Below are positions 1-64,000 of a stretch of 64,000 nt of DNA, piece after piece. Where the stretch lies: positions 64,001-128,000 of the forward strand of contig CAVOID010000003.1 of the NCBI GenBank assembly GCA_963695875.1, in the 5' to 3' direction. The position numbers and the translations under genes were made by a program. Each line of letters opens with the position of its first letter. Within the stretch, counting starts at the first letter, position 1. The DNA is from an uncultured delta proteobacterium. GTDB taxonomy: Bacteria > Desulfobacterota > Syntrophia > Syntrophales > UBA2185. The notes beneath the pieces were generated by a model. It made no database searches and was not told the origin of the DNA. It saw only the letters and a list, made by a program, of their open reading frames with translations.

Positions 1-38
1 CGATTACGCATGGTTTAAAGACAGGTACAGGATGATCC

Positions 39-953
39 ATGTCTAAAAAAATTGAATTCAAAGTCGGACTATTTGTAGTGATTACATCATTGTTGATCAT
101 TGCATCTGTAATATATCTGGCTTATAGTAAAGGTTTTTTTACAAGAGAATACATCTATACCCTCTCATCAAAAACCGGTGAGGACCTGACTGAGGGAATG
201 CCGGTCCTGTTTTCCGGTTATAAAATTGGAAGGGTAGAAACGTTAGAACTCAATGATCAGGGGATACTCCTGATAAAAATTAGAATTCCGGAACAGCACG
301 CAAAATGGATCAGGTCTAACAGTACGTTCAGTCTTTATAAACCTCTTATAGGCTCCTCCAGACTTATCGTTGCTACGGAGAACTTGAACAGCCCGGAATT
401 GTCGCCTAAAACCATCCCCGAGATTGTAGTGGTAAATGACATTAACGAGGCGATAAAAAAGATTCAGCCCATTCTAGAAAAGGTGGATAAGGTGGCAACA
501 AATGTTGAACTCATTACAGCCAATCTCGCTGATCCTCAGGGTAGTGTTAACAAGATTTTAAGCCACTCGGAAAAACTTACAAGCAATCTGGCAAAAAAAG
601 ATACGCTCCTCGAGATGGCTGTAGGATCAAAGGAGAGTGTTCACTCGGTTAATGATTCCCTAAAAAAGATCAGAGATATCCTTGTAAAAACGGATGAGCA
701 GGTTTACGGAAACGACGGTATGCTGATGCTAATCAGAAATATTCTTAAGGATATCATTATGAAACTGGAAAAAATCGATGTCGCCCTTGATAATGTAGTA
801 AAGATCAGCGCAGATACGGCTGATTCAACAAAGGATTTAAAATTATTAAGAGCCGAGATCGACGCAACGGTTAATTCTATTGGCAAGCTGGTCAATGAAA
901 TTGATAAAAAAATCCCCTTTAAAAAAGAACCGGAAGCAATTAAACTACCATGA
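39..953 (+). CDS. MlaD/MCE-family protein
   Basis: N-terminal TM helix, MCE-domain pattern (LTEGMPVLFSGYKIGRV), long helical C-terminus. Confidence 0.85.
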   Translation: MSKKIEFKVGLFVVITSLLIIASVIYLAYSKGFFTREYIYTLSSKTGEDLTEGMPVLFSGYKIGRVETLELNDQGILLIKIRIPEQHAKWIRSNSTFSLYKPLIGSSRLIVATENLNSPELSPKTIPEIVVVNDINEAIKKIQPILEKVDKVATNVELITANLADPQGSVNKILSHSEKLTSNLAKKDTLLEMAVGSKESVHSVNDSLKKIRDILVKTDEQVYGNDGMLMLIRNILKDIIMKLEKIDVALDNVVKISADTADSTKDLKLLRAEIDATVNSIGKLVNEIDKKIPFKKEPEAIKLP

Positions 954-1615
954 AAAAAATTGCTTATCTGATTACTATCGGCATTTTACTGTTTGGCTGC
1001 GGCTCATCAAAACCAGTCCCTGACTGGAAGAATACCTCATTTAATCAACTGGATAATTATAAGAAAAGCTATTTGAGCGGCAGAGAGGGTATTGCCGAGG
1101 TATATTTTAATAGAGCAGTTGATGAGATCAAGCGCAGTGGGGATCTGGAAGTACTTGCCCGGGCTTATCTCACAAAATATGCTGTTCAAGTCGCCGTCCT
1201 CGAGGCTTTTGACGACAGAGAGTACCTTAGAATAGATGCCGCTGCACCCGTTTCGCAAAACAGGAACTTTTACAACTTTTTGAAAGGGTCCTTCGATGAG
1301 GTGGACGAAGGCCTGCTACCCCGGCAATATGACGGTTTCTTGAGGGCCTTTCTAAAAGGTGGTGCTGAAGACGTTGCAACTGAAATTTCGAGAATAGACG
1401 ACCCCCTGTCGAAATTAATTACGATTGGCCTTCTTGTTCAAAAAAATAAATATGATGAAAGAATTTTGAATATAGCAATTGATTCCGCTTCACATGATGG
1501 GTGGAAGAAGGCTCTCTTGGTTTATCTGGGGAAATTACAATCTTTTTATGATAAAATTGACGAGCCGGAAAAAGCTGCTAACATAGAGCAACGCATCCAA
1601 ATCCTGAAAAAATAG
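950..1615 (+). CDS. Putative lipoprotein, translationally coupled to the MCE gene
   Basis: Lipobox LFGC; ATGA overlap with upstream stop. Confidence 0.7.
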   Translation: MKKIAYLITIGILLFGCGSSKPVPDWKNTSFNQLDNYKKSYLSGREGIAEVYFNRAVDEIKRSGDLEVLARAYLTKYAVQVAVLEAFDDREYLRIDAAAPVSQNRNFYNFLKGSFDEVDEGLLPRQYDGFLRAFLKGGAEDVATEISRIDDPLSKLITIGLLVQKNKYDERILNIAIDSASHDGWKKALLVYLGKLQSFYDKIDEPEKAANIEQRIQILKK

Positions 1616-1738
1616 CCCATACCTTAAGGTTGCAATATACGAGGCTATAGGTGCATGACGGAAGAAAACGGAAATTTGATAAAATACCCTTGATCTACAA
1701 AGCATCATATTAAAATATCATTCTATAGGAGGGAAATA

Positions 1739-2110
1739 ATGGCAGAAGAAACAAAGAAAAAGGTACATAAAAAAGAAGAAAAGTCGCTGGAAAAAATGAC
1801 CGTCAAAGAACTAAAAGTAATAGCAATGGAGATCCCAAGAGCAGTAGCAGTCCATGACATGAAAAAGGGAGAACTTATAGCTTTCATCAAGGAAGCAAGG
1901 GGCATCAAGGAAGAGGCGCCTGTTAAGGTAGAGAAAAAAGTCGTAGAGAAGATAAAACTGAGTAAAGGTGAGATAAAGGGAAAGATTAAACAGCTCAAGG
2001 AAGAAAAAAAGGCAGCGCAGGAAGCGTTTAACAGAAAAAAAATAGATTTTCTACGCCGCCGTATAAGTCGCTTGAAAAAGCAAACGCGTAGAATGACAAA
2101 TGTGAACTAA
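1739..2110 (+). CDS. Small basic protein with Rho-N-like helix-extended-helix motif
   Basis: LEKMTVKELKVIA...MKKGELI motif; AGGAGG RBS; Lys-rich coiled coil. Confidence 0.65.
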   Translation: MAEETKKKVHKKEEKSLEKMTVKELKVIAMEIPRAVAVHDMKKGELIAFIKEARGIKEEAPVKVEKKVVEKIKLSKGEIKGKIKQLKEEKKAAQEAFNRKKIDFLRRRISRLKKQTRRMTNVN

Positions 2111-2159
2111 TTATTTTTTCGATGAAAACGATCCTGTTCTTAAACAAAAGTGCTCCTTC

Positions 2160-2188
2160 AAAAAAACCTGCGTGTCATCTCTCGCAGG
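2160..2188 (-). terminator. Intrinsic terminator
   Basis: CCTGCG/CGCAGG stem followed by T7 on the minus strand. Confidence 0.55.
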
Positions 2189-2383
2189 ATTACCGGCACA
2201 TATGGACTGACATTAACCGATCTAGTGATGGTCATCATTCTATTTGGTATTCTGCGTCCGTTGCTTATGGAACCTTCCAGATATACACAAAAATAGCTTA
2301 TAAGATTAACTTATTACATGATTTAAAAGAATTCATTAATGTGAAAAATAATTTCACAATTTCTTCTTTTTCGATTTAAGTAA

Positions 2384-3036
2384 TCAATTTCTTGTAATTC
2401 GGGTATAACGGGTCCAGCTCGTGATGTTCCAGTCGGGATCTATGGAAGGAATTTTCCTTTCATCAAAGGGATTAAGACCGCATTTTCGGGCAAAATAACG
2501 GTGGAATGCAACACAGCCCGTCAATTCAGGATGAAAAACGGTGACCAGTACATCGGAGCTTTCCGCGGCAGCAATGTAGTCATCCATCTTAAGAAGAACA
2601 TTCACCCCCTCACCGGCACGCAAAATCTTAGGTGCCCGAATGAAAGTGAGAGGTATGGATTGTGACGCAACCTGGGGAATGTTAGCTTCACACACAAAAC
2701 TTTCAAGCTGGCTCCCAAAACTGTTGCGCTCAATCTCAATGTCAATCAGGTCTGAGATGGGCCGGTTCACCGACAACGGATCTTGCAAGGAGAATTGCCC
2801 CGGCACATGTCCCCCAGATTTTCATTCCCCGCCGGAATTCATGGAGAATGCCTTCTTCAATACCGAAGATACGTATCAGCCGGGACATGCACGTACTTTC
2901 ACCACCGGGTATAATCAGACCGGCAAGATTTCGAAAATCACTCTGGTTCTTTGACCGGTAAGCAGGTAATACCTAAACGCTCCAGGTGATCGAGATGTTC
3001 AACGACACCACCTTGAAGATTGAGAACGCCGATCAT
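2384..3036 (-). CDS. pdxT: PLP synthase glutaminase subunit (apparent frameshifts)
   Basis: Read from DNA across frames: MIGVLNLQGG, LIIPGGEST, WGTCAG, RNSFGSQ, FIRAP, FHPEL; directly downstream of pdxS. Confidence 0.9.
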
Positions 3037-3040
3037 TCAC

Positions 3041-3923
3041 TTACCATCCCCGTCCGGCGAGGAGCTGCCCCTCAGGAATTTCGGATATTTCAAGTCCCGG
3101 CATTGCTTCTCCGAGGCCCATGGATGCTTCCAGCACTTTGGCCGGGTCATTGTAGTATGCCGTTGCCTTGACAATTGCCCGGGCACGCACTGCCGGATTT
3201 TCCGATTTGAAGATTCCGGAACCCACGAAGATTCCGTCACACCCTAACTGCATCATCAATGCAGCATCGGCAGGGGTCGCAATACCGCCGGCGGCAAAAT
3301 TAACCACCGGCAGACGCTCCAGTTCCCGTACCTGGAGGGCAAGTTCATAAGGTATGCCATTTACCTTTGCATAACCGGTAACCTCTTCGACCGGCATACT
3401 GATAAGCTGTCTGATTTCGCGGTTCATCGTACGGATATGACGGACCGCCTCAACGACATTGCCCGTTCCGGCCTCGCCCTTTGGTACGGATCATGGCGGC
3501 ACCTTCGGCGATGCGACGCAGGGCCTCCCCAAGATTACGGGCGCCACAGACGAAGGGGATGGAAAACTTTGTCTTGTCGATATGGCATTCTTCATCGGCG
3601 GGGGTTAACACCTCGCTCTCGTCAATGTAGTCGATTTTCAGTGCTTCCAATATCTGGGCTTCAACAAAATGGCCGATCCTTGCCTTGGCCATGACAGGTA
3701 TTGATACGGCCTTTTTTATTTCAAGGATCATTGCTGGGTCGGACATCCTGGCAACACCACCCTGTGTGCGGATGTCCGCCGGAACCCTCTCCAGGGCCAT
3801 TACGGCGACGGCGCCTGCCTCCTCGGCGATCTTCGCCTGTTCCACATTGGTCACGTCCATGATGACGCCGCCTTTTAACATCTGAGCCAGCTGAACATTC
3901 AGTTCGTATCTCTTTTTATCCAC
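3041..3923 (-). CDS. pdxS: PLP synthase lyase subunit (frameshift near 3470)
   Basis: [38 protein letters not shown] in two ORF fragments. Confidence 0.95.
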
Positions 3924-4086
3924 TTTATTTTGCCTCCCTCACCCATGATTTAACCTTGGGTATATGAGTGTTTTTCAAATGTTCCTCGATTTCATACGAG
4001 ATGGACGTATAGTAATTATTTCTTATCAGTTAATATAGTATTGTCAAGAAGAATAATCAAGGGTGATGACATCGGGATTCGACGCA

Positions 4087-4869
4087 TTACCACGTCATCC
4101 TCGTTTTTACACCATGCGTGTGTAGATATGCTCTTAATCTCCGAGATCGTATAGTGTCTGTAATGGACCATGGATGCGATCAGAGCTGCATCTGCTTTCC
4201 CGCGGGTCAGAACATCGACAAGGTGCTCCGGTTTTCCTGCTCCTCCCGAAGCAATCACCGGTATGCGAACGTTCGTCGATATGAGAGGTGTCAGTTCAAG
4301 TTCATACCCTTCCTGCGTCCCGTCGGCATCGATCGAATTCAGGCAGATTTCTCCCGCCCCCAGGTTTTCCGCCTCTTTCGCCCACCACAGGGCGTCGATC
4401 CCTGTATATACTCCGTCCTCCATGAATGACAATTTCATAGCCTGATGGGAACTTGTTCGTTCGGCTCCACTTTCTTTACATCCATGCCCAGGACGACACA
4501 CTGGCTGCCGAAGGCCTTTGCACCTTCGGCAATCAGAGGTGGATTTTTCACCGCCTCGGAGTTGACGCTGATCTTCTCCGCACCGGCCAGGATGACGCGC
4601 CTCATGTCTTCCACCGTGCGGATGCCGCCGCCGACGGAGAAAGGGATGAAAATCGTTTCCGCTACCCGCCGCACTACGTCAATCATGATGTCGCGCCCAT
4701 CGGATGAGGCGGTAATGTCATAGAAGACAATCTCATCGGCGCCCTGCTCATAGTACTCCCGCGCCGCTTCGACGGGATCGCCGATATCGATATTGCCCTT
4801 GAATTTAATCCCTTTGGTAAGCTTCCCGTCACGCACATCCAGGCAGGGTATGATCCGTTTACTCAGCAT
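4087..4869 (-). CDS. hisF: Imidazole glycerol phosphate synthase cyclase subunit (frameshifted)
   Basis: [28 protein letters not shown]. Confidence 0.93.
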
Positions 4870-5502
4870 CTTGCCCTCCCCAGCGGCAGAAATTGGTCAG
4901 AATCTGAAGTCCCGGCCGTCCCGCTTTTCTCCGGATGAAATTGAACGGCTACCAAATTTCCGCGGGCCACGGCGCAGCAGAAAAGGCATGTCCGTAATCG
5001 GTCCATCCGATAACCCATCGATCATCATCGGGAGCCGGATAATAGGAATGGACAAAGTAAAATTCAGCTCCACTCGGGAATCCCCGGAACACGGGGTGAT
5101 CCTTTCGAAAGGCTACATGGTTCCATCCCATGTGGGGAATTTTGAGCGTTCATCGCCCTGTTGCAGATCCTGCGGGAATCGTTTAACTGTCACCCGGTAC
5201 GATACCCAGGCATTGTCGTGTCATTTTCTTCGCTGTATTCAAAGATCACCTGTGTCCCAAGGCAAATGCCCAGTACGGGTTTCCCCTGCTGAACCCATTC
5301 CCGTATCCATTTATCCAGCTGTGTCTGTCTGGAGGTTGGACCATAGCCTCACCTGCCGCTCCGACACCGGGAAAGATGATATGGCTGGCCTGCGCTTAAG
5401 TATCTCGGGATCATCAGTGATCATGCACGGTTCCCTGAAATAATTGAGCGCCCGTGCCACGCTGGTCAGATTCCCTGCCCGATAATCAACAATACCAATC
5501 AT
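4859..5502 (-). CDS. hisH: Imidazole glycerol phosphate synthase glutaminase subunit (several frameshifts)
   Basis: [39 protein letters not shown] read across frames. Confidence 0.9.
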
Positions 5503-5553
5503 GATTATTAATTAAGAACCTTTCTTTGCTTCTACAGGAAAATGTCTATTCGT

Positions 5554-5627
5554 TGTCATTTCGACAAAGGGGAATACTCTCTAATATTAGATAGTTATTA
5601 AAATTTCTCATTTCATTTGAAATGCAA
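5554..5627. repeat. Degenerate REP-like palindromic element
   Basis: TGTCATTTCGAC...TTGAAATGCA ends resemble the GTCATTTCGA...TCGAAATGAC repeat type. Confidence 0.4.
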
Positions 5628-5642
5628 ACAATTACGCAACAC

Positions 5643-6592
5643 TTATATCTTATCATAATGAATTCCCTGAAAAGTATTTCTCTTCTCCAGTTCCCTGTCG
5701 ATTGCATTTAATACTTCCATCTTGTTGACCGCCCACTGCGGAGCCAGGAAGATATCCCGGTAACCATCGGCGGTCAGCCGCTGAATGACCATCTCCGGCG
5801 GCAGAATTTCCAGGATATCGCATACAGTCCGTACGTATTCGTCTTTGTCTCAGCATGTAAATCTTCCCCTGTTCGTAGAGATCACCCATCATCGTTCCCT
5901 CTGAGGGCGAGGAGCAGATGAATTTTGATTCCCTGAATCGGGAGCGTTGCAAGTGACCCTTGCCGTTTCCAGCATATCCTCCTGTGTTTCTCCCGGCAGA
6001 CCGACGATGATATGGGTACAAATATGTATATTTTTACCCGAGGCCCTTCGTACCGCGTCTAAAAAGGTTTCCGCCGAATGTCCCCTGTTGATAAACTGCA
6101 GCGTTCGTTGTGGATCGACTGGAGACCCAATTCCAGCCATACATGGGACTGCTCTCTGCATACTCTTGAAAAAGATCAAGGACATCATCGGGAACGCAAT
6201 CCGGACGCGTCCCCACGGAAAGACCGACGATATCGTCTTCCTCTGCCAGGGCCTCGTCGTACAAGCGCTCTCAGTTTCTCAATCGGTCCATAGGTATTGG
6301 TAAAGGTCTGGAAATAGGCAATGAACTTACCCGCATTTCTGTGCTTTCTGTAATATTCTTTTCCCCTGCGTATCTGCTCACCGACGGAGGGAAGCGGCCC
6401 GGCCTGCCGCAGGCGCGAACCCCGGCCGTCACAGTAGATGCATCCCCCGGACGATACCGTTCCGTCCCGGTTCGGGCAGGTAAATCCCGCGTCAATCGGG
6501 AGCTTGTAGACCTTGCACCCGAAGCGGTTGCGCCAGAAGCTTTTCAGATCGTAATATCGTTTTGTGTTGTTCCAGAATGTCGGTTTTAACAA
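5643..6592 (-). CDS. TIGR01212-family (YhcC/YtqA-like) radical SAM protein (several frameshifts)
   Basis: DAGFTCPNRDG...GCIYC, YFQTFTNTY, GLSVGTRPDC, HIIVGLPGE. Confidence 0.88.
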
Positions 6593-6694
6593 AATGCCTC
6601 TTTTTTATTGTATTTTCTCAATCAATATTATTATATACGATACATGTAAGATTTTCAATCATTATGAAACTCCTTGTGGAAGAGGTCATAGCGT

Positions 6695-8588
6695 TTGCAG
6701 AGAGATTATGATGTCATCGTGGTGGGCGGCGGTCATGCCGGCTGTGAGGCAGCCCTGGCGGCGGCGCGGATGGGCTGCTCCACGATTCTGTTTAACATCA
6801 ATCTGGATTCCGTCGCCCTCATGTCGTGCAATCCGGCGATCGGCGGTCTCGCCAAGGGCCAGCTTGTCAAGGAAATCGACGCCCTGGGCGGCGAGATGGG
6901 AAAGATCGCCGATAAAACCGCCGTCCATTTTCGTCTGCTCAATGCATCGAAAGGGCCGGCCGTGCAATCCTCCCGCTTCCAGTGCGACAAGCAGCTCTAC
7001 CGGCTTGCCATGAAAGCTACCGTTGTGGAAAAGGAAAAAAACCTCCATCTCAGACAGACGCTCATCGACCGACTCATTGTCGAGGATGGAAGAGTCGTTG
7101 GTGTGGAGGATCATATCGGCGTCTTTTATCGCGGAAAGGCTGTGATCATTACGACGGGGACTTTCCTTAAACGGTTGATCCACATCGGCACCGTCCATTA
7201 CCCGGCAGGAAGGGCCGGTGAAATGGCCTCCATTCATCTGGCCGAATCACTGCAGAAAACTGGGATTTGAGATGGGGCGGATGAAGACAGGCACACCGCC
7301 GAGACTGCGCGCTTCCACCATCGATTTTTCGAGACTCGAACGCCAGGACAGCGATCCCGATCCGGAACCATTTTCATTTACCACGGAAAGGCTGCGGGAA
7401 GAGAGGCTTCCTTCGTATTTTTCTTACACGACAGAGGAAACCCATCGTCTTATCGGGGAGAATATTATGCTTTCACCTCTCTATTCAGGCACCATCAAAG
7501 GGGTCAGCGCCCGCTACTGTCCCTCCCTGGAAGATAAAGTAATGCGCTTCTCCGACAAGGAAAGGCATCCTGTTGTCCTGGAGCATGAAGGACTGGAAAC
7601 AGAGGAGGTCTATGCGAAAGGCCTCGGAAACTGCATGCCGCAGGATCTTCAGGAACAGATCATTCACAGCGTTCCCGGCCTTGAAGAGGCGGAGGTCATG
7701 CGTTCCGCCTACGCCATCGAATACGATTTCGTGCAGCCGACAGAACTCCGGCAGACCCTGGAAACGAAACGTGTTGCCGGGTTGTATCTTGCCGGGCAGA
7801 TCAACGGCACCTCAGGGTATGAAGAAGCCGCCGCGCAGGGACTATGGGCTGGTATCAACGCGGCTCTTTCGGTTCAGGGGAAACCTCCTTTTATGCTCGA
7901 CCGTTCTGAGGCTTATATAGGTGTCATGATCGATGATCTCGTAACCAGGGGCGTTGATGAGCCATACCGTATGTTCACCTCCCGGGCGGAATACCGCCTG
8001 ATCCTCCGGGAGGATAACGCCGCTATCCGCCTGATGGGGAAAGGCTATGACCTGGGGCTGATTTCCCGTGAGCACCATGAGCGGCTGATAGAGAAGATCC
8101 GCCGAGTCGAAGAAGGTATCGGCAAACTCTCTTCCATTAAGATTTACCCCTGTCCTGAGGTCAACGCAACTCTTCAAGCAATGGGAACTCCACCAATCAA
8201 GAATCCCACTTCACTCTATCAGCTTCTCAAAAGATACGAAATTCACTATGACGATCTTAAAGCATTTGGGGCATGGGAGCCTGCACCTGACAAGCTGGTG
8301 AAAAAGCAGATTGAAATCGAATCAAAATATGAAGGTTACATTAAAAGGCAGATCGAAGCAATCAAGAAAATGAAAACGCTGGAAGGGAAAAGAATCCCGA
8401 CAAATATGAATTACTGCACCGTACCGGGGCTTTCCAACGAATTGAAAATGAAGCTGACCAGGGTGGAGCCCGCCACTATCGGACAGGCGGAAAGAATACC
8501 GGGAATGACCCAGTCGGCCCTTACCGCTATCCTAGTCACGATGAAAAAAATGGAGCTGCAAGCGGCACCCGTCAAAAGAACAACGTAA
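6695..8588 (+). CDS. mnmG: tRNA uridine-5-carboxymethylaminomethyl(34) enzyme MnmG/GidA (frameshift near 7255)
   Basis: [64 protein letters not shown]. Confidence 0.96.
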
Positions 8589-8668
8589 CCTAAATCTGCA
8601 TCTCGCGGTTAGTCAGAGGTGATAGGGACAGAATAACGTTTGAGTTTTTTATGATCCGTGACCTTCTA

Positions 8669-8700
8669 AAGCCCCTCTACACTCCTGCGCAAAGGGGCTT
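8669..8700. terminator. Hairpin between convergent genes
   Basis: AAGCCCCT...AGGGGCTT inverted repeat. Confidence 0.5.
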
Positions 8701-8727
8701 CAGATGTAAGCCTGATAACAAAAAAAA

Positions 8728-10317
8728 TCACATGGATAGAATTTTTTCCGCCTCTTTCCTATAAGCATCCATTACATAGGGTATACCCGATATTCTGGCT
8801 GCTTCCTCTGTCAGTGACATAACATCTTTCTGGGATACGAGAGAGAGGTTGAAGTTTCTGCTCCCCGCCATGAGCTGCTGTAGCCCGGACTTAAATTTCT
8901 GGCTGAAGGTGTAGAGCCCTATGGCACCAAAGGGAATATTCTTCAATTCGTTGCCGTATTTCTTCTTCAGCTCTTCGTAACTGACAAATATTTCTTCAAC
9001 AGTGTTACCGTATTTGGAAACCGTCTTCGGCAGATCTTTCGCCTTTAACCACTCTCCGATATTCTTACCCACCATACCGGGTATCATTAAACCTCTTCCC
9101 ATGCAAACTGCTTTTACATAGGGATTGCCCATTGCTATGGCCTTAAACACACCATCTTCCGTTGAGAATCCGCCGGCGATGGCAATATCAGGAACCCTGA
9201 TCTTCCTCTTCTTCAATTTATCGCAGAACTGCTGAGTGAGACACTGGATGTAGAATGTAGGAATGCCCCATTCGGTCATCATCGGCCAGGGACTCATCCC
9301 TGTTCCGCCCGGTGCCCCGTCTATCGTCAGGAGGTCTATTTCTGCCTCCGCACAGTAGCGAATGGCCATGGCAAGCTCAACAGCTGAGTATGCACCTGTC
9401 TTCAGTGTTATTCTCTTGAAGCCCACTTTACGTAGTCTCTCCACTTCCTCGAAAAATCCTTCTTCTGTCACAAAACCGAGTCGCGAGTGTCTCTCGAATT
9501 CTTTGATCGCCCCGTCTTTGAATGCGGCCTGGTTTTCAGACAGGGTGGGATCGGGCAGGACAATATACCCTCTCTTTTTCAGCTCGATAGCCCTTTCCAG
9601 GGAATTGACCTTGATTTCTCCGCCGATACACTTGGCGCCCTGTCCCCATTTCAGCTCAATCGTATCCAGCTTATGCTTATTGAGTACATATTCGGCCACG
9701 CCGAACCTCGTATCCTCGACGTTCATCTGAACGAGGATCTCACCATAGCCTTCATAGTAGCGTTTGTATGTTTCAATACGGCGATCCATTTCCGGAGACT
9801 TTTTTACCTTTCCCTTGCTGTCCAGCTCAAGCCCAGGATCAATCCCGCAGACATTCTCACCACACACAATGGTGATACCGGAAATGGCAGCGCCGACGGC
9901 AAAATGCTCCCAGTTCTTGCGGGCAATCTCTGTCGAACCCAGTGCACCCGTAAAAATCGGCAGACGCATCTTCACTTTTTGCTTCCACCCATATTCGGTT
10001 TCTGTGTCAACAGCAGGAAAAATCGCCGTATCGGGACCAGGCTTAACACTTTTTGGCAAGCCCATTGCGCCTACGGCATAACCCTGAATGCTGAGGTGGG
10101 AGTAATCGATAGGATAGTTCTTGTCAGCCCCGGCAGTCATTTCCCCAAAGCTTATGGGATACAAGACCTCACGGCCCCTGAACGTCGATAACCAGATTTC
10201 ACAGCCACCCCTGCATCCGTCAACACATCGCGTACAGATACCCGACATGGGCACCACATCTCTCGATCGGTTAAATGTTCCTGTCGCCTCGTTTGCATTT
10301 GGTTTTCTAAGATTCAT
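8728..10317 (-). CDS. Stand-alone FMN-binding glutamate synthase family protein (GltB2-like)
   Basis: IELKWGQGAK.IGG, TIDGAPGGTG, IAGG, AVCMGR; N-terminal Cys cluster CTRCVDGCRGGC. Confidence 0.88.
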   Translation of the reverse strand: MNLRKPNANEATGTFNRSRDVVPMSGICTRCVDGCRGGCEIWLSTFRGREVLYPISFGEMTAGADKNYPIDYSHLSIQGYAVGAMGLPKSVKPGPDTAIFPAVDTETEYGWKQKVKMRLPIFTGALGSTEIARKNWEHFAVGAAISGITIVCGENVCGIDPGLELDSKGKVKKSPEMDRRIETYKRYYEGYGEILVQMNVEDTRFGVAEYVLNKHKLDTIELKWGQGAKCIGGEIKVNSLERAIELKKRGYIVLPDPTLSENQAAFKDGAIKEFERHSRLGFVTEEGFFEEVERLRKVGFKRITLKTGAYSAVELAMAIRYCAEAEIDLLTIDGAPGGTGMSPWPMMTEWGIPTFYIQCLTQQFCDKLKKRKIRVPDIAIAGGFSTEDGVFKAIAMGNPYVKAVCMGRGLMIPGMVGKNIGEWLKAKDLPKTVSKYGNTVEEIFVSYEELKKKYGNELKNIPFGAIGLYTFSQKFKSGLQQLMAGSRNFNLSLVSQKDVMSLTEEAARISGIPYVMDAYRKEAEKILSM

Positions 10318-10382
10318 GCCTTTACTTCTCCTTCCTCTTATTATGGTATTATTTCAGATACTTTTCTTAGTACCGAATAGAA

Positions 10383-11409
10383 CTATTTACTTTTAAATGC
10401 CCTGCAAATTTCGGAAAATTTACGCAGTTCCTGAAAATCCATCACTGCAGCCATACCACGATTTTCTGTCTGTGATCCCAGCCTCTTGGGCACACGCAAT
10501 CGGGTTGAGTCCTCCTGTAAGAATCAGTCCTACTTTATTTAAATCCACATGTACTTGACAGACAGGTTCGCTCACTTCACCAATGGAAAGAACGCCGCCT
10601 ATTCTTACTTTATTGAGCTTGAGCACAAGTTCCTCGACAAGGGTCTTACATGGTGCAGGAATTTCCCTGAAGTTTGCCAGGATCTTACCCTCTCCCTGTT
10701 TAAGAACGTTGCGGACTGAGGTCATTTTTGCCATGATAAAGGTCTCTGACGGATCGAGTGAGGAGCCGGAATAATAGATCAGCTCAACAAATCTGAGCGG
10801 TTTCCTATCTTTTAGCTGAAGAATCCCCGCAAATTTTGAGTCCATGGGAATGCCTGCCTTCAGCAAAACACCGTTGATCACAATGCTGCAAACTGTTGCC
10901 AGACCGACCTTTACCCGCCGGTATAGGCACATTGCCCAACTGATCATGCTCTCCAGCAACCGCCACGAGATCACTCACTGCCATCCCTGCTTCAAAGGCC
11001 GGCCTCATTACCTTTGAGGGCATCTTTAAACTGTTCCTTAGGGAAGAGAGAAATATTCACGGGAAGAAGACCACGGCCATTAACAGGATCAAATGTTGTT
11101 CTGTAAGCAAGAATTTCTATGCGGGAGATGGCAAGTCCCACTTTATCCTGAACCATCGCATTATTGACTTCGTCGATGCCTCTGTCTGTTACAATTCTTC
11201 CCTCCCTTCTGCCTACAAGGCGAGTCAGCCCCCTTTCATCCATGAGCTTCAGATGATAACGCACAGCGCGCTCACTCAACATTACGCCCAAATCCTGCAT
11301 ACGTCTAGCAATAAGCCGTGCACCGACAGGTTGTCCGCTTTCTTTGAGAATTTGCAGGATAAGGACTATTTTTCTTTCAATTCCTCGTAGAATCAAAAAG
11401 TTTCTTCAT
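10383..11409 (-). CDS. nrpR: NrpR-family nitrogen repressor: winged HTH plus one NRD/DUF128 domain (frameshifted)
   Basis: GARLIA...ERAVRYHLKLMDERGLT wHTH; ATVCSIVINGVLLKAGIP, RFVELIYYSGSSLDPSE, GGLNPIAC NRD motifs. Confidence 0.88.
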
Positions 11410-11416
11410 AAGGTAA

Positions 11417-11434
11417 TCGGCAATTGTTTGCCGA
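11417..11434. promoter_or_regulatory. Candidate NrpR operator
   Basis: Perfect 7-bp inverted repeat TCGGCAA-TTGT-TTGCCGA (CGGCA-N6-TGCCG) between a minus-strand TTGACA (11461-11466) and the nrpR start. Confidence 0.65.
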
Positions 11435-11699
11435 CGCTATTAACAATATTACTGCTTACTTGTCAACAATAATGTACCATTATTTGTTTATTTTTAAGCA
11501 AAAATGTGCTATTTTCCGTGCGAAGATTTCCATAAATTATACCTTTTTTCAACATGGCATCTTTGATATAGTAAATCTAATGATCTAATAATTATTATTT
11601 ATTTTACCGTCATGCGACTGAGTCTTTTTAGTTAGAAAATAGTAGATCGGATAAAATCACATCGCGGACAATATACATAATCACAGGGAGGAAGATCGT

Positions 11700-12947
11700 A
11701 TGGTCAAGACAAATCCATTTGGTATTGCAAACAGACAATTGGATCAATGCTCAAGAATTTTGAACCTGGAACCGGGCATTCATGCAGTACTTCGAGTACC
11801 TATGCGAGAACTTCATGTATCCTTACCAGTACGAATGGATGATGGTTCAATAAAAGTATTCCAGGCATTTAGAGTCCAGTATAATGACGCAAAAGGTACG
11901 ACCATAGGTGGGATCAGGTTTCATCCAGAAGAAACGATAGATAATGTCCGCGCCCATGCAGCATGGATGACATGGAAGTGCGCACTTCTTGATCTACCTC
12001 TCGGCGGCGGAAAAGGTGGTGTAATTTGTAATCCCAAGGAAATGTCGCAGGGAGAACTTGAACGCTTGAGCCGAACATACGTCGATAAACTGGGGCAATT
12101 CATAGGGCCGGAAAAAGACGTACCTGCCCCCGATGTATACACAAACCCGCAGATCATGGCCTGGATGGTAGATGAATACTCAAAACTCTGTGCAAAGAAT
12201 CAGTTTGGAGTCATTACAGGAAAACCAATCCCTCTTGGTGGTTCCGAAGGTCGCAGTGATGCAACAGCACGCGGCGGTCTGTACACGGTTCGTGAAGCAG
12301 CTCAAGAATGCGGGGTTGATCTTTCACAAGCAACAATAGCAATTCAGGGCTATGGTAATTCAGGCTACCATGCAGCAAGGCTTGCCACATCCATGTTGGG
12401 CTGCAAAGTGTTAGCTTGTAGCGACTCCAAAGGTGGTATTTACAATAAGGAAGGGCTTGATCCGGAAGCAGTCGGCATCCATAAGGCAAAGACATCTTCA
12501 GTTATTAATTTCCCTGGTGTAAAACCGATATCAAATGAAGATCTGCTGGAACTCGATGTGGACATTCTCATACCTGCTGCCATGGAAAACGTAATAACAG
12601 AAGAAAACGCCGGAAGGATCAAAGCCAGGATCATCGCGGAGCTGGCCAGTGGACCGGCAACTACCGAAGCCGATGAAATCCTCCATAAAAACGGTATTCA
12701 TGTGATACCGGACTTCTTATGTAACGCCGGCAGCGTTACCGTATCGTACTTTGAAATGGTGCAAAATGCCTATATGTACTATTGGGAAGTAGAAGATGTG
12801 CATAAACGTCTCGACAAGAAAATGACAACGGCATACCATTCAGTCCTCAATGCTTCCAGGAAGTACAATATCAATATGAGGCAGGCTGCTTATGTTGTTG
12901 CAGTTGAGCGTGTCGTTGAAGCAATGAAACTTCGCGGCTGGGTGTAA
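11700..12947 (+). CDS. gdhA: Glu/Leu/Phe/Val dehydrogenase, GDH-like with altered substrate pocket
   Basis: GGIRFHP, MTWKCA, GGGKGG, DVPAPD, TGKP, ATARG, IQGYGN, VSYFE. Confidence 0.88.
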   Translation: MVKTNPFGIANRQLDQCSRILNLEPGIHAVLRVPMRELHVSLPVRMDDGSIKVFQAFRVQYNDAKGTTIGGIRFHPEETIDNVRAHAAWMTWKCALLDLPLGGGKGGVICNPKEMSQGELERLSRTYVDKLGQFIGPEKDVPAPDVYTNPQIMAWMVDEYSKLCAKNQFGVITGKPIPLGGSEGRSDATARGGLYTVREAAQECGVDLSQATIAIQGYGNSGYHAARLATSMLGCKVLACSDSKGGIYNKEGLDPEAVGIHKAKTSSVINFPGVKPISNEDLLELDVDILIPAAMENVITEENAGRIKARIIAELASGPATTEADEILHKNGIHVIPDFLCNAGSVTVSYFEMVQNAYMYYWEVEDVHKRLDKKMTTAYHSVLNASRKYNINMRQAAYVVAVERVVEAMKLRGWV

Positions 12948-13021
12948 TTTATTCCGATCTGGAATGATGAAAGTAATATAGGAACTTGGCACAAAAAAAA
13001 GGCAGGTTCACAAAAGCCCTA

Positions 13022-15631
13022 TTATTCAATATAGCAAATTGCTTTCTGTTTCTGCGGATCAGCTGCAACTTTAGCATATTTTCCTCCAGTTGTTGCCAGC
13101 AAATCAACAATGTGTACCACATTTGTGAATTTAACCGCACCCGGCAAGAGATCTGTGAGGATATTGGGTGAGTTTTCGAAAAATTCATGATTGAAATCTG
13201 CTTCGGGGTCATTTGGATAAACCGGCATATAAATAATCCTCGCTTCGACTAAATCCAGGAAAAAGTGTGTGCCATAGGAAAATTCGGGTAAATGTCCTGC
13301 CTCCTCACGAGCAATTTCCACAAGTACAGATGCATTATTTATATCAACATAACTCACATTGACACCAAGATCGATATTGCTGCTTCCCCATCTGCCAGGT
13401 CCCATCATCATGATCTTACCCTTTGCGATCATTGGGTGATTATTTATAGATCCGACCAAGCGGCCCAGGGATTTCTTTACATCCATGGACTCAACAGCAG
13501 CATAGCGTTTAGGGTCGATATACAGTATGTAGCGGATGTCTGAAATTGTTCCGCCACTGATAGTACGACTGGATTTGAACAGTATGCGATCCTTTGGCAA
13601 CTCATCGGGAAAGGTTACCGGACCGATCGCTCCCGGTATTGTCATCGGCCGGCATTGCAGCAGATTGATCCTGACACGACCACTAGTATCTATAGAAGCT
13701 GTGAATTCTGTGTCTAGTGGATGTCCATAAGCTTTTTCAAGTCTGGTTAGCATGTCATCCATAGTCTTTATGAAATCGGTACGGCTAATCAGGTTGTTAA
13801 AAGTAAGAACAAGCTGCTGTGACGAACTGTCTAGCCGTCCTGTGAATGGATCCATCAGATAGCCGTCTGCCAATAAAGAAACGAAGAGGTGAAGATGGGG
13901 ATAGTCCCTATCGGCCAGGACGTCAATAGCAGACATAGTCGTGAATTCATTCTTCTCTAAATCAAGGATATCTGCCTCCCATTGGGAATACTTTGCAATA
14001 CGGCCTCCATACTCCGGTCTGAGCTCTGGATGGCTTATGGCGATCATTCTGGGATAGTCATTTCCAACCCTGTTCACAGCACGAGTCCCCAATCCGAATA
14101 CAAGGCGGATCAATCCCTTTGTCGCATCTATGCGATCAGTCCATGCATAGAGATTCCTCGAGCAGGCGACACCTGCAAGAGACGGGAAAAAGTATTTTTT
14201 ATATGGCATCCCCGAAACACGCTGCACAAGGATAGCCATCTGTTCATCTCTATCCTCCAGATCCATAGCCCGGCGGTAGGATAGGGCGTCTGGATTCAGG
14301 GCACTGGCATATACGAGTTTCACGGCTTTCAAAAACGCTTCCAGGCGTTCTTCGGAACTACCTTGATTTGCACAAAATTCGCTGCGGTATTTTCCGGCAA
14401 AGGCATTCCGAAAACTATCTTCCAAAAGACTGCTGGATCTGACAATGATTGGCGCCTGACCGAAATAATCTAAAATGTTATAGAATTGTTCAGTGATCTC
14501 CGGGGGGAATTTGCCCCCCAGAAAACGCCTTTCTACTTCCTCAAATTCATCATGGGAAATATGGGAACTTCGGGTCAACTGCAGGCGCAGACGGAAGAGG
14601 TCGTTGTTTACCAGAAAGGTGAAGAATACATCCGATCCGATATAAAAAGAGTCGTGGGTTTCCAGGATCTGTGTAAAATCCTTGGTCCCGTCCTCCATGA
14701 GGATGCGTCTTGCCAGAAGCATCCCAGCTGCCTTTCCACCAATTTGACCCGACCCGATTAATCGATCCCGTATACCCAGAAGATCACTAATTTTGAAATA
14801 GGAGTCCGCCAGCCTGTTGAATTCGGGATGGCTCCCTATCATCATCCGCAAAAGCTCCTGTTTAAGGGCTGAGATTTCCGGTATTGTTTCTGATAGATCC
14901 TTTTCCGTTTCCTGGTATTGCAGCAGTTTCCTGAATACACTTTCCCATGGGGCTATCGATTTTGCCATAATGTAAAGCGGTTTTTTACTAGCCCTTTCAG
15001 ATACCGCTGCGGCATCCCCGCTGTAAAAAACAGGAACCCAGGCTGTGCCCGACATCATGTGAGGAAGGAACATCTGAGGAGAGTATCTGTCCCATACTTT
15101 AAGCGGATGGAGGTACAACATTCCCTGTACATGGTACACATCAATCAGCAACTGGGTCGTGTCTCTAATCCTTGCGACGGCACTGTGGGCGTGTTGACCG
15201 CGTGTTAGGGCAAAGTATGCAACTGTGTCCATCTCAAAAAGATAGGGACATGTCACCTGGAAAAAATTTGCCAGAAGCTCATCAGTTGCCCATTGAACGA
15301 CAAGAGCAGAGAGGTTATCAAATATATAGAAGGCTTCTCTACCAAATGATTCTATAATTTTATTGACTTCACCGCTAAAAGTGTCAAAACCCGCCTCCGG
15401 ATTCAACCTAATGACTGTGAGACCTGGCCGGGATTCAAGAATCTCGGAGTGAGGTGCAAAACGTAGATAGACGCATTTCCGTCCATCTAAAATAGCCTGA
15501 GCTGCGAAAGGTTCCGCAAAATACTTGTACTCCTCCAGATAGTCAACCTGCCAAACGACATTGTCGCCATATCGTAGGCCCTGAAGCACCTCATCAAGTG
15601 AAGATAGGCCGCTTTTTATTGTTGTTTTCAT
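13022..15631 (-). CDS. PEP/pyruvate-binding (PPDK-N ATP-grasp) domain protein with N-terminal degenerate KaiC/RecA-like domain
   Basis: IGGKAAG, VRSSSLLED..FAGKY, MAILVQ, FGLGTRAV, DTEF..LLQCRP; N-terminus SGLSSLDEVLQGL; C-terminus GPGRWGS...SYGTHFF. Confidence 0.85.
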   Translation of the reverse strand: MKTTIKSGLSSLDEVLQGLRYGDNVVWQVDYLEEYKYFAEPFAAQAILDGRKCVYLRFAPHSEILESRPGLTVIRLNPEAGFDTFSGEVNKIIESFGREAFYIFDNLSALVVQWATDELLANFFQVTCPYLFEMDTVAYFALTRGQHAHSAVARIRDTTQLLIDVYHVQGMLYLHPLKVWDRYSPQMFLPHMMSGTAWVPVFYSGDAAAVSERASKKPLYIMAKSIAPWESVFRKLLQYQETEKDLSETIPEISALKQELLRMMIGSHPEFNRLADSYFKISDLLGIRDRLIGSGQIGGKAAGMLLARRILMEDGTKDFTQILETHDSFYIGSDVFFTFLVNNDLFRLRLQLTRSSHISHDEFEEVERRFLGGKFPPEITEQFYNILDYFGQAPIIVRSSSLLEDSFRNAFAGKYRSEFCANQGSSEERLEAFLKAVKLVYASALNPDALSYRRAMDLEDRDEQMAILVQRVSGMPYKKYFFPSLAGVACSRNLYAWTDRIDATKGLIRLVFGLGTRAVNRVGNDYPRMIAISHPELRPEYGGRIAKYSQWEADILDLEKNEFTTMSAIDVLADRDYPHLHLFVSLLADGYLMDPFTGRLDSSSQQLVLTFNNLISRTDFIKTMDDMLTRLEKAYGHPLDTEFTASIDTSGRVRINLLQCRPMTIPGAIGPVTFPDELPKDRILFKSSRTISGGTISDIRYILYIDPKRYAAVESMDVKKSLGRLVGSINNHPMIAKGKIMMMGPGRWGSSNIDLGVNVSYVDINNASVLVEIAREEAGHLPEFSYGTHFFLDLVEARIIYMPVYPNDPEADFNHEFFENSPNILTDLLPGAVKFTNVVHIVDLLATTGGKYAKVAADPQKQKAICYIE

Positions 15632-16112
15632 TTTATAATTTAATAAATCTTGTTCAATAATGTTTTTACCTAATGAATAGGCGCAGTTACATATACTAAA
15701 AAATTAAGTTTTTTCAAATATACTCTTTCTCCTGGATTGTCCCTCTGAAACCTAACATTTTGAGAAAAAATAACCCAAAGATACTAAATATCAAGAAACC
15801 TCAATGCTTTTCAAGTTTCGGCTCTTCAAGAGCCTTATTTTCGATAAAAAAGAGCACAAATAAACGAACGTAAAAAGAAGGGACAGTGAGATCGATTTCA
15901 CTAAGCGGCCGCGTGAACATATAATGCACATAGCTGCCCATCTATCCGTAAAGCAACAAAAATGATTCAAATTACAGAGGACAGGAAAAAAGTTGGGCCA
16001 CTGAAGTAACTAGGGTATAGTCTAAATTTGGACAATTTAATTACTATATACAAAATTGATCATATATTTACAAAGTTCCATTTTTCTTATGTTATCTTAA
16101 ATTAATAAATAA

Positions 16113-16128
16113 AGAACATTTTTGTTAT
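16113..16128. promoter_or_regulatory. AACA-N4-TGTT palindromic site (identical 15-bp core also at 16280-16294)
   Basis: GAACATTTTTGTTAT occurs twice in this intergenic region. Confidence 0.5.
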
Positions 16129-16139
16129 TCCTTATATAT

Positions 16140-16155
16140 TGGCCTTGATTTTGCT
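16140..16155 (+). promoter_or_regulatory. Sigma54 (-24/-12) promoter
   Basis: TGGCCTTGATTTTGCT, GG-N10-GC; sigma54 activator encoded nearby. Confidence 0.7.
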
Positions 16156-16481
16156 TTTAAAATACATTGTCGTTCTAAATTTAAAATAAAAGTTGCATTT
16201 TTGTATAAAATATTTTATATGAATGTAAAGAAATATTATTTTAAAAAATGAATTTTTTTAATTTATTTATTTCAAAAGGGAACATTTTTGTTATACATCA
16301 GTTAATACTGCTGTGATTAATATTGTCTCGGAGGTCTGATCAATACAAATTATCATCCTTCGCTATTCATGGATAAGGGTAATATATTAACAAAAAACAG
16401 TCAAGGCATTACAAGTGGAATGTAGGTTTGGTTGAATAAAAATTATTCATTTTTCAAAACTATATAAAAAAGGAGGAGAAT

Positions 16482-16850
16482 ATGTCTATTAATTGGGGTC
16501 CTTTCTTTATTGTTCCGTCTGAGTCACAAAGGACTCTTTCGGGAAGGGTTGTTTTAAGGGAAAGTTTCGATGAAGAATTACTAAAAAAGGAACTGGACCA
16601 GCTCGGATATTCGCATGCTGCTATCAAGGCAACAAATCCATGGTACTATCGCAAAAAGAACACCGAATCCTGGATAAAGATTGACGAATCTGCAGACAGA
16701 CAAAATAATTTCGCTGTTCCCTGGGAAACAACAAAGTTGGAAAATGGTGAATACCAGATTCTGGGTGTCATGCACGTATCAATCAAAAAAGGCGATGATG
16801 AACAAATAATTGCCAGACAGAATATAATGGATGTTACGATAAAGAATTAG
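16482..16850 (+). CDS. Hypothetical protein, possible Ig-like beta-sandwich
   Basis: AAGGAGG RBS; WETTKLENGEYQI resembles the bacterial Ig-like WDT..NG.Y pattern; followed by terminator. Confidence 0.7.
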   Translation: MSINWGPFFIVPSESQRTLSGRVVLRESFDEELLKKELDQLGYSHAAIKATNPWYYRKKNTESWIKIDESADRQNNFAVPWETTKLENGEYQILGVMHVSIKKGDDEQIIARQNIMDVTIKN

Positions 16851-16863
16851 CTTCTGAAAGAAG

Positions 16864-16888
16864 CCACTTATATTAAGTGGATTTTTTA
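16864..16888 (+). terminator. Intrinsic terminator
   Basis: CCACTT-TATATT-AAGTGG then T-run. Confidence 0.55.
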
Positions 16889-16950
16889 CTAAAGCATTTC
16901 GCAATTGAGTAAAATCCTATATCAAGAAAGGGAGGGGTTCTGCATTAGAG

Positions 16951-18561
16951 ATGACTAAGCCCATATGGAGTCCATCGCAGATTGGAACAACGGGTGGTAA
17001 AGACTTAAGTATTCATAATTACGAGGAACTTGCCGCGCTTCATGCAATTGCAAAGATACTGGCACAGCCCCAGGAGTTACGGGATCATCTTGAGCAGGTC
17101 CTGAAGGAGATGAGTCTTCGGCTGGGAATGGAACGAGGGATGATTTCCCTTCTTGACCGTGAGACCGGGGAAGCCTGGCTTGATATCGCCCATGGTGTCA
17201 ACATTCAAGGGCTTGAAGTCATGTATAAACCTGGCGAAGGTATTACAGGTAGGGTAGCACAAACTGGCCGTCCCATGGCAATTGCCAATCTTGGCAAGGA
17301 GACACACTTTCTTGACCGTACAGGTGCGCGGCGTTCACTAAACAGAGCCGAACTTACCTTTCTGTGTGTACCAATTATTTATGATGCCCGTGTTGTTGGA
17401 GTAGTTTCTGCAGACAAGGTGGCACGCAATGTGGAAAATCTTGATCGCGAACTGGCCATGCTTTCATCGGTTTCTGTACTTATTGCCAGAGCTGTCCATA
17501 CGCGCGCCCTCGAGGAGGAAAACCGCCGTCTGAGAATGATTGTCGGCCGTTCACAAACCCCGTCTGTTGATATCATCGGTACTTCCAGGTCTATGCAGGA
17601 AATCTTTGGTCTTATTGCTCAGGTTGCCGATACGAATACAACAGTATTAATAAACGGAGAAACCGGTACCGGCAAGGAACTAGTAGCAAGAGCAATCCAT
17701 CTGAATAGCTCGCGAAAAGAAAGGCCACTCATTTATGTAAATTGTGCTGCAATGCCGGATACTCTGATAGAAAGTGAACTCTTCGGCCACGAAAAAGGCG
17801 CATTCACGGGTGCTCTGCACCAGCGGAGGGGCCGCTTTGAAGAAGCTAATGGCGGCACAATCGTTCTTGATGAAGTCGGTGAGCTATCCGCAGCAGCTCA
17901 GGCAAAGTTGTTGCGGGTCCTACAGGAAAGACAAATCCAGCCTTTGGGATCATCAAGAGTTGTGAATGTCAATGTTCGTGTAATAGCTGCAACCAATAGG
18001 GACCTTGATCAGGATATTATCTCGGGACGGTTTCGTACCGATTTATATTATCGTCTGAACGTGTTTCCGATTTACTTGCCATCGCTTCGAGAACGGGGCA
18101 GCGATATTATAATGCTGGCAGACCATTTTGTTATAAAATATGCGAAGGTACTTAACAAGCCGGTTAAACGAATTTCTACACCGGTACTGGAAACATTTTT
18201 GTCCTATCAGTGGCCGGGCAATGTTAGAGAACTTGAAAACTGCATGGAAAGGGCGGTCTTAGTGGCAAACGGTGATACTATTGAAAGCCTTCATCTCCCT
18301 CCGTCTCTTCAGGTAAAGGCACGGGATGGAGAGAAAAAAGAACAAGGAAAATTGAAAAATGTTGTCGAAAGTCAGGAGAGAGCCCTTATTATCGATGCCC
18401 TGAAGGAAACAAGGGGAAATCAGAGCAAAGCCGCAAAATTACTTGGTACCACAAAGAGAATTACCCAGTATAAGATTCAGAAATTCGGTATTGACCCATG
18501 GCAATTTCGTCCTAAGAGGAATGGGGCAATAGTAAATCATTTCGAAGAAGGGAAAATATAG
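16951..18561 (+). CDS. GAF-domain sigma54-dependent activator (NifA-like architecture)
   Basis: GAF ([15 protein letters not shown]), Walker [34 protein letters not shown], Fis-type HTH. Confidence 0.93.
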
Positions 18562-18569
18562 GTTAATAT

Positions 18570-18613
18570 GTGACAATTTTGTTACTAATATCATTAAAAA
18601 ACATAATTGTTCT
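18570..18613. promoter_or_regulatory. Tandem ACA-N4-TGT sites, candidate enhancer upstream of the glutamate synthase operon
   Basis: GTGACA-ATTT-TGTTAC (18570) and AAAACA-TAAT-TGTTCT (18598), 28 bp apart. Confidence 0.55.
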
Positions 18614-18793
18614 TTCTTATTGAGTAAAGGGATTATTTCCCTCTTATATTTGCATACTGTTTATTTGACTTTAGTTAAAAATATGTGTAGTTGAAACCCT
18701 GTTTTTTATGGAAGGTACATTTTAGTTTAATTAATACAGGCCTTGTGTATAGCGGTATTCCCTGCCTGGATAGTTAAAGAGAGGAAAAAATTT

Positions 18794-19925
18794 ATGTGCC
18801 GTTTATTTGCTATTACAAGCACAGAACCCCTTTCCCCGATGGTTGCATTGCGTGCTATTGATGTCATGAAGGAAGGTCATGACGGGTCAGGTACAGGACT
18901 GTTTATGACCGATCTGGCTGGTGGCTTTGAGCATCTCAGGAAGGGGCCAATTCTGTCAGGTACCTTTACCAATGAAGGAGTCAAAGTACTGGACCGTTAC
19001 ATGATGGATCGCGATTTTATGGTGAAGTACGAGCTTTCGATTCGCCCAACAAAGCAACCACCTCCGGGTACACCGAAGAGGGACAACTACCTGATCCGTG
19101 TTTATGAATATCCGCCCGGATGGGAAGCGCTCAGCGAGGCGGAGATTCAGTTTCGTTTGATGATGACCCGCTTACAGCTGCGAAAAATGGGAGAAGAAGA
19201 CGGGTCCATGATGATTTTCAGCTTCTGGCCCGATGTTATTATGATCAAGGAAGTCGGCGATCCCATGGTCATTGCGGATTATCTTGGGCTGAATCGAAAA
19301 GAGCTGCAGGCCCGTACGATGCTTGCCCAGGGACGGCAGAATACCAACTACGCTATTAACATCTATGCGTGCCACCCTTTCTTTATCCAGGGAATTGCGA
19401 CCATGACTAACGGGGAAAACACTGCATTTGTCCCCATCAGAGAATTTCTCATGTCGCGGAATTTTCCAGGTTACATCGGATATCAGTCGGACTCGGAGAC
19501 ATTTACTCATATCCTGCATTACACGATCAGACATTTAGGGAAGGGCTTGGATATGTATAAACATGTGATTACCCCCCTTAAGGGATGAAGAAATGGAGCA
19601 TCACCCCGATGGCTCTTGGCTGCGCATGTTAAAGCAGAGCTGTCGTCCTTTAATTATTGACGGTCCAAACTGCGTTATGGGCTGTCTGCCGGACAAGACT
19701 CTTTTTATGGTTCAAGACAGCAAGAAATTACGCCCGGGAGTCGTCGGCGGAAACCCCGGGATGTTTGCCTTTTCTTCTGAAATGTGCGGGCTGGATGCTA
19801 CAATTCCGGCACGTGATAAAAGCCGGGATTTTCAACCAATGAAATACGATACTGTTATAGTCGGCCCGGAACGTCGGGAGGTAGAGATATGGAATCAATG
19901 GGATGCATTACCCCATCCACACTAA
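18794..19925 (+). CDS. Class II glutamine amidotransferase subunit of split glutamate synthase (GltB1-like; frameshift near 19583)
   Basis: N-terminal Met-Cys nucleophile (MCRLF), GRQNTN, CHPF, NGEN, SDSE, KLRP. Confidence 0.88.
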
Positions 19926-21526
19926 GTACAAAAGATCTGCCCTGGATAATCCTCTGGAATAAGGAAAAATGCACCCTCTGCGGTAGGTGTACTGCAGTTT
20001 GCCCTGTTCGTGCAATTGAGCTGGGAGTTCACAGGAAGCGGGCCATACAGGTATCCATCGGTCTGGAGGAAAAGCCCGGCAATCTGTTTACAGCGTTTAC
20101 CACGGCATCGACCAGCGTACAGACCCGGTCCATGCCTGTGTGGGCTGTGGAATGTGCAATCTTGTCTGTCCGAACAATTGCATAATCCCCGTCCATAATG
20201 AGGAAATTGATAAATTGCGCTTCCATATTAATGTGGGGGGCGTTCCGCGACGACGTGGCGGACGTCGCAACGTACCAGGGGCTGTGTCTGGATCAGATCA
20301 AATTCATCCGCATTTCCATGCTAACCGACCCGGCCCTGGATGCTGGACGCCACGAATTTGAACTGAGGACCCTTTTAGGACGAATTCTGCCGCCCGAGGA
20401 GATGCTGAAGGTCACCAGGGAGACACGGCTGGATACCGCCGGTACGGGAAATTTATCCCCTTATCATCGGAAGCATGTCATTCGGTGCTCTGTCGCCCAA
20501 TATGTGGGAAGGCCTTCAGATGGGCGTGGCCTATCTGAATGAAGAACTGGGGATGCCAGTGCGGATGTGTACTGGCGAAGGAGGCTGTCCGCCGAGGCTG
20601 CTCAGGTCTCGATTTTTGAAATATGTAATTCTCCAGATTGCTAGCGGTTATTTTGGCTGGGACGAAATCATCCATGCCCTGCCCGAGATGAAGGAAGACC
20701 CCTGCGCCATCGAAATTAAGTACGGTCAGGGGGCGAAACCGGGTGATGGCGGCCTACTGATGTGGTACAAGGTGAACAAATTGATCGCCGCTATCCGCGG
20801 TGTGCCGTCCGGTGTCAGTCTGCCCAGTCCGCCTACTCATCAGACAAAATATTCTATCGAGGAATCCGTCGCCAAGATGATCCAGTCCATGTACATGGCG
20901 TGGGGTTTCCGGGTACCCGTGTATCCGAAGATTTCGGGAACGAGTACGGCTCTGGCGGTTCTGAATAACCTGACGCGAAATCCCTACGCGGCGGCACTGG
21001 CCATCGACGGCGAGGATGGCGGTACCGGTGCGGCATATAATGTCTCAATGGACCATATGGGACATCCCATTGCCAGCAATATCCGGGATGCCTACCTGAA
21101 TCTGGTCAAGCTCGGGAAACAGAACGAAATTCCGCTGTTCGGCGCGGGCGGCATCGGTAAAAGCGGCAACCTGGCAGCAAATGCAGCCGCCCTGATCATG
21201 CTGGGGGCAAGCGGTGTACAGACTGGAAAATACCTGATGCAGGCCGCAGCCGGATGTCTTGGTTCTGAAAGTGATCGCTGCAACATCTGCAATATCGGCA
21301 TCTGTCCGAAGGGAATTACTTCTCAGGATCCGCGGGTGGATCGAAGACTGGACCCGGAAAAGGTCGCCGAACGTCTAGTGGAAATCTTTCTCAGCTTTGA
21401 CACGGAACTGAAAAAAATTGTTGCGCCTCTGGGTCGCTCCACATCGCTTCCCATCGGTATGTCCGATGCCATCGGCATTGCGGATCATCATGCTGCGGAG
21501 CGACTTAGTATACGGTATGTCTGTAG
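19889..21526 (+). CDS. gltB: Glutamate synthase FMN subunit with N-terminal ferredoxin (GltB2-like; several frameshifts, end approximate)
   Basis: CTLCGRCTAVCP, CGMCNLVCP, MSFGALS, TGEGG, QIASG, EIKYGQGAKPGDGG, DGEDGGTGA, CNICNIGICPKGITSQ. Confidence 0.9.
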
Positions 21527-21538
21527 TAAGGAGTATTC

Positions 21539-23872
21539 ATGTCAAACAAACCAACAATCATTATTCCCGGCATGGAAAAAGGCATCCGTGTCGATTCAAG
21601 GATCCTGGAAGAACGTATTCAGAAAGCTGTCGATGACGGTCATCGATGCATAGAAATAATTGCCCATGGTCAGCATGGAATTGGCGGCCGTCTGTGGAGG
21701 GCAGGGACAGAGTCTGTCCTGATCAGGGTGATGGGGACATCTGGACAGCGAGTCGGTTCCATGGGATTTCCCAATACCTTCATTGACGTTATCGGACCGG
21801 TCTCCGATGATGTAGGATGGCTTAATGCCGGTGCCCAAATTGTTGTTCGCGGCAATGCGACCAACGGTGCGGGTAACGCTATGGCTCAGGGTAAGATTTA
21901 TGTTGTGGGTGACACCGGTGCCCGCGCTATGACGATGACAAAGCATAATCCTCGTTTTGATCCTCCGGAACTGTGGGTGTTGGGAAGCGTGGGGGATTCC
22001 TTTGCCGAGTTCATGGCTGGTGGGATTGCTGTTGTCTGTGGACATAATACGCCCCGTAAGGATAACGTTCTCGGTTATCGCCCATGCGTCGGTATGGTAG
22101 GAGGAAAGATATTCTTCCGTGGATATCATAAAGGCTTCAGTGCGGAAGACGCCAGGTTGACGAAACCCGACGATGACGAATGGCAGTGGTTGATCCTCAA
22201 CATGAAGGATTTTCTCGATACTATAGACCATTCGGAATTGTACCCACTCTTGACCAGTGAACGGGAACAATGGCAGCTCCTTGTGGCCCGTAAGCCTCAT
22301 GAAAAGATTGGTAAGCTTTCCAGAAAGATGAATCAATTCCGTAAAGAAGTCTGGGATCGGGAACTCGGGCCGGGGGGGCTTATCGGCGATCTGTCCGATA
22401 TGGATAGAAGCCCCATCGACGTAATTACAACAGGCATACTGCGTCGATTTGTTCCTGTATGGGAAAATGACAAATACCTGCCGCCCTGCCAGGCGAACTG
22501 TCCCACCGGCATCCCCGTGCAAAAGCGGTGGGAATTGATCCGCCAAGGGTTAATAGAAAAGGCCGTAGATCTGGCACTGTCATATACTCCCTTTCCGGCG
22601 ACCGTTTGCGGGTATCTCTGCCCGAATCTCTGCATGGAACACTGCACACGGCAAAAAGAAAAACTCCCACCGGTCGACATTACCCTGCTCGGCAAGGCCA
22701 GCTTGAAGGCGACGTCGCCGGAGCCTGCTCCCAAGACAGGCAAGAAGATCGCCGTAATCGGCGGTGGGGCATCGGGGCTATCCGTTGCGTGGCAGCTGTG
22801 GATGAAGGGGCATGAGCCGGTCATTTACGAGATGCGGGCTCGCCTCGGCGGAAAGATTACCGACATGATTCCAAGCAGCAGAATTCCTGACGAGGTAGTG
22901 GAACATGAATTGAACCGGGTTAGCGAACAGGTTACCCACATTAATTTGAAGCATCCCCTGACAAAAGAGGAGTTTGTTCAACTCAAGGAAAAGCACGATT
23001 TCACAGTAATTGCCATAGGGGCACAGAAGCCGCGGATGATTCCTGTCCCAGGCAATGAAAGGACAATTCCGGCGCTTGAGTTCCTCAGGCAAAGCAAGGC
23101 GGGCATTGCACAGGTGGGAGAAAAAGTGGTTGTCATAGGAGCAGGCAATGTCGGTTGTGATGCCGCGGCAGAGGCTGTGAGGTTGGGAGCTAAAGAGGTA
23201 ATTCTCATCGACATACAGGAACCCGCATCGTATGGGAAAGAAAGAAAAGCTGCCGAAGCCGCAGGGGCAAAATTCTTATGGCCCCGGTTCACCAAAGCTA
23301 TTACGGAAGAAGGCGTAGAACTGACGGACGGGGAGGTACTACCGGCAAATACGGTCATCGTGTCCATCGGTGATCAACCTGATTTAGCTTTTTTGCCGGA
23401 AGATATTACCACCGACAGAGGTTTTATCGTGGTGGACGACCACTATCAGACCAGCGATCCCGAGGTTTTCGCCATCGGTGATGCCGTCAAGCTGGGTCTT
23501 TTGACGGACGCCATCGGCGCAGGACGCCTCGCAGCAATCGCCATCGATAATGTGCTGAAAGGTTGGTATGAGACCTTTGATAAGCTGCCCCCCATTGACC
23601 CGGGGCGGGTGAAGCTGGAATATTATGACTCCCGCATTCTCGCTTTTGATGATCCTGCGTATTGTGCGTCGCAGTGCGCATCATGCGGGGCATGCCGGGA
23701 TTGCGGTCTTTGCGAAACTATCTGTCCTGTAAATGCCATTTCAAGGCAAGAACTGGATGGTGATGCCTATGAATACAGTGTCAATGATGACAGATGCATC
23801 GGTTGCGGATTCTGTGCCGGGGCATGTCCTACAGGGGTATGGCTGCTCATCGAAAACGAACCTCTGGAATAG
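21539..23872 (+). CDS. Fusion of GltB C-terminal GXGXG domain, GltD-like FAD/NAD(P)H oxidoreductase and ferredoxin
   Basis: AEFMAGG, CQANCP, CGYLCP, GGGASG, GAGNVG, FAIGD, two C-terminal CxxCxxC motifs. Confidence 0.9.
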   Translation: MSNKPTIIIPGMEKGIRVDSRILEERIQKAVDDGHRCIEIIAHGQHGIGGRLWRAGTESVLIRVMGTSGQRVGSMGFPNTFIDVIGPVSDDVGWLNAGAQIVVRGNATNGAGNAMAQGKIYVVGDTGARAMTMTKHNPRFDPPELWVLGSVGDSFAEFMAGGIAVVCGHNTPRKDNVLGYRPCVGMVGGKIFFRGYHKGFSAEDARLTKPDDDEWQWLILNMKDFLDTIDHSELYPLLTSEREQWQLLVARKPHEKIGKLSRKMNQFRKEVWDRELGPGGLIGDLSDMDRSPIDVITTGILRRFVPVWENDKYLPPCQANCPTGIPVQKRWELIRQGLIEKAVDLALSYTPFPATVCGYLCPNLCMEHCTRQKEKLPPVDITLLGKASLKATSPEPAPKTGKKIAVIGGGASGLSVAWQLWMKGHEPVIYEMRARLGGKITDMIPSSRIPDEVVEHELNRVSEQVTHINLKHPLTKEEFVQLKEKHDFTVIAIGAQKPRMIPVPGNERTIPALEFLRQSKAGIAQVGEKVVVIGAGNVGCDAAAEAVRLGAKEVILIDIQEPASYGKERKAAEAAGAKFLWPRFTKAITEEGVELTDGEVLPANTVIVSIGDQPDLAFLPEDITTDRGFIVVDDHYQTSDPEVFAIGDAVKLGLLTDAIGAGRLAAIAIDNVLKGWYETFDKLPPIDPGRVKLEYYDSRILAFDDPAYCASQCASCGACRDCGLCETICPVNAISRQELDGDAYEYSVNDDRCIGCGFCAGACPTGVWLLIENEPLE

Positions 23873-23969
23873 CGAAAAGATACAGTCTGCCACCCAGAGC
23901 GGCCTGATGTTTTCAGCAATAAAGGCACTTTAAGAGTGTAAGATAAAAAAACTAAGAAAGGGGTGTGTT

Positions 23970-25302
23970 ATGTTTTCATGCAAGACGAAAGCGGATGTTA
24001 TTAAAGCGGTCAAGGAACACAACGTCAGTTTCATTCAGTTCTGGTTTACCGATGTGCTGGGGATGCAGAAGATTTTCAGCATCACACCGTCCGAACTGGA
24101 GGAGGGGCTGGAAGAAGGGATGGGCTTTGACGGGTCGTCGATCATGGGGTTTGCACGGATCGAAGAGAGCGACATGATCGCCATGGCCGATCCGACGACC
24201 TTCCAGTTGATTCCCTGGCGCCCTTCCGACCGGCCGGTAGCAAGGATGATTTGCGACATTCTGAATCCTGACGGCACGCCTTATGAAGGTGATCCCCGTT
24301 ATGTCCTAAAAAAGTCCCTCAAAAAGATCGCCGATCAGGGCTATACTTTCTATGTAGGTCCGGAATTGGAATATTTCTATTTCGCCAATGACAAGACAAC
24401 GGACATTCTGGATCAGGGCGGCTACTTTGACGGCCTTCCCATAGACAGTGCCACCGACCTGCGGCGTCAGACGATATTTGCCCTGCAGGATATGGGGATC
24501 CGTGTGGAATATTCTCATCATGAAGTGGCACCGAGCCAGCATGAGATTGACCTCCGTTATGACGATGCCCTGAAGATGGCCGACAAGGTCATGACCTATC
24601 GAACAGCGATCAAAGAGATTGCCCGACAGAACGGTGTCTATGCCACCTTTATGCCCAAGCCTATTTTCGGCCAGAACGGCAGCGGGATGCATACCCACCA
24701 GTCACTCTTCAAGGGCAGCAAAAACGCCTTCTTTGACGGGAAGGATAAATACCATCTGTCCGCGGTGGCAAAAAGCTACATCGCCGGTTTGATGACCCAT
24801 GCCCCGGAAATTACGGCCGTCTGCAATCAGTGGGTAAACTCCTACAAGCGCCTGGTACCCGGTTACGAGGCACCGGTTTATGTCTCCTGGGCGCGACGCA
24901 ACCGTTCTACCATGATTCGTGTTCCCATGTACAAACCGGGGAAAGAGAAGGCAACACGCATCGAGTTCCGTTCGCCCGACCCGGCATGCAATCCCTATCT
25001 GGCCTTTGCCGTGATGCTGGCGGCCGGCATGAAAGGCGTAGAGAAGAAGTACCCACTCCCCGAACCCATCGAAGAAGATATCTTTGAAATGGATGAGAAG
25101 GCCCGGGAAAAGGCGGGAATCACCTCTCTGCCGGGGAGTCTATATGAGGCCTTGATCGTTAGTATCAAAGAGTAAGCTTGTCAGGGAAACACTGGGGGAT
25201 CATATCTTCCAGAAGTTTATTGAAAACAAGAAGGTGGAATGGGATCGTTTCCGGACCCATGTGAGTCAGTACGAAATCGAACGGTATCTGCCCATACTGT
25301 AA
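23970..25302 (+). CDS. glnA: Glutamine synthetase type I, GSI-alpha-like (C-terminal frameshifts)
   Basis: FDGSS, GPELEY, HHEVAPSQHE, FMPKP, NGSGMHTH, SYKRLVPGYEAP, RIEFRSPD; C-terminus EIERYLPIL in another frame. Confidence 0.96.
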
Positions 25303-25322
25303 TGTAGGACATCATGAAAGTG

Positions 25323-25348
25323 GGGGCGGCTTCTCACGAAGCCGTCCC
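25323..25348 (+). terminator. Hairpin downstream of glnA
   Basis: GGGGCGGCTTC-TCAC-GAAGCCGTCCC. Confidence 0.5.
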
Positions 25349-25575
25349 TCCTCCGGCCTAGGCAAAACCTTTTTTCGAACTCATCTTAATGCCTCTCAAT
25401 ATAAGATTGAAAGATATCTTCCCTTGATGTATATAGAGCCACTTATTTCCTGGCAGAATAAAAGGTGGAAGTGATTGAAATTTATTAATTATTGAAGGAC
25501 CGCAATCCGATGGAACAACTTGGAGGAAGAAGCCACTATCATCAGTAAGCATACTCCTGTCAGTGGAAACGTCAT

Positions 25576-26765
25576 ATGTCAATTTTAAAGCACAATCACC
25601 CGGCCATATTGGTTTTGGAAGATGGGAGCGTATACCAAGGCTATGCTTTCGCCTCCTCCGGCGAGACCATGGGAGAGGTCGTATTTAATACAGGGATGAC
25701 CGGATACCAGGAAATAATAACCGATCCGTCCTACAAGGGGCAGATTGTGACCATGACCTATCCTTTGATCGGTAATTATGGAATCAATCCGGAAGATATG
25801 GAATCCGGAGATATCCACCTGGAAGGTTTTATCGTCAAAGAGTATCAGCCATACCCGAGTAACTGGCGAAGCCGGATGAGTTTAAAGGAGTTCCTTGAGT
25901 CTCACGGCAAAATAGGTGTCGAAGGCATTGACACGAGGGCATTGACGCGCCGCATACGCCTGGAGGGTGCAATGCGCGGGATCATTTCCACCGAGACCAG
26001 AGAGACTGACCTCTTGCTCACGCGTGTACGTGCTTATCCGGGTCTTGTAGGTCGGGACCTGATAAAAGAGGTGACCTGCAAGGAACCATATCGATGGAAG
26101 GATGGCGGACCTCAATCGCTAGCATCCACGGTTTAACTGAATCTTCCATAAGCAATGACGGGGCAACAGAATCAGGTGATGGGAAACGGCAGTTACGTGT
26201 CGTTGTTCTTGATTGCGGTGTCAAATACAATATTCTGCGAAATCTGGAGAGGTTAGGTTGTGAAGTCCTGGTCTTGCCCGCGACAGCGACCGGGAAGGAG
26301 ATGTTATCGTACAAACCGGACGGGATTTTGCTTTCCAATGGGCCGGGAGATCCGGCGGCATTACCTTATATTGTAGAAGCAACTGAACAGATCCTGGGTA
26401 AAGTTCCGATCTTCGGAATCTGCCTTGGTCATCAGATTTTGGGGCAGGCACTGGGCGGAAGGACAGAGAAACTGAAGTTTGGCCATCATGGCGTCAACCA
26501 GCCTGTCAAAAACATGCAAACCGGACGGATTGAAATCACATCGCAAAACCATGGGTTTGTTGTCGTGCCGGAATCCCTGCCGGAAGACCTGGAAAAAACA
26601 TATGATAACCTCAATGACCATACCTCGGAGGGAATGTGCCACCAGACCGAGCAGGCATTCAGTGTGCAATACCATCCCGAAGCGGCGCCGGGTCCTCACG
26701 ATGTCAACTATCTGTTTGAAAAGTTTGTATCCCTCATGAAAATGAATAAGGAAAAGTCGACATGA
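25576..26765 (+). CDS. carA: Carbamoyl-phosphate synthase small subunit (frameshift near 26130)
   Basis: GEVVFNTGMTGYQE, SNGPGDP, GICLGHQ, TSQNHGF, QYHPEA. Confidence 0.95.
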
Positions 26766-28292
26766 TCCTGATCATTGATTTTGGTTCACAGTACAATCAG
26801 CTGATCGCCAGGCGTGTGCGTGAGCACCATGTCTACTGCCAGATTGAGCCCCCGGATATTGACTTAGCAAAAATAAAGGCCCTTCATCCTGAGGGTATTA
26901 TTTTGTCCGGAGGTCCGGCAAGTATCTATGAAAAGGGAAGTCCGAGGGCAGACAGGGGAATTTTTGACCTGGGCATTCCCGTGTTGGGTATATGTTACGG
27001 CATGCAATTCATGGTCGATGCCCTGGGCGGAAAGGTCATCGGGGCGGCAAAACGGGAATACGGATTTGCCGAGCTCAGTATCAAAGATTTGTCAGGTATA
27101 TTTTCCGGTATAGCTAAGGAAACCCGTTGCTGGATGAGTCATGGAGACTCTATCGGCGTCTTACCGAAGGGTTTCAAAACCACGGCATCTACCCCCAATA
27201 CGAAGATCGCCGCTGCAGAAAATGCATCAAAGCGATTATACGGATTGCAGTTTCACCCGGAGGTTGTCCATACACCGGAAGGGAAAAAAATGCTGGAGAA
27301 CTTCCTTTTCCGCATCTGCAACTGCAAGAAAAGCTGGACGATGAAATCTTTCGCCCGGGACGCCATTGCAGATATTCGTGCCCAGGTCGGCGAGAGCAAG
27401 GTGATACTCGGTTTGAGCGGCGGTGTGGATTCATCGGTCGCTGCCGTCCTGCTCCATCAGGCCATCGGCCGTCAGCTGCATTGTGTCTTTGTGGATAACG
27501 GTGTACTTCGGGAAGGGGAAGCCGAGAAGGTTCAGGATGTTTTCCGGAAACATTTCCAGATCAACCTGCGATTTGCCCGGGCGAAGAAGCTTTTTCTGGA
27601 CAGGTTGAAGGGTGTTGCCGACCCTGAAAAGAAAAGGAAAATTATCGGCCGCACCTTCATCGAAGTTTTTGAAAAGGAAGCCCGGCGGATCAAGGATGTC
27701 AAATTTTTAGCCCAGGGGACCCTCTATCCCGATCTCATCGAATCCCGCTCGGCCTTCGGCGGGCCAAGCGCGGTGATCAAATCGCACCACAATGTGGGCG
27801 GCCTCCCGAAAAAGATGCATCTGTCCCTGGTGGAGCCCCTCAAACACCTCTTCAAGGACGAAGTCCGGCTGTTGGGCAAGGAACTGGGGATGTCCGATGA
27901 ACAGGTCTGGCGGCAGCCCTTTCCCGGCCCGGGTCTGGCTATCCGTATCATCGGGGAGGTTACGGAAAAACGGCTGGCTATCCTGCGCAAAGCCGACGTA
28001 ATTCTCATGGATGAGATCCGGGCGGCGAATCTCTACCGCAAGCTGTGGCAGTCCTTTGCCGTCCTTCTGCCGATCAAGAGCGTGGGTATTATGGGGGATC
28101 AACGGACCTACGAAAACATTCTGTCCATACGGGCGGTCACCAGTGACGATGCCATGACAGCAGACTGGGCGAAATTGCCCCATGAATCTGCTCGGAAGGA
28201 TTTCCAACCGCATCATCAATGAGGTCAGGGGTGTCAACCGGGTGGTCTATGATATCAGCTCGAAGCCACCGAGTACGATTGAGTGGGAGTAA
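26762..28292 (+). CDS. guaA: GMP synthase, glutamine-hydrolysing (C-terminal frameshift)
   Basis: [44 protein letters not shown], terminal KPPSTIEWE. Confidence 0.96.
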
Positions 28293-28303
28293 ATATATAG
28301 CGA

Positions 28304-31300
28304 ATGCCTAAAAGAAATGACCTGAAAAAAATACTTATTATCGGTTCCGGCCCGATCATTATCAGCCAGGCATGTGAGTTCGACTACTCCGGCACGCAGG
28401 CTTGTAAGGCATTGAAGGAAGAAGGTTATCAGGTCGTTCTGATCAACAGCAACCCGGCGACAATAATGACTGACCCTGAAATGGCGGACAGGACGTATGT
28501 GGAACCGATTACGCCGGAAGCGGTAGCGAAGATCATTGTCAAGGAACGACCCGATGCCCTCCTGCCTACCCTGGGAGGACAGACGGGACTGAACACTGCC
28601 GTCGCAGTTGCGGAAAGCGGCGTGCTGGAACGCTACGGCGTGGAGATGATCGGTGCATCTCTCGAAGTAATCCAAAAGGCGGAGGATCGCGAGAAGTTCC
28701 GCAACGCCATGGAGCGGATAGGACTCCGGGTACCGCGAAGCGGATTTGCCAGAAATATGGATGAAGTATTTGCCGTTGCGGCAGATATCGGATTCCCTCT
28801 CATTATCCGTCCCTCCTTTACCCTGGGGGGTACAGGGAGCGGTGTAGCCTACAACAGGGAGGAACTGGCGGAAATCGCCAAGGCGGGACTGGATGCCAGT
28901 ATGATCCATGAAATTATGCTGGAAGAATCGGTTCTGGGCTGGAAAGAGTATGAACTCGAGGTAATGCGAGACAGGGCCGACAATGTTGTGATCATCTGTT
29001 CCATAGAAAATTTTGATCCCATGGGTATTCATACCGGAGAATCAATCACGGTTGCACCCGCCCAGACACTTACGGATGTTGAGTATCAGCGAATGCGCGA
29101 TGCAGCCATCGCCATCATGCGGGAAATAGGTGTGGAAACAGGCGGATCGAATGTACAGTTCGCCATAAATCCCGACAACGGAGATCTGGTCGTCATCGAG
29201 ATGAATCCCCGTGTATCACGATCTTCAGCACTTGCCTCCAAGGCAACAGGTTTCCCCATCGCAAAAATTGCAGCAAAACTGGCCGTCGGCTACACCCTTG
29301 ATGAGATTCCCAATGATATTACCAGAGAAACGATGGCATCCTTTGAGCCGACCATTGACTATTGTGTTGTCAAGATTCCCCGCTGGACATTTGAAAAATT
29401 TCCGCAGACCGAAGATGTGTTGACGACGTCCATGAAATCGGTGGGAGAGACCATGTCCATCGGCCGTACCTTTAAAGAGGCCCTCCAGAAGGCGGTCCGT
29501 TCACTGGAAATCGGGCGATTCAGTATGAAACTGCCTCTTTGCCGGATGATGTCAACGCCACTGAATTCTTAACGTCTAAATTAAAGACACCGAATTCCCT
29601 TCGACTATTTTATATTGCCACTGCATTGCGTCACGGCATGAGCATAGAGGAAATAGCCGGACTGACCTGGATCGATCCATGGTTTCTGCACCAGATACAA
29701 GACCATAGTCGATGCGGAAAAGATTCTCGAGACAACATCACTTTCGGTTGACGCATTGCGGGAAGCAAAACAGCTGGGATTCTCTGATCGATATCTCGGC
29801 GAAGTCTGGAACCTACCGGAAGCGGATATTCGCCAACAGCGCTTTCGTGAAAATATTGTGCCTGTCTTCAAGCTTGTGGATACCTGCGCCGCTGAGTTCG
29901 AGGCTTATACCCCTTACTACTATTCAACGTACGAGGATGAAGATGAAGCAAGACCCTCTTCTAAACCAAAGGTGGTTATCCTGGGGGGAGGACCTAACCG
30001 CATCGGACAGGGTATCGAATTCGATTACTGCTGTGTCCACGCGTCTTTCGCCCTTCGTGAAGAGGAGTATGAGAGTATCATGGTGAATTCAAACCCGGAG
30101 ACGGTCAGTACCGACTATGATACATCGGATAAGCTGTTTTTTGAGCCGGTAACCCTGGAAGATGTCCTTCATATTCTGAAGACCGAAAAACCTCTCGGAG
30201 TAATTGTTCAGTTCGGAGGGCAGACTCCCCTCAATCTCGCCAAGGGTCTGGAGGCCTCGGGTGCAAGGATTCTGGGAACATCACCCGATGCTATAGACCG
30301 CGCCGAAGACAGAAAACGTTTTCAGGATATCGTAAAACGATTAAACCTTAAGCAACCGGACAACGATACAGCAACAGATGTCAATGGAGCACTCAAGGCA
30401 GCACGGCGGATCGGTTATCCCGTCCTGGTCAGGCCTTCCTACGTCCTGGGAGGGCGATCCATGGAAATTGTGTACGATCAGGAGAGCTTGATCCAGTTTA
30501 TGGAAAAGGCCATCGCTGTCTCTCCGGATCATCCTATTCTGATCGACAAATTCCTCGAGGATGCCATTGAGGTCGATGTGGATGCCATCAGCGACGGCAC
30601 GGATACAGTTATCGGCGGCATCATGGAACATATCGAAGAAGCCGGTATCCATTCCGGAGACAGTGCCTGTGTTCTGCCGCCTATCACATTTTCCCAGGAA
30701 CTCCTTGAGACAATCGAGAGCCAGACAAAACAGATCTCCCAAGAATTGGGAGTGGTCGGCCTGATGAACATCCAGTATGCTGTAAAAGATGGTGTTCTTT
30801 ATGTTCTGGAGGTTAATCCGCGGGCGTCCCGAACTGTTCCTTTTGTCAGCAAGGCTATCGGTGTGCCCCTCGCCAAACTGGCAACCAAGGTAATGATGGG
30901 GCGATCCTTAAAGGAACTGGGATTTACGAAGACCATATGGCCGGAACATATCTCTGTAAAAGAGGCCGTCTTTCCCTTTAACAGGTTTCCGAATGTGGAC
31001 GTCCTCCTTGGGCCGGAAATGAAGTCCACCGGGGAAGTGATGGGAATTGACCGTTCATTTGGGATGGCATTTGCCAAATCACAGATGGCCGCCGGGTTTC
31101 ATTTGCCTCTTGAGGGAGGCGTGTTCATCAGTGTAAATGATGTGCACAAGGATAAAATCGTTCCCGTCGCCCGTTCGTTTCGAGACTATGGGTTTCCATA
31201 TCATGGCCACCCGCGGTACGGCGGCCCACTTGACAGAAATACGGCGTCAGGACGGAGACTATTCTTAAGGTTAGCGAGGGCCGTCCCCACATTGTGGATC

Positions 31301-31515
31301 GTATTAAAAACGGCGATATCCAGGTGGTGATCAATGCGAGTGTGGGACGCAGGTCAACCTTCGACGCCTATCACATACGCCGCGGCGCTCTCATCTATAA
31401 TGTGCTTTACACAACGACGATTGCCGGTTCCAGGGCGCTGAGTGAGGCTATTATGGCATTGAAGAAGGAAAAGTGGGAGGTTTCTCCACTTCAGGACTAT
31501 TATCGTAAAGTGTAG
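28304..31515 (+). CDS. carB: Carbamoyl-phosphate synthase large subunit (several frameshifts)
   Basis: [62 protein letters not shown]. Confidence 0.96.
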
Positions 31516-31531
31516 ATTGGGGGCGTTATCA

Positions 31532-32953
31532 ATGTCTCAAGATTATATAGATGAAGGTAAACCAAGGGAAGAATGTGGTGTTTTTGCTATTTACGGAAAC
31601 GAAGAAGCAGCGCGTACTACATTTTTCGGGCTCTTTGCCCTCCAGCACCGGGGGCAGGAGAGTGCGGGTATCAACACAGCTGATGGTTGTCAGGTATGGG
31701 GACACAAGGGTATGGGCCTGGCGTCTGAAGTCTTTCATGAAGATATCCTCTCAAAGCTTCCGGGCCATCTAGCCATAGGGCATGTTCGTTATTCGACAAC
31801 CGGATCTTCTGTTCTTTCCAATGCCCAGCCGTTCTTAGTGCATCACGGCGATGAATATTACGCCCTAGGCCACAACGGGAACCTCATTAATGCCCAGGAA
31901 TTGCGGTCTGAACTTGAAGACCGAGGCTCCATCTTCCAGTCCACGATGGATAGTGAGGTTGTTATCCACCTGATGGCAAAACATTTGAAAAATGGGATCG
32001 ATGACGCAATAACAAAAGCCCTCGCCCAGGTTCAGGGCTCTTATAGTATTGTAATGCTGACCAAAGATAAGGTCATTGCTGCACGTGATCCGCGTGGCTT
32101 CCGTCCATTATGCCTCGGAGAGCTCAACGGCGGGTGGGTCATTGCTTCCGAGACCTGCGCCTTCGACCTGATAGGCGCCAGATACCTGCGTGATGTAAAA
32201 CCTGGCGAGATCCTGATAATTGACCAGAAAGGAGTAAGAAGCCTTACACCGTATCCTCAGGTGAGGTATGCACACTGTATCTTTGAGCTGATATATTTTG
32301 CTCGGCCAGACAGCCAGGTCTTCGGACAAAATGTGTATATGTGCCGGAAACGACTCGGACACAGCCTGGCAAAGGAATGCAGGCCGGATGTGGATATTGT
32401 TATGCCGTTTCCCGATTCCGGCACCTACGCCGCTCTGGGTTATGCGGAAGAGAGCGGCATCCCCTTTGAGATGGGTATGATCCGCAACCATTATGTGGGA
32501 CGTACGTTCATTCAGCCGTCCCAGCCAATGAGGGACTTTAGTGTGAGGGTAAAATTGAACCCGGTGCGCCCTTTGCTTTCCGGGAAACGGGTCCTTATTG
32601 TAGAGGATTCCATCATCAGGGGAACAACAAGCCGTAACCGTGTACGTAATCTCCGGGAGAGTGGTGTCAGGGAAATTCACATGGTTGTTAGCTGTCCGCC
32701 AACACGTCATCCCTGTCCATACGGAATTGATTTTTCATCTAAAGGTGAGCTAATCGCCGCGCAGAGAGAATATGTTGATGCTGTTCGACGGTTTATAGGA
32801 CTGGATAGTTTACATTACCTTTCTTTAGAAGGTATGGTCGAAGCGACAGGCATGGATTGCGACAGTTTCTGCCTTGCCTGCTATACGGGTGATTACCCCT
32901 TGCCGCCTCCGGCGGATTTCGGGAAGTTCTGTTTCGAAACTGGGAAAACATAA
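31532..32953 (+). CDS. purF: Amidophosphoribosyltransferase
   Basis: Propeptide EEC, LQHRGQE, GHVRYST, CIFELIYFARPDS, EDSIIRGTT, FCLAC. Confidence 0.96.
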   Translation: MSQDYIDEGKPREECGVFAIYGNEEAARTTFFGLFALQHRGQESAGINTADGCQVWGHKGMGLASEVFHEDILSKLPGHLAIGHVRYSTTGSSVLSNAQPFLVHHGDEYYALGHNGNLINAQELRSELEDRGSIFQSTMDSEVVIHLMAKHLKNGIDDAITKALAQVQGSYSIVMLTKDKVIAARDPRGFRPLCLGELNGGWVIASETCAFDLIGARYLRDVKPGEILIIDQKGVRSLTPYPQVRYAHCIFELIYFARPDSQVFGQNVYMCRKRLGHSLAKECRPDVDIVMPFPDSGTYAALGYAEESGIPFEMGMIRNHYVGRTFIQPSQPMRDFSVRVKLNPVRPLLSGKRVLIVEDSIIRGTTSRNRVRNLRESGVREIHMVVSCPPTRHPCPYGIDFSSKGELIAAQREYVDAVRRFIGLDSLHYLSLEGMVEATGMDCDSFCLACYTGDYPLPPPADFGKFCFETGKT

Positions 32954-33019
32954 CTATATCCCGGTCTTGTAATATTACTATTTTAGTATTACCATTATCC
33001 TGTTACTAAAAAGTGCTGA

Positions 33020-33071
33020 ACAGGAAAGTAAAACATAAGAGTGACGTCACTCATTACGTTTTACTTCCTGT
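33020..33071. repeat. 52-bp near-perfect palindrome between convergent genes
   Basis: ACAGGAAAGTAAAAC...GAGTGAC|GTCACTC...GTTTTACTTCCTGT. Confidence 0.8.
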
Positions 33072-33106
33072 ATGGTCCGAATCTGAATGTGGTTGTTTTA
33101 TGTGTA

Positions 33107-33938
33107 CTATGCCAATTTCAGTTTCTTGAAGGATTCCACCTGCCCTCGGATACCCCTTTCAGTGGGCAGGCGCTCTATACTTGACGCTCCAAAGAAACCG
33201 GCAATGCCCGGCATGCGTCTTAAAGCCTTTCCGACACTATCGGGTTCGTCAAACGGCCCTCCATGGCAAATTACAATAATATCTTTGCGAACCTTGCGCC
33301 CGACCTCTGCGATCTCCATAACCCTAGCAATTGCATCATCCAAAGTCAGAGCAACGGCTGCCCCGATGCTTCCCGAAGTTGTAAGCCCAACGTGAGCTAC
33401 CAGTTGATCAGCGCCGGCCTTGGCCATTTCTTTGGCCTGGTCTGGTGTCAAATACGTAAGGGGAGGTAAACATGTCAAGTCCGTGTGCCAATCTGATGGT
33501 TTCTATTTCCTTGTCGTAACCCATGCCGGTGGCTTCCAGGTTGGCGCGGAAGTTACCATCAATCAGGCCAACGGTAGGGAAGTTTTGCACTCCGGAAAAA
33601 CCAATGTCTTTTAGCTGTTTAAGGAATACCGGCATCAGGCGAAATGGATCAGTGCCGCAAACACCGGCCAACACCGGAGTGTCCTTGACTACTGGCAGCA
33701 CTTCAGATGCCATTTCAACGACAATGGCGTTAGCGTCACCATAAGACATTAAACCAGCTAAAGAGCCCCGACCAGCCATACGGTAACGTCCAGAATTGTA
33801 AATGATTATGATGTCAGCTCCGCCAGCTTCAGCGAATTTAGCTGAGATGCCGGTGCCGGCACCACAGCCGACGATGGGCTTACCCGCCTTTATTTGGGAA
33901 TGCAGGCGTTTTAATATTTCTTTACGAGGGATTGCCAT
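33107..33938 (-). CDS. Phosphoenolpyruvate-hydrolase-like TIM-barrel protein (Tm-1 C-terminal homolog; frameshift near 33435)
   Basis: [54 protein letters not shown]. Confidence 0.88.
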
Positions 33939-33971
33939 GGAAATTATCTCCTTTCCTTTTTTAAAATATTG

Positions 33972-35183
33972 TTACTTTTTAAGCATTTTTAGGAGTACAT
34001 CGGCCACTTTCTCAGAGAATTCAGGATCATTGATGTTATGGTTAATCTCAAGGTACGGGATGCCCGGTTTCAAATTCTTTTTGATGGTATCGAAGCAGGC
34101 CCGATCAGCCTCGGGATCCCAGAAAGTACCTCCCTCGCTATCCAGCATGGATACGCCTTTAAGCGGAACAAGAACAGCAACCGATGCCGTGGCAGCGTTG
34201 GCCGCGGCAGCTAACATCTCACCCATACGAATGTTTTCCTCGACATTCGTACGCAGCAGGGTAACATTGGGATTCCACTTGTAGAGATTGCGCCCCCTGT
34301 ACTTTTCGGGAACCGTTTCTATACCCCAGAAATTAGCCATATCCACGCAACCTGGAACAAGCACAGCAGGGATGCCGGTACGTGATGCGGCTAAGCAACG
34401 CTCAGGTCCGGCATTAAATACACCGCCACACACCTCGTCGGCCAATTCAGTGGTGGTGATATCCATAGAGGCCGTAATATAGCCATCGGTTATGAGGCTT
34501 TCCATTGTCTTTCCCCCGCTGCCAGTTGCGTGAAAGACGAGTACTTCATAGCCATTCTTCTCAAGGATGCCGCGCGCATGGTCGACGCACTTTGTGGTGT
34601 TGCCGAACATTGATGCCACAACCAATGGTTTTTCCTCAGCCGCCTTGGGCCTTTTTACCTTTACCATTCCTGCGATGGCACCGGCTGCATTCGCATAGAT
34701 GACTCGGCTGATCCTATTGATGCCCGCCACGTCCACGATGGAAGGAATGAATGTTATATCTTTTGTACCGGTATAAGCACTGACATCGCCTCCTCCCACC
34801 GTGGAGACCATGACCTTCGGTACGCCCACCGGCAGTGTTCGCATGGCAGCCGTTATAATCGACGTACCTCCGGTACCCCCCATACCTATGATTCCGTCAA
34901 GCTTGCCCTGTTCATAAAGCTTGCGTACTATTACCGCCAACCCGGTAGCCATGACCTTCATCGCCTCATCCTTATGATCACCTGAGGCTAAGTAGGAAAG
35001 ATCTCCGCCACCGGCTTTTGCGACTTTTTGACGGCCGATATCAGGCTTAAAGGCCGGTTTCCCCTGAACACCGAAATCGACCACCAAGGTTTCGATGTTC
35101 TGCTTTTCAATCAATTCCTTTATGAAGGCGTATTCCTTGCCTTTCGTGTCGAGTGATCCTACTATGACAACTGATTTTGACAT
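33972..35183 (-). CDS. Tm-1-like ATP-binding domain protein (UPF0261)
   Basis: GSLDTKGKE, GGTGGT, LPVGVPKVMVST, MFGNTT, VFHATGSGG, DITTTE, DMANF. Confidence 0.9.
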   Translation of the reverse strand: MSKSVVIVGSLDTKGKEYAFIKELIEKQNIETLVVDFGVQGKPAFKPDIGRQKVAKAGGGDLSYLASGDHKDEAMKVMATGLAVIVRKLYEQGKLDGIIGMGGTGGTSIITAAMRTLPVGVPKVMVSTVGGGDVSAYTGTKDITFIPSIVDVAGINRISRVIYANAAGAIAGMVKVKRPKAAEEKPLVVASMFGNTTKCVDHARGILEKNGYEVLVFHATGSGGKTMESLITDGYITASMDITTTELADEVCGGVFNAGPERCLAASRTGIPAVLVPGCVDMANFWGIETVPEKYRGRNLYKWNPNVTLLRTNVEENIRMGEMLAAAANAATASVAVLVPLKGVSMLDSEGGTFWDPEADRACFDTIKKNLKPGIPYLEINHNINDPEFSEKVADVLLKMLKK

Positions 35184-35601
35184 ATTACCCCCCTCCTTTT
35201 TTTGTTATTCGATTGTTTGTTCAGATTACCGATTAAATATCGCGGCAACATCTTTTGGGCCGAGTAGATCAGGTTTATTATTGTAATTAACAGGTTACAT
35301 GTAATATTTTCTGCTATAGATAGCGGTAAAGTGGGAAATTTTTACTATATTAGAATTTGTAGCAGATAATAATATCAATTTCCACTCAAATACTTGCGTC
35401 TTTGCAATATTTAGATTTAATTATTACCGTTGCTGAGGATTACTGATTGAAAGTTTGTATCTCTTAGTATCTCCCACAAATTAACGACTAAAGGAAGACA
35501 TGCTCATTCAGTATGGAAGTGATGAGAAGGTATCGTTTGTATGAAGAGGGGTTACTGTATGCGATATGCCTTATGCAGCATCTATCTGTAACACGTAGAT
35601 G

Positions 35602-36702
35602 CTAAAAGGGCTGCATATCGAGCGGCTGTACCGGCTCAGTAAAATAGCGATGGAATGAAGTGGGTAGCAGGCGATAGTCCGCCTCCAGTGCTCCGGGCGG
35701 GAAGGGCCGGGAGTTTTTCGTATGCCAGAAGAGCATGGGTCCATGACCGTCGCTCCGCGCATCTGCAATGAATGCCGCGCAGGCCTTACCTGTGTAAGTA
35801 CCATCAAGTGCAATCCCATCGCTTTCCAGAAGAAGTGCCACTGCCACCATGGCTTCTGGAGTAAACACGCCGTATTTTTCGCCAAAATATTCATGGCACA
35901 TCGTGAGTTCCTCCGGCTCTACCTTACACAATGGGAAGGATGGTTCCAGTTCACAGAGTAGCTCATTGGTTTCACGAAAAAGGATGCGGCATTTGTCCAT
36001 ATCGGCCACGTGGGTGGGCACCACGCGTACAGCACGAAGATGTGTCTTGACCCCTGCTGCCTTTAATCCAAGCAACAGCCCAGCGGTCGTTCCCATGGTG
36101 CCAAGAGCAAGGAAGATACGGGATGGCAGGGGAATCTCGCCTGCGGCGATCTGTTCGGCCAGTTCAAATCCTGCGTTCACGTAGCCGATCGCTCCTACTG
36201 GCGAAGAACCGCCGAGCGGTATGATATAGGGCTCTCTACCATCGGCAACCTCATAATGTCGAACGGCCTCCTCAAATGCCTGCACGTGTTCCTGGTAGGT
36301 GTCGTGGTGAAAGAGTTCAGCTTTGCTATAAAGATCCATGAGCAGATTGTCCCGTACTGCATGGGAATTAGGTTGTTGGTAGAGCATAAGCACGGCCTGC
36401 AATCCCACTTGTTTTGCATAGAGCGCTGTAGCCAAGGCATGATTCGATCCGGCCCCGCCGGAGGTGATGATCTTCTTTGCACCACGCTTCTGTGCATCCG
36501 CCAGCAGGAATTCTAACTTTCGCACCTTGTTGCCTCCGTAAGAGCGGCTGCTCAGGTCATCACGTTTGATGTACAGGTTGTTTCTATTTATACGTCGACA
36601 GAGACCCGTAAGCTTTTCCGCGGGCGTCGGAAAGTCGCCAAACGCTAGCCGGGGCAGTCTCTTGGCAAGGAGAGGATATCTTTCAAACAGGGGGATCATC
36701 AT
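35602..36702 (-). CDS. D-cysteine desulfhydrase/ACC deaminase-family PLP enzyme
   Basis: YIKRDD, GGNKVRKLEFLL, SNHA, GTMGT, LDGTYTGKA; ATGA overlap with upstream gene. Confidence 0.88.
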   Translation of the reverse strand: MMIPLFERYPLLAKRLPRLAFGDFPTPAEKLTGLCRRINRNNLYIKRDDLSSRSYGGNKVRKLEFLLADAQKRGAKKIITSGGAGSNHALATALYAKQVGLQAVLMLYQQPNSHAVRDNLLMDLYSKAELFHHDTYQEHVQAFEEAVRHYEVADGREPYIIPLGGSSPVGAIGYVNAGFELAEQIAAGEIPLPSRIFLALGTMGTTAGLLLGLKAAGVKTHLRAVRVVPTHVADMDKCRILFRETNELLCELEPSFPLCKVEPEELTMCHEYFGEKYGVFTPEAMVAVALLLESDGIALDGTYTGKACAAFIADARSDGHGPMLFWHTKNSRPFPPGALEADYRLLPTSFHRYFTEPVQPLDMQPF

Positions 36703-37502
36703 GCCATCAGTTCTCCTCGGCAGATCATCCAAAAATCGTCTGAGAGATTTCTGTCTGCAAGATACTTATAAGGCATGGTAAAATAGCCTTTAATACCCCA
36801 TGATGTTCCCCAAGAATTGCGTACGATGAACCGCTGCCGGGAATCATTGTAGCCAACGGCCATTACTGCATGCCCGCCCATTACCTGCTCGCTGCGTTTT
36901 GGCATATTCACTATGCCGGTACGCGCCACCTCCGGAGATTCGAAACTCTCATACACTGTGAATCCAAAGACAAACGGGAACCCTTCGGCCAGGCATGCGC
37001 GCATCTCGTCCAGCGTGAGAATGCGGTGATAAGAGATTATCTGGTGCTTCAAGGCTTCCTTATAGCATGCAGCACTCGGCTTTACAGTGAATTTACTTAT
37101 CTTATAAGGCCATCTCTTCTCTGAACACACGCCTTGTTTAGCGAGGGTCTTGATTCCGTCACGGAGCATGGCGCCGGAGTCGGATTTGATAGTATGTTCA
37201 AGGGCACGCTCATTGTAGTAAATAAAGAGCCTGCTGAAATCCATAAAAGGGACCTTATCCTTTCGTTCCAGAAATTCCAATGCCCCTGCAAGGGCATTGG
37301 CTGTGCAACTGCCCAATTGTCCCTGGTCTTCGATTTCTGAACAAAGCCTTCTCAGGTCTACGGAAGGGGGCAGCTTGGCAGGTATGCGGAGTATAGCACT
37401 GAGCAGATAGTCGCGCTGATCCGGTACATCAGGCACCCATCCATAGCCTAGTTTCTTAATTTTACTCTTCTTTGATTTAGATACTCCTTTCTTTGCTGCC
37501 AT
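36699..37502 (-). CDS. C1 (papain-like) cysteine peptidase
   Basis: DQGQLGSCTANA, GGHAVMAVGY, RNSWG catalytic motifs. Confidence 0.92.
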   Translation of the reverse strand: MAAKKGVSKSKKSKIKKLGYGWVPDVPDQRDYLLSAILRIPAKLPPSVDLRRLCSEIEDQGQLGSCTANALAGALEFLERKDKVPFMDFSRLFIYYNERALEHTIKSDSGAMLRDGIKTLAKQGVCSEKRWPYKISKFTVKPSAACYKEALKHQIISYHRILTLDEMRACLAEGFPFVFGFTVYESFESPEVARTGIVNMPKRSEQVMGGHAVMAVGYNDSRQRFIVRNSWGTSWGIKGYFTMPYKYLADRNLSDDFWMICRGELMA

Positions 37503-37765
37503 AAGTACCTCCTTTTGGATGTAGATTCATGACTCTATTAAACCAAAACATCTTCTAAACCCAGGATTTCTTCGCACTGTAAAAAATCTCTCTGGTCAAA
37601 CATAATATGAAATATATACCGAGTTCTAAATGATTAAACAATATTTGAAGCAACCTTATAGTGTTTCTTAAAAAGTGCAATACTGAAAAAATACAGTTAT
37701 AATACGAGCATAAACCCGTATTACAGGAGAATAACAGAGAATGGCTATCTTTCAAACATGGTGGA

Positions 37766-38619
37766 TTATGCTAATTCAACCATGTATTCGACAATAAACT
37801 TTATTGCTTCTGCTGCACCTAACGGTAAAGAAATGTCCTGCTCACGCGGAACTTTGTAATCACGAGGATTAATTCGAATCAGAGTCGCGTTATGGGCTCT
37901 CGCCGCCTGTTCTGAGAGGTTGCGAACCGTTGAAACCGCGTTTCCCGCTCCGATTTCAACAATCGCAATATGTAAGCCTTTGGTAGATACTTCCTGGAGC
38001 CATCTGAGGAGTCTTCCCCTCTGAAGATCTGTTCGTCTGTGCATTCCACGACCAGTCACCGAACATCAGGATATTGGGCCGGGCGTATCTCGCCGCAGTT
38101 TCTGCAGCGGGGAAGGGGTTCCAGCGCCTCAAACATTTCTTCGTCTACATTCACATTGATTTCGCTCGCATCCCAGATATCATCGCTGCACGGCCGAATG
38201 CACTGAAAATAATGGATGGATCCGTGACATTCTTCGATCTGGCTGTCGTCATATCCGGCCTTCTGAAACTGTCCGTCTACGTTGGATGTAAAGACGAAAT
38301 ATCCTCCGTTTTTCTGTCGAGCTATGTCGAGCAATTGTGTGAACCCGGTGTGGGGTGCGGTTCTTCTGTAAAGGTTGAGGCGGTGTCCGTAAAACGCCCA
38401 TGCCAGTTTGGGATCGCGGTGAAACCAATGGGGGTTTGCCATCTCGACAAAGGATTTGCCCAGTTTTGCTATTGGTGGATATGCTTTCCAGAATCCTTCA
38501 TTGCCTCTGAAGTCCGGCAGTCCTGAATCAACGCCAATACCGGCTCCCGCAGATATCAGAAGCGCATCCGCATTTTTCAGTATTTTTGCAGCCTTTATCA
38601 AACTCTTTCTGAATGTCAT
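37766..38619 (-). CDS. Sir2-family NAD-dependent deacylase (frameshifted)
   Basis: GAGIGVDSGLPDFRG, TSNVDG, HGSI, zinc-binding Cys pairs, EIGAG, RINP. Confidence 0.88.
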
Positions 38620-38679
38620 CGGCTAACAAAGAAAGTCAAAATAGAATTTAGGTCGAATTGGCGATTTATTCAGAAAACA

Positions 38680-38710
38680 AAAGGGGCTCTTGATTTCTCA
38701 GAGCCCCTTT
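38680..38710 (-). terminator. Intrinsic terminator
   Basis: AAAGGGGCTCT/AGAGCCCCTTT 11-bp stem followed by a T-rich tract on the minus strand. Confidence 0.8.
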
Positions 38711-38747
38711 CGAATGATTTCTTATACGAAGATAAGGATGAAGTAAG

Positions 38748-38977
38748 TTATTTCTTTCGGTTCTTCCTTCTTCATCTTCTTCCTTCTTCTCTTCCTTCTT
38801 CTCTGCCTTCTTAGCCTTCTTGGCCTTCTTTACCTTCTTCTTCTCTTCCTTAGCCGGCTTCTTCTCTTCCATCTTCTTCTCTTCCTTTGGTGCTGCCGCC
38901 GGAGCCTGTGCGAAGCAGAGACCGGTCATAGAAAGTGCAAAGAGAATAGAAATAATAATTGACATCAGTTTCTTCAT
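38748..38977 (-). CDS. Small exported Lys/Glu/Ala-rich low-complexity protein (3' end approximate)
   Basis: AAGGAGGT RBS, signal peptide ending CFA-Q, KEEKK repeats; a terminator inside the ORF-track tail implies an earlier true stop. Confidence 0.75.
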
Positions 38978-39014
38978 TCATTTCACCTCCTTTCGGTTAG
39001 TTTTCTTCTAATTT

Positions 39015-39030
39015 AGCAAGATCTATTCCA
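39015..39030 (-). promoter_or_regulatory. Sigma54 (-24/-12) promoter
   Basis: TGGAATAGATCTTGCT, GG-N10-GC, about 40 bp upstream of ATG 38977. Confidence 0.75.
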
Positions 39031-39168
39031 CAATAAAAATAAATAAAAACTATCAGTGATAATAATATGTTACTAAAATGTCAGAATGGAATATGCCTTC
39101 TCCACTGAGGAAGTATTCCCCTTCCTTTGGGGAATAATTCCCTAACGGGAAGGTGACATTGATGTTAA

Positions 39169-39682
39169 TCATGACCACTTGTTGTGATGAATTCTTGAGG
39201 AATCAAATCGAACTGCAGGAGGTTTATCTTCTGCAGGATAACCGATGGGAATAATAGCTAGCGGTATTACATTATCAGGAATATTCAGGAGTTTTCTTAT
39301 GCCATCAACACGTTCTGTTCTTGGGTAGATACCAAGCCAGACTGTTCCCAATCCTTTCGCCTGGGCGGCAATAAGAATATTTTCTGTCGCTGCGGAACAA
39401 TCCTGTATCCAGAAATCCTTATGGACCTCTAGTTTTAGGTCCCCGCAAACCAGAATTGCCACTGAGGCCGTATTCAGTGCCTGAGAGTACGGATGGATCT
39501 TGGGAATTTCATCGAGGATTTTCCGGTCTTTGATAACAATGAAATGCCAGGGCTGTTCGTTGCCAGCCGATGGAGCACTCATGGCAGCTTCCAATATTTC
39601 TTTCACAACACTGTCAGGCACCTGTTTGTTTGTGTATTTACGAATGCTCCTTCTTGAAAGAATTGTCTTCCATCGCGTCCAT
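39169..39682 (-). CDS. Nitroreductase family protein (frameshift just after the start)
   Basis: ILSRRSIRKY, APSAGNEQPW, GLGTVWLG, IGYP. Confidence 0.9.
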
Positions 39683-39714
39683 TTACATCACCTCATTTCT
39701 TTCTATAAATTTAT

Positions 39715-40104
39715 CTATCGGCGGCCGTTACAATCAGATTTGCCTTTGCCATAACTCCCTGTCTCTTCGCTTTTGAGAGTGCCCCCTTCAAAAGTGAGAA
39801 CGTAAATGAAATCATTTTCCCCACAATTATAATACCACTTTTCAACCGGTTTCTTTTTTTCCTTCGATAAGTACGTGCGTTTGGCATCACTGCTCTCATC
39901 TTTCTCCTTTTCGACTGTCCTGTAATGCTTGCCTTTTTTAACCTTTACCTTTTCCTTCGAGGTAGGTTTGCCGCATTCCGAGAGTACCTTCACCTTCGAG
40001 TCTCCGACACTGACAAAACCGTCACCGCATCTAAAGGCAAAACAATCAACACTTCCTGATATAAAGGATGCTACGAACAATATTAAAATAATTTTTTTTG
40101 TCAT
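39715..40104 (-). CDS. DUF2845-like exported protein
   Basis: Signal peptide, FRCG...VGD...CGKP, WYYNCG, LTFEGG. Confidence 0.75.
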   Translation of the reverse strand: MTKKIILILFVASFISGSVDCFAFRCGDGFVSVGDSKVKVLSECGKPTSKEKVKVKKGKHYRTVEKEKDESSDAKRTYLSKEKKKPVEKWYYNCGENDFIYVLTFEGGTLKSEETGSYGKGKSDCNGRR

Positions 40105-40254
40105 AAAGGATTATCTCTCCTAATCTCTGATTACGCTCAGTACTTGAAAAGAGGCATCATATAATTTGAGAGCAGTGGCAGATCGTTTTCAAAGCATACC
40201 CATGCATCTGCCATTCGTTACAAAGCATTTAAGTTATTGCCTTGCACTAAGGCA

Positions 40255-40419
40255 TTAACTTTTCCTGCTGGTCTTGGTCGTAAACAGGGAGATCTGCTGT
40301 TTTACCTTCTTGCTTTTGCATTTCGGACATGTGACTTTGCCTTTATCATGTTCGCTGAAACTCTGTATCAATGAAAACTCTTTTTTGCAGGCTTCGCAGA
40401 GATACTCATACGTTGGCAT
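40255..40419 (-). CDS. FmdB-family zinc-ribbon protein, 54 aa (below ORF-track cutoff)
   Basis: Translated by hand: MPTYEYLCEACKKEF...VTCPKCKSKKV...SRKS; GGAGGTG RBS. Confidence 0.88.
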   Translation of the reverse strand: MPTYEYLCEACKKEFSLIQSFSEHDKGKVTCPKCKSKKVKQQISLFTTKTSRKS

Positions 40420-40583
40420 GTTTCTCACCTCCATATTAGAATTATTGATATTGCTATTTTTGATTTATATTTTAATTAAATAGGATATATTGTCAAGCAT
40501 TGTAGATGAAAAAATAAAAAATATTGCATGTCTTTCGTCATAACATTCTTCTCATACAAGCCGAAAGGAGCTCTCAAAATACT

Positions 40584-41040
40584 ATGTCCAGGATATTAAT
40601 TATATATCACTCGCAGACAGGAAACACTGAAAAGATGGCTTATGCTGTCACAGACGGCGCCAGGATAATTGAAAATACGGAGGTTGTCCTGAAAAGAGCG
40701 CAGGATGCTACCCTCGATGATCTTTTAGGATCGGACGGATTAGCTATCGGTACACCGGAAAACTTTGGTTATATGTCAGGCATGGTCAAGGATTTTTTTG
40801 ACAGGACATTTTATCCCGCCCAGGATCAAGTTTTCAGAAAACCGTATGTCGTTTTTATCAGTGCGGGTAACGACGGCACCGGTGCTCTCAGAGCCATCGA
40901 GCGTATCGCGCAGGGCTACAAATTTAAAATGGTGTATGAACCTGTCATCTCCAGAGGGAAAGTTAACCGAGGATGACCTTGCAAAGTGTCGTGAACTGGG
41001 AAGTGTTCTCGCGGCCGGATGTCAGGCGGGAATTTATTAA
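40584..41040 (+). CDS. Flavodoxin/WrbA-like protein (frameshift near the C-terminus)
   Basis: YHSQTGNTEKMA, GTPENFGYMSG, CRELG. Confidence 0.85.
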
Positions 41041-42081
41041 AGTCAGTCTTAAGACTACTCTTTGCGGCTCAATGACCACCTTGAGAGAATCTCCACCTTC
41101 CGCAACGAGCTGGAACCCGATCCCGGTTTTTTCCAGAGGCAATCGATGGGTGATCATCTTATTTACGGGCACACGGCCGGATCTGATAAGCTCTATGGCA
41201 ACTGCAGCATCTAGGGGGCTGTTTCCATATGACGGCATCATCTTTATTTCATTGCGCCAGAAATCATTTATGGGCACGGGCAACTCTACCCCGGGTTCCG
41301 TTGTGGCAAAGCATAGGATCGTTCCACCGCGATCCACGGACTTCAGGGCCTGCGTGAAAGCGGAAAGAACCCCGGCACAGACAACGACAAGATCGGCAAG
41401 TCTCCCATTATTGATCTGCCGGACACGCTCAGGGATGTCTTCTGAGGCGTGCATGACAGCATCCGCTCCGAATTCCCTCGCCATTTGCAGCCGATAGTCG
41501 CTGATATCCGTAGCAATAATACGTCCCGCCCCAAGGCTGCGAGCCACGAGCAGGTGGAGAAGTCCTGATATGCCACTGCCCAGAATGAGTATGGATTGAC
41601 CCGGCTGCAGATTTGCCACTCTCTGACCGCGGACGACACAGGCCAGCGGCTCGATGAAAACACCCTCTTCAAAGGAAACCCCAGCCGGTAGCAGAAACAC
41701 TCCGCGATCCACATTGAGCGCAGGCACTCTGATGTATTCGGCAAAGCCGCCGGGGTCATAATTTGTCGTGTGCAATGTCTCACAGGCTGTGTGATATCCG
41801 CTGAGGCAGTAGTGACAGGTATTGCAGGGGATATGGTGGGAAACGAAAACTCTGTCACCAATTTTATAACGCGACACTCCTTTCCCTGTCTCTGTTATCT
41901 CACCAGCGATTTCATGGCCTAAAACCAACGGCGCCTTCCGAATACGATACCACTCCATAACATCAGAGCCACATATACCGCTCGCTACAACCTTAACCAG
42001 AATCTCACCGGGGCCGATCTTGGGCGTTGGCATCTCTTCCAGCCTCACGTCCCTGTTGTTATAGTACATTGCCACACGCAT
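40963..42081 (-). CDS. Zinc-dependent medium-chain (polyol-type) dehydrogenase (3' end uncertain)
   Basis: GICGSD, LGHE, CxxCxxC..C, EPLAC, GSGISG. Confidence 0.9.
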   Translation of the reverse strand: MRVAMYYNNRDVRLEEMPTPKIGPGEILVKVVASGICGSDVMEWYRIRKAPLVLGHEIAGEITETGKGVSRYKIGDRVFVSHHIPCNTCHYCLSGYHTACETLHTTNYDPGGFAEYIRVPALNVDRGVFLLPAGVSFEEGVFIEPLACVVRGQRVANLQPGQSILILGSGISGLLHLLVARSLGAGRIIATDISDYRLQMAREFGADAVMHASEDIPERVRQINNGRLADLVVVCAGVLSAFTQALKSVDRGGTILCFATTEPGVELPVPINDFWRNEIKMMPSYGNSPLDAAVAIELIRSGRVPVNKMITHRLPLEKTGIGFQLVAEGGDSLKVVIEPQRVVLRLTLINSRLTSGRENTSQFTTLCKVILG

Positions 42082-42103
42082 CTTGCTTGACCGCTTTATC
42101 AAA

Positions 42104-42898
42104 TTATTTCTTCACCTTCTTGAGATCGTTAAACAACTTCCATGCTTCTTTCGCCGTACTATTTTCATGAATGATGGCTCGCAAAGCCCTTATCATGGCT
42201 ACCGGATAGGGATTCTGCCATACATTTCTCCCAAGATTTATACCTATCGCGCCTTTTTGCATGCCGTCATAGACAAACTCCATGACTTCAAGCTCAGTTT
42301 CACACTTTGGACCACCTGCCATGACTACGGGAACAGGGCAGCCACATACTACTTTGTCGAAGTCTTTACACCAGTAGGTTTTAACCACCCTCGCTCCAAG
42401 TTCGGCAGCGATCCGACAGCTCAGTGCAAGATATCTGGCATCCCGCTTTTCCAACTCCTTACCTACCGCCGTAACCGCCATTACGGGTATGCCGAAATCC
42501 TCACACTCGTTGACCAGCCCTGATAGGTTAGCCAATGATTCACGTTCATAGTCGCTGCCTACAAAGATAGAGATTCCTACAGCTGCTGCATTGAGGCGGA
42601 TAATCTCCTCTATGGAGGTGGTAATGCTTTCATTTGCCAGGTCCTTGCCGACCACACTGGTGCCTCCGGATACCCTGAGAATGACCGGTTTGCTCCCTGC
42701 GGGATCCACTGCCGAGCGTAATACACCCCTGGTTACAAATAGGGCATCACAATAGGGAAGGAGCGGCTTTATGGTTTCCCCCGGTTTCTCTAAACAGGAT
42801 GTCGGTCCCTGGAAATACCCGTGGTCTATAGGAAGGAAAAAACAACGGCCATCAGCCTGAATTAGTTGTGACATGCGGTTCTTCATTCCCCAATCCAT
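42104..42898 (-). CDS. lsrF: LsrF-like class I aldolase/thiolase
   Basis: DWGMKNR, DHGYFQGPT, RIAAELGARVVKTY, AGGPK, GRNVWQ. Confidence 0.85.
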   Translation of the reverse strand: MDWGMKNRMSQLIQADGRCFFLPIDHGYFQGPTSCLEKPGETIKPLLPYCDALFVTRGVLRSAVDPAGSKPVILRVSGGTSVVGKDLANESITTSIEEIIRLNAAAVGISIFVGSDYERESLANLSGLVNECEDFGIPVMAVTAVGKELEKRDARYLALSCRIAAELGARVVKTYWCKDFDKVVCGCPVPVVMAGGPKCETELEVMEFVYDGMQKGAIGINLGRNVWQNPYPVAMIRALRAIIHENSTAKEAWKLFNDLKKVKK

Positions 42899-43129
42899 AT
42901 TCAATTCCTCCTAAAACTGTTTTGGTATTATATATTAAAGGGATATTCTGCTTGACAAATATATTTTAATTATTAAATATTTTCAACACAAAGCTTAAAA
43001 ATACTTCGTTTACTGTCAGCGACTTACTCAAAGAGCAGAGAATTTGTCGTTTCGATCTGCGCCTTCACGGGAAGGATGAAAAATCCTTTAAAAGAGAGGA
43101 TGCAGTAAATCAGGGAAGAAGGGGATCGT

Positions 43130-43558
43130 ATGAAAAAGATACTCCTGGCTATTCTTCTAATTTACGGCTGTATTGGTCCGGTTATGACGCAAAGGGAAGC
43201 TATCGGTGGGAACACATCGTCGCCAGATAAGGTTCAGAAAAGCCTTGTCTTCAGGGACTCCGCAAAATCGATTGAAATAATTACCGGGCAGGAGTTTGCC
43301 ATTGAGCTGGATGCAAACGCAACGACGGGTTATCAATGGCAATTGGCCAAACCGCTGAACAAGCGCATCATAGAACTGTTAAGTACTGAATACCGGGTAT
43401 CTGAAACCGGTCTCGTTGGGGCCGGAGGTAAAGAAGTGTGGAAATTCAGTGCTGTAAACCAGGGGAAAACAATGATTTCCATGAAGTACATCCGGCCGTG
43501 GGAAAAAGATGTTCCCCCTGAAAAGAACGTTCAATTCCGGGTAGTGATCCGTCATTGA
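43130..43558 (+). CDS. Chagasin/I42 cysteine-protease inhibitor lipoprotein
   Basis: Lipobox IYGC; NATTGYQW, VGAGG, YIRPWE motifs. Confidence 0.88.
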   Translation: MKKILLAILLIYGCIGPVMTQREAIGGNTSSPDKVQKSLVFRDSAKSIEIITGQEFAIELDANATTGYQWQLAKPLNKRIIELLSTEYRVSETGLVGAGGKEVWKFSAVNQGKTMISMKYIRPWEKDVPPEKNVQFRVVIRH

Positions 43559-43617
43559 CAGCGCAAGCGTAGATAGGGCAAAATATACTAATTCGAACGC
43601 GGAGCCCAATATAAATA

Positions 43618-44781
43618 TTGTCCATTGAGTTAGCGATGACACTTTTTCTCCTCACCTTTTTCTTAGTATATGGAGGGGCGCATCTATACCTCTTTGCTAA
43701 GATAAAGGCTGTTCTACATCTCAGCACCGGGGTCAACATATGCCTGATAACCTTTATGGTGATCATGATCCTCGCCCCTATCGCTGTACGGATATCCGAA
43801 CGATACGGCTATGAAACAGTTGCACGTTTCATGTCTTACACAGGTTATATATGGATGGGGGTGTTGTTCCTATTCTTTATTTCCTCCCTGTTGTTTGATC
43901 TCTACCGCCTCCTGACGTACACAGCTGCTCTTATTCTCCACAGGGATCTTTCTCATCTGACTCTTTCACCTCTGTATGCCATTATGGTACCCATGCTCAT
44001 TTCTTTAGGCATCAACACGTATGGCTATTTCGAGGCAAAAACAATCAGAATAGAAAAAATGACTATTCAATCTTCCAAAATCCCCGAAGCAGCGGGACGG
44101 ATCAGGATCGTGCAGATGTCCGACGTGCATATTGGACTCATTGTGCGGGATGAACGTCTGCAACGGATCGTGGAAGAGATAAAAAAAGCGGACCCAGACA
44201 TACTGGTAGCAACAGGTGACCTCCTGGATGGACAGATCAATCGTCTTGAGGAACCGCTAGCCCTTCTACGGGATATAAATCCCCGCTACGGTAAATTTGC
44301 CATCACAGGTAATCATGAATTCTTTGCCGGTATAGACCAGGCTCTTGCTTTTTTACGGAATGCAGGCTTTGTGGTCCTCCGGGGAGAGGGTCTGAATGTG
44401 GCGGGAGTGGTTAATATCGCCGGCGTCGACGATCCGACCGGAGTCAGGTTTGGTCTGGCCCGACCGGTTTCGGAGAAGGCTCTGCTATCAGGACTTGCCG
44501 GGCAGTACTTCACCGTCCTCCTCAAGCACCAGCCGGTTGTGGATAACGACGCGGTCGCGTATTTTGATTTGCAGCTCTCAGGGCATACACATGGGGGACA
44601 GATTTTCCCCTTCAACTTCGTCACAAAGCGCTTTTTCCCCCTTAATAGAGGATATTTCACCCTCCCGAATCACTCGCGTTTATACGTAAGCCGGGGCGCA
44701 GGCACATGGGGGCCGCCTATCCGCTTTCTCTCACCTCCGGAAATCGCGGTGATTGATCTGGTCCACGACAGAAAGTACTGA
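43618..44781 (+). CDS. Membrane-anchored metallophosphoesterase
   Basis: Several TM helices, then SDVH, GDLLD, GNHE, GHTHGGQ. Confidence 0.9.
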   Translation: MSIELAMTLFLLTFFLVYGGAHLYLFAKIKAVLHLSTGVNICLITFMVIMILAPIAVRISERYGYETVARFMSYTGYIWMGVLFLFFISSLLFDLYRLLTYTAALILHRDLSHLTLSPLYAIMVPMLISLGINTYGYFEAKTIRIEKMTIQSSKIPEAAGRIRIVQMSDVHIGLIVRDERLQRIVEEIKKADPDILVATGDLLDGQINRLEEPLALLRDINPRYGKFAITGNHEFFAGIDQALAFLRNAGFVVLRGEGLNVAGVVNIAGVDDPTGVRFGLARPVSEKALLSGLAGQYFTVLLKHQPVVDNDAVAYFDLQLSGHTHGGQIFPFNFVTKRFFPLNRGYFTLPNHSRLYVSRGAGTWGPPIRFLSPPEIAVIDLVHDRKY

Positions 44782-44839
44782 ACAATTTTAAAAATCACCT
44801 CAATTACTTTAGAAATGAAGGAGTTTTAAGGAGGTCTCA

Positions 44840-44935
44840 ATGGAAAATAAGAAAAAAATCGCGTGGAAATTTTTATGGTTTCTGGTGGGTATAGCCGCCG
44901 TAACATCCATCCTGTTTCTATTAGTTGGTCGGTGA
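44840..44935 (+). CDS. 31-aa single-pass membrane peptide
   Basis: AAGGAGGT RBS; MENKKKIAWKFLWFLVGIAAVTSILFLLVGR. Confidence 0.6.
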   Translation: MENKKKIAWKFLWFLVGIAAVTSILFLLVGR

Positions 44936-45011
44936 TCACAGACCGGGAAGGGAACACTATAGTCGCGACAAAATAATAGCTAAATAACAACGTTATAATA
45001 CCTAATCATAA

Positions 45012-45034
45012 GCCGGATGCCCTCCGGTTTTTTT
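45012..45034 (+). terminator. Intrinsic terminator
   Basis: CCGGA-TGCCC-TCCGG followed by T7. Confidence 0.6.
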
Positions 45035-45324
45035 ATTTCAATTGATTTCATCCACGGGTCTTTACCGTTACCATGAATCGAAGGTTAAGTATTGTTGAAT
45101 AGAGAGAGGGAATAAAAAGGCTGCCTGCACAATCGAAAAATCTTACCCTCTATCTGGAATGCAGGCTAAGTTATCGGGATCCTGGCAAGAACGAGTGCGA
45201 GAAGCCCTCTGGTTCAAAAGGAATGGAGAAGGAAAAGAAAAATCCTTCAGAGAACTTGAAAACAGAAAAAACATGGTTATACTAATAACAAGTATCAATA
45301 TGAACATGAGGATATAGGTATTAT

Positions 45325-47073
45325 ATGGAAAAAGACATAGATGTCAATGAGATACAAAAAGACTTAAGCGAATATATCTCAAAGAAGTATGGGAAAAAAT
45401 TACATATTGCCGGATTCGGACCGGTTCCGGAGACGTCTAAGGATAAAGGTGAAGACGCGGAGAAGCAGACCAGGACGGGGGTTGAATCTATACATTTCGA
45501 CATGAAGCCGGGGGAATTAAAGGCCTACCTTGATGAGTATATGGTCAAGCAGGATGAAGCAAAGCAAGTCCTGGCTACGAAAATTTGTACTCATTTTAAT
45601 CGGATCAAGAGATTTGAGCTGAACCGTAAGAAAAAGCGGCCGGATACAATCGGGGAGATCAAGAATAACATTATTATGGTCGGTCCGACAGGTGTAGGCA
45701 AGACCTTCCTGGTTAGACTAATCGCTAACAAGATTGGAGTTCCCTTTGTCAAGGGCGATGCCACAAAATTCAGCGAAACAGGATATGTCGGCGGTGATGT
45801 AGAAGATCTGGTGCGAGACCTGGTTTATGAAGCCAAAGGAGATATCGAACTCGCCCAGTACGGGATCATATACCTGGATGAGGTAGACAAAATTGCCTCA
45901 TCGCACACCCTGATTGGGCCGGACGTATCCCGCTCCGGCGTCCAGCGTGCCCTGCTGAAGCCCATGGAAGAAACTGAGGTGGAGCTTAAGGTGCCCCATG
46001 ACCCGATTTCTCAGATGGAGGCCATACAGGAATATCAAAGAACCGGGAAGCGCGAAAAGAAGAAAATCAGCACCAAACATATACTGTTCATCATGAGCGG
46101 GGCGTTCAACGGGCTGGATGCAATCGTCAAAAAGCGGCTCAACCGCCAGGGGATCGGCTTTGGAGCAGAGATCCAACAAAAAGATGAACATACCGAGTAT
46201 CTGAAGCATTTGAAAGCAGAGGATCTGATTCAGTACGGTTTCGAGTCGGAATTCATCGGCAGATTACCGGTGGTAACTGTCTTTGAACCCCTGGAGGTGG
46301 AGGATCTTTATAAGATTCTGCGCAATCCCAAAAGTCCTATCATCATCGGGAAGAAACGTGACTTCAAGGCCTATGGCATTGATCTCCATTTTGAAGATGA
46401 AGCTCTCCATAACATCGCGGAAAACGCCTGCATGGAACGGACTGGGGCCCGTGGTCTGGTGAGCGCCGTGGAACGCGTCCTCATGAAGTTCGAACACACG
46501 CTGCCCTCCACGCATATCCGTCATCTCATTGTCACGAGTGATATGGTGGACGATCCGCATGGAGAGCTCCATAAAATCCTCACTTATCCCGATGACCCGG
46601 AAAGGGAAGCAGCCTTTCAGTGCCTGCTGACACAGGAAGAGGTGGGCTTGGAAAGATATATCAGGGAGAAGGCGCCTGGCTGGCAGCAGTCTTACGGAAC
46701 CAATTTCTCTGATGCTAGAATTAAGCTCATCACCAGGCATACTTTGGAACAACAGACAGATGTGGAAATTACGATTGAAGAAATGCAAGCTATCCAGCAG
46801 TTAGTTCAGGATTTTGCCAAAAAATTCTCCGCCCGGAACGAACTGGAAATATCGTTCACCGACGGAGCCATAGACTATTTAGCAGAAAAGATCTGGAAGG
46901 AACCTCAGGACCTTTCAGCATACCTGAAGTCAGCGCTGCAAAATTATGACCATGGGCTGAAACTTATTAAAGAAAAGACCGGAAAGCGGCAATTCCTCAT
47001 TCCTGCGGAAGGAGTGGAGAACCCTGGGCAATTCTTGAACAGCTTAATTCAGGAAGCTTACCGGAAGACGTGA
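45325..47073 (+). CDS. ClpX-like AAA+ ATPase without zinc finger, with C-terminal extension
   Basis: GPTGVGKT, GYVG, YLDEVDK, VQRALLK, IGF loop, EFIGRLP, TGARGL. Confidence 0.88.
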   Translation: MEKDIDVNEIQKDLSEYISKKYGKKLHIAGFGPVPETSKDKGEDAEKQTRTGVESIHFDMKPGELKAYLDEYMVKQDEAKQVLATKICTHFNRIKRFELNRKKKRPDTIGEIKNNIIMVGPTGVGKTFLVRLIANKIGVPFVKGDATKFSETGYVGGDVEDLVRDLVYEAKGDIELAQYGIIYLDEVDKIASSHTLIGPDVSRSGVQRALLKPMEETEVELKVPHDPISQMEAIQEYQRTGKREKKKISTKHILFIMSGAFNGLDAIVKKRLNRQGIGFGAEIQQKDEHTEYLKHLKAEDLIQYGFESEFIGRLPVVTVFEPLEVEDLYKILRNPKSPIIIGKKRDFKAYGIDLHFEDEALHNIAENACMERTGARGLVSAVERVLMKFEHTLPSTHIRHLIVTSDMVDDPHGELHKILTYPDDPEREAAFQCLLTQEEVGLERYIREKAPGWQQSYGTNFSDARIKLITRHTLEQQTDVEITIEEMQAIQQLVQDFAKKFSARNELEISFTDGAIDYLAEKIWKEPQDLSAYLKSALQNYDHGLKLIKEKTGKRQFLIPAEGVENPGQFLNSLIQEAYRKT

Positions 47074-47145
47074 GTATAGAGGGATTAAATTGATTCATTA
47101 CCCAGTAGCTTGTAAGAATCAGCATGCCTTGAATAATGCTTCCGG

Positions 47146-48697
47146 TCACGGCAACAGAAGCTGATTGTCCCGCGATCTTGATTCCCCTATACTGGTAACA
47201 TAAATTGCCGGCTGTCCGAGAACAGGGCACTTTGCCTCACAAATCCCGCAGCCGATACAGAGCTCAAGGTCGACTCTGGGTTGTTTTAATATAATCTCCT
47301 TTCCCTCTCTGTTTCTGACCTTTACCTGTTCAAACCAGATAGACTTCTTCGGGGTGGGGCAGACCTCTTCACAGACGATGCAAGGTGTGGCATGGGCATG
47401 GGGGAGGCATCTTCCCTTATCAATCATGGCAAGACCTAATTTGACTTTCGTTTTCTCTGAAAGCTCTAATCTCTTTATCGCACCTGTAGGACAGACTTGC
47501 CCGCAGAGGGTGCATCGGTATTCACAGTATCCGATGCGAGGAACAAGGACAGGTGACCATATCCCCTCGATGCCCGCTTCAAGGAATGTCGGTTGGAGGC
47601 CGTTGGTAATGCAGACCTTCATGCATTCTCCGCATTTTATGCATCTCCTCAGAAATTGCTTTTCTTCGAGGGCGCCCGGTGGTCTGATTAATTTAGGATC
47701 GGGAACCCCCGCCTTGACGATAGGTGTGATCCTCAATAGCGGGACCGCGATAAGCCCGGATATAATCGAACCGATCATCCGCCTTTTGCCGAGGTCCATT
47801 CCTGCAACGGGTTGATGTTTCATGAAACCGAAATAGACTGCATTTTGAGGACAGAGATCGTCACAGTTCATACAGACAAGGCATTCAGAATTTCTCCAGT
47901 TTTCCTTCAAGATCAGGAGCGGCATTCCCCTGACAGACAGATGAACAAGCTCCACACTCATTACAACCTTCGCTCACTGACCTTCTAAGGAGGGCATATC
48001 GGGATAGTATGCCCAGAAAAGCACCCAAGGGGCAGAGATGCTTGCACCAGAAACGTCTCTCCAGAAGATTCAATCCCAGAACAAGAAGAAACAGCAGTCC
48101 TATAAAGGCGCTCTGGAGGTAAAAGGGCTGCTGGAATGGGAGAAAAAGTTTCTTAAAGAGCGAGTAGATGAATTCGGAGATATTAACGAGGAAAGGAATG
48201 TTTGTATTATAGACCGCATCAAATATGGAAGTCGTCGCATAGCTGGTTAATGGATAAACTGCCAGCGAAAGAGAGCGGATCAGAAGAGAAATGGGATCAA
48301 CAATCCCGATGAGCTGAAGTGAGAAAAGGGACGAGGTGAGGAGAAAAATCAGGATATAATACTTGAACCGGTACCAGTTTATGGCTGCTGTTTTGCCTCG
48401 TTGTCTTTTCAGGGTACCCACCATGTTGTTCAGGGTTCCCAGGGGACATACCCAACCACAGAAGACCCTCCCCAGGAGCACCGTTGCGATGATCACGAAA
48501 GTGGCGAGGAAAAATGTTTGATACCAATTGCGGCCGGCTAGGATCGTTGTGATGAAAATCAGCGGGTCCGCATCTAAAAATATCTTTACGGGGTAGCCGA
48601 GATCATTGGCCCCTTTCGCTTCGGTCTGAAGAAAGAGCCACAAAAAAAGCAGTAAAAAAAGAGCCTGCGTAGCTATGCGAATTCTTTTGATCATCAA
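47146..48697 (-). CDS. Membrane polyferredoxin, NapH/NapG-MauM-like fusion (frameshift near 47900)
   Basis: GRVFCGWVCPLG, FWCKHLCPLG, IRPPGA, multiple CxxCxxCxxxCP. Confidence 0.88.
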
Positions 48698-49596
48698 ACA
48701 TTAATCTTCTTGATTTTCAATTTTGACAGGTCCATCGTACCGAGTCCTGCCTTGTATCCCGCTACTACATAACCGATGTTCGCTCCCTTCAAGCCGAAGA
48801 GCGTGGCCCCAAAAGCGTCAACTGCCACCTGATCCGTTCCCGCAATGACCGTATTAAGTTGTTTCACATCTGCAAGGTCCCCGCCCTGCGGTCCATTTGC
48901 GGTCAGGATACGCACCGCATCAAGTACGATAAGGGCGGGCTTGATGGTCATGGCAACATCGACGAGACTCCCCTCGATCTTCTGGTGTATCCTGCCTCGC
49001 GATCCACCCATGATTCCCATCCAGTTCTTCATTCCGAGGGTAAGGGTGGAGAGGCTGTGTGCCTTTGCGATCGGGATATTGATGATCTTGTCTGCCTCAA
49101 TTATCTCCGTATAGAGAGGCCATGATTTAAGGGCAATGCCCGGTAACTTCAGTTCTCGAAATTTTCTTTCATCTACATAGCTGATAATGCCACCCACTGC
49201 TGAAGCAGCATCGGCAATACCGCTCTGTTTATAACACCGCCTTGGATCTACAACGCTGCGGTCAAAGACCTTAACCTGTTTTGCTCCCACCTCATAGCAC
49301 AGCCTGACAACTGCAGATACAACCTCCGGGTTTGTGGTTGCCGCATATTCAGGTATTCTATCCCATCCGATGTTTGGCTTGACAACAACAATATCTCCTT
49401 TCGATATAAATCTTTTCATTCCACCCAGGCCATCAATGGCAGCCTTCGTTATCTTTGTGGGTGAAATGCCGTGGGCGACGACAAGGTCTGTCTTCTCGGC
49501 AGCCTCCAGGGCACCGAGGAATGTGTCCGCAGCACCCGGGACGGCGAACGCTACGCCGGTTACAATGGCGGCTTTGAGAAAATCTCTTCGATCCAT
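48694..49596 (-). CDS. Tat-exported DUF362 protein
   Basis: MDRRDFLK, VVKPN, TTNPEV, KAH, LGMKNWMG, DQVAVDA. Confidence 0.88.
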   Translation of the reverse strand: MDRRDFLKAAIVTGVAFAVPGAADTFLGALEAAEKTDLVVAHGISPTKITKAAIDGLGGMKRFISKGDIVVVKPNIGWDRIPEYAATTNPEVVSAVVRLCYEVGAKQVKVFDRSVVDPRRCYKQSGIADAASAVGGIISYVDERKFRELKLPGIALKSWPLYTEIIEADKIINIPIAKAHSLSTLTLGMKNWMGIMGGSRGRIHQKIEGSLVDVAMTIKPALIVLDAVRILTANGPQGGDLADVKQLNTVIAGTDQVAVDAFGATLFGLKGANIGYVVAGYKAGLGTMDLSKLKIKKINV

Positions 49597-49948
49597 AGGT
49601 ACTCAATCAAAAAATGTAAACAAGTTGTCATTAATTATGATTGTATTACTGACGACAGGAGTAATCTATTACTTTTACCTTGATCTGTCCAACAATTTTC
49701 CCAAGTTGAAGGAAGGATGCCCAGTCACGGCCTTCCACCAGCTTGATATGTGTCGCATCAACCCCCACCTGGTTGAAGGTCGGATCACCCGTAAGATGTT
49801 TCATTCCCTTACCATTCATCAGCAATCCGGACATAAAAAGTAGTGGCAAAAAACCCATTTCATATTTATACTTGTATTTCAATGGCATTAAGAATGACGT
49901 CATCAGGTAAATAAAGCATCCTTCTGAAATAAATTCGGGGACAATAAT

Positions 49949-51751
49949 ATGAAAAAACAACATAAATTTTCTGTCTGGTATGTCCTTATAGGTATTTGGG
50001 CGGTTTTGCTGATCCAGAGTTATATCGCCTCCATGTTTGCCGTTCAGACTATTCCGTACAGCCAGTTTTTAAACTTCCTCAAGGCGGGAAAGATTGTTGA
50101 AGTCGCCATAACGGCCAATCAGATTCAGGGCAAGATGAAAGTTGAAGGTGGCGCTCCCGATGACACAAAGACCTTCAAAACCATACGTGTTGACCCGGAG
50201 TTGTCCACCATCCTAGATCAGTACAAAGTCGTTTTCAAAGGGGAAATAGAATCTACTTTTCTCCGTGACCTCTTTTCGTGGGTCTTCCCCTTAATACTTT
50301 TTGTCGGCATCTGGTACTTCTTAATGAAGAAAATGGGGGCTCAGCAGGCGGGTTTCATGACCATCGGCAAAAACAAGGCAAAGATATATATGGAAAATGA
50401 ATTGAACGTTACCTTCAAAGACGTTGCCGGTGTTGACGAAGCTAAGCAGGAGCTGATCGAAGTTGTCGAATTCTTGAAAAACCCGGGGAAATTTACCGAA
50501 CTGGGAGGCAGGATACCCAAGGGCATCCTTCTCGTGGGTCCCCCGGGAACGGGGAAAACCCTCCTGGCCAAGGCCGTCGCCGGTGAAAGCGGCGTGCCTT
50601 TCTTCAGCCTCTCCGGATCGGAATTTGTAGAGATGTTCGTGGGACTGGGAGCGGCACGGGTGCGTGATCTTTTTGTCCAGGCCAAAGAGAAGGCCCCCTG
50701 TATCATCTTTATCGATGAACTCGACGCCCTGGGAAAGGCCCGTGGCATCGGGACATTTGGGGGACACGATGAACGGGAACAAACGCTAAATCAGCTTCTG
50801 GCGGAAATGGACGGTTTCGATCCGAAGGTAGGAGTCATTCTCATGGCCGCAACGAACAGGCCGGAAATTCTGGACCCCGCCCTCCTCAGGCCCGGCCGGT
50901 TCGATCGCCATGTCCTTGTGGACCGCCCCGATAAGACCGGACGGATGGAGATCCTGAAGGTTCACCTGAGAAATATAAAAGCAGTGGAAGACCTTGACTT
51001 GGAGAAACTGGCGAACATGACCCCGGGCATGGTAGGTGCGGACCTCGCCAACCTGGTCAATGAAGCGGCGCTCCTCGCCGTCAGAAGAGAGAAGAAAGAG
51101 GTGGGGATGCCCGAATTCGAGGAGGCTGTCGAAAGGGTTGTGGCGGGACTCGAAAAAAAGAACCGTTTGATAAATCCCGATGAGAGGAAAACCGTGGCCT
51201 ATCACGAGATGGGTCATGCCATTGTGGCCTTATCTCTCCCCGGTACCGATCCGGTCCAAAAGATCTCCATAATACCTCGCGGCATTGCCGCCCTCGGTTA
51301 TACCATGCAGGTTCCTACAGGGGATCGCTTCCTCATGAAGAAGACCGAACTCCTCAACAAGGTCGCCTCCCTCCTTGGAGGCAGGGCGGCGGAAGAAATC
51401 ATATTCGGAGATATATCCACTGGCGCCCATAACGATCTCGCGAGGGCTACGGACATCACAAAGAGCATGATCAAAGAATACGGCATGAGTGACAGATTGG
51501 GTCAGGTGTACTTCGCTCACGAGAAGCGACAGCAGTTCCTCGATATAGGCATGCGGGAGACTGGTGACTACAGCAACGCCACGGCAGAAGCCATCGACGA
51601 AGAAATAAAAACGATTATCAGCACGGAATATGCAAAGGCACTCGAGATTCTCAGAAGCAAGAAGGATATCCTGCAAAAAGGTGCCGAATTGCTGCTTGAA
51701 AAAGAAAAGATAGAAGGGGCGGAGATAAAGGCTTTGATGGCAAATCAATAA
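49949..51751 (+). CDS. ftsH: ATP-dependent zinc metalloprotease FtsH
   Basis: 2 TM helices, [26 protein letters not shown]. Confidence 0.95.
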
Positions 51752-51797
51752 AAGACCAATCGAGAAGCTTTCAATTACATCGCTGGCAGCTTTTCGT

Positions 51798-51826
51798 TTG
51801 ACAGGCATAAAGACTTCCTCTATACT
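51798..51826 (+). promoter_or_regulatory. Sigma70 promoter
   Basis: TTGACA-N17-TATACT. Confidence 0.7.
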
Positions 51827-51862
51827 CCGCACCTCAAACGACGATAGTGAAAGGATTAAGCA

Positions 51863-52201
51863 GTGGCTAAAAAAGAAGCAACTGATGAAATTATCTCCGG
51901 AGATGGTATTAAAACGTCTGAGGGAGTTGTGCTCTGTTCCTGTAGTTTAGCGTGCCGTGTATGCGGAACTTCGGATCTTTTCGAATGGCCGGAAAATAAA
52001 ATAAGCCCTGAAGATGTGGAAGGTATAGATTCGCTAGGTCTTATAATAGCTGTAGCGCACAGCAAGAACTGGATTGCGCAACGTGTTGTTAATGTTCAAG
52101 AAGGAAAACGTTCACTGTTCGTGTTATGCCCGACCTGTCTGGCGCTGTTCTTCTCAGCCACGACAACACCGGCCGGTGCTGATGTAAAAGAGAAATCTTA
52201 G
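51863..52201 (+). CDS. Hypothetical protein with two CxxC motifs
   Basis: CRVC and CPTC; near-consensus promoter immediately upstream. Confidence 0.55.
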   Translation: MAKKEATDEIISGDGIKTSEGVVLCSCSLACRVCGTSDLFEWPENKISPEDVEGIDSLGLIIAVAHSKNWIAQRVVNVQEGKRSLFVLCPTCLALFFSATTTPAGADVKEKS

Positions 52202-52361
52202 TATTCGGTCCGGTGACATTCCTTTAATAAAATGCCCATAGATATGGCACAATCCCTGATCGCCTGCTGGTAGCTTCCAATCCATATTAAGACAATCCCC
52301 CCTGTACTGCATAATACAATATTACTCCTCACACCTACAGAAGGCAGACGAGGGAGGAGTA

Positions 52362-52390
52362 TTGACATTTTATGCATTAATGATGATACT
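52362..52390 (+). promoter_or_regulatory. Sigma70 promoter
   Basis: TTGACA-N17-GATACT upstream of the thioredoxin gene. Confidence 0.5.
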
Positions 52391-52400
52391 ATAAAAAAGA

Positions 52401-52967
52401 ATGTCGAGAATAACAATGACCTTTGATGAAATGATTATACGGTGCCTCAATTGTGGCACAAAGAACCGTATACCGAAGGACCGTCTTCATGACCGTCCGA
52501 CATGTGGCAGATGCCATGCCTATCTTGACGACATGATTATCAGGTGTCTTGCTTGCGGTACAAAAAATCGGATGCCTGAGGATCGCCTCGATCAGCAACC
52601 TGTATGCGGAAAGTGCGGAGTCCCCATTATCATCAGTGACGATAAGGGGCATACCATGGACATCACTGATGAAACATTTTCCAAGGAAGTCCTCTTGTAT
52701 TCGGGCCCCGTCCTGATGGATTCCTGGGCACCATGGTGTGCACCATGCCGCATGGTAGGACCGATTCTGGATGAGCTTGCGTCCAAATATGCAGGTGGTG
52801 TCAAGATTGTTAAACTGAATGTGGATGAAAATCCCGTTACAGCATCGAAATACAACATTCAAAGCATACCCACGATGCTTTTATTTAAGGGCGGATCGCT
52901 TGTCAATAGATTGGTCGGCGCCCTTCCTAAAGAAGAAATCGAGCGGCATCTGCTTTCGATCATGTAG
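52401..52967 (+). CDS. trxC: Thioredoxin 2 with duplicated zinc finger
   Basis: Two CxxCGTKNR...CGxC units plus WAPWCAPC thioredoxin domain. Confidence 0.88.
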   Translation: MSRITMTFDEMIIRCLNCGTKNRIPKDRLHDRPTCGRCHAYLDDMIIRCLACGTKNRMPEDRLDQQPVCGKCGVPIIISDDKGHTMDITDETFSKEVLLYSGPVLMDSWAPWCAPCRMVGPILDELASKYAGGVKIVKLNVDENPVTASKYNIQSIPTMLLFKGGSLVNRLVGALPKEEIERHLLSIM

Positions 52968-52990
52968 ACACGAGGTTCTCCCTGTGAGCG

Positions 52991-53965
52991 TTACTTAAAA
53001 AGCAAAACAAACTGCTCAAAGACGTCTCTATGGAAGTGATCAATCATCTCCTCTTTCATTATTCTCAGGGCGTTAAAGGGTTCAAGTTTTTGTCTATAAG
53101 GACGGTCGGAAGTCAGTGCGTCAAACACGTCGGCTATGGAACATATCTTTCCATATAGATGAATATCGTCTCCTTTGAGGCCGTACGGATAACCCTTACC
53201 ATCGTATCTTTCATGGTGCTGCAACACAATCTTCTTACATTCGGGAGTCAATTGCTTGGTCTCATGGAGAACTTTGTACCCCATGTTGGGGTGCTGTTTC
53301 ATCGCGTTCATTTCCTCTATCGTTAGTTTACCCGGCTTATTGATAATAGCCGTATCCACCTGTACTTTTCCCAGATCATGAAGGAAAAACCCGGCTCCCA
53401 ATTCATGCATGTCATGAGCCGTCGATTTGTTAAAAAGCGATTTTGAGAGCGAAACAGCCAGGAAACCCACATTTACGGAGTGCGTATAGGTATAAAAATC
53501 ATGGGATGTAATGCTCAACAGATATAAGGATGTTTTATCATCAGTAAGAATCAGATCGACAACTTCAGCAATACCTTTTTTTGCATCGCGAATGTTTTCA
53601 GCGGTGGGATTTTCGAGCAGGTTGCTTATCAATGTGAAGGAATGGGCCTGCACTGCTTTTGCTTTTTCCAGAGGCGGCAATTTTGCATCATGGATTGCCT
53701 CCATGAGTTCATCAGGCACTATTGTTCTGGATAATGGTCTTAAGGTCTGCTCAGATTCAGTATCAAGTTTCTCTTTTGCCTCGGAAAAAGTGCTCCTTTT
53801 TGTATCGACGATGATTTCCGCGAGGCCGTAATCATAAATCTTTTTTATCTGGTCTCTGGATTTAATTAAAAATTCATTCTTAACAAAGGGGTGGGATAGC
53901 CATGATACAGGCAAAATAACATACATGCCGATTTTTATGTTTTCCGTCTTGACAGTTCTTTGCAT
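52991..53965 (-). CDS. HD-GYP phosphodiesterase with DUF3391-like N-terminus
   Basis: IKIGMYV..W..HPF, YTYTHS, LHDLGK, HHERYDGKGYP, ADVFDALTSDRPYR. Confidence 0.92.
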   Translation of the reverse strand: MQRTVKTENIKIGMYVILPVSWLSHPFVKNEFLIKSRDQIKKIYDYGLAEIIVDTKRSTFSEAKEKLDTESEQTLRPLSRTIVPDELMEAIHDAKLPPLEKAKAVQAHSFTLISNLLENPTAENIRDAKKGIAEVVDLILTDDKTSLYLLSITSHDFYTYTHSVNVGFLAVSLSKSLFNKSTAHDMHELGAGFFLHDLGKVQVDTAIINKPGKLTIEEMNAMKQHPNMGYKVLHETKQLTPECKKIVLQHHERYDGKGYPYGLKGDDIHLYGKICSIADVFDALTSDRPYRQKLEPFNALRIMKEEMIDHFHRDVFEQFVLLFK

Positions 53966-54041
53966 AACATTACCGATGATAATGATCTTCAAACGTGGAA
54001 GACCATCGTTCCTACTTATCATTATCGGCATTCTTATGCAT

Positions 54042-54584
54042 TTACCTGAGCATCTTTTCCCGTTTCTCCAGTTCAACCTCCAAACTTTTTAAAAGCTGAA
54101 TATCGTTCTTAAGCTGCTCTATATCTTTCTTAAGCTGATCATTTTCCTGAACTAATTTCGTCGTTTCTTCCAGCAATTGCTTGTTGTCCTTCTTTATCTG
54201 TTCATTTTCCTTAAGGATCTTGGCCTTTTCCTCCTTGGTAATCTCGATCAATTGCTTTTCAGCGTTGTACTTTTCCATACCATCAATAAGACGGATCAAT
54301 ATCTCAGAGAGTCCCCGCCACCTGCTGCGCGGATATTTTTTCAGCAATTCATCAAATGCCTCTCTGGCCTTCACATAATCTGCCGCCTTATCACGGTTCC
54401 CTAAATATGACATGCCTCTAGAAAAGATATCTGTATCGGAAGGAGATCTTTTGAACCATCCTTTTTCAAAATCCGGCGACGGATTCGTCGGAGGGGTGGG
54501 TAGTGAAGCACATGCCCCCAATAGGACAAAAAGCACACAAACTAGATATTTACAATATATTCCCCACGTCTTCCTGTTTGACAT
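54042..54584 (-). CDS. Lipoprotein with TPR-like hairpin and coiled coil (QseG/YfhG-like)
   Basis: Lipobox LGAC; AREAFDELLKKYPRS; heptad tail ending LKSLEVELEKR. Confidence 0.7.
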   Translation of the reverse strand: MSNRKTWGIYCKYLVCVLFVLLGACASLPTPPTNPSPDFEKGWFKRSPSDTDIFSRGMSYLGNRDKAADYVKAREAFDELLKKYPRSRWRGLSEILIRLIDGMEKYNAEKQLIEITKEEKAKILKENEQIKKDNKQLLEETTKLVQENDQLKKDIEQLKNDIQLLKSLEVELEKREKMLR

Positions 54585-55884
54585 AGTTGCTTCCCGGTAG
54601 TGTCTTCGCATATTCCTTCAACTCCGCAGCTTTCTTAGCCATATCTAAAGGCCCCTGAAAATGTGTCCCATTGTCGGTAACTATAGCGATAGTCATGGTT
54701 ATGAGGGGAAACATCTGCTGGTTCCCTTGTCTGTCTTTTCCAATGATAAATCCCTTCTGCCTGTCTTTCTCACTGTAAAACCTCATACTACGGCGATCAA
54801 ACTCATCAATTATGTTCTGACATTTCTGCTCTGTCGCTCCTGGGTCAGAAACGATAATAAAATCGTCACCGCCAACATGTCCTACAAAGTCGCCCCCATT
54901 ATCCGTCGTCTGCACCTGGTTAATCAGGATATGGGCCACTTCCTTAATTACCTCGCTGCCCCATGCATAGCCATATTTATCAGCAAAGGGTTTGAAATTA
55001 TCGAGGTCTACATGACAAAGCGAAAACAGTTTTTTTTCCGAAACCCGCCTTTCAATCTCCTTCTCAATCGCCAGATTTCCCGGCAAACCGGTTAGAGGAC
55101 TTGCATCAAGGAGGAGCGTCTCCAGTACCTTGAGGCGTTCCGTCATGAAACTGAAAGCGTCTGCGAGGCTGCCGATTTCATCATTGCGGTTTATATTTAA
55201 ATTGTACTCGAACTGCCCCTCGGCAATCTGTTCTGTAGCCTCTTCGAGCTTCTTGAGAGGTCTCGAAATATTATACGTGATAAGTAAGGCTAAAGCCAAT
55301 CCCACAAACAAGCCTATCACGCTAAGTGTAATCGTCATTCTGGAAGCTTCTGTGCCCCGTATTTTAATTAGGTTCATTCTTGCATCTATATTATTTTCGG
55401 CTTTCATGCGGATTGCACGTAAAGATGTAGCTATCTCTTCAATGGTTTTTTTACACTCTGTTTCAGAAAATTTGATGGCATCCTCTACCAGATTGTCATT
55501 AACCAGGGATACCTCTTGATTAAAAAAGTCGTCATATCGGTTATGCAGTAATGACAGCTGCGACAGGGTCTTAGCGATATCGGGGATATTATTCTTTTTA
55601 AAATTCTCGAGGCCAACATTAAATTCCTGGCTTCGCGACCAGAAAAGTTCCGCTATTGACGGGTCTTTAAGAATAAGATATTTTTTTTCTGCGCTTTCCT
55701 GTGCAAGCAGTGCATCCATCATAATCTTGCTGTTATCTACGATGAAAAAATCCTGATCGATGATAACATAAGCCAATTCATTCAAATTCTGGAGGCTGAA
55801 AATCGCGTAGGCGCTTACCATGATGGTAAGTAGAGCCATAGCCAGGTAACCTGCAAGCAACTTTCGGCTTATCGTAAGTTTCAT
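54550..55884 (-). CDS. Membrane sensor-HAMP-GGDEF dinucleotide cyclase with atypical base-recognition residues
   Basis: 2 TM helices flanking a helical periplasmic domain, HAMP (DEIGSLA), PLTGLPGN, DLDNFK, GGDDF. Confidence 0.92.
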   Translation of the reverse strand: MKLTISRKLLAGYLAMALLTIMVSAYAIFSLQNLNELAYVIIDQDFFIVDNSKIMMDALLAQESAEKKYLILKDPSIAELFWSRSQEFNVGLENFKKNNIPDIAKTLSQLSLLHNRYDDFFNQEVSLVNDNLVEDAIKFSETECKKTIEEIATSLRAIRMKAENNIDARMNLIKIRGTEASRMTITLSVIGLFVGLALALLITYNISRPLKKLEEATEQIAEGQFEYNLNINRNDEIGSLADAFSFMTERLKVLETLLLDASPLTGLPGNLAIEKEIERRVSEKKLFSLCHVDLDNFKPFADKYGYAWGSEVIKEVAHILINQVQTTDNGGDFVGHVGGDDFIIVSDPGATEQKCQNIIDEFDRRSMRFYSEKDRQKGFIIGKDRQGNQQMFPLITMTIAIVTDNGTHFQGPLDMAKKAAELKEYAKTLPGSNYVKQEDVGNIL

Positions 55885-56044
55885 TATTCATGCCCAATAG
55901 AATCGATTCTAATTTTTTTGTGTACCACATCCTTGCAATTTCCGCAAAGTAGAAATATAAATTTTTAGTTTACACTTTCCCGACCGAATGTTTATTGCCC
56001 CCTTTATTAAGTTTTGATATATTATAGTAAAATATCGTTACGAA

Positions 56045-57367
56045 GTGGAGGCTACACCGATGATCTATAATGAGGAATTCGAAACATTACCCCGCGAAGT
56101 TTTGGAAACCCTGCAGTTCAAGAGATTACAACAAGTTATTCAACGTGTCTATCATACGGTTGGCTTTTACAGGAAAGCTTTTGATAAAGCCAGCGTCAAT
56201 CCGGATGATATCAAGACCCTATCTGACTTAAAGCGGCTTCCATTCACAACGAAGCAGGATTTGAGAGATAATTACCCTTTTGGTTTATTTGCGGTACCGA
56301 TGAGCAGCATTGTAAGGCTACACGCTTCCTCCGGTACAACCGGCAGAGCGATAGTCGTTGGATACACAAAACGGGATATCGATACGTGGTCCGAACTGAT
56401 GGCCAGATGTTTCGTAGCCGCAGGTTTGACCAAAAATGACATTATCCACAACGCTTACGGATACGGCCTGTTCACCGGTGGTCTCGGCGCCCATTACGGT
56501 GCTGAAAAACTGGGGGCCAGTGTCATCCCCATGTCAGGCGGCAATACAAAAAGACAGCTTATGATCTTACAGGACTTCGGCCCTACTGCCATCTGCTGTA
56601 CGCCTTCCTACGCGTTGAATCTGGCGGAACAAAGTACGGCCATGGGTATTGACATGAAATCGCTCAAGCTTCGTGTCGGTATCTTTGGTGCCGAGCCGTG
56701 GAGCGAAAAGATGCGGGACGAAATAGAAAATAAGCTGAATCTTACCGCGCTGAATATCTACGGCCTGTCGGAGATAATGGGTCCCGGAGTCGCTATGGAG
56801 TGTTTAGAAGGTCGCCATGGCATGCACGTATTTGAGGATCACTTTATTGTGGAGGTGATCCATCCGGAAACCGGCGAGTTATTGCCTTACGGAGAAGAAG
56901 GGGAGCTGGTCTTCACGACTATCACAAAGGAAGCATTCCCCCTCGTCCGGTATCGCACCAGGGACATATCACGACTGATTGCCGAACCCTGCCGCTGCGG
57001 CAGAAGTCATATCAGAATGGACCGGGTGACAGGCAGAAGTGATGATATGCTGATTATCAGGGGTATCAACGTATTCCCATCCCAGATTGAGGCTATTCTA
57101 GTCGGCATTACAGGACTCGAGCCGCACTATCAGCTCATTGTGGAAAGGGCCGGTACCTTGGACACCCTGGAGGTTCAGGTTGAAGTGAGCGAAAAGATTT
57201 TTGCAAATGCAGATGAGGTTCGCTCCCTGCAAAATTTAGAAAGGAATCTCACCAAAGACTTGAAGGACTATCTCGGTGTTTCCGCCAAGGTAAAATTAGT
57301 CGAACCCAAGTCCTTGCAACGTTTCGAAGGAAAGGCCAGCCGGGTAATCGATAAACGAAAAATATAG
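56045..57367 (+). CDS. paaK: Phenylacetate-CoA ligase
   Basis: [41 protein letters not shown]. Confidence 0.92.
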
Positions 57368-57418
57368 GCGGAAATCCCAGACATTCTATTGTCGAGGAAT
57401 TCATAAGGAGGAGTACAT

Positions 57419-57850
57419 ATGAAGGTAGAACAGATATCCATATTCCTGGAGAATAAACCGGGGGCTCTTGAAAGTGTCACACGGCTATTGAAAGATAATA
57501 ATATTAACATCAGAACCCTGTCACTGGCGGATACTTCTGATTTCGGAATTCTCCGACTAATCGTCAACGATGTCAATACAACACTGAAGGTACTCAATGA
57601 AAACGGCTTGAGAGTGAGCAGGACGACCGTGGTGGCAGTGGAGGTTCCTGACCGTCCAGGTGGTCTTCACAGCATCCTTGAAGTGCTGGCGAAAAACTCC
57701 ATCAATGTTGAATATCTGTACGCATTTGTCGAAAAAAGCGGTGAAAATGCTGTGATCATCTTCCGTTTCGATTCTCCTGATAATGCCATTGATGTCCTTC
57801 TCAAAAATGGATTTACTGTTCTGCCCGGTGAGAAGCTGTATTCTTTTTAA
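57419..57850 (+). CDS. Tandem ACT-domain protein
   Basis: [34 protein letters not shown]. Confidence 0.92.
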
Positions 57851-57940
57851 ATGTAATGATCTCGTAAGAAAAGCTATAAACGGGGCTAAAAGTCGACGAA
57901 TTCGCAAAACATAATACTCTGTTCAGAAGGAGGTGCTGTC

Positions 57941-58642
57941 ATGAAGATACAAACCCGTTCACTTAATTCGATGGTGGAAGAACAGTTGGTTAAATGGAAA
58001 AGCGAGACCACAGAGCGGAAAGCCGTAAAGGCCAAGCCCGGTCCGGTGATTACCATTTCCAGAGAGCCGGGCACCGGTGGCAGTGAGATCGCCAGGAGGC
58101 TCGCGGAACAGCTTAAAATGGATCTGGTGGGTGCCCAAATCATCCAGAAAATAGCGGAAAGTGCTGATATGAGCACAAAAGTTATTGAATCCCTCGATGA
58201 GAAGGAAATCTCTCGACGGGATGACTGGTTAAGCTCTTTGTTCGAGACCCGTCACCTGTGGGTAGATAGTTATCTCCGTCATCTTACCAAGGTTATCGGG
58301 ACATTCGGAAGACAGGGCAATGTCATCATCGTGGGCAGGGGAGCGCAGTATATACTGCCCCCTGAGGACACATTCAGGTTGCGTTTTATTGCCCCTATGG
58401 AAATTAAAATCCAGAATGTAATGCGCGATTATGGCTCCACCAAGGAAGATGCGGAAAAATATGTCATAAAAACAGATTCAGACCGACGCGCATACCTGCG
58501 AAAATACTTCAACGCAGACGTGACGGACCCCTCACATTACGACATGGTCATCAATACAGGGAAACTCGGTATAGACGGTACCGTCGAAGCAGCCAAAGCA
58601 GCATTTGGCATATGGAAGAAGAAGTTCGACACTGTTCCTTGA
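57941..58642 (+). CDS. Cytidylate kinase-like family protein
   Basis: ITISREPGTGG, IIVGRGA, YDMVINT. Confidence 0.85.
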   Translation: MKIQTRSLNSMVEEQLVKWKSETTERKAVKAKPGPVITISREPGTGGSEIARRLAEQLKMDLVGAQIIQKIAESADMSTKVIESLDEKEISRRDDWLSSLFETRHLWVDSYLRHLTKVIGTFGRQGNVIIVGRGAQYILPPEDTFRLRFIAPMEIKIQNVMRDYGSTKEDAEKYVIKTDSDRRAYLRKYFNADVTDPSHYDMVINTGKLGIDGTVEAAKAAFGIWKKKFDTVP

Positions 58643-58675
58643 CGAAACGGAGGTTTATGTTTTTTCGCGAAAGCC

Positions 58676-60112
58676 CTATCCCTTGATGCAGCCTAAGGCC
58701 CGGAGTTTTGCTACCTTCTTGGAGATGCCTGCTTTGTGTACGACTTCGACTACCTGATCCAAATCCTTGTAGGCCTCCGGTATCTCCTCGCTGAGTGTTC
58801 CTTTCCCGGTTGCCATGATGATGATACCCTTGTCGGCAAGCTCCTTCGCTATTGCCCTTCCCCTGCTGGCTTTTTTTGCCTGGGTGCGGCTCATGACACG
58901 TCCGGCGCCATGACAGGTGCTCCCGAAGGTTTCTGCAAAGGCCTTCTCTGTCCCGGCGAGCACGTACGAGCCTGTTCCCATATCGCCGGGGATTAGTACC
59001 GGCTGACCTATCTTGCTGTATTGCGCCGGAAGCGCCGGATGGCCGGGAGGGAAGGCCCGCGTCGCACCTTTCCTGTGTACGCAAAGTTTCACCTCTTTGC
59101 CGTCGAGGATGAACGTTTCGATCTTGGCAATATTGTGGCAGACATCGTATAGCAATCTCATGCCTAATTCACGGGGGCCCTTTTTTAAGGTATGCTCGAA
59201 GGTCTCCCGCGTCCAATGCATCATCATCTGACGGTTGGCCCAGGCATAATTGGCGGCACAGGCCATGGCGGCAAGGTATTCCTTTCCACGGGGCGAATCC
59301 AGATACGCGCAGGCCAACTGCCTGTCCGGGAGGGGAATCTCCATCTCACCGAGATGTTTAACCATCCTGGCCAGGTAGTCATCACAGACCTGATAGCCAA
59401 GCCCCCGGGAACCGCTGTGTATAAGGACGGCGATCTGGCCCATTTCAAGGCCAAAGGCGGCAGCAGCCGTCTTATCGAAGATCTCCTCGACAACCTCAAT
59501 CTCCAGAAAATGGTTACCCGATCCGAGCGTGCCCAATTGCTCTCTTCCCCGCTCGATTGCTCTGGCGCTGACCATGTCGGGATCGGCGCCTGCTATTTTC
59601 CCCCTGTCTTCAGTCGCTTCCAGATCCTCATGCGTGCCATAACCTTGCTCGACGGCCCATTTGGCACCTTCGATCAGAACCTTCCTTTCTTCTTTGGGTG
59701 AGAGTTTAAGGTCACCTTTCGAACCTACACCGGTAGGGATATTATGAAACAACGCACCTATCAGGTCCTTTAAGCGATCCCTGATATCTTCAAATGCAAG
59801 GCGGGTCGTTACCAGCCTGCATCCGCAGTTGATGTCATAGCCGACGCCGCCCGGGGAAATGATGCCGTCTTGAAGACCGAAAGCCGCGACGCCTCCTATC
59901 GGGAAACCATATCCCCAGTGAATATCAGGCATTGCCAGGGAATATTTCACAATCCCGGGCAGATGCGCAACATTAGCCACCTGCTTCGGGCTCTCATCAG
60001 AACCCATTTCCCTTATGAGGCGCTCGCTCGAATAAATAATTCCGGGAACCCTCATGCCGCCGCTTTGGGGAATCATCCATCGGCAATCATCGATTTTCTT
60101 GAGTCCAGTCAT
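58676..60112 (-). CDS. rtcB: RNA ligase RtcB
   Basis: MPDIHWGYGFPIGGV, GYDINCG, LGTLGSGNHF, HSGSRG, HRKGAT, HGAGR, PEAYKD. Confidence 0.96.
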   Translation of the reverse strand: MTGLKKIDDCRWMIPQSGGMRVPGIIYSSERLIREMGSDESPKQVANVAHLPGIVKYSLAMPDIHWGYGFPIGGVAAFGLQDGIISPGGVGYDINCGCRLVTTRLAFEDIRDRLKDLIGALFHNIPTGVGSKGDLKLSPKEERKVLIEGAKWAVEQGYGTHEDLEATEDRGKIAGADPDMVSARAIERGREQLGTLGSGNHFLEIEVVEEIFDKTAAAAFGLEMGQIAVLIHSGSRGLGYQVCDDYLARMVKHLGEMEIPLPDRQLACAYLDSPRGKEYLAAMACAANYAWANRQMMMHWTRETFEHTLKKGPRELGMRLLYDVCHNIAKIETFILDGKEVKLCVHRKGATRAFPPGHPALPAQYSKIGQPVLIPGDMGTGSYVLAGTEKAFAETFGSTCHGAGRVMSRTQAKKASRGRAIAKELADKGIIIMATGKGTLSEEIPEAYKDLDQVVEVVHKAGISKKVAKLRALGCIKG

Positions 60113-60149
60113 AATGTTCTCGTCATAGCCTAAACTTGGATTTACTCCA

Positions 60150-60254
60150 GAGAGCTCCGTAAAAAGATTCAGAGACAGGGTGCGCACGGTTCGATAAGCT
60201 CACCGTGACGGGATGAAGCGCAACGCAGCATATTGACTTTTTTACGAAGCCGTC
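60150..60254. mobile_element. MITE-like element with nested REP-like hairpin
   Basis: Terminal inverted repeats GAGAGCTCCGTAAAAA / TTTTTACGAAGCCGTC (13 of 16 match); internal CACGGT-TCGATAAGCTC-ACCGTG hairpin. Confidence 0.65.
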
Positions 60255-60669
60255 AAACATCAAATATCACCCTTCCCACCCACATATCCGGCGTTTCTTT
60301 GACCGTCACCTGGTGATAAGTCACGGCCTTGATTTCCGTATTTATCCTGTGTTTCGAAGGATCAAATCGCTCCCCCAGTACTTTCCCCTCTAGATGCCGC
60401 GCATCGATCTTCAGTACGGGGTACTCTTTCAGCAAGAGTCCCTCGCCATTAAACATATAGAGAATTTCGCGCAGATAGTTCACGAGCAGGTCTTCCCAGC
60501 CTTCACCCTCGACAACAATCTTCCTTTCCACTATCGAAGATACGCGTTTCAGGTCTGTGATAATATCAAAAATGGCAAAGGCCGCATTGGCAAACAAGTC
60601 TGCCACCGTTTTGCCGTATATTTCCACCCCCAAATCCGCCGTATGATCAAACAGCTTGTATCTATGCAT
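60253..60669 (-). CDS. Archease
   Basis: DHTAD, EIKAVTYH, terminal FDV; adjacent to rtcB. Confidence 0.93.
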   Translation of the reverse strand: MHRYKLFDHTADLGVEIYGKTVADLFANAAFAIFDIITDLKRVSSIVERKIVVEGEGWEDLLVNYLREILYMFNGEGLLLKEYPVLKIDARHLEGKVLGERFDPSKHRINTEIKAVTYHQVTVKETPDMWVGRVIFDV

Positions 60670-60712
60670 TGTCAGAATTAGTCTACCACAAACACTGCTT
60701 TCATTTCCAGAA

Positions 60713-63235
60713 TCACGTCACATCTTCCTGGTCGCCCGTGTCTAATTCCAGCTCGTTCACGGCTTCTTCCATTTCATCTTCCACAGCGAGTCCATTTTCT
60801 CTTGCTTCTATTTCCCTCTCGGCCCGGGCCACACCGACCAGTTTTTCCTCGGGATCAATCTCGATCAGCCTCACACCTTGGGTACTCCTGTGAAGGAGAG
60901 GCACTTCTTCAACCTTCAATCGTATGATCTTTCCGGCATTGCTTATCAGCACTATGTCTTCATCGCCCGTAACCTGGAGAACCCCCGAGACATTTCCTAC
61001 CTTGGTAACTGTTTTAAGATTGATGACTCCCTGACCTCCCCTGTTCTGCTGCCGATATTCCTCCACAGCCGTTCGCTTGCCGTAGCCGTTTTCGGAAACG
61101 GTTATAATTGAATTGCCCTCCGTCGGAATCTCCATCCCGACCACGGCATCGTCATCATCCATGCGGATTCCAATAACGCCTCGCGCTGTTCTTCCCATAT
61201 CCCGCACATCTTCTTCATGGAAACGGATTGATTGCCCTTTTCGCGTCCCCAAAAAGATGTCCTGATCACCCATCGTCAATTGAACGTCGATGAGATCATC
61301 CCCCTCATCTATTGTGACGGCAATAATCCCTCCGGATCGCGGATTGGAATAAGCCTCCAGCTCCGTCTTCTTGATTATGCCCCGTTTCGTAACCATGACC
61401 ACGGACTTGCCCTCAGTGAACTCTTTGACCGGGAGGACGGACGCAACCCGTTCCTCCGGCGACAGATTGACGAGATTGACGATGGCCTTTCCTTTCGACG
61501 CCCGCCCGGCCTGGGGTATCTGGTAAACCTTCAGCCAGTAAACGCGCCCCACGTTCGTAAAGATCAGGATATATTGATGAGTAGAGGCGATAAATATCTT
61601 CTCGACAAAATCCTCCTCTTTGGTCCCCATACCGACTTTTCCCTTGCCGCCCCGCCGCTGGCTCCTGTAGAGGCTGACGGGGTTCCTTTTTATGTAACCA
61701 TAGTGAGACACTGTCACCACCATATCCTCTTCCACAATCATATCTTCGATATCAATATCTTCCACGCGCTCAACGATCTCTGTGCGTCTCTCATCACCAT
61801 ACTTTTTCCTGATCTCCTCCAACTCCGCCACGATGATATCAAGGACTTTCTGCGGATCGTCCAGGATGCCCTGCAATGTCTTGATCAGCCGGGAAAGTTC
61901 CGCGTATTCATCATCGATCTTGTCCCGTTCGAGACCTGTCAATCTCTGCAGACGCATGTCCAGGATGGCCCGCGCCTGGATCTCCGTAAGACCAAACTTC
62001 TCGCAAAGCGCCTGCGCGGCTTCCTGGGGGTTTTTTGATTTCTTGATGAGCTGAACCACAGCATCGATATTGTTGAGGGCAATGATCAGCCCTTCCAGGA
62101 TATGGGCCCTCTCTTTCGCTTTGCGAAGCTCAAAGATTGTTCTCCTGGTGATGACCTCCCTGCGGAAGTCCACAAATTTCTGAAGAACCTCCTTCAGATT
62201 GAGAACCCTCGGTTGGTTGCGGTCAATCGCCAGCATGATTACCCCGAAGTTCGTCTCCATCTGCGTATGCTTATAGAGCTGGTTGAGGATCACGCCGGAA
62301 GGTTCATCCTTCTTCAGGTCTACAACGATCCGGATGCCATCCCTGTCCGACTCGTCCCGAAGATCGGAGATTCCTTCCATCCTCTTCTCTTTCACCAGCT
62401 CGGAAATCTTTTCGATCAGATTTGCTTTGTTCACGAGGTAAGGGAGTTCCGTAATGATGATACTCTCCCTGTCATTCCTCGCGTTCCTCTCGATGATCGC
62501 CCTCGCCCTCATGCGGATGGAGCCCCTTCCCGTCCTGTACGCGGAGATAATTCCATCCCTGCCGTTAATGAACCCGGCTGTCGGGAAATCGGGGCCTTTG
62601 ATATGGAACATCAGTCCTTCGATCGTGATCTCCGGATTGCGGATCAAGGCAATCGTCCCGTCGATGAGCTCGCTTAAGTTATGCGGCGGGATGTTAGTGG
62701 CCACACCCACGGCAATCCCGGAAGTGCCGTTCAGCAGAAGCGCGGGAAGTCGCGCGGGCAGGACCGTCGGTTCCTGCATGGAGGCATCGTAATTGGGTAC
62801 AAAATCAACCGTTTCCTTTTCCAGGTCGGCGAGCATTTCCTCTGCGAGCCTCGCCATCCTTATCTCCGTGTATCTCATCGCCGCAGGCGGGTCTCCGTCG
62901 ACGCTGCCGAAATTTCCCTGCCCATCAATCAGGGGGTAACGCATGGAGAAGTCCTGTGCCATCCGGACGAGGGTGTCATAGGCAGCGGTATCGCCGTGGG
63001 GGTGATACTTACCGATGATATCCCCGACGATCCTGGCAGATTTCTTATAAGCCTTGTTCCAGACATTCCCCATTTCCGACATGGCGTAGAGAACCCGGCG
63101 ATGGACCGGCTTCATACCGTCCCGGACGTCCGGTATAGCACGGCCGATGATCACGCTCATGGCGTAATCCATGTAGGATTTTTTCATTTCATCTTCGATA
63201 TTGATGGGTATGTTCTTCTGGAAAAGCTCCTCCAT
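60713..63235 (-). CDS. gyrA: DNA gyrase subunit A
   Basis: YAMSVI, HPHGD, AAMRYTE, GyrA-box QRRGGKG, pinwheel repeats. Confidence 0.97.
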
Positions 63236-63493
63236 AATTTTCAAGCCCTCATTGCGTATTTTTGCTTAAAAAAACACTTGTAATATCAACCATTAATATA
63301 GTAGACATTTTGAGAGAATTTATACCATTTTTTGTCGAATAAGTCGCGTTATTTTTTAATTTTTTGACGGGTCAAAATGCAGCAAAATCTCACACGATAT
63401 CCCTAAAAGTTGAGAGGGAAAGGCAACGTGAGTCAGAGAGGTGAACCCTGCACAAAACCATAGATTAATCCTCTTTAAGGATAAGGAGCCCCC

Positions 63494-63518
63494 ATCAATC
63501 AGGGTTTCCCTGATTGAT
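63494..63518. repeat. Perfect 11-bp inverted repeat
   Basis: ATCAATCAGGG-TTT-CCCTGATTGAT. Confidence 0.75.
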
Positions 63519-63633
63519 CGATACGTGAATTAGCGTTAACCAAAATAATAATTATTTTATTACAGGAAAACCCAACTATCACCGCTGGTTCGTGTGGACG
63601 CAACGGACACCGGTAGAGTCCCGAGGTGAGGAT

Positions 63634-64000
63634 GTGAGATGCGATTTAGTTCTAAGATTGGCAGCTTCAATAGCGATGACAGTTTGGGCATTGGCCGGTT
63701 GCGCGGTCGGTCCCGATTTCCGGACGCCCCCGGCCCCGACAACAAATGTCTATACGGCAGAGGAGCTGCCTGCCAAAACCGCCGCCGCAACGGGTCTGGC
63801 TGGTACAGCGCAACGATTCGCCTCCGGTCAGGACATACCTGGGGAGTGGTGGACGCTATTTCAATCCGACACACTTGACCGGTTGATCCGGCAGGCGCTG
63901 GCAGACAGTCCGACGCTTGCAGCGGCGAAGGCAAAGCTGCGCGAGGCCGAAGAGAACCGGCGGGCCGGATTGGGGGCGCTTTTCCCCAGCATAGACGCTA
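63634..64000 (+). CDS. NodT/OprM-family efflux outer-membrane lipoprotein (runs off the window end; absent from ORF track)
   Basis: Translated by hand from GTG after GAGG: ...WALAGCAVGPDF...WWTLFQSDTLDRLIRQALADSPTL...LFPSID. Confidence 0.88.
   Translation, partial: MRCDLVLRLAASIAMTVWALAGCAVGPDFRTPPAPTTNVYTAEELPAKTAAATGLAGTAQRFASGQDIPGEWWTLFQSDTLDRLIRQALADSPTLAAAKAKLREAEENRRAGLGALFPSIDA

Follow-up and report, generated by a model that had tools for sequence, protein, structure and literature searches.

NrpR is best known from methanogens, such as Methanococcus maripaludis, as a 2-oxoglutarate-sensing repressor of nif and glnA that acts at the operator GGAA-N6-TTCC and responds to 2-oxoglutarate; a single NRD domain is characteristic of the Methanosarcina NrpRI type. 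NtrC- and NifA-dependent promoters are arranged with paired upstream sites before a sigma-54 promoter, the NifA site being TGT-N10-ACA and the NtrC site TGCACC-N5-GGTGCA. We analyzed a 64,000-nucleotide stretch of DNA (hereinafter the window) from an uncultured Syntrophales metagenome-assembled genome, whose host is a peat-dwelling syntrophic bacterium. Pfam and NCBIfam searches recovered the genes listed by a first-pass annotation where it had placed them (Table 1) and bore out its central observation that a true NrpR homolog and a GAF-containing sigma-54 activator coexist beside genes for glutamate dehydrogenase (GDH), glutamine synthetase and glutamate synthase (GOGAT). The block is conserved: the order from mnmG to glnA is identical in 5 of 20 related loci, and nrpR adjoins gdh and/or the GltB2-like gene in all 20. 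Genes for pdxST and hisF are found upstream of the cluster. On balance, we favor reading the region as the core locus for ammonium assimilation in this uncultured Syntrophales bacterium, with two adjacent regulatory modules: module A (gltB2-like<-nrpR / gdh-> / <-dikinase-like, then orf122), which would be governed by a bacterial NrpR, and module B ((orf122-)EBP, a three-gene GOGAT and glnA), which would be tied to a NifA-like GAF sigma-54 enhancer-binding protein (EBP).

Table 1. Genes, predicted regulatory sites and reading-frame breaks of the locus (positions in the window).
Feature	Position	Strand	Evidence or remark
mnmG, left border of the block	6821..8597	+	TIGR00136, 562 bits
mnmG frameshift	near 7254-7267	+	two frames by tblastn (query, intact MnmG from G007)
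Stand-alone GltB2-like FMN-binding 'glutamate synthase family' protein, 529 aa	8728..10317	-	PF01645, 69 bits
nrpR, winged HTH and one NRD domain, ~340 aa when intact	~10398..11409	-	PF08461, PF01995
nrpR single-base insertions, four	~10474, 10913, 11013, 11386	-	one base fewer in other assemblies
Predicted NrpR operator TCGGCAATTGTTTGCCGA (GGCA-N6-TGCC)	11417..11434	.	7 nt before nrpR start codon
ACA-N4-TGT-type pair in nrpR-gdh spacer: ACAATAATGT at 11466, GCAAAAATGT at 11498 (1 mismatch)	11466..11507	.	32 bp apart
gdh, hexameric-type glutamate dehydrogenase, divergent from nrpR	11700..12947	+	PF00208, PF02812
Dikinase-like protein, 869 aa	13022..15631	-	PPDK_N PF01326, 163 bits, residues 296-665
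orf122-EBP control region: ACATTTTTGT sites at 16116 and 16282	16116..16291	+	
Sigma-54-like TGGCCTTGATTTTGC before orf122	16140-16154	+	2 mismatches to consensus
orf122, small protein, predicted Ig-like beta-sandwich	16482..16850	+	AlphaFold pLDDT 81
GAF / sigma-54 AAA+ / HTH_8 enhancer-binding protein (EBP)	16951..18561	+	PF01590, PF00158, PF02954
ACA-N4-TGT sites upstream of GOGAT: ACAATTTTGT at 18573, ACATAATTGT at 18601	18573..18610	+	
gltB1-like gene	18794..19925	+	intact ortholog 376 aa
gltB1-like frameshift	near 19569-19579	+	two frames
Ferredoxin-domain and GltB2 (FMN) GOGAT subunit (Fd-gltB2)	19889..21653	+	Fer4, PF01645 in intact 544-aa ortholog
Fd-gltB2, at least one frameshift	within 19889..21653	+	frames vs intact ortholog
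GltB3 (GXGXG)-GltD-like NAD(P)H oxidoreductase-2x[4Fe-4S], 777 aa	21539..23872	+	PF01493, PF14691, PF07992, PF12838
glnA, type I glutamine synthetase, 443 aa	23970..25302	+	TIGR00653
glnA frameshift	near 25159-25196	+	frames vs intact ortholog
carA, guaA, carB, purF-like amidotransferase (cluster continues, glutamine-using enzymes)	25576..32953	+	

Like methanogen NrpR, the window protein combines an N-terminal winged helix-turn-helix (PF08461 HTH_12, 73.5 bits for the N-terminal fragment; conserved across an alignment of 10 intact relatives) with an NRD domain (PF01995, 185.6 bits for the fragment and 259–285 bits in relatives), which matches PDB 3NEK, the NRD structure of MJ0159, with an E-value of 6.6e-25; an intact 340-aa ortholog is encoded at locus L016. 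The nrpR promoter contains the palindrome TCGGCAA-N4-TTGCCGA, the perfect form of which occurs once in the 2.86-Mb genome, at nrpR itself. As a predicted operator, it shares the 4-6-4 palindrome geometry of its methanogen counterpart, with half-sites that differ by one base each (GGCA-N6-TGCC versus GGAA-N6-TTCC); the archaeal form is absent from the block and has two matches elsewhere in the window, against 2.0 expected by chance. The motif recurs across nrpR upstream regions: CGGC-N8-GCCG is present in 39 of 79, as opposed to 0.3 in shuffles, and GGCA-N6-TGCC with at most one mismatch (shuffle control, 6.75/79) in 60 of the 62 loci not titled Dehalococcoidia, mostly 17–56 bp before the matched start, while Dehalococcoidia-titled loci have it at that stringency in just 7 of 17. 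One-sided variants (e.g., TTACCG, TGGCCG) leave the opposite arm uncompensated, which favors a protein site over an RNA stem. With up to two mismatches allowed, the palindrome was not found near any glnA or amtB in the genome, and neither the glnA nor the GOGAT genes of the block have a predicted NrpR operator. At 80 further loci, nrpR is followed on the same strand by gdh 49 times and by the GltB2-like gene 20 times; at six the contig ends there, and five have neither gene. Given this placement in 69 of 80 loci, NrpR appears to exert local control over 2-oxoglutarate-aminating enzymes rather than over glnA. In the window's family, control does not evidently extend to the divergent gdh, since its promoter-like site is ~130 bp away from the palindrome. 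Thus, unlike methanogen NrpR, this version has a single NRD, resides in a bacterial host with sigma-70/sigma-54 polymerase, and has as predicted targets its own gene and gdh or the GltB2-like gene, rather than nif or glnA. We infer the pairing of the palindrome with NrpR, and of the activator sites described below with the EBP, solely from co-occurrence.

The GltB2-like gene is co-directional with and directly downstream of nrpR, and relatives at 79–94% identity are labeled 'FMN-binding glutamate synthase family protein'. The GDH, originally flagged as a divergent variant, turned out to be an ordinary full-length ELFV glutamate dehydrogenase scoring 600 bits against GdhA_Arch, under that model's cut-off of 750; of the commoner gdh type, one example scores 752 bits against the NADP-GdhA equivalog and so clears its cut-off of 536. 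The dikinase-like protein shares with PEP synthase, pyruvate phosphate dikinase (PPDK) and rifampicin phosphotransferase a central PPDK_N nucleotide-binding domain of the ATP-grasp fold (163 bits). It differs from them in an N-terminus with a KaiC/RecA-like fold (Foldseek match to KaiC, E-value 1.7e-9 over ~220 columns), in which sequence inspection found no Walker A motif or P-loop. Since PPDK_N is the only family matched at E≤0.1 (PAXNEB and DUF2987 appear at chance level, E~0.2, when the threshold is relaxed to E≤1), the phospho-histidine swivel and PEP/pyruvate C-terminal domains went undetected, and the C-terminal domain has no family assignment. An identity as PEP synthase or PPDK was rejected, with NCBIfam PEP synthase models scoring 37–55 bits against cut-offs of ~600–880. 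Orthologs at 40–64% identity occur in the vicinity of nrpR/gdh both in other families and in loci titled Dehalococcoidia. The AlphaFold model of orf122 is all-beta except for one helix; the protein matched no Pfam or NCBIfam family and no PDB entry at E≤0.001, has 82 representative homologs and, among the loci compared, occurs in no family but the window's own. Hairpins and a T-run lie 3′ of its gene (16850-16880).

Several reading frames of the window are broken: in tblastn comparisons with the intact G007 proteins, nrpR is in four pieces and mnmG, gltB1, Fd-gltB2, glnA and carA are in two each; amtB on contig C11 is likewise in four pieces. One might suppose that in this genome nrpR is decaying into a pseudogene and the NrpR arm is dead, as the gene has four frame changes within 1 kb, more than any neighboring gene. 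Against this, all its pieces are 67–89% identical to the intact ortholog and show no deletions, the breaks fall at short homopolymers, and the housekeeping genes mnmG, carA, glnA and amtB show breaks of the same kind. Moreover, exactly at the nrpR breaks, one base is lacking in contigs from two runs, X1 and X5, and at 10474 also in one from X3, so that each break is contradicted by two or three runs. The extra splits in nrpR, GOGAT, glnA, carA and mnmG are single-base frameshifts not seen in intact relatives or independent assemblies, and the broken frames of the window are most likely sequencing or assembly errors. The X1 nrpR contig is only ~97% identical to the window, so nrpR may yet be truly broken in this strain; we regard decay of the gene as improbable.

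The first-pass description of a split GOGAT (18794-23872) stands insofar as three separate genes are real (376, 544 and 777 aa in an intact relative), the additional breaks being frameshifts. The enzyme is a three-gene GOGAT of the archaeal type, with the FMN synthase domain (PF01645, 184–191 bits), the GXGXG domain (PF01493, 35.2 bits; cut-off 32.5) and an electron-input subunit matched by PF07992 and PF14691. As in archaeal-type multi-gene glutamate synthases, separate genes encode a putative Ntn-type first domain (Met-Cys start), a ferredoxin-FMN domain and a GXGXG domain; it departs from them in a GltB3 that extends into fused GltD-like NAD(P)H oxidoreductase and ferredoxin domains, and in a GltB1-like protein that matches no sequence model. 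The latter begins with Met-Cys, a start typical of Ntn amidotransferases, and its intact 376-aa ortholog matched no Pfam or NCBIfam family, no GATase model and no PDB sequence. Against TIGR00653, the adjacent glnA scores 504 bits as the window fragment, and its intact ortholog 548 bits.

Like NifA- and NtrC-type activators, the EBP combines GAF, AAA+ sigma-54-interaction (PF00158, 240 bits) and Fis-type HTH (PF02954, 34.9 bits) domains. Its best-scoring model is NifA (TIGR01817); an assignment as NifA proper was rejected, as the score of 474.1 bits is under the equivalog cut-off of 528.85 and the nitrogenase family PF00148 (nifDK) was not found in the 82.6%-complete assembly. Lacking a receiver domain, the EBP is not NtrC. 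The absence of PII, GlnE and receiver-type EBPs from the window was confirmed, as, apart from the EBP itself, no whole-genome match falls within C3:64001-128000. At the genome scale the absence of PII does not hold: there are three PF00543 matches, two of which sit between amtB and a glnA, immediately following amtB, in two amtB-glnK-glnA clusters. In contrast, a search of 22 genomes from the family, one of them a single contig and 99% complete, found neither GlnD nor GlnE, and the best NtrC score (463.3 bits) is below the equivalog cut-off of 558.6. Hence, the lineage has PII, as in the enterobacterial Ntr cascade, and, unlike that cascade, no GlnD, GlnE or NtrBC equivalog, NtrBC being judged by the NtrC model. 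A gene for RpoN is present (C8:51110), together with at least 14 sigma-54 activators.

The candidate activator sites share an ACA-N4-TGT core, distinct from the sites of NifA and NtrC. Both sites of the nrpR-gdh spacer lie within blocks conserved in 6/6 aligned genomes. The sigma-54 promoter initially ascribed to orf122 exists as an element, though a degenerate one (two mismatches) with a matching element in only three of six aligned genomes. The two sites ahead of GOGAT are not followed by a canonical sigma-54 promoter, and a conserved one was not found before GOGAT, glnA or gdh (0–1 of 6 genomes per spacer), so that the EBP could not activate these genes directly. In other families, a TGGTAT-N5-TTGC/GTGC element lies directly before the EBP gene in 4/7 loci and ACA-N4-TGT-type sites occur in 4/7 EBP/dikinase-like spacers, with sites and sigma-54-like element together at two loci (L084, L096). 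Exact ACAWTTTTGT occurs 17 times in genome G000, and of the seven copies outside long ORFs three belong to the block and a fourth precedes amtB. By its sequence, amtB-glnK-glnA, located on a different contig, stands out as the clear sigma-54 target: two sites 29–30 bp apart are followed by TGGCAC/TGGCAT-N5-TTGC, which resembles NtrC-/NifA-dependent promoters in its paired upstream sites. The pair, ~75–90 bp before the TGGCAC-N5-TTGC promoter, is kept in 7/7 genomes, including four devoid of nrpR, in which the -24 element has AG, not GG. Other genome-wide pairs at 30–32 bp spacing are beside genes with no nitrogen link, and any of the genome's sigma-54 activators could own the ACA-N4-TGT sites.

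The locus had been portrayed as a single island, and could in principle work as a single integrated circuit, with repression by NrpR and activation through sigma-54 converging on the same block promoters to decide jointly between GDH and GS-GOGAT. The adjacency of both regulators and both assimilation routes in conserved synteny speaks for this, as do the ACA-N4-TGT-type sites in the nrpR-gdh spacer, before orf122/EBP and before GOGAT, and the juxtaposition of the EBP and dikinase-like genes with nrpR-gdhA in other Syntrophales families. However, the NrpR-type palindrome is confined to nrpR, GOGAT, glnA and gdh have no conserved sigma-54 promoter, and the modules are separable in evolution: four congeners (G013, G014, G015, G019) have no PF01995 match and have lost gltB2-like-nrpR-gdh-dikinase-like-orf122 as a unit, whereas EBP-GOGAT-glnA persists (mnmG-EBP-GOGAT(-glnA) order with module A absent at 4/4 loci), with EBP orthologs at 88–89% identity. 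Two modules thus describe the region better than one island, and we consider a fully integrated circuit rather unlikely.

A plainer account, to which we give less credence still, would be metabolic clustering of gdh, GOGAT, glnA, carAB, guaA and purF for reasons of genome organization, with the AT-rich ACA-N4-TGT strings being promoter context or sites of an unrelated factor and NrpR merely autoregulating. It draws on the continuation of the cluster into carA-guaA-carB-purF, with pdxST and hisF upstream, on promoter-like and terminator-like scans that score no higher than shuffles, on the several site pairs beside unrelated genes, and on one site that, in our reading, overlaps the -35/-10 spacer of a sigma-70-like promoter before orf122/EBP. 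It is countered by the retention of both amtB-upstream sites in 7/7 genomes despite diverging flanks, by their enhancer distance from a canonical sigma-54 promoter, and by the 20 exact matches in G007 as against 8 for the reversed control pattern.

Under the favored reading of two adjacent modules, the EBP would bind paired GTTACA-N4-TGTTAC-type sites and from there activate its own promoter and, outside this locus, the sigma-54 promoter of amtB-glnK-glnA; because the same sites also precede GOGAT and occur between nrpR and gdh, these genes may be modulated by it too, and a joint 'choice' of GDH versus GS-GOGAT by both regulators is plausible. NrpR, for its part, would bind TCGGCAA-N4-TTGCCGA, covering the start of its own transcript, and would repress nrpR and the following gene (the GltB2-like gene in the window's family, NADP-specific gdhA in most Syntrophales) until 2-oxoglutarate, its probable signal, accumulates. 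The outcome for these bacteria would be substrate induction of 2-oxoglutarate-aminating enzymes.

Pfam and NCBIfam scans of the open reading frames between 7.2 and 28.2 kb of the window, which belongs to a Syntrophales genome of 2.86 Mb in 16 contigs with a completeness rating of 82.6%, recovered the genes that the first-pass annotation had listed for the block, and that gene list is therefore right (see the table below). Taken as a whole, the region resembles a supercluster for glutamine economy, from pdxT/pdxS and hisF-type genes upstream of the block (2384-4869) through a downstream extension by glutamine-using enzymes (25576-32953: carA, guaA, carB in two pieces and a purF-like amidotransferase). 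Farther along we noted a UPF0261/PEP-hydrolase-like gene pair (33107-35183) and an RtcB-archease pair (58676-60669). An Rfam search of positions 8000-27000 gave no match at E≤1, hence no known riboswitch or leader, and counts in a promoter/terminator scan were no higher than in shuffles.

Genes of the block and its downstream flank, with window coordinates, strand and supporting family models
Feature	Position	Strand	Family evidence
mnmG	about 6821-8597	+	TIGR00136
GltB2-like FMN protein (529 aa)	8728-10317	-	PF01645
nrpR, in pieces	10420-11396	-	HTH_12 + NRD1_2
gdh	11700-12947	+	ELFV dehydrogenase
PPDK_N (dikinase-like) protein (869 aa)	13022-15631	-	PF01326
orf122	16482-16850	+	no family
GAF/sigma-54/HTH_8 activator (EBP)	16951-18561	+	best model NifA, 474 bits vs 529 cut-off
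GOGAT fragments	18.8-23.9 kb	+	PF01645, PF01493, PF07992
glnA	23970-25302	+	TIGR00653
carA, guaA	25576-28222	+	CPSase small chain, GATase

Several of these genes are interrupted in the window. Compared with the proteins of a single-contig relative (G007), where each block gene is one open frame (GltB2-like 529 aa, NrpR 340, GDH 415, dikinase-like 870, orf122 122, EBP 539, the GOGAT genes 376, 544 and 777, GlnA 443), nrpR falls into four pieces, and mnmG, gltB1, Fd-gltB2, glnA and carA into two each; the alignments contain frame changes with no piece missing, and the junctions fall at short homopolymers. Single-base frameshifts abound in this assembly, six block genes being hit, and an amtB gene on another contig (C11:1182-2371) is in four pieces. 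At all four nrpR breaks (10474, 10913, 11013 and 11386), contigs from independent public sequencing runs have exactly one base fewer: those of two runs (X1 and X5) lack the extra base at every break, and those of a third (X3) at 10474. We read the broken frames as assembly indel errors, with the caveat that the X1 contig spanning nrpR matches the window at only about 97% identity and thus does not re-read the exact strain. The split GOGAT of the first-pass annotation is three genes by nature, of archaeal type (GltB1-like, ferredoxin-GltB2 and a GltB3-GltD-ferredoxin fusion), while its further splits are frameshifts, unbroken in G007. A PDB sequence search with the GltB1-like protein matched nothing. 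The spacer between the EBP gene and GOGAT (18585-18640) is about 150 bp shorter than in five relatives' loci (L016, L021, L024, L028 and L034), and the absent stretch includes a block conserved in these relatives, GGATGTGACATGCGATCTTATCT.

The stand-alone GltB2-like protein, a putative 2-oxoglutarate-aminating flavoenzyme, comes from a family whose sequences are very strongly conserved (79-94% identity across Syntrophales-, Bathyarchaeota- and Bacillota-labelled proteins), all relatives being named 'FMN-binding glutamate synthase family protein'; no PDB sequence matched it. Proteins labelled Bathyarchaeota, 'miscellaneous Crenarchaeota group' and Caldicellulosiruptoraceae share about 79-82% identity with the window's own 529-aa version. 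Such identity across domains suggests either recent exchange or extreme constraint. The dikinase-like protein retains a PPDK_N ATP-grasp core with no other family at E≤0.1; it is not a PEP synthase, and it has a single weak match among PDB sequences. Its structural model is of low quality in the central part (mean pLDDT 56.7), and we used only the fold match of the confidently modelled N-terminal domain, which recovers KaiC, RecA and FlaH (Foldseek E 1.7e-9); no Walker A motif is present. For orf122 the predicted fold is an Ig-like sandwich (pLDDT 81), with only generic Ig-like matches among PDB structures, none at E≤0.001. It has 82 representative homologues, some of them repeats in giant proteins, and is limited to the window's family among the loci compared.

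The first-pass annotation had treated the block as one integrated island in which NrpR repression and sigma-54 activation choose between GDH and GS-GOGAT. Of 41 genomes drawn from the genus, family and order, 31 have the NRD domain, as do 36 of 151 drawn from the phylum; the only carriers among 14 control genomes are two methanogens. The nearest nrpR loci carry record titles of Syntrophales, Syntrophaceae, Smithella, Syntrophus or 'delta proteobacterium', and Dehalococcoidia titles mark another group, at 56-61% identity. Synteny across relatives establishes that the block is conserved: the full series of mnmG, gltB2like (the GltB2-like gene), nrpR, gdh, dikinase-like gene, orf122, EBP, GOGAT and glnA recurs in five of 20 relatives' nrpR loci (G007, G011, G002, G016 and G004) and partially in three more, and in the remaining 12, from other genera and families, nrpR neighbours a gdh and the dikinase-like gene is often present as well. 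In one same-genus relative, amtB (G002:C72:545-1777) lies directly 3′ of the block's glnA in place of carA. Four species of a neighboring genus (G013, G014, G015 and G019; 95-100% complete) have no NRD match; their loci read mnmG-EBP-GOGAT(-glnA), with gltB2like, nrpR, gdh, the dikinase-like gene and orf122 all absent and the EBP retained at 88-89% identity. The 16.5-kb 'island' therefore comprises two separable modules. One contig of metagenome run X2 joins window position 7373 to 17280, from mnmG to EBP with 9.9 kb skipped. This may reflect natural variation, with the nrpR module absent, or an artefact; because the shorter side of the joint has just 21 letters, we set it aside as too weak.

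In 80 additional nrpR loci from public genomes, scored for the gene that follows on the same strand, this was a gdh about 30% identical to that of the window in 33, a gdh of the window's type in 16 and gltB2like in 20; the contig ends in six, and five have neither. One gdh of the ~30%-identical type clears the NADP-GdhA equivalog cut-off (752 bits vs 536). The neighbourhoods of these nrpR loci also repeatedly contain the dikinase-like gene (40-64% identity) and an EBP orthologue (66-75%), as a rule divergent from one another.

The archaeal NrpR operator has the consensus GGAA-N6-TTCC. We rejected this form as the operator of the block: it matches twice in the window, at chance level, and nowhere in the block. 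Dyad counting over 79 nrpR upstream regions recovered CGGC-N8-GCCG in 39 (vs 0.3 in shuffles), TCGG-N10-CCGA in 35, GCAA-N4-TTGC in 24 and GGCA-N6-TGCC in 23, which together describe one palindrome, TCGGCAA-N4-TTGCCGA, as a candidate bacterial operator. This has the same geometry as the archaeal consensus, with one base changed per half-site. With at most one mismatch, GGCA-N6-TGCC is found in 60 of 62 loci without a Dehalococcoidia title (shuffles, 6.75 of 79), mostly 17-56 bp 5′ of the matched start, and in seven of the 17 Dehalococcoidia-titled loci. Its frequent variants alter a single arm (TTACCG, TGGCCG) and so do not preserve an RNA stem, which in our reading fits a protein site. The sole perfect copy in the source genome lies at 11417-11434 of the window, 7 nt 5′ of the nrpR start codon. 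The best near-matches, on contig C9, were rejected as NrpR sites, being in a flagellar gene cluster and resembling the sigma-28 -10 element. No second palindrome was found between nrpR and the downstream gene (gdh), an enriched TTCC-N10-GGAA there being conserved gdh coding sequence, which leads us to infer that nrpR forms an autoregulated operon with gdh or with gltB2like.

Six-genome footprinting recovered a different motif, with conserved ACA-N4-TGT cores (flanks GTTACA...TGTTAC) 5′ of orf122, 5′ of GOGAT and in the nrpR-gdh spacer (11466 and 11498). The exact form ACAWTTTTGT has 17 copies in the source genome, seven of them outside long ORFs, of which three are in the block and one is upstream of amtB (C11:983); G007 has 20 matches vs 8 for a reversed control pattern. 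Upstream of amtB, two sites 29-30 bp apart (C11:983 and C11:1013 in the source genome) lie 75-90 bp before a sigma-54 promoter (TGGCACCAGAATTGC in the source genome, TGGCATTGAAGTTGC in G007). Both are retained in seven of seven genomes, including the four nrpR-less ones, where the -24 element is TAGCAT instead of TGGCAT (L145-L148); the motif is therefore not that of NrpR. It is arranged as an enhancer of a sigma-54 activator would be, and the block's GAF-EBP is the best candidate owner.

Sites of this type also precede the EBP's own gene. In other families, the EBP/dikinase-like spacers carry such sites in four of seven loci and a TGGTAT-N5-TTGC/GTGC element directly 5′ of the EBP gene in four of seven, both together in two (L084 and L096). 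The corresponding sigma-54-like element of the window's family lies 5′ of orf122 in three of six genomes, and orf122 seems to be a passenger that came in between the EBP and its promoter. In the same spacer of L084, L096, L097 and L115, a conserved TGGTAT-N5-TTGAA on the strand of the dikinase-like gene resembles, in our reading, a sigma-54 promoter with an atypical -12. The aligned genomes of the family have no conserved sigma-54 promoter 5′ of GOGAT, glnA or gdh; a generic sigma-54 pattern with two mismatches gave 50 matches vs 52.9 expected, uninformative without conservation. By analogy with E. coli NtrC, which acts at glnAp1, the two sites upstream of GOGAT (18573 and 18601) may either modulate a promoter of sigma-70 type or have no function at all. 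Other ACA-N4-TGT pairs were discarded as nitrogen sites: the genes beside them (transglycosylase/NlpC, carB-like, rubrerythrin and pncA/pncB-like) have no evident connection with nitrogen.

The absence of PII, NtrBC and GlnE was borne out in the remainder of the window as well. Genome-wide, PII has three matches, two within amtB-glnK-glnA(-SPFH) clusters on contigs C11 and C14. GlnE and GlnD are found in none of 22 genomes of the family, and the best NtrC equivalog score among at least 14 sigma-54 activators of the source genome is 463 bits, below the 558.6 cut-off. The same genome has rpoN; nifDK was not found in it at 82.6% completeness. The GS of the amtB clusters (474 aa) scores 582 bits on the enterobacterial model, and the block's glnA encodes a 443-aa type I GS.

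The island is thus real and conserved, if partly mis-described, and its interpretation is upheld in part: the arrangement is a non-Ntr one, in which a GAF sigma-54 activator accompanies a bacterial NrpR. The evidence, however, points to two adjacent regulons more than to a single integrated switch: NrpR seems to act locally, on GDH or GltB2-like genes, and the GAF sigma-54 activator is tied most clearly to amtB-glnK-glnA.

To our knowledge, NrpR has been characterized in archaea only, and there is next to no work on how energy-starved syntrophs control nitrogen. We offer only as a tentative and rather doubtful joint reading that bacterial partners of methanogens (Syntrophales, other Desulfobacterota and Dehalococcoidia) took over and rewired the archaeal NrpR. 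The change of one base per operator half-site would have made it a local switch for ATP-free ammonium assimilation by NADP-GDH or the stand-alone GltB2-like synthase; a NifA-like GAF activator would stand in the place of NtrBC for amtB-glnK-glnA and GOGAT, and the network would have two unrecognized members, the conserved dikinase-like protein with its KaiC domain and the GltB2-like enzyme, which is ~80% identical across domains. In the open-access literature, NrpR studies are archaeal only, apart from a 2007 phylogenomic paper, a passage of which treats the NrpR homologues of Dehalococcoides as probable lateral gene transfer (PMC1852104), and we found no bacterial NrpR regulon or operator there; subscription papers may say more. 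What we propose is a specific operator, a target set (gdh or GltB2-like) and an enhancer motif for the partner sigma-54 activator. If true, the same NrpR sensor would have been fitted to bacterial promoters, where it would control the cheap GDH route and not GS or nitrogenase.
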